A stretch of 64,000 nt of DNA from Paragordius varius (Eukaryota; Animalia; Nematomorpha). The stretch lies in contig OZ176055.1 in the NCBI GenBank assembly GCA_964247055.1, positions 3,906,001-3,970,000 on the forward strand, in the 5' to 3' direction. Both the position numbers and the translations under genes were made by a program. The notes under the pieces were generated by a model that did not search any database, had not been told where the DNA came from, and saw only the letters and a list, made by a program, of their open reading frames with translations. How positions within the stretch are numbered: position 1 is the stretch's first letter; every line of letters starts with the position of its first letter. Positions 1 to 64,000 of this stretch are shown here, piece by piece.

Positions 1-2
1 GG

Positions 3-3000
3 ATGCGGGGTTTTTAATACCACTGGTATAGAGAATAAAATTACCCTTTTGAAATAGAAAATTTACCAAAAGAAATCCAAAATACTTCCAAGCCAAAATC
101 TATTGCTGGTCGAAAAAGAAAAACCACAACAACGGCTCAATTGGATCTCACAAACATGAATCATATTGAACAACCAAGTTTTACATCATCTCACGTATTA
201 TGTTTGGGTGAAGGGGACGCTGGACAATTAGGGTTAGGCGAAGATATTTTATCTACACGGTTCCCTAAATTATTACCTCTGTTTCAGCAAGAAGTATCGA
301 ATATTAAAGATCCAATATGTCAAATTAGTGCAGGAGGCATGCATTCTGTCTGTTGTTCGCGAGATAATAAAGTAAGTATTTCTGGTTTGAGTAAAAAAAG
401 GTTATTATTCAACCATTATAATTTTAATTTTCTAACCTTTCACTCTAAATAAATATCAAGACAAAGCGTAAAAACGAAATGACAAATATTCTTTTATTAA
501 GTAAACTATACTCTTAATTTTTCTATGTATCTTCTTTTGTGATACATAATATATCGAAATACCAATTTACATCGTCATTTTCTATTTTGCTAATATATAT
601 GATAAGTTACAACTAAAAAATTAGGGTTTAAAAATATGGTTGTCTTTTTTAAAAGGTGCCCCTTTTAATTGTTACGTTTAGTGTTTAAAGTTTAATTTAC
701 AGTATTAAATTTTGGGTTTATTTTATTAGAGAAATATTTGTTCTAAAATGCAATGTATGTGTTTTAAGCAAATTTTTTTAAATTAGGTAGGTAGGTTGCT
801 AGTTAGCCAAGCAGGTTGGATTTTTATGCGATCGTTTTATTGTCTGTATAAAATTCAATGTGATGTCCAATAATATTTTATACTGTATAATTTGAATATT
901 TGGTTGTAATTATAGTTCAAAATCCACTAATTTTTGTCAATATTTTATACATATGTAATGTAAAATTTAAAAAATATTTTATTACACTTTTAGATTTACA
1001 CATTCGGTTGTAATGATGATGGTGCGTTAGGCCGTATTTGTGAGGATGATTCAGATGAAAAAATACCTCAATCAGTTGCTTTCGATTTCGAAGGCGGTCA
1101 AATTTTGCAAATTACAACAGGAGATTCGCACACAGCTGTTCTTACAAAACAAGGCATGGTGTTTGGTTGGGGATCATTTAGGGTTTTTTAATGTTATATA
1201 TTGCGTTTTGAAATTTGGTTGTCTTTATAGTTATTTTGGGTTTTTGAAATCAAATATACCTTGGTCGAAAATTAAAATACTGGTCTGACTACTTATAAAT
1301 GTCCTTTATTATTACAAACGTAAAAAGTATAATAAATTACTACTAAACCAAACAAAATAGGATTTGTGTTTTAGCATATCTTTAAATTATTTAATTCATT
1401 CTTAAAGTTATGAATTCTCATTTATTCGGAATTATTGCGATATCAACTATTCTTTTAATCGGATTTTGTTGCTGTTTCATATTTTTGGTATGAAATGGTT
1501 CTATTTTTGTTTTAACTTTAAATTTATAGTGATGATAAATATTTGAATACAGTCTATAATATAAAATGGTTCAAAGTTAGGAGAAAATCATTTTATTTTC
1601 CTTTGTATAACTGGGAAGACCCGTGGTTTCCTAATAGCTGACAGTACTCGTTTAATTCTATGGGAATATTGTTTGTGTTAGTTTAAATGCCAACATTTTT
1701 ATGTTTATTACATTTAGCAACATAATATGTGTTTAAATTTACATAATTATTTCATTATAACCCTTTTTTGGCAACTTTGGTTTTTATTATGAGGACAATT
1801 TTATAACCATAATTGTATTATATTATAAAACTGTAAAAAATTTACGAACCCAATATGAAAACTCTTTATTTCACACTTTTAGTTCGTTACCGAAATTAAA
1901 AGATTTATTGTTAAAAAACATTAATTTGATTAAGGTTATTTTTATAATAGCCAAATTTCTTTTTTTTTCTGATAGCTTTTTTGCACATTTATGTTGATCA
2001 TTAATAACCGTCATTTGAATTATAAAAATCAGACTATTCTGTGAGGATTTTTTGTGTCGCTCTCTGTCTCGCATAAAAAGAGGTTCGGATATATCCAAAA
2101 TATCATTTTTAAATCTAATGATAGGATGAAAGTGGTATCTTGGGTTTAGTTCAGGCCTTTAAAATTGAGAAAACACCCCGTCTTCTATATAGTCCAACGA
2201 CGCATCATGAATTAAACAACATTAAACCCAAAACAACCTATAAAACAACAAATATTGCTGACTCAGAGGATAGAGCCATTAAAATTGTTTCTGGAAACAA
2301 TCACATACTAATCCTTTTAGCATCTGGACGAGTGCTAAGCCTTGGAAGTTCTGAACAAGGGCAATTAGGCCGTATCCCAGCTCGTTATTGTTGTAGGGAT
2401 CAAAGAAAGGGGATAGGTAATTTTTTTATTAAATAAACTAAGGATTCTATGAATGTATATCACTGTAAAAAATTTCTTATTTTACATGGTATTGATATTT
2501 TTATATTTATTAGAGTTAAGGTAGAGACGAATTTTTTGTGTGGTTTTTGCCCAAAATAGTGTTTTGGTTGTATTTTAAAGATGGCCAATTTCATACGAAT
2601 TATATAATACCTTTTTATAAAAAAATTGTGCGATCTTGTGCACTCCACAAAAAGTTGGTTGATTGTATATGATAATTATTGGTTATGGACAATTCTCTTA
2701 TGAGTTTTTTGTCTTTCTCCTGCTAAATATACTGCAGGAGAAATTTGGGTTCCATTACACAGATCATGTTTTTATTATTTAAAAGTATAAAATCATTTGC
2801 AACATATTATGAACTCTGGTTTTTAATACTAATCATATGAATATTAAAAGAATATTGGCTATTTTTATACAGTAATATGACTCTTTTATAATATCTATGT
2901 TTTTTTCTTTATGATTTTTTGACATAGACGTATTCCTAAACCCTAAACCAGTTGAATTTCCTTTACGTAATGGGCGAGTTCCGCGCATCAAAGATATTTT

Positions 3001-5369
3001 TGCAACGAGCTATGGATCATTTGCTGTTGATGCCCTCTCTGTTCCTCACAAAATTATTGTTTATGCCTGGGGTCTCAATAATTATTGCCAATTAGGTAGA
3101 ATATGGCTTTTTTTTGCTATTAATTAAAAAATTTACGTTTTTTTTAAAATAAAAATTAACCATATATTTAGATCCTTAAAACTTAACTATATCAATGTTG
3201 TTAAATAATAAGTTAAAATAAAAAGATATAATGATTTTATTAATTAATCCCATATTTAATTTTAATTATATGCCTGAATAAAAAATTAAAATTATTCTTG
3301 ACCTTTAATTATTTGCGACTCTTTATCAAAAGACATTGACTAGTACTGTACATTTAATTCTTATCTATTTAAACACTACTTACTGTATTAAAATTATTAA
3401 GTGTGGCGTTTACCCCCTTTTTATACCGCCGTATATGGGTATATGCCATATTTTTAAACTATGATATATTATATAAGCTTTATACACAATGAAATTTAAA
3501 ACTCGGCAACTCGATATCAAAAAAATATCTAATAATTACTATTTGAACTTATTTTATCTAGTTCCATAAATTAAAGTTGTGAGTATTATAACACATATTC
3601 ACCACCCTCTATTTAGTAATCCAAACCATCAATATAAGAAAAAGGGCTCTAAAAAACAAATTTATATAAAACTATTTTACTTTTAGGCTTTATATTCCTG
3701 CTCCTCCTTTAAACCGAATTTTTTTATGTTTTGCTTAATAAATTTTTAATTTTACTGTAATATGTATATGGCAAACGGTTAATTAAATTCCAATTATCCA
3801 TTTTGTATTTATCCCAGTAAAAAATAATAATCCAAATTCTCTGCAAAAAATATATCTAGGTTTAGCAACAAGCTCATCAAAACATAATAGGCCGCCTATA
3901 ATCAATAACAAACGATTAAATAATCAAATGGATCTCATCACGCATGATAATAATGAAAATATTTCTAAAACTTCTAAAATCAAATCAAGTAAATCTTTTC
4001 TACCAACTATCGTATATTTTCCAATGCAAATTAAAAGACCCTGGTATTTTTTGGATGATGGTACGCGCGAAATTTGCAACATAGTTGGTGGACCCCATCA
4101 TACATTGGTTTTAGACACTCAAAGTATAAAATTTGAAGTTTAATAATTTGTTTTTTTTATACGAAAAGGTGTTTTGTAATATTAATTCATGATGTTTTTT
4201 TATGCCAAAATGATAGGAATTTAAAAGTAGGAAAATGAAAACGGTAGATTTTAAATCTGCTTCCAACATTAAAACAAAACTTATTTGCAATTAGGACGTA
4301 TAAAAATTACTCTAAAAAGTTAAAGAGTTTTAAGAAGTCTTATCGAATGAATGAAACAGTTTGTTGAATGAAATTGTTACTTATCATTGAATAAAGGTCT
4401 AAAGTCTAAACTATTTAAATGTTTTTATATTATTTCAATTTCCATTTATTTAGATGACATTTATTCGTTTGGGCGTTCAGATTATGGTCGCTTAGGTTTA
4501 GGACCTGATGTGGCAGAAATAGTCGATAGTCCGACCCGCATTACAACATGTAATGTAATATGTTCGGTCCGAAATGAACCAAATAAAATTAATAATCAAG
4601 AAATCAATGAAGAAATATCTAACGAACATAAAAAATCGGACAATGAGGAATTAAATAATAAACTGGAGAATAAACCCGCCATCAAAAGATTAAAATTACA
4701 TGCCAACCATATAAGTGGAACAACGGAGAAGAATGATGGAGGCGAAAAATTATCAAATATCTCAGCTATAAGTGCTGGTGAATGTGTCTCTTATGCCATA
4801 ACTAATGATGGTAAATAATTTGGTTAAATTATTTTATTTTTATCACAAAAACCTATGATTCAACCTGTACAATAGAGTCGTAAAAAATTTATCATTTGAT
4901 AACTGCTGGTATTTTAATTTAACTTTTCTATTAAACGATCGTTAGCAAACAATGTTTACTCATCATTTTTTCAACAATCTTTTTTGTTTCACATCAATTT
5001 TTGACATTGGGTAAACTCTGATTTTAATATGTTTAGCCTTAACATTATATACTTTTGACAATAAATGTTTTTTGGATTCAACTCTATGGAACTTTTTGGT
5101 GATATTCATGATTTCCAATGAAAAATTACACCTTTTACATAACATTTGAAGGTGAATGTTTTTCATGGGGTATGGGTACAACCCTACAATTGGCACATGC
5201 TAAAACAGCCGCAATCAAAAAACATTCTGACAATGCTAATGATTTTGATGATGATGAACCACGAGATTCTTGGTACCCATGCTGTATGACTGGAAAACAG
5301 CTTGAAAATCGAAAAGTAATGCAAGTTTCCGCTGGCGGTCAACATACACTCTTACTCACCACTGACTGA
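3..5369 (+). CDS. RCC1: Regulator of chromosome condensation 1 (Ran GEF), ~602 aa. Exons: 3-9 (tentative), 58-371, 994-1182, 2125-2416, 2928-3095, 3860-4123, 4454-4810, 5152-5369
   Basis: GT-AG joins give one open frame with RCC1 blade motifs LGEGDAGQLGLG, SAGGMHSVC, IYTFGCNDDGALGR, TTGDSHTAVL..FGWGSFR, LGSSEQGQLGR, YAWGLNNYCQLG, GGPHHTL, YSFGRSDYGRLGLG, FSWGMGTTLQL, SAGGQHTLLL, ending at TGA 5367-5369. N-terminal GRKRK is NLS-like. The first 7-nt exon is tentative: the alternative start is ATG 156, or the gene begins upstream of the window. Confidence 0.93.
700..885. mobile_element. Degenerate Tc1/mariner-type MITE (TA-flanked CAGT...ACTG), probably the same family as 9776-9953
   Basis: TA|CAGTATTAAATTTTGG at the left end and CCAATAATATTTTATACTG|TA at the right end. 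186 bp; the start resembles that of the 9776 element. Confidence 0.45.
1550..1833. mobile_element. Degenerate Tc1/mariner-type MITE
   Basis: TA|CAGTCTATAATATAAAATGGTT at the left; reverse complement of the right end is TA|CAGTTTTATAATATAATACAATTATGGTT. 284 bp, in an RCC1 intron. Confidence 0.45.
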
Positions 5370-7007
5370 TTGATTGAATTTTTGTTGCGTTTTATTAGCA
5401 CGACAAACAGAAAATGCATTTATTTACATATTTTGACATTTTATGCACAATGTATGCATGGATGATGGAAAGTTTCTGTGAGACCAATCCTAAATAGATA
5501 TTTTTAATGAGACTTTTATTATGATTTTTATCATATCCTATTCATCACACAATGTGATTTTTATAATAGTCATTGATGATTTTGATTTTGTTGAATGATG
5601 TATATATAATTTTATCAAATAAATGAGTTAAAATTTAATTGACCTGATAAATCATAATCTATGTTGCGAAAAAATGTCTATGCCTATGCATAATGTATAA
5701 TTAAAAATGTATGATTTAAGTTTAATTAACGTCATTTTATTATATAAATTAATAAAAAACACTTCATTCTTAAAAATTTGTATAGACAATTCGTAATCAT
5801 ATTTTTGTTATACTTATATACCCTTTTATCTTAAAATTAAATAACCAACAGTTATAGCTGACCCAATTTATTAATAGAGCCATACAAAAACTGTTGTTTG
5901 TCATAAAATTCCCAGGCATCCTATCTCGACAGCGTTATTATTATTGATCAATTAGTCGAAGTTTTTTTGTTCAATCTCCTAGATTGTTAGTTTGCGTATC
6001 TGAGGTTGTTTTTTGAACTATAAAATTGTTTTATTTTTAAATTTTATATTTTCATCCTATTATCAACATGTACTCTTTGTAGTGTAGGTAGCTGAGTAAA
6101 CGGACTTAAAATGTTAAGATTCATAGTTTGTAACTATGTTATTTAGTTTTATGTCCCACCTTGTCCAATATGGTTCCTTATGATTTAGCTATTTGCCATG
6201 TACAAGCGCAAGTTATTCTTAATGATGGCGTATATTTTTATGTATCTTGACTAGTTAAACCTGTCCCCATTTGTATTGTTATATAGCTTCATAAAGCCCT
6301 TTTAGACACCGTGTCCCTAAGTTAAACTTTTTTATATTTTTAACGTGATTTAAATCTTACTTTTCATTGTATAAAATTGGCCTATGGACCATATTTAATT
6401 TTTCCTCCTCTTAAACTTTTAGTATTCCTTAATTAAGGTAGATATGTTCCCCTCGGCGTACAGTGTGGTTTTTATTGCTAAGAGGTTAAATTATTGTAAA
6501 TGATAGAGAGGAACACAGTCCGGATGTAGAACTTGTGTGTATTTAAACAAGCTTTGACATATTATTAGAGCCTGATTATTTAAAGGTAATAAAAAGGTAA
6601 TCTATTAAAAAGGCTTTCAAAATAGGTAAGAGGATAATAATGCTTACCGATAAAACATATAACGCCTTAGGTTAAAAACTTAAAATAATTTAATATGTTC
6701 ACCTAAATTCAATGACGGAAAAAAAGTTATAAGTATAATTATTTTTCTTATTCGAATCTTGCTATTAATTTAAATATTTATATATTTTTAACATTGATTA
6801 AAATTTACCCTAGGGAACCAGATTAATTAAAAAACCAAGAATCGATTCTTAAAGTAATTTGAATAAACCCTTAAGGGGTAAAAGCAAGAACCAAACCCTA
6901 TCTAATAAACAATCGTTCAATTTGTATTTTATATAAATTTTAAATAATAACTATATCCATTATTCTATAATTTGATTTTTGTGCGTGTATATTTCTTGTT
7001 GCTACCA

Positions 7008-8796
7008 TCAATCTTGCTTTTGGGCTTCAATCATTTTGAGTAAATGATCTGATGAAAGGAGCGAAATGCCAAGCTGATCTTTCTAAGATATGAAATATCA
7101 ATAGATTAAACCATTTATATGTAATTCAAAATATATCCTATCAGTTTTAATAATAACATAAGCTATTAAAGAAGTTTTATAACCATCATAGGTCAAAATC
7201 TAAATTTTAATTAGAGATGTTGACAATTAGTCACATGGATATTAACATTTATTAGCATATCAATATATAATATATTTTTTTCAAAAAAACTAACCTGTAA
7301 AAAGGGTATGGCCATGGATTTCAAAAATTTGCGACATATAGCGATTGCTTCGTCAATCGTCAAATCAGTAACAGATTCTGAAATGTATTCTTGGATCCAT
7401 ACGGGTAACTTTAATCGTTTGTCATTTCGTGAAAACCGCTATAATTTTAAATGTAATTTAGACAAAACAAAATTTCTTAAAATATCGCAGCAATTTACAC
7501 ATCCAAACAAAATGTTTTCTGAACAATACTTTTGAACAATTTTCGATTGTGTGGGCATAATCATATACTAATTTAGGTACTCTTTAACGATAGATATACT
7601 TATATGACAAAATTTAACTCTCTCTCATATAAAGATAAACTATAATTATGCATAAGTTATACCTTATCAGCCAAAATCATAATTCCATAATCATTTTTTC
7701 CGCGCAGAGCTCGGCCTAAACACTGTGCTGCTTGACGCATGGCATCAAAACTAAGGAAATCACTTTCCCTAATATTGTAAGTTGTCCTTAAATAATCCAG
7801 CCTGGCCTTCAATATTTTACTTTGTGTATAAACATAGGGAACACCAAACACAACTACTGCACGCCCAAAATGGTGATCGAAATCTATACCCTAAAATCAA
7901 AAAGGAATATGTTTCAAATATTGTAGATAGAGAGAAAAAATTTGAAAACATAAATAATTTGTAACCCCATTTATTATAAAGTAATAATTTATATTTATTT
8001 TCATATTATAAAATTTAACCAACTCTATCAAACCATAAAATTCCACTTCAAAAAATACAAATTATAATCAGTATATATCATCAATATTTTAGAAAATATT
8101 ATAAAAATCTTTTATCCGTTCATCTAACAAAAAATATTTTCTGTTAAATTAAAAATGCAAAACCTCTGAAATTTTTCCTCGAGCGACTGATAGTAATATA
8201 GCGCCTCGACCATTTTCACAAGCCTTTTGATAATTGTAAAGGGCTAAACTCGTCTCTGCCGCATCCGGTGTCTCCAAAAATATTAGTTTATTTTTTTGTA
8301 ATTTTGTTATGTATCCCTATATGAAAGAAAAATTATTTAAAAATGGATATTTTGAAAAAAAAATAGTTCATTTATATTAATATAAAACAAATTATTAGAA
8401 TTTCAGATCATATAAATTAGAAGATGTCCTATAATCCTTAATTATTTGCTATATCTGAATTCGAATTGTGATTTTAAAAATGAGAGTGTACCCTTTTAAT
8501 ACGCCTTATTTCAACTGCGTTATCATATAAGTTATGTAAAAAAATTATGTTGCGTTAGATAAGAAATCTTTTACTATGGTAATTATTCCGTAAAAATTGA
8601 ATATTTTGGTTAATTAATAATTATAATTAGTATAACCATTTGTAACCAGGCGCCTACAACTTTTTCCATGTACAAATAACTGGTAAAAAAGCAAACAATT
8701 CCATCTGGTACAATAGCTGAAAGTTGAACTAATAAATTCCCATAATTTTGAATAACGGCCATATCACTGCGAGCTTCAAATTTTGTCGTTAGCTCA

Positions 8797-8833
<37 letters not shown>

Positions 8834-11800
8834 AAATTATTCTATTATTTTTTGTAATGATTACAATTGTAAAAATAAAATTATGTATGTTACCACCTTA
8901 TAGGTCGATTCCCTATTTTGCCGAACTATTAAAAAACGATTTTATACTTTCTTTATTAAAAAAAATAATAGTGTAAATTTATGTTTTTGTCATTATAATT
9001 AAGTTTTCAAATATTTTTAAACTATTTTTATCATTATAATTTTATGTATGGTTATATTTTAAATTAAATTTATCAAGAAATATGAAACCCTTCAGTATGG
9101 ATTATACACACAGACCTTAAACACATTTTCAAATTTTAAAAGTTTTAAATTTAAAAGTTTTAAAACAAATAATTGGTTTATAAAATTGATTATTTAAATG
9201 TTAAACAAATATAGTCCCGTATTATCCTAAACTCATGGGAAAATATATTGTTTAAATAATAAAAATGTTATTAGAGTTACATTCAATTTATAAAACTTTC
9301 CATTTATTTTAATATAATAAAAGATTAAATAATTATCAAATAGTTTACCTAATCATCTCTCATTACAAGGGTTCTATGATCAAATTGAATAATTTAAAAA
9401 CTTATGCGAATAAGGGACTTAAACAATTCTAACACTAAATTGTTAACGTTTAATTATCACCAATTATCAAATTTGTTATAGTATGAATAATATTATAAGT
9501 ATTTAGTTTACATCTTCATTTAACCAATTTTAATAACAATGCTAAGATTTTAAATAAACCTAATAAATAAAATTTGAAAAAAAAGGAGAAACAAAAACAC
9601 TTAATATATATACATATATGTAAAATTAAACTAACCTGATCGTTACCTTTGGTGACTATGAGTGGACACACAGATATGCGAGCAAGGGTCATCGAAAAAG
9701 ATGCCATTGTAATTGGATGAAAATTTAGAATTTTTGGATACATTTCGATCGGTGATAGGGTCTATTAACAAAATACAGTATGAATTTTGGTTGCTTATTT
9801 CACACTATAGTTGGGTAATATGCAACACAGTAGTGTATGGAAAAAAGAAAGGAAAAAATTGTTTATTCAACATTTTGTTGTTTTTCCATACACTACTGTG
9901 TTGCATGTTACCCAACTATAGTGTGAAATAAGCAACCATTAAAATGCATACTGTAAATATATTTTTAAAAATTAGACTTATTACCATGGTTAAGTTATAA
10001 CCGGTTATAAATAACCGGGTGTGACGGCTCATAATTGGAGTTATATGGGTTTTAAGTATCATAATATCATATGTAAAAAAATATAATAGTTTGAATTAGT
10101 TATATTAGTTACATTAACATTTAATAAAAATTTGCCAAATCTTGGAATTTTTTTATAGATAAATACATTTAATACAATTATTTGGTCATTTTTTAATTTT
10201 ATACGGTATTAAAAAATTAAAGACTGATCATTTTATTAGGCATAGCCCTACTTACTCTTGTTATATCTTTATATATATAAAAATACCCCTGAAGTAATGA
10301 TCACATGAGTAAAGCGTTCGAATATAGCTTTAATAGCAATAGAAGCATCTAAACACGTAAAATATAGAATTGGATTTAACACAGTCGGCATATTGTCTTG
10401 ATAGGGTTCAATTATTGTACTAAACCCTAAAATATTAACATATGATATATTATTGAGGATAATATTATATAATCAATTAGTATATGAATTCAAGGGTGTA
10501 TTGTGAAAACATATCACATCACGATTCCCTTTTTGGGAATTGTATATTATTAAATATATTTAAAAAAATTAAATCTATAAATTTTATTTTTTTCCAACGT
10601 TTTTGTCTCGTTATAAAAGGGCTGCAAAAAACCGATAGATAGTTTTATTGTATATATGAAAATCCAATACCTTTTGTATACGTACTGACGAGTGTAGCGA
10701 AATTTGCCAATGTTATGAGCGGTCGGATTTCAGGAATTTCATAAATTTCTAATGTGTGAATCAAATTACGTAAGCGTTCTGAGCATATTCTAAAGATATG
10801 TGCCAAAAAATATAACAATAAACAAAAATTTTAAAATAAACTCGAAATAATTGTTAAACAAACTTTAAAGGCTTTCGATCAATAAAGACCCTACTGTAAC
10901 AATCCTTGAGAAATAGTGCAGGACTTTCTTGTACAACATGTTGAGACCGGAGTCGGTATTTAATATACTCCAACCATCGTTTGAGAAAATGAACAAAATG
11001 ATCAGCTTTCCTTACACATCCTAGATTGAGAAGAAACGGTTAAAATAAATAAAAACCTCCATAAAGAAATCCCAAATATTCTCTTATAAAATTTTCTAGG
11101 TAACGGTAGGGTAAAAATAATAATAATAAATTTTATATACGGAACCTTAGTTATTTTTGTTAGAAAATTGAGACTTTTGGTATGTAAGCTAATATTTGTT
11201 GTAAGTTAAGCTTTGACTTTCTTAATATTTTTAATTTTTCCATATATTTATTATATAATTTATTAGAAACAACCATTATTTTTTAGAGCCCCACCAATAT
11301 TATAATATCCCTTGAAACATAAAGTTTAACATAATTAATACATTTGTTATATATTTAAGATCAATCAACCACTAAAAAATTTGTGAAAAATCTAATAATT
11401 ACCAGGTAGCGCATCTCTAATTAATTCATCGGATACTTGTGGATTTTGCCAAAGCTGTAGGTCTGTTTCATTGTTTTTGGATTCTTTTTGTAAATTTTTC
11501 TTTAAACCTTCAACCAAAATCCTATACTCTTCGTTTAGTTTTTCGGCATTCTTTGCTTTTATGCTTTCAAGTTTATGATCTAACAATTCTAAACCTAATA
11601 TTCAAAATTTAAAGTTTTAATAATAGTAAATCAAATTTTAATCGTTACTACACAGTGTATGTATGTCCTGTGGACTTGCCATAAATGTGGGAAAAATACA
11701 TATCACTATCACATCTTACCCTTTTTGAGAATAAAAAAATAATTTATTTTTTAAGGTAATACCATATTTTTTCACCATTGTATAATATTTATAATAGAAC

Positions 11801-14800
11801 CAACATAAAACCTTCCATTAAATCAATAGTTTTATAACTTGTAAGTTTAAAACTAAGCGATTAAATTCACACATTATGAATATTATGTGCCGTATTAAAA
11901 ACTACCTTATTTAATATTGGAAAAGTTTATGATGATCAGCATGATTAGTGAATAGATGGGTTAGTTCAAAAAGGTTTAATGTAAAAGGAGAGATTGTCAG
12001 TTTAAAGGAGTTTCGCTGTAATACCATCTAAACCAAAACCAAATTTTTTAATATACTTAATTGAATTAAACTTAAACCTTTATCACATTTATCCAACATT
12101 TTGCGCGTAAGTTTAAGACTAAGCGATTGAATGCAAACATTATCAATGTTATGTGCCTCATCAAAAACTATTACCGCTTTGGGGGACGTGATGCCCTTGC
12201 TTATGATATCAGCAATCTTCGGGTCCAACATGTAATTATAACTGAAAATTATGGCATCTGCTTCGAAAATGTGTTGCCTAAAATGAAAAAAAATAGATCA
12301 ATTTAAATGAATTAAAATGGTTAATTTTCAAAATGGTAAAAAACAATTATCCATGCAAAAAATTGTTCAAAAGGCGCATAATAAAAAATATTAACGATTA
12401 GCATCAACAGTATTAGAACAAGTAGGGCTTAAAATGGGTTGCGTATAACACAAAACTTTAAAATAAAATTTTTGCAGGTTGACTCTATTGATTTTTATAC
12501 ACCTAAATTATAAAATTGAAAAAAGATTAAATCAAAACCATGTTTCCAAAATTTGTGCATCATTTTAACAAAGTAAATTAAAAATAACTATTATCTCCTA
12601 CCTGGCCATAAAATAGGGACAAATGCCTTGTTCACTACAGGCTACTTTGAAATCTTCAATGTTATAAATAAGAGATTGCATAGGCATAGTTCGTCCAATT
12701 TTATCGTAATTGGCATAATAGGGACATATAGAATTTGAATTACTGGAGACTATATTGCTTCCGATCGAAGTTGTAAGGGAAGGATAAGTGATAGAGTAAC
12801 ACTTTGCATCCACTATTTTACCGTTTCTTTCTTTACTAATCTAAAATTTATACTTAATATTAAACTGTTTAGAATCAAACTGTATACAACATTTCATTAC
12901 TTTTTTGAGGTAGATGTCTATTCGCCATATTAAATATTTTTATACCGATAATATTACACCAAATAAAAATTATGCCTTTGTTAGCTTTTTATGCGCATTT
13001 TCAAAAAAAAATTTTAGATAATTGTAAATTGAATTTTTTACCGCTAAATACTTTTGCTGTAATATTTTAACGTTAGAAAACTGAAATAAATACTATATTA
13101 ATAAAAAACTAATAATGTATTAATAATGGCAGAATAATTAGTCAATCATTTCAATCAATCAAGTCGTTGTTTGTCCAGCATGTGCTAGCTTCCAAATTCT
13201 TGAGCGAAATAGCTTGCGATCGAGACAATCGTCTTTGTTCAGTTGAGTTAAGTGTAAGTCATTGCTGAGTATTTTTTCCCAATCATGGTATGGTCTGCCT
13301 CGTTTTAAATTGCCGTTCAGATGAAAGGATCTAATTTTGTTAATCCAACTATTTGAGCGTTCAATGTGACCCCAGTATCTGAGACGATTTGCTCTGAGAA
13401 AAGAAGACATAGGTGCGATATGAAACAGATTATGTATGCTTTTATTATTATTTGTTTTATCATTGTGATACTGATTGGTGAGGCATGAGTTGAGGATTTT
13501 TCTTTCTATGTCACATAATTTATTTTCATTAGTTTGGTTTAAGGGCCAACATTCGCTAGCATAGGTGAGGGCAGGGCGAATGACAATCGTGTAGATTTTG
13601 CCCTTGTTTGGGTTTGAAATGTGTTTGTGTTTCATTATATACTTGAGTTGATGAAATTTGGCCCAAGCCTGATGTGTCCGTGTTGTTATGGCGTTTTTAA
13701 TATTCATATCAGCTGCTATTGTATCACCCAGGTAATTGTACTTGTTTACTATTTCGATGTTTGTAGTTGGAAGGTAGGTGGTTTGTGTGGGATTATTTGG
13801 GTTTATATCTGGTGTTGCACAAGCTTTACATATAAAATTTTAGATTCCCAATAAACTTTTAATTTGTGAGCACTTTTTATGGACCCACAGCTGGCATTTA
13901 GTGCATTTAATGGAATTAAGTTTCACTTCAGAGTGACAAATGGAGCAAGGGAATTTTATTACAGGTACCGGTGAGCCTGTTATTAAAGCCTTTGTTTTAT
14001 CTGTGTTATTTTGAGGCCAAATTTTTCTAAAGTAGATTTCCAGAGGTTATATTTATTGATAATGTCTGTTTCGCTGGTGGCTGTTAGTATTATGTCGTCA
14101 GCGTACATCATCTCAAAAGGTAAACCTGTTTTTATATTATCAGTTATTACATCCATAATGATGATAAATAGTAATGGACTGAGGATGGAGCCCTGGTGTA
14201 GTCCGACAGTTACTGGAAATTGATTGGTATCACCCACGGGAGTTCTCACGCAACTAGTGGTGTTCTCATATAGTAAGTTTATTATTCTTATTATCCATTC
14301 CGGAATTTCTTTTTTTCGTAACGCAAATGTGATCATGGACCGCGAGATGCAGTCGAATGCACGGCTTAAATCAATAAAGATGTAATATAAGGTTTTGTTT
14401 TTGCATCTGTAGTTCTCTTGTAGCCTTCTAAGAATGAATATGGCGTCAGAGGTGCTGATCCCCTGTTGGAAACCGAATTGGTTTTCGTCAATCGAGCAAA
14501 TCTGACGTATTTTCTTTTCTATAATTATTTCGAATAATTTGGTTGCGTGTTCAAGTAATTTTAATGGCCTGTAGGAGGCGCAGTTGAGCATGTCGCCTTT
14601 GTTTTTATATATTGGAATTATGACACTTTGGTTCCAGTCGTTCGGGATTTTTTCCTCCATTATTATCAGATTAAATAGCTCTGTGAAATAGGTAATTGCT
14701 TCAGGAATATTTTTGTACATTTCAGTTTTAATTTCCGTTGGACCAGATGCTTATTGATTTTACATTTTTGCATGGCTAAGCTCACATCTTCTGGAGTAAT

Positions 14801-16265
14801 AATTGGGGGTGGCCCAATAACTGGAGGTAAGTTTGGGATCTCGACATTTGAATGCTGGAAATTCAGTGTATTTTGCATGTATTGTGTCCATACATTTTAA
14901 ATGCTAAGAGTGTCAGTAACTGTGTTGTTATTTTTATCTTTTATGGCTTTCACTACCCGAATATCTTTTTTATTATTATTAATATTTTTTAATGTTATAA
15001 AAACTTTTAAGTTTTTAATTTCTCCCTCAAGTTTTTTGGCCATTTCCAAACATCTTTCATTCATTTTGTCAGCTATTATTTTCTTTACTCTTTTTTTAAC
15101 CATTATGTAAAAATGTTTGTCATCATCATGTTTAGAAGCTTTCATTTCTTAAAGGCATCTCTTTTCTCATTCAATAAGGGTTTAATATCGCTTTGCCACC
15201 ACCATTGAGATTTTGTTTTGGTACGTTTTCTTCCGCGATTTTGGAAACGTTTGAGAGAAGGGTGTTTTTGAGATGCTCCCAGCCGTCATGAACGTTGTTA
15301 GGGATGTTTTAGTTCAGGTGTAATTTGGTTGATGTATTGATGCTTTGTTTTAGGATCATTAAGTTTTGCAACGTTAAGTTGTGGCAATTTTTTAGGGCTA
15401 GGTCGGTTCTTATTTATTATTAAAAAAGCAACTATTAGTTTATGTTGTGTATCATATTCATAAGTTTTAAAGTTGGTTATAATTTTTCTAAGTTGTTGGT
15501 TCAGCAACACAAAATCTATTTGCGATGTGTGATTTCCGCTTTTATATGTGTGGATTTGGCTAGGTTTTTTACAGAAGTGTGTGTTGCAAATCAATAAGTT
15601 TGCGGCACTGCAGAATTCCAAGAGGGTTTCGCCCTCTTTGTTTGCAAATCAGTTTCAATTGCATTTACGAGCTATATTTAATTAGCCAAAAGTTATAAAA
15701 AATAACTCAATTTTTAGCAATATTTTAATATTAATAAACCAAAATACTTCATTAGTATTCTTATAAATATATTTTTGTTTGTAACGAATTAAAAGCAGTG
15801 GGCAATATAATTTACTTCAGGGTGAATGCAATAATTTTTCCTTGATGATAAAGCCAATGCATAATAATTAAAATCAGGATCGACCTTTTCTTTATAATAT
15901 TTAATGAGATCTTTAAATTCTTCAATTACCTTAATAATATTAAAATAAAAACTTTTTCAATTTCTGGAACTGTACGTGAACAGTATATTAGCTTGGTAAT
16001 TTTTTCTAGGTATTTCTAATATTATAAAGTAATATACTTTTTGATAGGCAACAATAAGTGATATTAAGGATATAGTTTTTCCTGTGCCAGAAGGCATTTC
16101 AAGAATCGCATGACCCTTAATTGTTATATATAACATACTTGAGAATCTAATGTTTGCTTAAGTTCCCTCATATAATTATATTGTTCTGGATATATAAACT
16201 CAAACGGGAATATAACATCCAAATCATCAAAAGGTATCCTAAATTTTAAAATTTAAATACTTCAT
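7008..16265 (-). CDS. ERCC2: TFIIH Fe-S DNA helicase XPD, 764 aa. Exons (minus): 16265-16261, 16238-16139, 16115-16038, 16015-15953, 15929-15816, 12840-12602, 12277-12078, 11594-11403, 11020-10864, 10789-10671, 10426-10287, 9761-9636, 8798-8637, 8316-8164, 7890-7663, 7438-7295, 7082-7008
   Basis: The spliced CDS is 2295 nt with all phases consistent. It has Walker [28 protein letters not shown], all four Fe-S cysteines (NYCIHPE, AKCYS, SICPYY, GICPYF), [40 protein letters not shown] and [14 protein letters not shown]. Length is close to human XPD (760 aa). Confidence 0.97.
8800..8829. repeat. (TA)15 microsatellite directly abutting an XPD 3' splice site
   Basis: Read directly from the sequence. 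Confidence 0.95.
9776..9953. mobile_element. Foldback MITE, Tc1/mariner type, 178 bp, ~70-bp TIRs, TA TSD, in an XPD intron
   Basis: The left arm CAGTATGAATTTTGGTTGCTTATTTCACACTATAGTTGGGTAATATGCAACACAGTAGTGTATGGAAAAA is near-perfectly complementary to the right arm. TA at 9774-9775 and 9954-9955. Confidence 0.88.
11841..11904 (-). pseudogene. Decayed intronic duplicate of part of XPD exon 7 (DEAH region)
   Basis: About 80% identical by eye to 12107-12170. Translates [20 protein letters not shown] versus the real [23 protein letters not shown]. Confidence 0.8.
13142..15652 (-). mobile_element. 5'-truncated, decayed RTE-clade non-LTR retrotransposon (APE C-terminus, RT, PHD finger, C-terminal domain) in XPD intron 5, sense to the host
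   Basis: APE end [26 protein letters not shown] motifs [52 protein letters not shown]-terminus [12 protein letters not shown] and [15 protein letters not shown]. Several frameshifts and stops; short TGAT-repeat tail at 13142-13161. Confidence 0.93.
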
Positions 16266-17763
16266 TCTGGGACGAACCTTAAAAAATAGCAAATTTGTTA
16301 TTTACAGAATTTTGTTATATTTGCCTATATTTAATATAATATAATTTAAAAGTATTTAATGCGTGCTTACACATATAAAATATTAACAATTTAAATTTGT
16401 ATCAAATGACATATAGAACAAATAGTAATTTATTTAAAAGTAATAGAAATAAATAATTTATCAAACAGAATATATTTTTTATTTAGATCACATTTCAGTC
16501 GTAGGTGATTGAGAATAGTAAAGTTATATAAGGTCGATCGTGTATTATTTATAATTTGTATGCAATCCAGAAATTGAATGTATATGCGCAGGGTTTTTAA
16601 AATTATTGCGATTTTTTACGGTTAGTGGCAAACATATGTATGAAATGCCACAAAGGAAAAATTATTTTTGGGGCCATACATTTGTGTTCAATAACATTTT
16701 AGTATAAATTTATTTAAAAAAGAAGCTGTTTTACTTAAAATATATAGAAGTCAAAGTTAAATAATTAGCTTATATATTTTTGTGATTTTATTCACTCTTG
16801 AATTGTATTTTGATTCCTAATTTTACAAAATTTATAGGTAAAAGAATATGGACTTTTAAATATACATTGTTTCCAATCTTAACCCTATACACAATGCACC
16901 TGATAAATTTTAATACAATATGATTAATCTCTGAGCAATTAAGTTATGATAACCAGGTTGTATTACAATAAACGAACACGGTAGCAGAGAATTTGTAAAC
17001 AATCTAATATAGGTATTTTCAAGAATTTTAAAATTTTAAAAATTAAGCATCAATTTATTAATTATATAAGTAAATATGTTTAAAAGGATACAATTTAACA
17101 TCGTTATTTTTCATTCAAATTATATCGAATATACTATTAGGGTATGGAACAATCAACCGAAGCCTTTTAAAAAATCTATTTACCATACTAATATAATTAT
17201 TTCCAGCAATCATATTAAATTTCTCAAGCCAATAAGGTATTTTCATTAATCAACGTTAATTTTCCTATAATTAAATCGTATTTTCCATGATAAATTAAGT
17301 TCCAACAATAAAATATATAGTTCATGATATAGAATTTCATGATAATCAAATTATATTACCCATATTAAATATTTTCAACAACCAACGATAATTTTTCAAC
17401 AATCAAATTATATTACCCATAAATGATTCCAACATTAAACCATCACTTTCAACAATCGAATTTAAATACCAGTGTTATTACGCAAAAAAATTTTCAACAT
17501 AAATCTTTTTCATAATATAACTTGTGACAGCTAAATAGAAATTATTGTGTTATAAGTATGTAAAATGAAAAAGATTATTAGATGAGAGATTATAAAAAAA
17601 CTTAACTATATGATTTAAAGGCTTTATTAACTAATTATCTGTCAAAATGATAATAAGCACTAAATCAAAGTTTTATTATTTTTAATTATCCTTTATTTCT
17701 ACTTTTTGCCAAATTTTTATTCCGTCAACAAACAAATAAATTTTCGTGCGGCAAATGAATATA

Positions 17764-20700
17764 TTTCCAACAATAAATTATATTACCCGAGTTATTATAA
17801 TTATTTCCAAAAATCAAATAATATTAAGCGTGCTATAATAAGTATTTCCAACAATCAACCATCACTTTCCAAAAATATATTACCCAAATTAATATAATTA
17901 TTTCCAACAATCTAATAATATTAACCGTGCTATAAAAAGTATTTCCAACAATCAACCATCACTTTCCAACAATCAAAATATATTACCCAAATTAATATAA
18001 TTATTTCCAACAATCAAATAATATTAACCGTGCTATAATAAGTATTTCCAACAATCAACCATTACTTTCAATGAATGAATTATATTTACCGTGCTATAAT
18101 AAGTATTTCTAAGAATAACCATCACTTTTACACAATCAAATAATGTTATCCGTGCTATAATAAGTATTTTTAACAATCAACCATCACTTTTCAACAATCA
18201 AAAAATGTTAACCGTGCAATAATAAATATTCCAATAATCAACCTTCACTTTTCAACAATCAAATAATGTTATCCGTTCTATAATAAGTATTTTCAACAAT
18301 CAACCATCACTTTTCAACAATCAAATAAAATTAACCGTACTATAATATTTCCAACAAACAACCATCATTTTTCAACAATCAAATAATATTTACCGTGCTA
18401 TATAATAAGTATTTCCAACAGTGAACCATCACTTTTCATCAATCAAATTATATTAACCGTGCTATACCAAGAATCAACCATCACTTTCAACAATCAAATA
18501 ATGTTATCCGTGATATAAGAAGTATTTTCAACAATCAACCTTCACTTTTCAACAATCAAATAATGTTATCCGTGTTAAATAATAAATACTTCCAACAATC
18601 ATCCATCACTTTTCAACCAAATAATATAAACCATGCTATAATAAGTATTTTCAACAATCAACCATCACTTTTCCACAATCAAATAATGTTACCGTGCAAT
18701 AAATATTTCCAATAATCAACCATCACTTTTCAACAATCAAATAATGTTATCCGTTCTATAAGAAGTATTTTCAACAATCAACCTTCACTTTTCAACAATC
18801 AAATAATGTTATCCGTGTTACTATAAGTATTTTCAAAAATCAACCATCACTTTTCCATAAATAATAAATACTTCCAACAATCATCCATCACTTTTCAACC
18901 AAATAATATAAACCGTGCTATAATAAGTATTTTCAACAATCAACCATCACTTTTCCACAATCAAATAATGTTAACCGTGCAATAATAAATATTTCCAATA
19001 ATCAACCATCACTTTTCAACAATCAAATAATGTTATCCGTTTTATAATAAGTATTTTCAACAATCAACCTTCACTTTTCAACAATCAAATAAAATTAACC
19101 GTACTATAATAAGTATTTCCAACAAACAACCATCATTTTTCAACAATCAAATAATGTTATCCGTGCTATATAATAAGTATTTCCAACAATCAACCATCAC
19201 TTTTCCACAATCAAATAATATTAACGGTGCAATAATAAATATTTCCAATAATCAACCATCACTTTTCAACAATCAAATAATATTAACCGCTATAATAAGT
19301 ATTTCCAACAATCAACCATCACTTTTCAACAATCAAACCAAATTAACATGCTCTAATAAGTATTTCCAACAATCAACCATCACTTTCTACTAATCAAATC
19401 ATATTTCCTGTGCTATTATGAGTATTTCGAACAATCAACCATCACTTTTCATCAATTAAATAATATTAACCGTGCAATAATAAGTATTTCCAACAATCAA
19501 CCATCACTTTTCAACAATCAAATAATATTAACCGTGCAATAATAAGTATTTCCAACAATCAACCATCACTTTTCAACAAGAATAATATTAACCGTGCTAT
19601 AATAATTATTTCCAACAACCAACCATCACTTTTCAACAATCAAATAATATTAACCGTGCTATAATAAATATTTCCAAAATCAACCATCACTTTTCAACAA
19701 TCAAATAATATTAACCGTGCTATAATAAATATTTCCAACAATCAACCATCACTTTTCAACAAGCAAATAATATTAACCGTGCTATAATAAATATTTCCAA
19801 CAATCAACCATCACTTTTTATCAATTAAATAATATTAACCGTGCAATAATAAGTATTTCCAACAATCAACCATCACCTTTCAACAATCAAATAAGGTTAA
19901 CCGTGCTATAATTAGTATTTCCAACAATCAACCATCACTTTTCAACAAAATAATATTAACCGTGCTATAATAAGTATTTCCAACAATCAACCATCACTTT
20001 CTACGAAAAAAATAATGTTAACCGTACTATAATAAGTATTTCCAAAATCAACCATCACTTTTCATCAATCAAATAATATTAACCGTTCTATAATAAGTAT
20101 TTCCAACAATCAACCATCACTTTTCAACAATTAAATAAAATTAACATGCTCTAATAAGTATTTCCAACAATCAACCATCACTTTCTCCGAATTAATTATA
20201 TTTACCGTGCTATAATAAGTATTTCCAACAATCAACCATCACTTTTCAACAATCAAATAATATAAACCGTGCTATAATAAATATTTCCAACAATCAACCA
20301 TCACATTGTAACAATCAAATAATATTAACCGTGCTATAATAAATATTTCCAACAATCAACCATCACTTTTCATCAATCAAATAATATTAACCGTGCAATA
20401 ATAAGTATTTCCAACAATCAACCATCACTTTTCAACAATCAAATAATATAAACCGTGCTATAATAAATATTTCCAACAATCAACCATCACATTGTAACAA
20501 TCAAATAATATTAACCGTGCAATAATAAGTATTTCCAAAATCAACCATCACTTTTCATCAATCAAATAATATTAACCGTTCTATAATAAGTATTTCCAAC
20601 AATCAACCATCACTTTTCAACAATTAAATAAAATTAACATGCTCTAATAAGTATTTCCAACAATCAACCATCACTTTCTCCGAATTAATTATATTTACCG

Positions 20701-23700
20701 TGCTATAATAAGTATTTCCAACAATCAACCATCACTTTTCAACAATCAAATAATATAAACCGTGCTATAATAAATATTTCCAACAATCAACCATCACATT
20801 GTAACAATCAAATAATATTAACCGTGCTATAATAAATATTTCCAACAATCAACCATCACTTTTCATCAATCAAATAATATTAACCGTGCAATAATAAGTA
20901 TTTCCAACAATCAACCATCACTTTTCAACAATCAAATAATATAAACCGTGCTATAATAAATATTTCCAACAATCAACCATCACATTGTAACAATCAAATA
21001 ATATTAACCGTGCAATAATAAGTATTTCCAACAATCAACCATCACTTTTCATCAATCAAATAATATTAACCGTTCTATAATAAGTATTTCCAACAATCAA
21101 CCATCACTTTTCAACAATTAAATAAAATTAACATGCTCTAATAAGTATTTCCAACAATCAACCATCACTTTCTCCGAATTAATTATATTTACCGTGCTAT
21201 AATAAGTATTTCCAACAATCAACCATCACTTTTCAACAATCAAATAATATAAACCGTACTATAATAAATATTTCCAACAATCAACCATCACTTTTCAACA
21301 ATTAAATAAAATTAACATGCTCTAATAAGTATTTCCAACAATCAACCATCACTTTCTCCGAATTAATTATATTTACCGTGCTATAATAAGTATTTCCAAC
21401 AATCAACCATCACTTTTCAACAATCAAATAATATAATCCGTGCTATAATAAATATTTCCAACAATCAACCATCACATTGTAACAATCCAATAATATTAAC
21501 CGTGCAATAATAAGTATTTCCAACAATCAACCATCACTTTTCATCAATCAAATAATATTAACCGTGCAATAATAAATATTTCCAACAATCAACCATCACT
21601 TTTCAACAATCAAATAATATAAACCGTGCTATAATAAATATTTCCAACAATCAACCATCACATTGTAACAATCAAATAATATTAACCGTGCAATAATAAG
21701 TATTTCCAACAATCAACCATCACTTTTCATCAATCAAATAATATTAACCGTGCTATAATAAATATTTCCAACAATCAAGCATCACATTTCAACAATCAAA
21801 TAATGTTAACAGTGCAATAATAAATATATTCAACAATCAACCATCACTTTTCAACAATCAAATAATGTTAACCGTGCAATAATAAATATATTCAACAATC
21901 AATCATCACTTTTCAACAATCAAATAATGTTATCCGTGCTATAATAAATATTTCCAACAATCAACCATCACTTTTCAACAATCAAATAATGTTATCCGTG
22001 CTATAATAAATATATTCAACAATCAACCATCACTTTTCAACAATCAAATAATGTTAACCGTACTATAATAAATATTTCCAACAATCAACCATCACTTTTC
22101 AACAATCAAATAATGTTAACCGTACTATAATAAGTATTTTCAACAATCAACCATCACTTTTAAACAATCAAATAATGTTAACCGTGCTATAATAAATATT
22201 TCCAACAATCAACCATCACTTTTCAACAATCAAATAATGTTAACCGTCCTATGATAAGTATTTCCAACAATCAACCATCAATTTTCACCAATCAAATAAT
22301 GTTAACCGTTCTATAAAAAGTATTCTAACAATCAACCATCACTTTTCAACAATCAAATAATGTTAACCGTCCTATAATAAGTATTTCCAACAATCAACCA
22401 TCAATTTTCACCAATCAAATAATGTTTACCGTTTTATAATAAGTATTTCCAACAATCAACCATCACTTTCTACGAATCAAATTATATTTACCGGGATATA
22501 ATAAGTATTTCCAACAATCAACCATCACTTTTCAACAATCAAATAATGTTAACCGTGCTTTAATAAATATTTCCAACAATCAACCATCACTTTTCAACAA
22601 TCAAATAATGTTAACCGTGCTTTAATACGTATTTCCAACAATCAACCATCACTTTTCACCAATCAAATGATGTTAACCGTGCTATAATAAGGATTTCCAA
22701 CAATCAACCATCACTTTTCAACAGTCAAATAATGTTAACCATTCTATAATAAGTATTTCCAACAATCAACCATCACTTTTCAACAATCAAATAATGTTAA
22801 CCGTCCTATAATAAGTATTTCCAACAATCAACCATCAATTTTCACCAATCAAATAATGTTAACCGTGCTATAATAAGTATTTCCAACAATCAACCATCAC
22901 TTTTCAACAATCAAATAATGTTAACCGTGCTATAATAAGGATTTCCAACAATCAACCATCACTTTTCAACAGTCAAATAATGTTAACCATTCTATAATAA
23001 GTATTTCCAACAATCAACCATCACTTTTCAACAATCAAATAATGTTAACCGTCCTATAATAAGTATTTCCAACAATCAACCATCACTTTTCACCAATCAA
23101 ATAATGTTAACCGTGCTTTAATAAGTATTTCCAACAATCAACCATCACTTTTCAACAATCAAATAATGTTAACCGTCCTATGATAAGTATTTCCAACCAT
23201 CACTTTTCACCAATCAAATAATGTTAACCGTGCTTTAATAAGTATTTCCAACAATCAACCATCACTTTTCAACAATCAAATAATGTTAACCGTGCTATAA
23301 TAAGGATTTCCAACAATCAACCATTACTTTTCAACAGTCAAATAATGTTAACCATTCTATAATAAGTATTTCCAACAATCAACCATCACTTTTCACCAAT
23401 CAAATAATGTTAACCGTGCTTTAATAAGTATTTCCAACAATCAATAATCACTTTTCAACAATCAAATAATGTTAACCGTGCTTTAATAAGTATTTCCAAC
23501 AATCAACCATCACTTTTCAACAATCAAATAATGTTAACCGTGCTATAATAAGGATTTCCAACAATCAACCATCACTGTTCAACAATCAAATAATGTTAAC
23601 CGTGCTTTAATAAGTATTTCCAACAATCAACCATCAATTTTCACCAATCAAATAATGTTAACCGTGGTATAAAAAGTATTTCCAACAATCAACCATCACT

Positions 23701-26700
23701 TTTCAACAGTCAAATAATGTTAACCATTATATAATAAGTATTTCCAAAAATCAACCATCAATTTTCACCAATCAAATAATGTTAACCGTTCTATAATAAG
23801 TATTTCCAACAATCAACCATCACTTTCTACGAATCAAATTATATTTACCGGGCTATAATAAGTATTTCAAACAATCAACCATCAATTTTCAACAATCAAA
23901 TAATATTAACCGTGCTATAATAAGTATTTCCAACAATCAACCATCAATTTTCACCAATCAAATAATGTTAACCGTTCTATAAAAAGTATTCTAACAATCA
24001 ACCATCACTTTTCAACAATCAAATAATGTTAACCGTCCTATAATAAGTATTTCCAACAATCAACCATCAATTTTCACCAATCAAATAATGTTAACCGTTC
24101 TATAATAAGTATTTCCAACAATCAACCATCACTTTCTACGAATCAAATTATATTTACCGGGATATAATAAGTATTTCAAACAATCAACCAATTTCCAACA
24201 ATCAAATAATGTTAACCGTCCTATAATAAGTATTTCCAACAATCAACCATCAATTTTCACCAATCAAATAATGTTAACCGTGCTATAATAAGGATTTCCA
24301 ACAATCAACAACAGTCAAATAATGTTAACCATTCTATAATAAGGATTTCCAACAATCAACCATCACTTTTCAACAATCAAATAATGTTAACCGTCCTATA
24401 ATAAGTATTTCCAACAATCAACCATCACTTTTCAACAATCAAATAATGTTAACCGTGCTTTAATAAGTATTTCCAACAATCAACCATCACTTTTCAACAA
24501 TCAAATAATGTTAACCGTGCTTTAATACGTATTTCCAACAATCAACCATCACTTTTCACCAATCAAATGATGTTAACCGTGCTATAATAAGGATTTCCAA
24601 CAATTAACCATCACTTTTCAACAGTCAAATAATGTTAACCATTCTATAATAAGTATTTCCAACAATCAACCATCACTTTTCAACAATCAAATAATGTTAA
24701 CCGTCCTATAATATGTATTTCCAACAATCAACCATCAATTTTCACCAATCAAATAATGTAAACCGTGCTATAATAAGTATTTCCAACAATCAACCATCAC
24801 TTTTCAACAATCAAATAATGTTAACCGTGCTATAATAAGGATTTCCAACAATCAACCATCACTTTTCAACAGTCAGATAATGTTAACTTTCCAACAATCA
24901 ACCATCACTTTTCAACAATCAAATAATGTTAACCGTCCTATAATAAGTATTTCCAACAATCAACCATCACTTTTCAAAAAATCAAATAATGTTAACCGTG
25001 CTTTAATAAGTATTTCCAACAATCAACCATCAATTTTCACCAATCAAATAATGTTAACCGTGCTATAAAAAGTATTTCCAACAATCAACCATCACTTTTC
25101 AATAGTCAAATAATGTTAACCATTATATAATAAGTATTTCCAACAATCAACCATCATTTTTCAACAATTAAAAAATATTAACGTTCTATAATAAGTATTT
25201 CCAACAATCAACCATCACTTTTCAACAATCAAATAATGTTAACCGTCCTATAATAAGTATTTCCAACAATCAACCATCATTTTTCAACAATTAAATAATA
25301 TTAACCGTTCTATAATAAGTATTTCCAACAATCAACCATCACTTTTCAACAATCAAATAATGTTAACCGTCCTATAATAAGTATTTCCAACAATCAACCA
25401 TCACTTTTCAACAATCAAATAATGTTAACCGTCCTATAATAAGTATTTCCAACAATCAACCATCACTTTTCAAGAATCAAATAATGTTAACCGTCCTATA
25501 ATTAGTATTTCCAACAATCAACCATCACTTTTCAACAATCAAATAATGTTAACCGTCCTATAATAAGTATTTCCAACAATCAACCATCACTTTTCAACAA
25601 TCAAATAATGTTAACCGTGCTATAATAAGGATTTCCAACAATCAACCATCACTTTTCACCAATCAAATAATGTTAACCGTGGTATAAAAAGTATTTCCAA
25701 CAATCAACCATCACTTTTCAACAGTCAAATAATGTTAACCATTATATAATAAGTATTTCCAAAAATCAACCATCCATTTTCACCAATCAAATAATGTTAA
25801 CCGTTCTATAATAAGTATTTCCAACAATTAACCATCGCTTTTCAACAATCAAAAAATGTTAACCGTGCTTTAATAAGTATTTCCAACAATCAACCATCAA
25901 TTTTCACCAATCAAATAATGTTAACCGTGCTATAAAAAGTATTTCCAACAATCAACCATCACTTTTCAATAGTCAAATAATGTTAACCATTATATAATAA
26001 GTATTTCCAACAATCAACCATCATTTTTCAACAATTAAAAAATATTAACCGTTCTATAATAAGTATTTCCAACAATCAACCATCACTTTTCAACAATCAA
26101 ATAATGTTAACCGTCCTATAATAAGTATTTCCAACAATCAACCATCAATTTTCACCAATCAAATAATGTTAACCGTGCTATAATAAGGATTTCCAACAAT
26201 CACCAACAGTCAAATAATGTTAACCATTCTATAATAAGGATTTCCAACAATCAACCATCACTTTTCAACAATCAAATAATGTTAACCGTCCTATAATAAG
26301 TATTTCCAACAATCAACCATCACTTTTCAACAATCAAATAATGTTAACCGTGCTTTAATAAGTATTTCCATAAAACAACCATCACTTTTCAACAATCAAA
26401 TAATGTTAACCGTGCTTTAATACGTATTTCCAACAATCAACCATCACTTTTCACCAATCAAATGATGTTAACCGTGCTATAATAAGGATTTCCAACAATT
26501 AACCATCACTTTTCAACAGTCAAATAATGTTAACCATTCTATAATAAGTATTTCCAACAATCAACCATCACTTTTCAACAATCAAATAATGTTAACCGTC
26601 CTATAATATGTATTTCCAACAATCAACCATCACTTTTCAATAGTCAAATAATGTTAACCATTATATAATAAGTATTTCCAACAATCAACCATCATTTTTC

Positions 26701-29700
26701 AACAATTAAAAAATAACAACGTTCTATAATAAGTATTTCCAACAATCAACCATCACTTTTCAACAATCAAATAATGTTAACCGTCCTATAATAAGTATTT
26801 CCAACAATCAACCATCACTGTTCAACAATCAAATAATGTTAACCGTGCTTTAATAAGTATTTCCAACAATCAACCATCAATTTTCACCAATCAAATAATG
26901 TTAACCGTGGTATAAAAAGTATTTCCAACAATCAACCATCACTTTTCAACAGTCAAATAATGTTAACCATTATATAATAAGTATTTCCAAAAATCAACCA
27001 TCAATTTTCACCAATCAAATAATGTTAACCGTTCTATAATAAGTATTTCCAACAATCAACCATCACTTTTAAACAATCAAATAATGTTAACCGTGCTATA
27101 ATAAATATTTCCAACAATCAACCATCACTTTTCAACAATCAAATAATGTTAACCGTCCTATGATAAGTATTTCCAACAATCAACCATCAATTTTCACCAA
27201 TCAAATAATGTTAACCGTTCTATAAAAAGTATTCTAACAATCAACCATCACTTTTCAACAATCAAATAATGTTAACCGTCCTATAATAAGTATTTCCAAC
27301 AATCAACCATCAATTTTCACCAATCAAATAATGTTTACCGTTTTATAATAAGTATTTCCAACAATCAACCATCACTTTCTACGAATCAAATTATATTTAC
27401 CGGGATATAATAAGTATTTCCAACAATCAACCATCACTTTTCAACAATCAAATAATGTTAACCGTGCTTTAATAAATATTTCCATCAATCAACCATCACT
27501 TTTCAACAATCAAATAATGTTAACCGTGCTTTAATACGTATTTCCAACAATCAACCATCACTTTTCACCAATCAAATGATGTTAACCGTGCTATAATAAG
27601 GATTTCCAACAATCAACCATCACTTTTCAACAGTCAAATAATGTTAACCATTCTATAATAAGTATTTCCAACAATCAACCATCACTTTTCAACAATCAAA
27701 TAATGTTAACCGTCCTATAATAAGTATTTCCAACAATCAACCATCAATTTTCACCAATCAAATAATGTTAACCGTGCTATAATAAGTATTTCCAACAATC
27801 AACCATCACTTTTCAACAATCAAATAATGTTAACCGTGCTATAATAAGGATTTCCAACAATCAACCATCACTTTTCAACAGTCAAATAATGTTAACCATT
27901 CTATAATAAGTATTTCCAACAATCAACCATCACTTTTCAACAATCAAATAATGTTAACCGTCCTATAATAAGTATTTCCAACAATCAACCATCACTTTTC
28001 ACCAATCAAATAATGTTAACCGTGCTTTAATAAGTATTTCCAACAATCAACCATCACTTTTCAACAATCAAATAATGTTAACCGTCCTATGATAAGTATT
28101 TCCAACCATCACTTTTCACCAATCAAATAATGTTAACCGTGCTTTAATAAGTATTTCCAACAATCAACCATCACTTTTCAACAGTCAAATAATGTTAACC
28201 ATTCTATAATAAGTATTTCCAACAATCAACCATCACTTTTCAACAATCAAATAATGTTAACCGTCCTATAATAAGTATTTCCAACAATCAACCATCACTT
28301 TTCACCAATCAAATAATGTTAACCGTGCTTTAATAAGTATTTCCAACAATCAACCATCACTTTTCAACAATCAAATAATGTTAACCGTCCTATAATATGT
28401 ATTTCCAACAATCAACCATCACTTTTCAATAGTCAAATAATGTTAACCATTATATAATAAGTATTTCCAACAATCAACCATCATTTTTCAACAATTAAAA
28501 AATAACAACGTTCTATAATAAGTATTTCCAACAATCAACCATCACTTTTCAACAATCAAATAATGTTAACCGTCCTATAATAAGTATTTCCAACAATCAA
28601 CCATCACTGTTCAACAATCAAATAATGTTAACCGTGCTTTAATAAGTATTTCCAACAATCAACCATCAATTTTCACCAATCAAATAATGTTAACCGTGGT
28701 ATAAAAAGTATTTCCAACAATCAACCATCACTTTTCAACAGTCAAATAATGTTAACCATTATATAATAAGTATTTCCAAAAATCAACCATCAATTTTCAC
28801 CAATCAAATAATGTTAACCGTTCTATAATAAGTATTTCCAACAATCAACCATCACTTTTAAACAATCAAATAATGTTAACCGTGCTATAATAAATATTTC
28901 CAACAATCAACCATCACTTTTCAACAATCAAATAATGTTAACCGTCCTATGATAAGTATTTCCAACAATCAACCATCAATTTTCACCAATCAAATAATGT
29001 TAACCGTTCTATAAAAAGTATTCTAACAATCAACCATCACTTTTCAACAATCAAATAATGTTAACCGTCCTATAATAAGTATTTCCAACAATCAACCATC
29101 AATTTTCACCAATCAAATAATGTTTACCGTTTTATAATAAGTATTTCCAACAATCAACCATCACTTTCTACGAATCAAATTATATTTACCGGGATATAAT
29201 AAGTATTTCCAACAATCAACCATCACTTTTCAACAATCAAATAATGTTAACCGTGCTTTAATAAATATTTCCAACAATCAACCATCACTTTTCAACAATC
29301 AAATAATGTTAACCGTGCTTTAATACGTATTTCCAACAATCAACCATCACTTTTCACCAATCAAATGATGTTAACCGTGCTATAATAAGGATTTCCAACA
29401 ATCAACCATCACTTTTCAACAGTCAAATAATGTTAACCATTCTATAATAAGTATTTCCAACAATCAACCATCACTTTTCAACAATCAAATAATGTTAACC
29501 GTCCTATAATAAGTATTTCCAACAATCAACCATCAATTTTCACCAATCAAATAATGTTAACCGTGCTATAATAAGTATTTCCAACAATCAACCATCACTT
29601 TTCAACAATCAAATAATGTTAACCGTGCTATAATAAGGATTTCCAACAATCAACCATCACTTTTCAACAGTCAAATAATGTTAACCATTCTATAATAAGT

Positions 29701-32700
29701 ATTTCCAACAATCAACCATCACTTTTCAACAATCAAATAATGTTAACCGTCCTATAATAAGTATTTCCAACAATCAACCATCACTTTTCACCAATCAAAT
29801 AATGTTAACCGTGCTTTAATAAGTATTTCCAACAATCAACCATCACTTTTCAACAATCAAATAATGTTAACCGTCCTATGATAAGTATTTCCAACCATCA
29901 CTTTTCACCAATCAAATAATGTTAACCGTGCTTTAATAAGTATTTCCAACAATCAACCATCACTTTTCAACAATCAAATAATGTTAACCGTGCTATAATA
30001 AGGATTTCCAACAATCAACCATCACTTTTCAACAGTCAAATAATGTTAACCATTCTATAATAAGTATTTCCAACAATCAACCATCACTTTTCACCAATCA
30101 AATAATGTTAACCGTGCTTTAATAAGTATTTCCAACAATCAATAATCACTTTTCAACAATCAAATAATGTTAACCGTGCTTTAATAAGTATTTCCAACAA
30201 TCAACCATCACTTTTCAACAATCAAATAATGTTAACCGTGCTATAATAAGGATTTCCAACAATCAACCATTACTTTTCAACAGTCAAATAATGTTAACCA
30301 TTCTATAATAAGTATTTCCAACAATCAACCATCACTTTTCACCAATCAAATAATGTTAACCGTGCTTTAATAAGTATTTCCAACAATCAATAATCACTTT
30401 TCAACAATCAAATAATGTTAACCGTCCTATGATAAGTATTTCCAACCATCACTTTTCACCAATCAAATAATGTTAACCGTGCTTTAATAAGTTTTTCAAC
30501 AATCAAATAATATTAACCGTTCTATAATAAGTATTTCCAACAATCAACCATCACTTTTCAACAATCAAATAATGTTAACCGTCCTATAATAAGTATTTCC
30601 AACAATCAACCATCACTTTTCACCAATCAAATAATGTTAACCGTGCTTTAATAAGTATTTCCAACAATCAACCATCACTTTTCAACAATCAAATAATGTT
30701 AACCGTGCTATAATAAGGATTTCCAACAATCAACCATCACTTTTCAACAGTCAAATAATGTTAACCATTCTATAATAAGTATTTCCAACAATCAACCATC
30801 AATTTTCACCAATCAAATAATGTTAACCGTTCTATAATAAGTATTTCCAACAATTAACCATCGCTTTTCAACAATCAAAAAATGTTAACCGTGCTTTAAT
30901 AAGTATTTCCAACAATCAACCAACAATTTTCACCAATCAAATAATGTTAACCGTGCTATAAAAAGTATTTCCAACAATCAACCATCACTTTTCAATAGTC
31001 AAATAATGTTAACCATTATATAATAAGTATTTCCAACAATCAACCATCATTTTTCAACAATTAAAAAATATTAACCGTTCTATAATAAGTATTTCCAACA
31101 ATCAACCATCACTTTTCAACAATCAAATAATGTTAACCGTCCTATAATAAGTATTTCCAACAATCAACCATCACTGTTCAACAATCAAATAATGTTAACC
31201 GTGCTTTAATAAGTATTTCCAACAATCAACCATCAATTTTCACCAATCAAATAATGTTAACCGTGGTATAAAAAGTATTTCCAACAATCAACCATCACTT
31301 TTCAACAGTCAAATAATGTTAACCATTATATAATAAGTATTTCCAAAAATCAACCATCAATTTTCACCAATCAAATAATGTTAACCGTTCTATAATAAGT
31401 ATTTCCAACAATCAACCATCACTTTCTACGAATCAAATTATATTTACCGGGTTATAATAAGTATTTCAAACAATCAACCATCAATTTTCAACAATCAAAT
31501 AATATTAACCGTGCTATAATAAGTATTTCCAACAATCAACCATCAATTTTCACCAATCAAATAATGTTAACCGTTCTATAAAAAGTATTCTAACAATCAA
31601 CCATCACTTTTCAACAATCAAATAATGTTAACCGTCCTATAATAAGTATTTCCAACAATCAACCATCAATTTTCACCAATCAAATAATTTTAACCGTTCT
31701 ATAATAAGTATTTCCAACAATCAACCATCACTTTCTACGAATCAAATTATATTTACCGGGATATAATAAGTATTTCAAACAATCAACCAATTTCCAACAA
31801 TCAAATAATGTTAACCGTCCTATAATAAGTATTTCCAACAATCAACCATCAATTTTCACCAATCAAATAATGTTAACCGTGCTATAATAAGGATTTCCAA
31901 CAATCAACAACAGTCAAATAATGTTAACCATTCTATAATAAGGATTTCCAACAATCAACCATCACTTTTCAACAATCAAATAATGTTAACCGTCCTATAA
32001 TAAGTATTTCCAACAATCAACCATCACTTTTCAACAATCAAATAATGTTAACCGTGCTTTAATAAGTATTTCCAACAATCAACCATCACTTTTCAACAAT
32101 CAAATAATGTTAACCGTGCTTTAATACGTATTTCCAACAATCAACCATCACTTTTCACCAATCAAATGATGTTAACCGTGCTATAATAAGGATTTCCAAC
32201 AATTAACCATCACTTTTCAACAGTCAAATAATGTTAACCATTCTATAATAAGTATTTCCAACAATCAACCATCACTTTTCAACAATCAAATAATGTTAAC
32301 CGTCCTATAATATGTATTTCCAACAATCAACCATCAATTTTCACCAATCAAATAATGTAAACCGTGCTATAATAAGTATTTCCAACAATCAACCATCACT
32401 TTTCAACAATCAAATAATGTTAACCGTGCTATAATAAGGATTTCCAACAATCAACCATCACTTTTCAACAGTCAGATAATGTTAACTTTCCAACAATCAA
32501 CCATCACTTTTCAACAATCAAATAATGTTAACCGTCCTATAATAAGTATTTCCAACAATCAACCATCACTTTTCAAAAAATCAAATAATGTTAACCGTGC
32601 TTTAATAAGTATTTCCAACAATCAACCATCAATTTTCACCAATCAAATAATGTTAACCGTGCTATAAAAAGTATTTCCAACAATCAACCATCACTTTTCA

Positions 32701-35700
32701 ATAGTCAAATAATGTTAACCATTATATAATAAGTATTTCCAACAATCAACCATCATTTTTCAACAATTAAAAAATATTAACGTTCTATAATAAGTATTTC
32801 CAACAATCAACCATCACTTTTCAACAATCAAATAATGTTAACCGTCCTATAATAAGTATTTCCAACAATCAACCATCATTTTTCAACAATTAAATAATAT
32901 TAACCGTTCTATAATAAGTATTTCCAACAATCAACCATCACTTTTCAACAATCAAATAATGTTAACCGTCCTATAATAAGTATTTCCAACAATCAACCAT
33001 CACTTTTCAACAATCAAATAATGTTAACCGTCCTATAATAAGTATTTCCAACAATCAACCATCACTTTTCAAGAATCAAATAATGTTAACCGTCCTATAA
33101 TTAGTATTTCCAACAATCAACCATCACTTTTCAACAATCAAATAATGTTAACCGTCCTATAATAAGTATTTCCAACAATCAACCATCACTTTTCAACAAT
33201 CAAATAATGTTAACCGTGCTATAATAAGGATTTCCAACAATCAACCATCACTTTTCACCAATCAAATAATGTTAACCGTGGTATAAAAAGTATTTCCAAC
33301 AATCAACCATCACTTTTCAACAGTCAAATAATGTTAACCATTATATAATAAGTATTTCCAAAAATCAACCATCCATTTTCACCAATCAAATAATGTTAAC
33401 CGTTCTATAATAAGTATTTCCAACAATTAACCATCGCTTTTCAACAATCAAAAAATGTTAACCGTGCTTTAATAAGTATTTCCAACAATCAACCATCAAT
33501 TTTCACCAATCAAATAATGTTAACCGTGCTATAAAAAGTATTTCCAACAATCAACCATCACTTTTCAATAGTCAAATAATGTTAACCATTATATAATAAG
33601 TATTTCCAACAATCAACCATCATTTTTCAACAATTAAAAAATATTAACCGTTCTATAATAAGTATTTCCAACAATCAACCATCACTTTTCAACAATCAAA
33701 TAATGTTAACCGTCCTATAATAAGTATTTCCAACAATCAACCATCAATTTTCACCAATCAAATAATGTTAACCGTGCTATAATAAGGATTTCCAACAATC
33801 ACCAACAGTCAAATAATGTTAACCATTCTATAATAAGGATTTCCAACAATCAACCATCACTTTTCAACAATCAAATAATGTTAACCGTCCTATAATAAGT
33901 ATTTCCAACAATCAACCATCACTTTTCAACAATCAAATAATGTTAACCGTGCTTTAATAAGTATTTCCAACAATCAACCATCACTTTTCAACAATCAAAT
34001 AATGTTAACCGTGCTTTAATACGTATTTCCAACAATCAACCATCACTTTTCACCAATCAAATGATGTTAACCGTGCTATAATAAGGATTTCCAACAATTA
34101 ACCATCACTTTTCAACAGTCAAATAATGTTAACCATTCTATAATAAGTATTTCCAACAATCAACCATCACTTTTCAACAATCAAATAATGTTAACCGTCC
34201 TATAATATGTATTTCCAACAATCAACCATCACTTTTCAATAGTCAAATAATGTTAACCATTATATAATAAGTATTTCCAACAATCAACCATCATTTTTCA
34301 ACAATTAAAAAATAACAACGTTCTATAATAAGTATTTCCAACAATCAACCATCACTTTTCAACAATCAAATAATGTTAACCGTCCTATAATAAGTATTTC
34401 CAACAATCAACCATCACTGTTCAACAATCAAATAATGTTAACCGTGCTTTAATAAGTATTTCCAACAATCAACCATCAATTTTCACCAATCAAATAATGT
34501 TAACCGTGGTATAAAAAGTATTTCCAACAATCAACCATCACTTTTCAACAGTCAAATAATGTTAACCATTATATAATAAGTATTTCCAAAAATCAACCAT
34601 CAATTTTCACCAATCAAATAATGTTAACCGTTCTATAATAAGTATTTCCAACAATCAACCATCACTTTCTACGAATCAAATTATATTTACCGGGATATAA
34701 TAAGTATTTCAAACAATCAACCAATTTTCAACAATCAAATAATGTTAACCGTCCTATAATAAGTATTTCCAACAATCAACCATCAATTTTCACCAATCAA
34801 ATAATGTTAACCGTGCTATAATAAGGATTTCCAACAATCAACAACAGTCAAATAATGTTAACCATTCTATAATAAGGATTTCCAACAATCAACCATCACT
34901 TTTCAACAATCAAATAATGTTAACCGTCCTATAATAAGTATTTCCAACAATCAACCATCACTTTTCAACAATCAAATAATGTTAACCGTGCTTTAATAAG
35001 TATTTCCAACAATCAACCATCACTTTTCAACAATCAAATAATGTTAACCGTGCTTTAATACGTATTTCCAACAATCAACCATCACTTTTCACCAATCAAA
35101 TGATGTTAACCGTGCTATAATAATGATTTCCAACAATTAACCATCACTTTTCAACAGTCAAATAATGTTAACCATTCTATAATAAGTATTTCCAACAATC
35201 AACCATCACTTTTCAACAATCAAATAATGTTAACCGTCCTATAATATGTATTTCCAACAATCAACCATCAATTTTCACCAATCAAATAATGTAAACCGTG
35301 CTATAATAAGGATTTCCAACAATCAACCATCACTTTTCAACAGTCAGATAATGTTAACTTTCCAACAATCAACCATCACTTTTCAACAATCAAATAATGT
35401 TAACCGTCCTATAATAAGTATTTCCAACAATCAACCATCACTTTTCAAAAAATCAAATAATGTTAACCGTGCTTTAATAAGTATTTCCAACAATCAACCA
35501 TCAATTTTCACCAATCAAATAATGTTAACCGTGCTATAAAAAGTATTTCCAACAATCAACCATCACTTTTCAATAGTCAAATAATGTTAACCATTATATA
35601 ATAAGTATTTCCAACAATCAACCATCATTTTTCAACAATTAAAAAATATTAACGTTCTATAATAAGTATTTCCAACAATCAACCATCACTTTTCAACAAT

Positions 35701-36450
35701 CAAATAATGTTAACCGTCCTATAATAAGTATTTCCAACAATCAACCATCATTTTTCAACAATTAAATAATATTAACCGTTCTATAATAAGTATTTCCAAC
35801 AATCAACCATCACTTTTCAACAATCAAATAATGTTAACCGTCCTATAATAAGTATTTCCAACAATCAACCATCACTTTTCAAGAATCAAATAATGTTAAC
35901 CGTCCTATGATTAGTATTTCCAACAATCAACCATCACTTTTCAACAATCAAAAAATGGTTACCGTGCTTTAATAAGTATTTCCAACAATCAACCATCAAT
36001 TTTCACCAATCAAATAATGTTAACCGTGCTATAAAAAGTATTTCCAACAATCAACCATCACTTTTCAACAGTCAAATAATGTTAACCATTATATAATAAG
36101 TATTTCCAACAATCAACCATCATTTTTCAACAATTAAATAATATTAACCGTTCTATAATAAGTATTTCCAACAATCAACCATCACTTTCTACGAAGCAAA
36201 TTATATTTACCGGGCTATAATAAGTATTTCCAACAATCAACCATCACTTTTCAACAATCAAATAATATTAACCGTGCTATAATAAGTATTTCCAACAATC
36301 AACCATCAATTTTCACCAATCAAATAATGTTAACCGTGCTATAAAAAGTATTTCCAACAATCAACCATCACTTTTCAACAGTCAAATAATGTTAACCATT
36401 ATATAATAAGTATTTCCAACAATCAACCATCACTTTTCAACAATCAAATA
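17764..36450. repeat. Satellite DNA array, ~300 copies of a 62-bp monomer (consensus AACCGTGCTATAATAAGTATTTCCAACAATCAACCATCACTTTTCAACAATCAAATAATGTT), with higher-order structure
   Basis: Direct reading. The monomer is a 41-bp plus a 21-bp subunit, both starting TTT(C/T)CAACAATCAA. The + strand is strongly G-poor. Degenerate precursor-like sequence starts ~17190; the right end at ~36450 is abrupt. Confidence 0.98.
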
Positions 36451-36965
36451 AGATTTTTCGATTTTTATAATATCTTGTATAAATTTGCTATGAATTAAAA
36501 AATGTTATAGAAATTTATAAATGATGTAGATTTATGTTTGTCAATTAAACAACCGAAAAGTGTTATTCCGAAGAAACTATATTAACATTTAGGGTTAATG
36601 TCATTTAGCCATTGTATGATGTGAACGAATGCATGTCATTCCGAATTAATCATTTAAAAAAAATTTCCATTTATAATCGTGTACTGTTAGACCACCAGCC
36701 AGTTAAATTAATTTATTTTTATATCGGTGGAAGTAATAATGTATAAAATACAAGTTGCCAAGGCATTTAACGATATTTTAAGATTTTATGTCTATTATTG
36801 TGTTTTTAATATAGATTAAATATTTCACAGTTTTTATAACATATATTACAATTCCAAAAAAAGCCCTTGACTGAATTCTGGATAGAAGCTAGAACTGAAT
36901 TTCCCACAATCGCCAATATAAATGTACTTCTGCCATTCAATACCATAGAATGTGAATTTAAGTCA

Positions 36966-37064
36966 AGATAGTAAGACGGTAAGATAGTAAGACGGTAAGA
37001 CAGTAAGATAGTAAGACGGTAAGACAGTAAGATAGTAAGACAGTAAGCATAAGACAGTAAGATA
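36966..37064 (+). repeat. ~12 copies of 8-bp GTAAGA(CG/TA/CA) at the outer end of the left arm
   Basis: Direct reading. Confidence 0.95.
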
Positions 37065-37531
37065 TTTGTATAAAAAACATACATTCGTGATAAGTCTGCT
37101 AATAGGAGACTTATCAAAATTTCAAAGTATTATAACTTGAAAAATATTGCATCTTTTTGAATTCTGTAAACTGGAGGATTGAAAGTCAGGTATCCTTTAC
37201 AAATAATATATAGGGTTGAATGAAAATGCGTAATTCTTTCGACACGAAACTGAGTTTACTAAACACCTCCAAAAATTGTATAAATCTTAAAAAATATATA
37301 AAAAATCTTGGGTATTATAGAAGAAAATGGCATCTATACCATTGTTTCTTATTTGGTAAATATTTTTTTTATATTTTTACAGTTTTAACAATTTTTTTTA
37401 AAAAAATTGTACTTCATGGTTCTGACAACAACAAAAATAAATATAGCTAAATATTATTATAATAAATTTGAATTTTGTATTCTAAAATCAGCTTTTAACC
37501 CGATAATAACCGTTTTCCCCTAAAATTTTAC

Positions 37532-38734
37532 ATGCAGAACGATATCAGATCCAGGGAAGTTTTGGTGGAATTACTTGAAAAGTAAATTATTAATAAATAA
37601 TTAAAAATTTTTAGATCATCCCTTCCATATTTTCCAGACAATAAGTATATTTTTATAATAATTATTTAGTCAGTTAACAAACGAATCGTCCTCAGTCGCT
37701 ACTTATAATAATATACAGTAATACATATTGTGATGTTTAGATTACAGACTAAAAAATCAAAAAGTAGACGTTCAATAGCCCCCGAAGATTATAAAACTTT
37801 ACTTCGATTCAGCCCAGAGACTGTGAAGTTCATTACAGATGAAATATTTCCGGTCTATTTAAGGCCTAAGAAAAAAACAGGTACTTTAACTTACCTACGA
37901 TATGTGGGAATTTTCTTGAGGTATTTAGCCGACCCAGGATTCCAATATGGGGTTTCCAATGATTTTGGGATAGAACGTAGCTACGCAACTAAAATTATTT
38001 CTTATGTTAGTTATTATTGTAGTAGGCTACGTTCTAAGTGGATAAGATTTCCCAAAAATCAATCGGAAATGGAATCATCTCAGGCATTATGGGCGGAAAA
38101 ATATAAAATTCCATGTATCGTTGGTGCGATTGATTGCACGCACATTGAAATCAATAAACCCACCAAGGAATCGTTGAATTATCTTAATCGAAAAATTTTT
38201 TACAGTTTTAATATACAAGCCACCATCAATTCCAATGAGATATTCACATCTCTAGAGGTAAAATATCCAGGAAGGGTACATGATGCAAGGATATTTGAAA
38301 ATAGCGATCTATGTACAAATATGTTAAGATTGAATCAGTATGGATCTCTATTAGGTGATAGTGGTTATGGTTTATCAATGTCCATTATTCGACCATATCG
38401 TAATCCTAGCAATCCCAGGGAGAAATATTTTAATAAAATTCATGCTAAAGAACGTTCAGTGATTGAGCGTGTTTTCGGTCAATGGAAGAGAAGATTTCCC
38501 ATTTTGGGAAATCGTATAAGATTACACACCGATAATGTCCCTGATATTATTCTTTCATGTGGAGTTCTCTATAATATAGGGAAAGCCCGAAATGAATTTT
38601 CAGATATAGATGAAATACTTTCTGACCTCGATGATATTCCTGATGAGTATTTATCATTAACAACGGCACAAGAGCGCCAGGCTGGAAAAATGAGAAGAGA
38701 TCATATAATGAATATTTTATATAATAATATATAA
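37532..38734 (+). CDS. Harbinger/HARBI1-like DDE transposase, ~373 aa. Exons 37532-37581, 37615-37644, 37670-37717, 37741-38734
   Basis: Catalytic-type motifs GAIDCTHI, YLNRKIFYSFNIQ, YPGRVHDARIF, LLGDSGY and ERSVIERVFGQWKRRF are intact. The three short 5' exons are inferred from GT-AG micro-introns that keep the frame. The transposase call is firm; the N-terminus is less certain. Confidence 0.9.
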
Positions 38735-38893
38735 TAATTATTATATGATTTACATCTTGTTGTGTTAGTGATTTATATATTCAGGAATAGATCGAGAATA
38801 TGCTCATTTATTTAGCGTTTTTGTGTATAAATTTCATTATTTTGTTATCATCAAGATTGCAAGGAATGCTATATGGTTGGATTATGGATTATG

Positions 38894-39801
38894 ATGAATT
38901 TTATTAAAATATTTCTCCCTGGGATTGCTAGGATTACGATATGGTCGAATAATGGACATTGATAAACCATAACCACTATCACCTAATAGAGATCCATACT
39001 GATTCAATCTTAACATATTTGTACATAGATCGCTATTTTCAAATATCCTTGCATCATGTACCCTTCCTGGATATTTTACCTCTAGAGATGTGAATATCTC
39101 ATTGGAATTGATGGTGGCTTGTATATTAAAACTGTAAAAATTTTTTCGATTAAGATAATTCAACGATTCCTTGGTGGGTTTATTGATTTCAATGTGCGTG
39201 CAATCAATCGCACCAACGATACATGGAATTTTATATTTTTCCGCCCATAATGCCTGAGATGATTCCATTTCCGATTGATTTTTGGGAAATCTTATCCACT
39301 TAGAACGTAGCCTACTACAATAATAACTAACATAAGAAATAATTTTAGTTGCGTAGCTACGTTCTATCCCAAAATCATTGGAAACCCCATATTGGAATCC
39401 TGGGTCGGCTAAATACCTCAAGAAAATTTCCACATATCGTTGGTAAGTTAAAGTACCTGTTTTTTTCTTAGGCCTCAAATTGACCGGAAATATTTCATCT
39501 GTAATGAACTTCACAGTCTCTGGGCTGAATCGAAGTAAAGTTTTATAATCTTCGGGGGCTATTGAACGTCTACTTTTTGATTTTTTAGTCTGTAATCTAA
39601 ACATCACAATATGTATTACTGTATATTATTATAAGTAGCGACTGAGGACGATTCGTTTGTTAACTGACTAAATAATTATTATAAAAATATACTTATTGTC
39701 TGGAAAATATGGAAGGGATGATCTAAAATTTTTTATTTATTAATAATTTACTTTTCAAGTAATTCCACCAAAACTTCCCTGGATCTGATATCGTTCTGCA
39801 T
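38894..39801 (-). pseudogene. Inverted, 3'-truncated copy of the Harbinger transposase (ends KYFNKIH, lacks the IERVFG motif)
   Basis: Identical to the left copy except 5 substitutions in the shared exon-4 segment and a 4-nt shorter intron 1. Runs into a stop at 38882. Confidence 0.92.
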
Positions 39802-40265
39802 GTAAAATTTTAGGGGAAAACGGTTATTATCGGGTTAAAAGCTGATTTTAGAATACAAAATTCAAATTTATTATAATAATATTTAGCTATATTTATTTTT
39901 GTTGTTGTCAGAACCATGAAGTACAATTTTTTTAAAAAAAATTGTTAAAACTGTAAAAATATAAAAAAAATATTTACCAAATAAGAAACAATGGTATAGA
40001 TGCCATTTTCTTCTATAATACCCAAGATTTTTTATATATTTTTTAAGATTTATACAATTTTTGGAGGTGTTTAGTAAACTCAGTTTCGTGTCGAAAGAAT
40101 TACGCATTTTCACTCAACCCTATATATTATTTGTAAAGGATACCTGACTTTCAATCCTCCAGTTTACAGAATTCAAAAAGATGCAATATTTTTCAAGTAA
40201 TACTTTGAAATTTTGATAAGTCTCCTATTAGCAGACTTATCACGAATGTATGTTTTTTATACAAA

Positions 40266-40327
40266 TATCTTACTGTCTTATGCTTACTGTCTTACTATCT
40301 TTCTGTCTTACCGTCTTACTATCTTAC
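40266..40327 (-). repeat. 8 copies of the 8-bp GTAAGAYR repeat at the outer end of the right arm
   Basis: Reverse complement of 36966-37064 with fewer units. Confidence 0.95.
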
Positions 40328-41953
40328 TGACTTAAATTCACATCAGTCATATATTTATGTGAAGTTACTTTCTCAGCTTTAACATACATTAAATTCCGAT
40401 ATCGTTCAGTGATAAAAAATGTTGAAGAGGTCTTACGTCCAGCAGTTTCAAACATTACACCAAGATTTGATTTGTTATGCAATAAAAAACGGCAACATCT
40501 ATCTCATTAAATTTTTATATTCGAGAGAATTAAAACGGTCAGAATCCACTTTTGATTTTGAAACTATAATAAAAACATTTCTAGTGCAAATTTCAATATT
40601 TGATTTTTATAGGTTTCAAAACGAATTCTAAATTTATATATTTTCATATGCATATGTATATTGTTATCTAATAAATATAACAGCAAAAAATATTAATTTA
40701 TTTTTCTTTTATATTTGCTGGGGTCTTTAAGAAACTCCTAATCATAAATAGGGTCAGGATATACAAAAGTTTAAGCCCTGGTTTTAATAATTAATAACTT
40801 TAACTATCGAATTTTCTTGACCATATTTTTTAGTGTATTATCAACAATCCACCATCACTTTAAGTAAATTTTTGTGTCATTTTGGCTTTTTAACCTGTTT
40901 CATAACCTAAAAAATTCAACTAGATAGAAGCTTTTTTCTAAGATAGTAGATATTTTAAAACTTTTCAAAAATTTTATGCAACTTCCCATGCAAATTTTCT
41001 TAAAAAAATTTATATAAGCCTTTATTAATTTTTTATAAATTGAAAGTTTTTTATTCAAAACGCCATAGCTTTAATTTTTGTAAATCTTAAATGACCTTTG
41101 CAATGTAGAATCTTAATAAAAATTTACTTTGAATGTATACATATTCTATCAAATAAAATTTATTGACGCTTTTTCTTGTATTTTGTTTATTTAATTTTAA
41201 GATTAGTAATAATTATTATTAGGTATTTGGTAACTATAGTCATTTCACTATAATATATAAAATGTTAAAATTTTTATATAATTCATACATTATGCATATG
41301 CGCAATCAATAATAACAAATGTAATTTGTTTAAATAACTTTAGATAAATCAAAAAAACATTACTTATTGATTGCGCACAAAGTTTTCCTGGAATTAATCA
41401 TATAATGTTCAGAGTATGCAACCGAAAATTTTGTGAACATTATTATAATAACTAAAGATAGCAAAATGTATGATGTATAGATAAAAAATTGCCCTAAAAC
41501 GTTGTTAAATCATAAATTTGATTAATCTATTCTATATTTGATTAAACACTTAAAAATTGCATTGATGTCAAAAGTGCCACACGCTAACCCAGTCATATAA
41601 TATAGCAACTTTACTACAAAAAAGCTGCCAAATATATCATGGTTATGAAAATTTATTACTCTTTAATATTTTTATAATTTATTATAAAAAAACTATAATT
41701 ATTCAGAGTCTATTTTTAAACCATAAATATCCCCTATATTTTACAAAACTCATTATTTGATTCATTTGTTAATACGGAACGTCAATATATATAATATAAA
41801 TGGAATTTATTTTTGATAACATTAGTTTCAGATTAATATGATTTTTGCACAAATAATTTTATAATAACTTAATATAATCACTGTAAAAAATGAATAGCGA
41901 ATGCTAACCAATACTCAATATTGAAATAGTAAATGATAGTTTATTAAACGCAA

Positions 41954-44900
41954 TTAAGGTTTCCCATTTAACTTTTCCCTCTTCCATTTTTGTATTTTCT
42001 CCTTCAAATCCAAATCACTTTTAACCATTTCCAGTGTCAAAGGTAAACGATTAAATGGGTCATTTTGATCACTAAATCAAAAATTTAGATAATATTTAAA
42101 AAAATACAGTTATAGTGGCAAAAGAGGATCGCATTTTTGAAAATGGCCATTGCATAAGTAACTGTCCAATCTTTTTGAATTTTTGGTCTCTTACTACATC
42201 AAGGTCATGTTGAACGTATTTTCACAAAATGGATATTATGGTCATCTTGGTCATATAAATATGATAACCCTATCCGAGCTTCATTCGACATCAACCTGAA
42301 AAAAAATTAATGTGGCCGTTCCCTTGAAACTTGAATAAAAAAGATTGATCTGGACTTCCAATAATTTAAAGTAACAAAAACGGTTTATCAATAAAAATAT
42401 CATAAAGAAGAGGATATTATCCGATGATATACTATCAAGAATTATTAAACAATAAATAGAACAACACATATTACAAAACCACATTATTGATACACATAAA
42501 AATCACACAAAATATGTAACACTTCAAATACTTGATGGTCTCAGACATATGACAATTAGGAAATAAATTTTTGTCAGTTACATACTGGATTAGCTTATAT
42601 AAGCCTGAAATGAAATGCAACAAATATTACTCAAGAAATCATCATATAAAACCGGTTGCGCCAATCACATAGTCTGACAATGCTAATAATATTAACACCG
42701 CATTTCAAAGCATTCAAAAATGCCCATAAAAATGTTGGAGATAAATAAAAAATTTAATATTTTTGATTAGATGTTTATTTCTAGATTACCTTAATAAATG
42801 CCTAGATATTGTGGATTTATCGACTATCTTCCCCGAGGTAGGCAATACTACTGGGTCTTCCATCAAAGTATTCATAATGGGATCCAAGAATTCATCTGGG
42901 GCATCGCCTAAAAGCTCATCTTCCTGAAATTGTTGTTGCGCGCAATCCTGAACCACATTGTGTGAAAATATATTTTATGCTTAAATCGTTATTATGATTG
43001 AAGTTTTAACTGGTATTAATCATATATTACAAAATGAAAGAAATAAATAAATATAAGTCGCGGTGTCGATTCTAAAACTTTGGCACCAATTAACTAAAAT
43101 CTAAGTCTATACAAGCCTTTATCATATTATAAATAAAATTTAATGTTTAAACAAAACTAATTAATATATATGAAAAACAAAAATAATAAATAATGTTTTA
43201 CCTTAATTCGCTTTGCAACATTAGCAATTCTTTCACAAAGAGTATTTGCTATAACGTAAGTCCGTTCAGCCTCAGCTTTTTGCTTTAAGATTTGTGCTGG
43301 GTCTCTTCCAAAAGCACGTCTCGAAAAATTAATATTGCCAGCAAAAAAATCTTGATAAGACGCGCTCGTAGTATCAGACAGTGCTTTTTCCCCTATCCGT
43401 TGAAGCACGTCTCGTGTTTGAACGAACAAATCATCACTGTAACTGCGCCCATCTGCACTAACTATAATATAGGGAGGTAAAATACTTAATTAAAATGCTT
43501 AAAATTCATTAAACCTTAGTAAGATAAAATACTTATTGAGTAAAATTAATAGATATAACTAGTAAACCATGAAGAAATTTTAATTTAACACATATGCGCC
43601 CAAAAAGCTAATAATCTAATTTTATTTTTTAATAAAAATCTTAACTTCCCTAGACAAATTATAGAGTAGAATTGCCGACCAGCTCAAAGACAAAGGGTCA
43701 TAACCCTATTCGCGACCACAAAAAAACGACCTAGGTCATTTGGATTTTTTTCATTTTTAACGATTTACAATTTACATGAAAACAAAACCTTGTATATATT
43801 AATTTATATATGGTATATAAAATACATTTCAAATGATAATTTAAAAGTGGGTTTTACCTGTTTATTTAATTGTTAACGCAAGCCTTATGATTTGGCTGTA
43901 CTCATACTTTAATAATGATTTCAGGAAAGCTCGTTATTTGTAGACAATCAATAAATTAAATTATCAGTGAATTGGTGTTGGTATATTTAAAACCTTTTTT
44001 AAATAATTTTTATAAATATTTATGTATGTAATATTTTGAAGCTGGTGCATTCATTATAAAAAATTTTAATTAAATCATTTTGTTATTGACATTGCAGAAT
44101 GAAATATTATTAAAATTCAGTATAAATTGCAATTTAATTTTTGAAAAAAGTCCATCATTTCTGAAAAAAGGGTCATTATACGGATATTGACTCAGAAATA
44201 ATTTTCTCTCATTTTTATTAGAAAGTTAAGAACTTTGCAATAAGGACTAATGAAAGCTAACACTCAACTGGTCTACACTGATAATGAAAAAATTGGTGTT
44301 ATCTTATATTTACAAGTATTGTGCACGAGTCCCACGTCTTGGCCGCTGGTGTAAAAATGTTTGAGGTCACAATCGTGCTTAAAACAACGCGGACTTGAAA
44401 TAAAAAACCTCAAACTAGGTATGCTGATAAACAAAAATTTGGCTTCATATATACATATATTTAATAAATATAAGCTTTTGAATGAAAGCTTTTATGTCAA
44501 TCAAATCACCATGAAATCATCAGAGGGGTGAATTTTCTTTTAGATGTGTGTTTAACGAAGTTTCACAATCATGCTGGCCTATTCGCATTATTGTTGACCA
44601 ATTGATAATACAGTAGCTTGTGTTATGAAACAAATTTTGTATACAATTATAAACAAAAAGAAAAAAATGTTTAATTACAAATCTTAATTGATTTTACCAA
44701 TACTGCCAGTTGAAGAAAAACAATAATGTGAATAGGCCAGAATTGGATATTGTACATATACTTCATTCTATATATGTTTGTTCAAATTTTTCAAAGTTAA
44801 AAAGTCTTATTTTTTCCCTTTCACAATTTAAATCCAAAAAATTACAACTACTATGTTGAAATATTATACCTGCTTTACAAAATGCATCTTGACTTTGAGT

Positions 44901-47408
44901 TAATACGGTCAAACGTTCTTCTACATTATGCAATGGCATGTTATTACTGGAGGGACATGTTTTAAGACTTTTTTGCGCTCTTGCATGAGATATTTCAAGG
45001 TCCGGATCAACTTTTTGCGCAAAAAATGAATTATTACTACGATGGGATATAAATTGCCTGTATTCTTCGGCACTATTCCCCAAATTAATGTAAATCTTGC
45101 AAATGGTCAAAACAATGTATTGAGGCTTGAATTCGTACACGCTGAAATCTTTGACTTTAAGCGTTTTTTTCTTGGGTCCAACCTTGTAATAGTTGGGGAT
45201 ATAGCATATTATATAAATATGTGAAAAAAATGTCATTGTGAAAAACAATTTTCATTTTTTCGAAAATGATTATATAAACAATCTGAACGATATCATATAA
45301 AAAGTCAAAAGCAAGGGCGTGCCGAGCGTTTGCGGCGCCCGGAGCATAATACTCTTGTGGCCTCTCCTCTTTTTAAAAGCCAATAAAATAATTTATTCAA
45401 TAAAAAATACAAACGTCGCTACCTAAACACCTTAGATAAAACCGGCTTGTACAATCATATACATTTAAATTCTATTGTGATATATATAAATATTTATAAT
45501 TTAAGTTATTCATATTAAATAAATACAGGTAAATATTCAAATAAATTCGATAATAAGGGTTATTCATATAAAAACAACATTGATGTTGCATATATAAATT
45601 GATCTTATAATAATGGCGAATAATAATATTGATTTAAATATATGTAAATCTTGCATAAAATTTATAATCATTGCATAAAAAACTTATTTTATGATAGATA
45701 ATAATTAGATTATAAAATTGAATGCGTAACTAACTTACGTCTTGAATCCTTAGGCCCAAAAGTTATCCAAATCAAAATATCAAATTTTAAAAATATGGTT
45801 TTGCTCATAAAAAGTATAAGCTTATTAGTTTTTATATTCCATCTTATAATTTTCTTTATGTAAATGAAAAAAGTGCTTCCTTAATTTTTTGCTATTTAAT
45901 TTTAAAACATCGACTATTAAATATAAAACTTACCAGGTGTAGGAGGAAATAATTCAACATACTGGCGATGCGATTAACCATGGTCGGATGAGTAAATATT
46001 GTATGAATATATCGTGTAAGATAGGCCAAAACGCGTATTGTTTCAAGTCCCAAAACATTGTGATATCTAAATAGTTAATATATCTATGTATATACAATCA
46101 AATCTTTTCATAAACATCCAAAAAACTAAGGTTATGATAACAGGCGACAAAAAGACTGATAAAATCAAATACCCATGCCGCGCATGCTTAAAAAATGTGG
46201 GACAAACTCCATCCAATGCACTAAGTGTCAATACTGGTTATACAAACCATGTTCGGGATTAAATGGAACTTTAAAAAATAATAATAATTACATATGTCCC
46301 CCATGTACTCTATCCAAACAATATATTCCACCCATAGAAGCTGCCTACCTTAAAATAGGTGACAGCGAAATTCAAAAAGTAGAAAAGTTTACCTACCTTG
46401 GTGATACCATTTCCGCTTAAGGAAGTTCATCTGAAGCCATCAAAAATCGTATAAGAATTGGTAGGGGTAGATACAACCAATATAAACACCTATTTACCAA
46501 CAAGCACATATCAAAAACAAAATATACCTAATTGGCGTCAGACCTACTATAACTTATGCTTGCGAAACATGGCAAAAAAGTAAAACACAGGAAAATATGC
46601 TGGATAATATGGAACAAAAAATGATAAATACATTTAAGCGAACAATCTCTCATGATAAACAAATCCTACCAATTTCAAAATATATTCAAATCCGTAGACT
46701 TGGCTATTACGGTCACATTCAAAGATTAGATAACGATAATTGGATTAAAAATATAACAACCTTAAGCCAAACAAACAAAACAGAGTTGGTCGTCCAGCAA
46801 TAACATGGGACAAAAACATTATCCAAGACCTACAGGCCAAAAACATAAAAGCCGGGGATTGGTTAAATAAAAATTCCTTCTATGCAATGATCAAACACCT
46901 AAACCCCGTCACGGAATGCCAAGGGACCCCTTGACAACAGCCATCTATCTATCTATCTATCATTGAAAAAAAACAGTTATTAGATGCTAATAAAAAACGT
47001 ATACTATTTCAAAATTTTTAATATTGTCCAACAATGTTTTCGAATTTATATTATACAATTTTTATTAAAAAACTATTTTTATCCTATTTCGAAATATAAG
47101 CAGTATTATTTATTTAAGAATGCTAAAAAAATATGAAAATATTAATTTTAATGTTTATGTATAATGGAGTTGTAGAAAAAAGTCACAGAATTTCATTTAA
47201 CTGTATATCCAAAAATAAAAATTATTATTTGAAAGCCAAATAAAAATTGATAATTCTAAAAAACCTTGCCATCAGACCCAAATGCTGTAAATTATTTTCA
47301 TTTTCGTTGCGTTGTTCGGGTGTAACTTTTTCCCATGCCCCACTATCCTTAGCCAATTGCAATTCCCGTATTTGACTCATATACTATACAATGTTAGGGA
47401 GAATAAAA

Positions 47409-47466
<58 letters not shown>

Positions 47467-50400
47467 AATTATTGTAAAAATAGGCTTAAAAAATTTTTTA
47501 ACCACTTATATTCCATTAAAGGCCTTACGTTTTCTTATAACTTTAATTCATAATAGTAAGTTTTTAAATCACCAACTAACGACCTATTTTCAAGAACGTT
47601 AAGTTTTATTATAAGTTTGGCTAAATCAAAAACAATTTTTATATCCAATATTTATACATAAACATATACTCAAGTAATATACTAAAAAAATTTTAATAAC
47701 AATACTGAGTTTATAATTAAAATCTCGGTTCTATAAGTTCAAAATAATATAAATATTAATTTTATAATATTATTTCAGAATTAGATATTTACCGATAATG
47801 CTTCATCCAGTAAAAATATGGCATCATTTATTAGTAAATTCAAAAAACGCAGGAAAAGTGGTGGATTTATCGATTCGATTCTCGCCTCTGCATCCGTGGC
47901 CATTTTCTGTACATTTCAATATAATTTTTTAATACAAAATATTTTGCAGTAAAACTTCATATGTAAACATTATTAAAAAATTAAAATTGTAAAAAAAACA
48001 CTTAATTAAAAAAATTGAGATATTTAAAAAATAAAAGTGCACATGAATCTTTATAAAAGTTTACAAGTAAAATAACCTTAAACTATTAGACGCCAAATAT
48101 TTAAAAAAATTGCTTAAAACCGACGAATAAATTATATTATAATGAAATAAATAATTAATTATCGGGATTTGATTGTATTTTGACAACAATTTTATAAAGT
48201 ATAAAATCAATGTTAGTTTTGATTAAATTCGGGTGCTATCTAAATTTTATACATTATAGCAAAAATAAAACCTTTTCTTAATCAAAACATAAATATATTT
48301 TTAGATAATCATGTTTATTTAGCCAAACAAACTCTCATAATATTTTTTACAAAAACGCTCTCTGAAGCAAAAAAAACATCCAATTAAAAAAAGAGTAAAG
48401 TGAAATGTACTAGTAAAAAGGTACCTTAACTATCGCTCTATGGATAGGGAATTGCCAAAGATAACGCAATATAACGTACATCGGTCTCCTATAACTAAAT
48501 TTTTGTTCAAAAGCAACATTTTGACCAGTTTCTTCAATGCTTACAAACACATGGATTAAAACTGGAATCAAATAAAGTTTGTAGATTTGATTTTCCCCAT
48601 TTTTCTGTAATTATTTGATATTGAATTTGTGCAAAATATTAGTGGTAAAAAAAATATAATTGTAAAAATGAATTAAATTTTTAAAGCGAAATATATAAAA
48701 AATTTTTTTTAAAATACTCATCGTTAATAAATTTACAATCCATAGTATAGACATGGCTTAAAAATCAAAATTAATTAAGAAATATAAAAGATGTTTAAAT
48801 ATGAAAAAAAATTTTTTTACCGATGTTTGCAAACCATTGAGGGATTTAACAGTAAATAATTGTTCACGTCCACCCTTTAAACCCAAACTGTAAGTATTTG
48901 ATTCCATATAATCGCTAAATAAATAATAAACAAAGATAATTTTATCAAAATAATGTTATGGAAATTAAATACTCACTTATATTCAGATTTAGATCTTGAG
49001 TGGGTGGGTAATTGATCATTCAAGGGCTCTGTAAATAAATAAAAATATAAACGGCTTCATAAAAACACGTTAAAAATATTAAAAAACCCACATTTTATTT
49101 CAAGTGTAAAAATTGTCTTAAGCGTGTTTAACAAAAGAGTAGCTATCACATTTAATGAAAGGGTCTGCCATTTTTAAATTATATTATTAGGTAACGGTAA
49201 AAAAAACTACGATAAGAATTCCAGTATCTTCAAAGATTATAATTACTAAAAATATCGGTAAAGGCTTTAAAACCATTGCCAAACTCAACCATAAATTTGC
49301 TCATACAATGCACGCTTATAATATATTAATAAAGATAAATTAATGAATTAAACTAAATTTATTTATAAAACTATAAAAAAGATGGTTGGGGTTGTGCTTT
49401 AAATCCCGTTTTAAAAAACATATTTTTATAAAAAAAATTAATTAATATATCACGATATTAATTTGGCCCATTCTATTTTATGAAAAATGATAAATTAATT
49501 CTCATTTTCAGTTTCTTACAAACAAGTAAAATAACCATCAAAAGTAGTTAACTATTTCCAAGTTCTTACCATATGTCGATGCAGAGTTTGATAAAACTTT
49601 AAAAGCGGCATAATCCGTTTCCTCGTAAAAAGCAGTTCCTTGGTAAGAACCAATTGATAAATCTTGGTGTCCATTTCCATCATTTTTGGGTTGATTGGAA
49701 AAGTGTGATTGTGAAATCGTTTCGATAAAATCGTCATTGTGTCGCAAATCAAGAGGGACACACGCTTCAAGCGCTTCAGCCATTTTAGCCCGCAAATGTG
49801 GGTTTTTTACACGCTCAGGCGATGCCATAAATGTGAGTATAAGGCAAAGGATAGGCTCCAACATGGTAACATCCATAGACTATACACATATAATTTGGAT
49901 TATTATCATTAAAATATTTTTTTGTATATTATAACGCGGATATTATAACCGTAAAATAATATTTTATTGAAGTATTAATGACAAAAGTGTTTATGTGAAT
50001 TAGCGTTCCAAATTACTATATCCCATGATACTATTTGTGTAAACTATATTATGATATGGAATAAAAAATCAAATTTGTTGTTTAATATTTGGAAATTTTA
50101 CGAAAATATTATGAACAAGAAAATAAAGGCATTTCAATCATTAAAACATTAAGCAATCATAAAAGTTATATGATACTTGTTAAATAAATGCTTTACAATA
50201 AACCTATCCTTAAATTTGTAAAAAAACACAATATTTGATTCGAAAACAGGTAAAAAAAGAGATGACCTCCAAAGTTTCATCGCTAAAGTGCGAAAGTAGA
50301 GACATGTAATCCAACCAATTTTCAATCACAAACTCAGGAATGTGGGATAAAAATGCTTGCAATGATGTGATCAGGCTTTTTTCATCATCTATATTAACAA

Positions 50401-51343
50401 TTATAATAGATATATTTTATGAAAAGAAATTATATTAGGAAAATGATCCAATTAAATAATAAAATTTGAGTCTAAGAATACGGATAAAAATTTTCAAAAA
50501 AAAGATTTACCTATAAATTTATTATTTGCCGCTTTTGTGAAACTATTTGCATCGGATGATAAAATAACATTTTCAATATCCAAACGAGGTGCCACAAAAT
50601 TTATGGTGTTAATGTTAATTTGCTGGTCAGTTTTTGGATTCTTTTCAATGCACTTTAAATTGTAACAAATGAATTGGGCCATGGACAAATTTAAGTTATG
50701 GAAGGATTGAAGAAATGTTGGCTCAATCAGTGCTGCTTTTGTACTCAAAAAAGTTGATAAACCTATTAAAATTTATCTTATAATAGGTAATTAATTCTAA
50801 TATCTTTTATTTTTAGTAGGAAATTTATAAATAAAGATACTAGATAAACAATATTTGTATATTAGACAATTAACAAAAATTTACATCTATTTTATGATTT
50901 TATATTGCTATATTTCATTGTGAAAAATTATTAAAAAATTATATTTTATTAAATCTAGCCATTTAATAATTTTTCATTTATATCAATTAAATCATTTTTA
51001 AAAATCATTAATTTTTTATGGATCCTTACTATTATGGCAATCTTGCTATGTAAATAATCAAAAAAATCACCAAAATATATTAATAATCCTTCAAATATTG
51101 ATAACGTTAAAGATTTATACCTTTTTCCATGGCATCCTTAATAGTGCGTAAAGGTGGGTTATTTTCAGCGCTTTCTCGTGATGCCTCGGGTGTGTTGTTT
51201 AGCAAATTTTCGTAATACACTTGCATACGGCCCAATTCTTGATTCAACTTGATGAATTTTGTGTAAATGGCTCGAAAACCAACTTCCAAACATTGTTGAG
51301 TCAGGAAAAAGCATTCCGTTATGAAGTTAAAACTAAATTGAGA

Positions 51344-51383
<40 letters not shown>

Positions 51384-54300
51384 TGAGAGAAAATTGACAA
51401 TAAATATAGTATGCATTTTAATGGTCGATTATATCTCATTATGGTAATAGGCCAATTTGCAACACAGTAGTATATGGGGAAAATAACAAAATCTTTTAAA
51501 CAGTTTTATCCTTTCTCTTTCCGATACACTATTGTATTGCAAATTGACCAACTATAGCGTGAAATAAGCAGCCATCAAAATGCGTACTGTAATTATAATG
51601 GATATGCGAAAAATTAAAGTATAAAAATATCCTATTACATAGTATAAAAGTTACAATTGACATAAATATAAACCTGTTAAGTAACCTATTTAATGACTCA
51701 TCAATGTAGAATACAAAAAACGGATGAAGGCTTATAACACTAGACAACAAATTTTTTCTCCACTCGAGTTTTTTGCATTTTCTGATATTTAATATCATTT
51801 TGACAGTAAATCTGAAATAAAAATTATAACTCGTTGGAAGAATTTTGTATATATTGATTTTTTAGATTATGCGCCCTCTTTATCAAAATTTTACTAAAAA
51901 ATGTTTTTCTTTGAAAGTATACAAGTAATGCCCATTTGTAATATATCATTCGAAAGAGTATTAAAAACTCTATAAAATGTATACTAATATGTATTACATC
52001 GACAGTTAATATTGGACACAAAGAGCGACAAACGCGCGAAGCGAGAGCATTTTTTTTAATTATAATATTTTTAAAACTAATAGATGAAAATAGCTCAAAC
52101 TTTGTTTAGATGGAGATGAATGTCCAAAAAAGATAAGACAAGAAAGTTTTTTTTGATTAAAACATTTTTTATTGCTTTTATGTCACTCAAAACAGCCATT
52201 TTTAAGTTTTTTGTTTTTTAAAAATTACCATCTCATCAATATTAATTTATTTTCTATACAAGGCTGATAATTTCGAAAATAATAAAAACAAAGTTTAAGG
52301 TATTTTTGATCTTTTATAGCCATTATGTAATAAATTTACAGTTATAACTATGCATTTTAGTATCCACTAGATAAAATATTTATGATAATTATAATTTTTA
52401 TTAAAAAAGCAAACCAAAAGCTTTTCCAAACATTTTTTTTAAATTAAATACTAATATAACCCTAATAATAATATTAAAATAATTTAAATGATTTAAAAAT
52501 TAGTTTGTCTGTGAAAATTCCTGACTTATTTAAGGGTTGAAAATTTTGACCATTTAAATCCAAATAACTTTTACATCCGATGGATTTAATTGACATACTA
52601 CCATTTAAAAGATGCAGTTTTTTGCGCTCTTTCGAATGATATAAAATACATGGCTTCATATCTAAAACTTTAAATTTATGAAATTTTGAGTTTAATGTTA
52701 AATCGGGGCCAAAAATTATCGATAAACTCTAATATAAAAAAATTCTTTCATGTAGGACCAATTTTCTTTTCAGATATACTAATTATGTACTTTAATAAAA
52801 TAAATTTTAAATTTACAAGAATGGCAGTTAAAAAAAGTTAAAATTTGTTGTCTAGTGTAATTATCCTTTATAAACAATTATTCCCTCTAAAAGAACCATG
52901 CAAATATCCTATAAAGCTTACAGTCATTTATATGTAGAATTGACAGAAATTACTTTTAAATGATTATAATTTGTTTTTAATTGTTTTAATGTTTGATATG
53001 TTAACTTTCAACATGCGCATTTTTAAGTATTAAAATAATAATAGCTTATTTATTGTAAACAATTAAAAACAAAGTAAAATCAATTAAAAACGTATATCTG
53101 ACAATTCTAAACATACATGACTGTAAAAGTATATACGTTATAATCATTCAAATATATATATATTAAAAAAGGATCACCTAGACTTGGCCAATTGATTTTG
53201 ATCAGTTTTGCTGGTGGACAATAATGATTGATTGCTTTTGACATTTTCGTTTTCGTTCTTTTTGTCATCCATACTTATTAGACGCGTTTGTTCCGACAAA
53301 CCTATGGCATGGAAAAAATTCTCTTGTGCTTCAACATCCGAATTGGCGCAAAAATTATCATTAACATATCCAACATTCAATTTAAGCATTCGCTCTGTAT
53401 TTGGGTGTGTAAAGGGTGCACATAGCCTATTATATTATACGGTAAAAGTGATTAAAATTATAAATGAATACAAATTTTTTTCAAAAATGATATGTCTTTT
53501 ATTCTTAATAACTTATATGATTAGAAGGGATTATATTCGACATTTGCTATAAATATAATTTATTATTTATATTTTATCCAAAATAATTCAAGCTCAAGCT
53601 TTTTAAAATAAAAATTAACATTAATGGGAAAATTATTTCTAAAAATATGTGATTAAAATTATGAAATATAAAAATGCGCGTATTGAATGGAAATTTACAT
53701 CGCTATCCCCTTTTATCATATCCGAAAACGATAGGTTGATCAAAAATATATTTGAAAAATCATACTTTGTGCATATTTTGTCTTGGGAATTTAAGTTATT
53801 GGACTTTAAATAATCGAAAATGATGGATGGTTAAAAAAAGGAAATATAAATCACTTTATAGTTTTAGAAAGTTGGCATGTTAATACCATAACATAAATAT
53901 AGATCGTAGAGAAACAAATAAAAGATTAATTAATAGATTAATACATATTTAACATAGTTAGTGCATTAAACAGCCATGTTACATTAATCGTTATTATTAA
54001 AAAAAATTTACACATCAATTTAAAATTAGGTTATAATTCCGAAGCTTGAAAAGTTTAAGAAGTACGTACTTGAGTAAAATGTGAGATAAATTTAGCATAA
54101 AAGCATCAGATGCATATTTGGCTGCAAATATTTCGGGTGGAGCTTGACTAGACCAGATTTTAGCACGGTCGGCATTGTGATACAGGCAAAAACCTATTTA
54201 TATAGCCATTTAAATTAAATTTTCCAATATACTTTTTACGATAAAAATTGTAAAAATGTAAATAAGTATTATTTAAAATAAAAACAAATTATCTTGATGA

Positions 54301-55401
54301 TTAGACTTTTGTGTTATCAATATAATAGATAGAATACAAAACCGCATAAAAAATAAATATACAGCAAACATCATTGTTTGGGTGCATAAACCTTATTTAA
54401 TCCTGTTAAAAGAAACGAGGAATAGTCATGCAAATCGGTAACATTCTGAATAAATTTCACGAATGAATTCTTAGAGGATATCCACATTATTCAGTAAGTT
54501 TTTATATAAAAATTAACCTTTTACGGCTTTCGAATTGTCTTTATTTTTCAAAATTTTACTTAAACTGTAACATATTATACCTATCCATTTAAGCGTTAAA
54601 TGTCGTACGGTTGAATTGGCTTTCAATAGTCCATAAAATATTTCATACAATTTGTTAATGTGGGCTGACAATGGCTAATAAGATAAAAAAAATATTAAAA
54701 AAAACTGTCAAATATTTTTTATTTTTAATATGTAGCTAAAATTATAAAATGGGTAATAATAAAAAATAAAAGTAAAAAATATTAAAATAAAATAAATTTT
54801 ATAACTTTTAACTGTATCTTTTAAAACCAAAATTAATGCATTTTATAAATTAAAGATAGATATAATTAACTTGGCGCATATCTGGAATTTATAAAGCACT
54901 AATTTAAAAAAGAACAGCTTTTTTTGTCGGCCACATGTTTTAATGGTCAAAAAATGTATTAAAAGGTGGTGTAATATAAACTTTAATAAATGCTTCGTTT
55001 ATAAGTATTATGAGTTTGTAGACTTTTTGTGATTTTACTCTTTTTATCCTTTCAATATGAAAGTTGATAATCTTTCACTTGTAATTCCACCAATTTTAGG
55101 GTCTAATGTTTGTAAAAAACTTTAAAAAACATCACATTACCTTCCAAATATTTTGTTCCATATTTTTGTGTTCGTGGCGACCCATTTGAGACACGTTGTT
55201 AAAGAAAAGACTTCCTGAATTTTTGGTTGGGATACTAGAGATACCAATAGCTCGCCCCAAAAGACTCAATTCAAATTGCTTGCCCTTTCCCTTATTGTTA
55301 AGTGATGGTGCTAACAAATTTGTCAAACTATTATCATTACCGCCTATAATATAAAAGTTTATAAATTCTCTCTACTAGAGTTAAAGCTAATCATATAAAT
55401 G

Positions 55402-55448
<47 letters not shown>

Positions 55449-58161
55449 GATAATGAAAACACATTAAAAATGGTAAGTTTTATAATAAAAAGTTGAAGTG
55501 TTTATGTTTTAATAAATTTGAAAAACTTGATTTTTACACAAAAAACCTGTTTAACAAAATTGTAATAGGCGAATACTTCCATGACAATGTTTCTATGTCT
55601 TATTTAAACTGGTATTAAAATAAATTTTATAAACAATAACGCTTGTTCAATAAAAATAATTGATCATTTTTATTATTTTGCAGTCATTGATAAAATAGAA
55701 ACCATTTATTTCAAATTATTCTAGCACATATGATTCAAATTTTTTTCAAATAAAGCAGTATTAAACCAATTCGATAGAAGGCGTGATGGTATAGTAGGTA
55801 AGGCGCCGGACTCTTACACTGCGTGCCAGAGTTCGAGCCCCGAAACTACGCAATTATTCTATCATCTATGTTAGCCCTGGGTATGCGAGTGTTAAAGGCT
55901 TCTTATGTCCAGACACAATTTAATCCCCTTTAATATAAAAAGGAAAAAAGAGACTCTAAACTGTGTATTAAACCAATTCGATGCTCGCAATATGACAGTT
56001 AAGTTTTTCCAAAAATCATTAACTTAATTATATTGGACAGTTTTTTTTTCAAACATTTTTTTATAAATAATTTACCATACCATTATTATTGCTGGGGCCT
56101 AAATTAGGATAAACGGATCTTAATCCACGATCAAAAGCTGCCCTAAATGCCGATAAATTGTCACGTGTTCCCGTTGTCGTATTTGAAGTTGAAGTTAGAC
56201 TTAAGGAACCATTTCTTGTATTATTATTATTACTATTGTTTAAAGTTTTATTCTTATCTTGTTGTGACAATTTCGAATTCAATAGCAGTTGGGAATAAGG
56301 ATCTTTTTCTTTAGAAGAATCATCATTTAAAAGAAAAGATGGAGTAGAATGCTCTAAAAATGCCTATATTTATATAAATGTAAAGTTAGCTTTCTACTAT
56401 TATAAGCTTCATATTCAAATTATAAATATTTTAATGATTTTTAAAAAAATGTGGGAATGAATATCTATAATTCATATTACACAACTGAGTATAAAATTAT
56501 GAACGAAAATTGTTTGACATATCATCAATTTAATTTCAAAAAATAATATTAAAGCAAATTTAAAAATTAAGTTTATAATCAATGTACTTGAGCTAAATAG
56601 GATGGAGCTCCATTCCCAATGAAAAATGTTAGGCAATCCAAATAATCAAATAATTGCGTGTTGACCAGCGTAAGCTTTCTATGAAATATTTCACTCAATT
56701 TATCTAAGATGGGTTTGCACACCAAGTCTCGCAAAGCATCATAACCAGAATGTTGATGGACATAGGACAAAGTTTGTATAAGGTATTCATGCAAAAATTT
56801 ATTTTCTACGTTGATTGAAAAAATAGAAATATATAAAACATCCTTTTTGTCTCAAAATAGGGATTGTATATAATGTTTGAATATATTGATAAATATTTTT
56901 TTAACAAAAAACTGAGAAAAATTACTTTAACGTAAATGACATTATTAATTTTATGTTTTTGTTCAAATATAAATTAAAATTTATACCACAGAGTCAAAAA
57001 TATAAATCAAAATGATTTTCTTTTGATATAGAGATCAGAATCCATTTTTTTGAAGCAAAATTTTAATTTAATTTCATATTTTAAAACAAAACTAACTTGT
57101 ATCAATTTCGTGTTTGCTTTTAAATGTGACACACACAAAAATATTACTTTATATGACATATTAATTATAAAGTAATTTAAAATACAGCAAAAATTGTTCA
57201 ACCGGCCAAACAATTAGGTGTCGAGCCATTTTCTTTTTAAAAAATAAAAGGAACCATAACTTTTTGATAACCTTTTTATATTTGTTAACATATATTTGAA
57301 TTTTAACATTATATTAAAACCGAAGTATGGAATAAAATTTGCAAAATATTTAGTAATTAAATGATTATGAATATCGAGTAAAGACTGATTTTAAATTTGA
57401 CTTAGCACAAATAAACGGAATTTAAAAATGTAATTGTGCAAAAATGTCTGAAAAAATCAAAATATGCTGATTAAAAAATATTAAATGTATTAAAAAAAAT
57501 ATTAACTTGGGGAAGTATAATTTTGCAGAATAAGGTCTAAAAATTGTTCGGCAATATCTTGTGTATATAGATCCTGACTCTGCAATGCTGTGGCACTGTT
57601 GCATACAATAATTTCTAACAAATGTTGGTACTTTGTTATATTTAATGATGTGCAATCAATGGAATTTGATGGTGTTTGATCAGTATTACCATTTTCAGTG
57701 AATTCAAAGTATGATTTATAATTTTTAGAATCCTAATAATTATATACTTTATTTTACTTTCAATTCATGTAAATTACAAAAGGAATTATAAAGATAATAG
57801 AGAATATTGGTTTCAACATTTGCTAGTAGAGTTAGTTGGTCAATTGGTAAAAGCAATCGTTCAAATAGAGCCTAAATATAAAAACAAACAAACTTGATTA
57901 ACATTTTCTATGTTAAGAGTTATATCGGGATTGGCATCATGCATTTGACTTAGATAAACCATAGTGTTATTATCTAAAAGTTAACTGATAATTACTTGGA
58001 TGAAATGTAAAATTAAATATTTTTTCCAAAATTTTTTCTTCATCGTGCTCATTTTCTGACAAAGAATTAAAACCTTTGTGTTTTTGTGACAATTCATTTT
58101 CGAGTGGAACTTGTTTAGGTTCAATAAGTTGAGCAAAAGGGTTTGGTTCAGTGTTTGACAT
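41954..58161 (-). CDS. UBE4A: Ubiquitin conjugation factor E4 A (Ufd2 core plus U-box), 1397 aa. Exons (minus): 58161-57996, 57973-57894, 57871-57758, 57732-57507, 56805-56588, 56363-56081, 55343-55141, 54674-54581, 54193-54070, 53426-53178, 51332-51121, 50762-50511, 50388-50267, 49879-49570, 49028-48977, 48914-48821, 48604-48425, 47906-47793, 47383-47265, 46066-45934, 45182-44870, 43461-43202, 42947-42790, 42071-41954
   Basis: The spliced CDS is 4194 nt with all phases consistent. It has NPFAQL (A-type N-terminus), [32 protein letters not shown] (UBE4A-type rather than UBE4B), [41 protein letters not shown], and U-box [40 protein letters not shown]. Confidence 0.95.
46110..46961 (+). mobile_element. 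3' fragment of a second RTE-clade LINE (PHD finger plus C-terminal domain), antisense in UBE4A intron 19
   Basis: [50 protein letters not shown] and [11 protein letters not shown], with frameshifts; (CTAT)n tail at 46943-46961. Confidence 0.88.
47415..47464. repeat. (AT)25 microsatellite
   Basis: Direct reading. Confidence 0.95.
51351..51376. repeat. (AT)13 microsatellite
   Basis: Direct reading. Confidence 0.95.
51407..51589. mobile_element. Diverged copy of the 9776-9953 foldback MITE
   Basis: Shares TGCAACACAGTAGT and CCAACTATAG.GTGAAATAAGCA.CCAT.AAAATGC.TACTG|TA with the 9776 element. 183 bp, TA on both sides. Confidence 0.8.
51804..52781. mobile_element. ~980-bp non-autonomous DNA element with long degenerate TIRs
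   Basis: Left CAGTAAATCTGAAATAAAAATT...AAGAATTTT matches the reverse complement of the right end. The internal ATATCATTCGAAAGAG occurs in both orientations (~51945 and ~52635). A second copy lies at ~62117-62936. Confidence 0.72.
52921..53123. mobile_element. Tc1/mariner-type MITE, 203 bp, ~30-bp TIRs, TA TSD
   Basis: TA|CAGTCATTTATATGTAGAATTGACAG at the left versus right-end reverse complement TA|CAGTCATGTATGTTTAGAATTGTCAG. Confidence 0.8.
55406..55445. repeat. (AT)20 microsatellite
   Basis: Direct reading. Confidence 0.95.
55776..55964 (+). mobile_element. tRNA-derived SINE, 189 bp, perfect 18-bp TSD, antisense in UBE4A intron 6
   Basis: A-box TGGTATAGTAGG, B-box GTTCGAGCC, partial acceptor stem GCGT../..ACGC and a CTCTTAC loop. 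TSD GTATTAAACCAATTCGAT at 55758-55775 and 55965-55982. Confidence 0.88.
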
Positions 58162-58214
58162 TATTATAGGGTAACTAAAACATATGGAGGGACTGTGTCA
58201 CTAATAATGAAAAG

Positions 58215-58710
58215 TAGGGTGTATCAGTAAATAATACATTTATGCACTCCGATACGGTATTTTTTTCCGTATTATATTAAAAATCTTAAAAAATAATTAA
58301 TACACTTAATAGTATTTTATAAATATCAAACCCAGTTAAGCCGAATTCTTAAGTTAATCCTTGTAGATCAGCAATATAACCGCAGCCCACGGGTTATGGC
58401 CTTAAAAGTGCCTATTTATGTCCCTTATTTGTTTCATAAATTTTTCATACTTAATTTATGTATAAATAATTAAAATTGTTTCAAACAGCCATAAAATTTT
58501 TATCTGTAGTATACAAGATAAATATTTTTGGCTCACCTTAAAATTCTTCTAATAAGTATCACTCTGGATATTCCCACCCTATTATATTCTGAAAAGATAC
58601 CCAAAAGATATGTCTTACAGCCACTGAGAAACATAAGGGTTAAAAAATATTTTGAAGTATTTTACTAATCGCAAAATCGAGTCACTCCTTAAATTATTTT
58701 GACACCCCTG
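58215..58710. mobile_element. Possible decayed Tc1/mariner-like element just upstream of the UBE4A ATG
   Basis: The right end reads TA|CAGGGGTGTCAAAATAAT on the minus strand; the left end AGGGTGTATCAGTAAATAAT is only a weak match. Confidence 0.3.
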
Positions 58711-60589
58711 TATTTTGGAGTTTCTCATAAAGCTTAAGCTTTTAAAGCATTAGGAATAAAAACAGATAAATTTATAAAAGCAAGATGGTAGGATAATACA
58801 TTTTCAATTGGTCTTGGCTCATATATTGGCTTCATAGCCTTTTGGGTTGTTTTTTGGTCTAATCAAATATATCGTTTTTTAGCCCAGGTAGATATATGCA
58901 AATTTAGAAATAGAAATTGTAAAAATATCTTTATCTCAAACTTTTTGCAGTCATTATTTCCTTTACGCGATTACTGAATGACTGATAAAGCCAAATCTAA
59001 ACCCCCACCAAAAGTCGAACCATCGAAAGCCGCTATGGTTAATTGAGGAAGTCGATAGAAACGTTGGAAAAGGTTGCGCATTTTTTGAATATGATCTCCC
59101 ACTCGTTCTATTGGCTATTCTTTTTTCAGATCTGCCCCTCAAAAATAGAAATATTTTGCTACAAATAACAGTCAAAATAGAAACAACCAAGTTAAAAAAA
59201 TCAAAAAAAAATACTTTAATATTTCATTAATAAAACCATAATCATTGTTTTATATATCCTAACGGGTGCTTACAATGTAAAGTAAATTTTAAATTATCAA
59301 GTTTAAGGTTCTTCCAGATTTAATTTGGATCAGTAAAATCTCGGATAGGGAAGGGATATTTTAGATGATGAAATTGGTGTAATTTGATTTTTAAAGGATA
59401 TTAAGTTTAGAATTTTAATGATGACTGTTAACAAATATCATTATGGTTCAACTCAAACAAAAATATCGTTTTAGAATTGAGAGTTTTTGAATTTTGTAGC
59501 ACGATGAAAAGGATATAAAATCAAAAACACTTCATTGCCTTTTCTCGTTTTAGACCTAGTTTATCTTTTGGTGTTGTTTTATCCAGAGTTTAATCTTGAA
59601 TTATACAGTGTTAAAAGTTATTTTAGTTAAAAATCAATCATCAAACATTGTTTTCTTATATTAGTTAAAAAAGCATATGATATTTACAGTTTTGTGTCTT
59701 CCAGGTCTAACAATGAAATAGCTCTAAAACAAGATCAAAGCAAACAGCTGATATTAGAATCATATATAGGTTTTTTTTGGAATGTAACTTGTAGCTTTTT
59801 AAAGTTGATTATTTACATTTTCTCACTATAACATACATATATCTTGTTGTATTTGCGAATTAAAAAAATTACTATTTTTTCCTATCCGAATTTATATATA
59901 TATGATTTCATGAGGATATTTTTTATTATCCTGATTTATGTAATTTTATTATATTTGCCCCTAATTTAACCATTGATTCCAGAAAATTGGGTTTTTTGAA
60001 TAATTATGCTTAAATCATTTTTCCGGGGACCCTGGAGGCCTTTCAATGTTATTAATTATTTTTTATAGGTTATTCTTTAAAATTAGCTCCTCAGTGCCCC
60101 ACTCTCTGATAATGGCGTTCTAAAAATATTGGTTTGCAGCAGTTTTCTGAATTGGTAGATCGTTCTAATTCCACAGATTTTTTCATTTTGTATAAATGAT
60201 ACGAGGGTGACCTGGCCAATCTTTAAACTTGCCTCATAACGGGAATTTCTAAAAATGAAGGAATTGAAACAATTTTGTGTAAAACTTGCAGTTTTTTCCA
60301 TTATTTTTGCTCTCACTTTAGCCTACCCCCGTCAAAATTATGTATTTTTCATCCAGTTTATTATCTTCGATTCTTGCAAAAAAATTTATAAATCTGATTT
60401 AAACATCCTTGTTTTGTACGGGTCAGAGAAACGGAAACGATAAATTGTATTTTTAAAGACCGCTTTTTTTAAACATGATTTTTTCAAAAATCATTGTTTT
60501 GTGAAATAGAGATGTAAATTGGTAATAGAAATTATATTTACAATGGTAAAATAATATATATGGGAAAAATTAAATTAAAAAGTAAAGCC

Positions 60590-60990
60590 ATGTAAGGATT
60601 AGGACTCCGGGCCACGAAGTAATTCCCGACACTTACAATCTTTATATTGTTTTATAAAAAGGCCGAGTTGATTCCAGTCCATTTTAAATTATAAAGAGTG
60701 GTCACCTCTATCTCTTTTGTCATCAACGTTAATGTTTTCAATAGTTTCTAAAGGGCGGGTTGCGTCACTCCTTTGAGTACACCCGTAGAAACGCAATCGA
60801 TTGGTTGGAATGATATCAATTTTATCAGATTTCATTCCAAGTTGGTATTCCTGTAGTACGGAAGCAGTTTTTGAGTATTTGGTTTTCATATAGTTTGGGG
60901 TTTCGATTGATTTTTTAATGCCTAATGTCACAACCATATGTTAGTGCTGGTCTTATTCCTGCTTTTTAAAATGCTATTTAATTTCTTGTA
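60590..60990 (-). mobile_element. Third RTE-clade LINE 3' remnant
   Basis: GIRPALTYGCD (60933-60960), then after a frameshift NRLRFYGCTQRSD..DKRDRG. These are the same C-terminal motifs as in the other two remnants, and they explain ORF 60689..60937. Confidence 0.75.
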
Positions 60991-62116
60991 TATTTAAAAA
61001 AAAATTATTTCTCTTCAGTATAATTTTAATTTTTACTGTATAAATTTGAAAAGTTCTCAAAATACTTTTGAAATAAATATTACATTTTAATTAAATTAAA
61101 ATAATAAATATATTTTGCGATTAATTATTTTAGCCTAATTTAATTTTTAAAAAATATTTGTTAGTAAAAAGTTTGAGATGGATGATTTTTTAAACGGCCA
61201 AAAATGTCTATTTTTATATTTGTTATATCATTATTACCAAAATATTTAAAATTGAAATCACTACTTGCTACTGATATTGTTATAATTAGTATTTACTTTT
61301 AGTTTTCAAATTTATTTAAAAATTATGTAACAATTTTAATTTGTATAAAAATCATTTCATTTTTAACACTCATATATATATAAACATATTAATATCAGTT
61401 ACAATTTATATGCCACAATAATAAAAAAATTAAAATGGCTACTTTTGTTGGGCAACCCCGTAAGAAATGGTTTAAAACTAATCTTTCGCGCAACTGTATC
61501 GTCGGATACGTACAGTAAAAATTGAAATAATACGGACAATACGTAAAAGACAAATATCTTTTTGAAAGACAACCATATTTTTTTCAATCTTATTATTTTT
61601 TGATATGTACAATTGTTTGAAATTGCAAGGTATGAAATATGGATGTATATTGGTAACACATTCAATTATATATTTTATATTGTAATTAATTGATTTTTAT
61701 GAATTTAGGTTTAAAAAAGTATGGTTGCCTCTATAAAAAATATATGTCTTTATAATTACATTACGTTTTGTCAGTATAATTTTAATTTTAACTGTATATA
61801 TTGGCTCTAAAAAGTTGTATGGTAACAAGGAAATTAACACACTACACAGAAAAGTGTCCTAGAAAATATATATTCTGGTAGAAAATATTCTCATGATCTA
61901 TTGTTTTTGGTACTTACGATTAATTAAAGTTTTTTGCAATTTTGTTGCCATTGATCCATATCAAAAAAGTGCAAAATTAACGCACATGCTAATTAAAATA
62001 TTTTTAGTGAAAGCTAGATACTCCATTCGACGAAAAATATTAATATATAATAACACTAGACAAAAATTTGATTTTTTTAAAGTGCTATGTTGTAAATTAA
62101 AAATTTATATTATTAA

Positions 62117-62936
62117 TGTACATAAATATATATTATTGGTTACTCAAGAATTTTTTTATTAGGGTTTATCATATTTTTTGGCTTCGATTTAACATTAAGC
62201 TCGAAATTTTTATAAATTGAACTTTCAGATATATAGCCAGGTATTTTATATCTTTCGATGTTCAAAATTTTCAACTCATAAATAAGTGTTCACAACTAAT
62301 TTGAAAATCATATAAATTAATTTAAATTAAGTATTAGGGTCACATTAGTATAAATAAAAATTATTTATTTTAATAAAAATCTATATTTACTAATAATTTT
62401 AGGATATTAAAATGCATAGTTTATAACTGTAAATTTATCACATAATGGTTAGATAAGATCAAGAATGCATTAATCTTTATTTGTAATCTTTGGATATTTA
62501 GAATTACAAGCCTTTAAAGGAAAATAATTTATATTAATAAGATGGTAATTAATATACAAAAATTTTCTGTTTTGAATGACATAAAAGCAATAAATAAGTG
62601 TTTTAATAAAAAAAAATGTTTTTTGATATTTTTTATACATTCATTGCATCTACACATAGTATGAGCTACTTTCATCCATCACTTTTAAAAATATATTTAT
62701 TGGAAAAAACGCTCTTGCTTGGCGAGTTTGTCGCTTTCTTTGTTCTATATGAAATTTCGATGTAAAACATATTACATTTTTTGGAGTTTTTATTACTCTT
62801 TCTAATAATATTGAATAAATGGACATTTGTTGTATTTAAAAATATTTTTTAGTAAAATTTTGAAGAGGGCGCATAATTACAAAAGAGATTATAAAAAATT
62901 CTTAGGTAGCATAATTTTTAATTTAGATTTGCTGTT
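62117..62936. mobile_element. Second, oppositely oriented copy of the 51804-52781 element
   Basis: 62140-62260 matches the reverse complement of 52630-52750. The reverse complement of 62610-62936 matches 51800-52140 (TTATGCGCCCTCTT, AAAATTTTACTAAAAAAT, AAAGCGACAAAC.CGC.AAGC.AGAGC). Confidence 0.8.
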
Positions 62937-62993
62937 AAAATAGTAGTTCATATCAGGCAAACTCAAACGACAGAAAATTTAAAAAATTAAACT

Positions 62994-63019
<26 letters not shown>
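62994..63019. repeat. (TA)13 microsatellite
   Basis: Direct reading. Confidence 0.95.
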
Positions 63020-63026
<7 letters not shown>

Positions 63027-64000
63027 AAAATTTGTCGTGGAAAACGCAAATTAGTGCCTTCCTGAAAATGTAGTTTTCCTAAAATCGCAAAGCCGAGGTT
63101 GCGCGATAAGTATTAAGTGCAAATAAATAAAAAAATGCACCAAATTTGGATTGTAAAAAATGCAATATGTTAAATGACAAAGAAATCAAAATTTATCAAA
63201 TTATATAAAAGTGTTTTTTATAGTATCTTAAAGCGTATCATACCGTTTACGCCATGCTTGAAATTACCAAGAAATACGGTTAAACAAAATATTTTCGATT
63301 TATCTAAATTTTAAAATTTATATTTGTAATTGTTTAGCTTCATATTATAGTTCATGATATAATAAATGATATTTTTTGGATAGAACTATTTAATTTTAGC
63401 AAAATACTTTATTGATATAATAAGCGAATTTTGCTACTTTTTGATATGGAGCAATTAACAAAAGTGGAAATGGCGTTTCTCATTGAAGGCTTTATACTGA
63501 AAGCATCATACTAATTCTGATACATTTTCTTCCATAAATATAATTCACATGAGTCTAATTTTATACACTCCGATTTTGTCCGCATAATATTATTTTTTTG
63601 TAATAAAATTAAAATTATACGGATAAAACATAAAAATTAAACGAAAAATATTTTTTTAAAATGACAATTATTCCTCTATAGAACTTGATATTGCTTACGT
63701 AACCTATATAATTAATATTTTAAAATATATAATATGATTGTTTTAAGACGCACTATATTCCTGCAACACAAATCGCAAAGTTATATGGTTTAGAAAAGGT
63801 AACACAAATGCTTTCATGAGTCGCATTTTTAAGAAAAAAGCGGCGTGCCGCATTCGATATATATAAATATATGGGGATTCGTAATTATTTTATTTCTTCA
63901 TATTCGTTGCCTATTGGATAAACTTATTCAGAATATTTGTTTAAAGAATATTAAGATTTTTTAAGTATAATTTTACGAATTTCGCGGGTCGAATATGATG

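Follow-up and report, generated by a model that had tools for sequence, protein, structure and literature searches.

The locus is a genuine 3.4-kb cut-and-paste copy of a PIF/Harbinger element, whose inverted ends, normally ~652 bp long, have grown to ~1.45 kb through the addition of an inverted copy of the element's transposase gene. It lies within the window, i.e., the whole 64,000-nucleotide stretch of Paragordius varius DNA analysed here. The best explanation, to which we assign a probability of about 60%, is that of a repair-derived rearranged copy of a young PIF/Harbinger family, probably immobile and with double-stranded RNA (dsRNA) as a likely side effect. We consider the locus most likely to be a by-product of DNA repair of a kind that recurs in the family, and not a proven silencer.

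Structure and termini of the rearranged element

Alignment of the two arms to each other bore out the original prediction of a transposase gene followed by an inverted, truncated copy of itself, with the transposase-side end at both termini (Table 1). The inverted repeat, first described as arms of 1,494 and 1,450 bp at ~99% identity around a 450-bp spacer holding the transposase C-terminus, was recovered and refined to 1,496 and 1,455 bp. The ends of the locus, first placed at 36950 and 40343, had to be shifted to 36948 and 40348, with ATA duplications flanking them. Excluding the 8-bp subterminal array, the repeat number of which differs between the arms, ~1,380 bp can be compared; they contain 7 substitutions and two short indels, ATA at 37132-37134 and TAAT at 37598-37601, which corresponds to ~99.4% identity. 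Given that ~652-bp terminal inverted repeats (TIRs) are normal for the family, only ~845 bp per arm is extra. The spacer is unique in the genome.

Table 1 Features of the rearranged element and its surroundings in the window
Feature	Coordinates	Strand	Description
Whole rearranged PIF/Harbinger element	36948..40348	+	3,401 bp; from arm alignment and paralogous sites
Left target-site duplication, ATA	36945..36947	.	Single triplet in paralogous uninterrupted copies of the flank
Right target-site duplication, ATA	40349..40351	.	From paralogous uninterrupted sites
Left arm	36948..38443	+	1,496 bp; from arm-to-arm alignment
Right arm	38894..40348	-	1,455 bp; family positions 1-1496 inverted; from arm-to-arm alignment
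Left long TIR	36948..37599	+	Family positions 1-652; includes 8-bp subterminal repeat array at 36965-37062
Right long TIR	39737..40348	-	Canonical terminus (...CACATCAGTC)
Unpaired spacer	38444..38893	+	450 bp; last 97 transposase codons including the catalytic Glu motif, and ~155 bp of 3' sequence
Complete transposase ORF	37733..38734	+	333 aa from ATG; DDE_Tnp_4 (PF13359)
Truncated transposase ORF	38882..39604	-	~240 aa; ends at residue ~238
Damaged left terminus	36948..36970	+	GA-ATGTG... where the others have GACTGATGTG...; aligned with 9 other termini including the element's own right end
Left half of target, dispersed-repeat remnant	36840..36947	+	Frame resembles a hAT-type C-terminal motif
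Right half of the same target remnant	40349..40507	+	Same reading frame continues
GGATTAT x2 at rearrangement junction	38879..38892	+	Units at 38879-38885 and at 38886-38892, immediately ahead of the right arm
3' end of Ufd2/UBE4-type gene (U-box and last exon)	41954..42956	-	Transcribed toward the element

The complete ORF matches the DDE_Tnp_4 profile over its entire length (positions 1-158 of 158, E 4.7e-34), and its D, D and E motifs (GAIDCTH, LLGDSGY and KERSVIE) align with those of relatives. Four changes in it are private and derived, namely N42Y, Q55L, E59G and N155I. The window contains the sole copy of the family's transposase C-terminus in 110 Mb, and this ORF is the only complete transposase of the family in the genome.

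Integration at the ATA triplet was clean, as judged by paralogous empty sites, and 3-bp A/T-rich duplications were found at 12 copies of the family (ATA in the window; TTA, TAA, ATA, ATT, TTT and CTA in the 11 others). Pfam searches with each of the two hAT-like halves of the target alone returned no match, the pieces being too short. The tip GACTGATGTG... was invariant in nine of ten aligned ends. The exception is the left end of the window copy, where CTG of the invariant GACTG, i.e., three of the five terminal bases, is missing, as is GTA after AAGTCA. Because of this damaged tip, and because no cognate Myb partner is on board, the window copy seems unable to move; it is rearranged and probably immobilised, and the earlier suggestion of a fold-back element that can still move is doubtful.

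A young family with recurrent same-side ends

The family consists of ~16 young copies that are ~99% alike and have ~652-bp arms at both ends. Identity between the arms of one copy (99.3%) is about equal to that between copies (99.1%, i.e., ~0.9% divergence), which indicates a young burst without arm homogenisation; homogenisation by conversion or hairpin repair was accordingly rejected. The canonical element has two identical ~652-bp TIRs, each just upstream of one of two convergent genes, the transposase and a putative Myb/SANT-like gene. Evidence for the second gene comes from the interiors of the other copies, which match a segment absent from the window element and carrying a Myb/SANT-like candidate ORF; the window element is devoid of this gene. 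For the ORF of the C4 copy, Pfam gave a weak match to MADF_DNA_bdg (E 1.3e-3, 75 of 84 positions, 19.5 bits against a cut-off of 22), and its look-alikes in the Atlas were all Myb_DNA-bind_5/4 at 0.89, a weak lead concordant with the MADF signal.

Eight to ten copies are simple T...M (transposase side...Myb side) internal deletions with junction overlaps of 1-8 nt. Four others are Myb-side/Myb-side inverted duplications (C2c, C6b, C6a and C3b), and the window element is the single transposase-side/transposase-side copy. Same-side ends arose at least five times independently in the family, and the same kind of palindrome is present in a related family (C1:12740488-12744313). The original prediction had called for such a survey of other copies. 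Its outcome, that 5 of the 16 copies have lengthened arms of 1,080-1,496 bp, established that same-side extensions are recurrent and weakened the reading of the locus as a special one, so that a repair accident is favoured.

The recurrent same-side products fit repair synthesis that switches between identical ends. In Galileo, TIRs "extend in different ways", including by recruitment of part of the TPase ORF, which has been attributed to abortion or template switching in gap repair (PMC4168063). By a similar route, the window copy would first have integrated normally at ATA within the hAT-like remnant. An attempted excision may then have led to double-strand-gap repair, in which synthesis started inward at the Myb-side end and came off its template within the repeat; the nascent strand would have re-annealed to the identical transposase-side repeat and copied the 5' region of the transposase up to position 1496. 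End-joining of the nascent strands, proposed because they are not complementary, could finally have left GGATTAT x2 at the junction, with loss of the Myb-like gene. The GGATTAT micro-duplication noticed earlier is indeed present in the sequence, and a GGATTAC lies 39 bp beyond it, within the right arm. Inspection of the junction yielded no clear microhomology. As family positions 1497-1941 occur in no other copy, the two GGATTAT units can be read either as filler or as native 3' sequence.

Hairpin potential and possible silencing

A transcript crossing the junction would be expected to fold into a stem of ~1.44 kb. The computed fold contains 1,444 inter-arm pairs with a minimum free energy of -2560 kcal/mol, compared with about -690 kcal/mol for shuffles, which agrees at the level of prediction with the ~1.45-kb stem originally proposed. 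The claim that identical upstream regions face each other also held, as both arms carry the element's own upstream region directed inward. Since transcripts from the two arms would overlap in antisense across the spacer, dsRNA is likely a side effect of this arrangement, and we take its formation to be a by-product rather than an evolved silencer.

A UBE4A-type gene pointing at the locus, with its stop codon 1.6 kb away, had been put forward as a source of read-through. The gene itself was confirmed as a Ufd2/UBE4-type gene on the minus strand (U-box exon at 42786-42956, E 8.6e-15; Ufd2P_core exon at 49538-49876; stop at ~41954). Its read-through is not needed, given the inward upstream regions of both arms, and looks unlikely in view of nine AATAAA hexamers on the gene's strand in the 1.6-kb interval.

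Judged from the predicted fold, Mu-killer-like silencing by the locus is structurally possible. Long dsRNA, from transcripts that span the inverted repeat or from convergent transcripts of the two arms, might be cut by Dicer, and the resulting small RNAs might act against the transposase of the family either after transcription or at the chromatin level, in which case a functional silencer of the Mu killer type may have ended the burst. We regard this as possible but rather unlikely. The likeness to Mu killer asserted by the original prediction agrees with the published description (PMC3440606): in both, the two TIRs come from the transposase side, part of the transposase is present in inverted orientation and the second gene is gone. 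The layout also resembles that of siRNA-producing Ac composite insertions (10.1101/2020.01.07.897926). Besides the fold, points in favour are the presence in the genome of one Dicer and two Argonaute/Piwi loci, the lack of any surviving canonical autonomous copy of the family in the assembly, and an arm divergence (~0.5%) of the same order as that of the family burst (~0.9% between copies). Nevertheless, the only transposase mRNA that could be targeted today is the locus's own, and read-through transcripts of any copy could already form a 652-bp stem from the TIRs. Furthermore, same-side fold-backs are common accidents in the family, with four on the Myb side, so the structure needs no selective explanation. 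A search of the genome for an RdRP, which would provide signal amplification, returned no match; it was run without a positive control and is therefore uninformative. Also unlikely is a "suicide" configuration in a non-plant eukaryote, in which the last transposase of the family sits inside its own 1.44-kb hairpin, so that its expression would generate Dicer substrates; this could have ended the burst and left non-autonomous copies behind.

Arm divergence, truncated ORF and other explanations

At the 7 arm differences, the right arm has the family consensus in 6, with 6 derived changes in the left arm versus 1 in the right (p = 0.125), and four of the left-arm changes are clustered within 52 bp (P ~ 0.0025). 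The truncated arm is nearer to the family consensus than the full-length arm, which is not predicted by a simple intra-element copy. We considered uneven divergence of the TIR and ORF parts of the arms, as would result from two templates, and discarded it: the differences are spread evenly, although the polarity of change is skewed to the left arm. A search among related families for a conversion donor of the four clustered changes gave no nucleotide match.

A consensus-like right arm facing a derived left arm is what one would expect had each arm descended from a separate copy. A canonical copy might have received a second, inverted copy in its 3' region, after which recombination between the direct 652-bp TIRs, together with an internal deletion, would have removed the Myb side; long identical TIRs are good substrates for such recombination. 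However, this history requires three events rather than one, the junction retains no internal target-site duplication (TSD) or trace of an inner terminus, and an equally long series of steps would have to be assumed for each of the four Myb-side fold-backs. We therefore judge a nested insertion improbable.

The truncated ORF offers another route to regulation, at the protein level. Its ~240-aa product would comprise the N-terminal DNA-binding region and both catalytic Asp motifs, with the catalytic Glu absent, and might poison or compete with the full-length transposase. Precedents for repressor or dominant-negative transposases include the KP and 66-kDa repressors of the P element, as well as cases in mariner and Ac. 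The frame is fully open, shares its ATG and upstream region with the full gene, has the consensus residue in place of each of the four derived ones of the full-length copy, and is followed on its own strand by an AATAAA ~70 nt past the stop. Yet an open frame is expected anyway in a young duplicate diverged by ~0.5%, and AATAAA is frequent in DNA of 27% GC; for the same base composition, little weight attaches to the count of poly(A) hexamers in the 3' part of the spacer (none on the plus strand, two on the minus strand). Regulation by the truncated protein thus appears quite improbable. An artefact, either a fold-back chimeric read or a mis-join, is very improbable: long-read libraries are known to yield false palindromes, and the family copy at C3:12523913-12525000, which has reverse-complementary flanks, could be such a case, but here 7 substitutions, 2 indels and the 8-bp repeat number set the arms apart, the two flanks are distinct unique sequences that together restore an uninterrupted target, verified by paralogs and duplicated over 3 bp, and the locus lies midway in a multi-Mb contig.

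Significance and comparison with known systems

For the first recognition of newly active DNA transposons by their hosts, few cases have been genetically proven, such as Mu killer and the Ac composite insertions. The window locus and its ~15 siblings form a compact natural series in which identical long TIRs repeatedly yield same-side rearrangements, one of which wraps the family's sole transposase gene in a hairpin. This raises the question of whether long-TIR transposons intrinsically limit themselves through such repair accidents. Under the "suicide" reading, the locus would be the first trans- or self-silencer documented for PIF/Harbinger; without silencing, it would simply be a dead-end derivative like others. 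In both cases, the family cleanly illustrates what is probably template switching mediated by TIRs, and a stationary transposase source with a damaged end.

In Mu killer, both TIRs derive from the mudrA end, each half includes ~1.3 kb of mudrA, and the second gene is lost (PMC3440606). Both systems start from a parent with two convergent genes beside long TIRs and end in a derivative in which ~1.3-1.5 kb, from the TIR into the 5' portion of the transposase gene, is duplicated in inverted orientation and into which transcription of a flanking gene points (cf. Slotkin et al. 2003/2005, via PMC3440606). Mu killer, however, belongs to Mutator, with a 9-bp TSD and a plant host, whereas the window element is a PIF/Harbinger copy with a 3-bp TSD in a non-plant host. 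One arm of the window element runs into a complete transposase ORF, the only source in the family.

The Ac composite insertions are likewise inverted transposon duplications that arise from the transposon's own aberrant activity, and transcription from element or flanking promoters yields dsRNA and siRNAs that silence the family (10.1101/2020.01.07.897926). They result from sister-chromatid transposition with re-replication, and flanking DNA is part of them, while the ends of the window element are clean, its TSD is normal and its flanks are not duplicated.

The Galileo/Foldback-like elements of Drosophila share dynamic TIRs of 0.6-1.6 kb that can absorb transposase sequence, and termini more conserved than the interior (PMC4168063). 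Galileo has a P-type transposase and 7-8-bp TSDs and recruited the final piece of the ORF (PMC4168063). In the window element, the 5' two-thirds of the ORF is duplicated, and its DDE_Tnp_4 transposase and 3-bp TSD place it outside the P superfamily of Galileo, so the resemblance is one of behaviour only.

Compared with canonical two-gene PIF/Harbinger elements (Harbinger-1M_cIno, PMC13668399; Harbinger3_DR; Ping/Pong), whose TIRs measure tens of bp, the family stands apart in its 652-bp TIRs, which lie just upstream of the two genes; the window copy in addition lacks the partner gene. Shared features are a DDE transposase, 3-bp A/T-rich TSDs and many internally deleted non-autonomous derivatives, and the Myb/SANT(MADF)-like partner of the canonical elements has a candidate counterpart in the ORF of the C4 copy. 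With its DDE_Tnp_4 transposase, 3-bp A/T-rich TSD and TIRs with a conserved tip, the element is a member of PIF/Harbinger.

The family and its native terminal repeats

The original prediction called for a survey of other family copies, and our search of the window's own genome (G000; 110.6 Mb, 44 contigs) found about 16. With positions counted inward from the transposase-side tip of the window element, nearly all copies carry positions 1-652 inverted at both ends; the native TIR is therefore about 652 bp long, and the extra arm in the window copy is therefore just about 845 bp on each side (653-1496). The copies are about 99% identical, and arm identity is 99.3% within copies versus 99.1% between copies, which points to a young burst whose arms were not homogenised.

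In their interiors the other copies differ from the window copy and instead all match chromosome-4 copy L014 (G000:C4:2328595-2331024; interior L014:2156-3234). An ORF in this interior starts about 50 nt inside the TIR boundary, reads inward and gives a MADF/Myb-SANT-like signal below the Pfam cut-off (E 1.3e-3, 75/84 profile positions); its Atlas look-alikes, all Myb_DNA-bind_5/4 families at 0.89, serve as a lead only. L014 alone in the family has a long Myb/SANT-like ORF, and the window copy is without this partner gene. The arms of L014 extend to position 684, and it has a further inner inverted repeat of about 155 bp with only about 90% identity. Since each of the simple deletion derivatives C9, C8 and C2b has a transposase-side stub fused to a Myb-side one, the canonical element would consist of a TIR, the inward-reading transposase, the Myb-like gene pointing inward from the opposite side, and a TIR. 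Together, L014 and the window copy would supply the two proteins of the family from a 'split' source of two loci.

Structure and state of the window copy

The predicted inverted arms around a 450-bp spacer were borne out when the left arm was globally aligned with the right arm in reverse complement: homology starts at the tips and stops at 38443 in the left arm and 38894 in the right, giving arms of 1,496 and 1,455 bp. A repeat search of the window returned three collinear blocks, together covering 36996-38448 and 38889-40334. The 41-bp length gap between the arms comes from fewer 8-bp subterminal repeat units in the right arm, two small indels (ATA at 37132-37134 and TAAT at 37598-37601) and the loss of 3 bp from the left tip. 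With the repeat array left out, seven substitutions separate the arms over about 1,380 bp. The GC content of the contig is 27%. The Myb side is wholly absent from the window element.

Features of the window element and its surroundings
Feature	Position	Strand	Remark
Tandem satellite	18004-36451		18.4 kb; 62-bp unit, higher-order periods 124/186 bp
Target, dispersed-repeat remnant	36840-36947 and 40349-40507		
ATA target duplications	36945-36947 and 40349-40351		
Window element	36948-40348		flanked by ATA duplications
Full-length transposase ORF	ATG 37733, stop 38732-38734	+	complete DDE_Tnp_4 (PF13359), E 4.7e-34, full profile
Private-substitution cluster	37856-37908		
GGATTAT x2	38879-38892		junction of rearrangement
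Truncated transposase ORF	38882-39604	-	same protein, cut at about residue 238
Ufd2/UBE4-type gene	stop ~41954	-	
Two short ORFs	46175-46803	+	within UBE4-type gene region

The anticipated Harbinger transposase followed by its inverted truncated copy, the doubled GGATTAT and the nearby UBE4-type gene are all present. GGATTAC occurs 39 bp from the doubled motif, within the right arm, which would fit templated filler at the junction and proves nothing; the window copy is the sole holder of positions 1497-1941 among family copies, and the doubled motif may be either filler or native sequence. Of the two short ORFs in the UBE4-type gene region, one is Cys-rich and zinc-finger-like and the other resembles, by eye, a retroelement polymerase tail; they may be a retroelement fragment within an intron.

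The anatomy and the Mu killer topology of the original interpretation stand, but its suggestion that the element remains mobile is doubtful. At the left tip the sequence is GA-ATGTG, without the CTG of GACTG, and GTA is also missing 20 bp further in, whereas nine other aligned ends, including the element's own right end, are intact. We infer that the copy is no longer excisable as a unit; such a small terminal deletion would be the expected trace of imprecise repair after one-ended cleavage. The C-terminus of the family's transposase occurs nowhere else in the 110.6 Mb, and the nearest open Harbinger transposase elsewhere in the genome is 56% identical. According to reconstitution work as cited in PMC13668399, efficient Harbinger transposition needs the Myb-like partner.

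Of the seven substitutions between the arms, six are derived in the full-length left arm (in the ORF N42Y, Q55L, E59G, N155I and a single synonymous change; in the TIR one change) and match the family consensus in the truncated right arm. This 6:1 skew falls short of significance (p = 0.125). Two relatives conserve E59. Four of the private substitutions, three of them amino-acid changing, fall unusually close together, within 52 bp of the full-length ORF (P ~ 0.0025), and a search for a conversion donor for this cluster found none.

Recurrent same-side products and their origin

The structural map of the copies identified 8-10 simple internal deletions with junction overlaps of 1-8 nt. Four copies (C2c, C6b, C6a and C3b) have the Myb side on both ends, and only the window copy is bounded at both by the transposase side. 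In C3b the arms cross an older deletion junction into transposase fragments. Because same-side ends are recurrent, no special appeal to selection is needed to explain the window structure. A distinct Harbinger family, related at 66-76% identity, has a similar palindrome with transposase fragments between TIRs (G000:C1:12740488-12744313), and fold-back formation is therefore not confined to one family.

Two chromosome-3 copies can be described in more detail. One (L030/L016, G000:C3:7376081-7378160) has the Myb side at both ends, arms of about 1.1 kb and, past the old deletion junction, transposase fragments 1386-1025 inverted, then 931-1386; its left TIR is apparently split by an insertion, positions 23-164 being found 1.5 kb upstream. 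The other (L029, G000:C3:12523913-12525000) has two abutting arms (positions 25-645 and 25-522) between flanks that are reverse complements of each other, and is either a larger genomic palindrome including flanking DNA or a fold-back assembly artefact.

The best-supported reading, at a probability of roughly 60%, is that the window copy is a gap-repair or template-switch by-product of a long-TIR Harbinger family, now stranded. Under synthesis-dependent strand annealing, identical 652-bp TIRs would be expected to give same-side products. After copying one TIR, a nascent strand would have the same sequence as the corresponding strand of the other, and could invade a second time there and be extended into the 'wrong' interior. 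Both nascent strands would then be identical rather than complementary, and end-joining would be required.

Silencing potential and other readings

Folded as one RNA, the element is predicted to form the long stem originally proposed, with 1,444 inter-arm pairs (MFE -2560 kcal/mol versus about -690 for shuffles). Both transposase starts have a copy of the same upstream region, and the two copies face inward; if they act as promoters, the element's own transcription would suffice for dsRNA: an intramolecular hairpin where transcription crosses the junction, and otherwise sense and antisense transcripts that pair across the spacer. Transcription from the UBE4-type gene would not be needed, and read-through from it would meet nine AATAAA hexamers on the way. 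The genome has one Dicer and two Argonaute/Piwi loci; a search for RdRP, run without a positive control, found none. Structurally, the locus thus appears competent as a Mu killer analogue. That it is a functional hairpin silencer is nevertheless unlikely: the topology shared with Mu killer and the precedent of Ac composite insertions favour it, but a read-through transcript of any of the 16 copies could already form a 652-bp TIR stem, and the only target today would be the locus itself. The locus and its siblings form a tidy, directly testable natural series, which would yield a new principle only if small-RNA data show that the hairpin works.

A nested insertion is an improbable origin for the window structure. 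The truncated ORF keeps both Asp motifs and has lost the Glu motif (alignment with relatives); that its protein acts as a dominant-negative transposase is slightly more improbable still.

Boundaries and integration

Tips and paralogs corrected the ends from 36950-40343, the locus itself having been rightly placed. The flanks are two halves of one older sequence, a remnant whose last 100 bp has more than 40 matches in the genome: the left-flank frame breaks off at ...VLLPFNTI and the right flank carries on IYLCEVTFSALTYIK... up to a stop codon. We take this split frame to resemble the C-terminal dimerisation motif of hAT transposases; neither half, searched singly in Pfam, scored as such. In four uninterrupted paralogs (among L047-L051), left- and right-flank matches abut at a single ACA where the window has ATA-element-ATA, which fixes the boundaries and demonstrates genuine transposase-mediated integration; a fold-back assembly or read artefact is therefore practically excluded. 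The strongly strand-asymmetric satellite (GC skew about -0.58) ends about 500 bp from the element.

Comparison with known systems

Across 12 aligned family copies, the tips are invariant (GACTGATGTGAATTTAAGTCAG... on one side, ...CTGACTTAAATTCACATCAGTC on the other) and the 3-bp duplications are TTA, TAA, ATA, ATT, TTT and CTA, in agreement with the PIF/Harbinger signature summarised in PMC13668399. The two-gene plan is usual for Harbinger (PMC13668399), but the Paragordius family has long identical TIRs just upstream of both genes. The logic of our proposed origin has also been applied to Galileo: the long TIRs of that element 'extend in different ways', one of them being the capture of part of the TPase ORF (PMC4168063). 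In a limited literature search, we came across no Harbinger hairpin silencer. Self-inflicted inverted duplications in Ac composite insertions trigger siRNA silencing (10.1101/2020.01.07.897926). Mu killer has two mudrA-side TIRs and about 1.3 kb of mudrA per half, and has lost mudrB (PMC3440606); the window element likewise has two transposase-side TIRs and a partial inverted transposase, and has lost the second gene. Unlike in Mu killer, one arm runs on into an intact ORF, so that the locus is its own sole present-day target.
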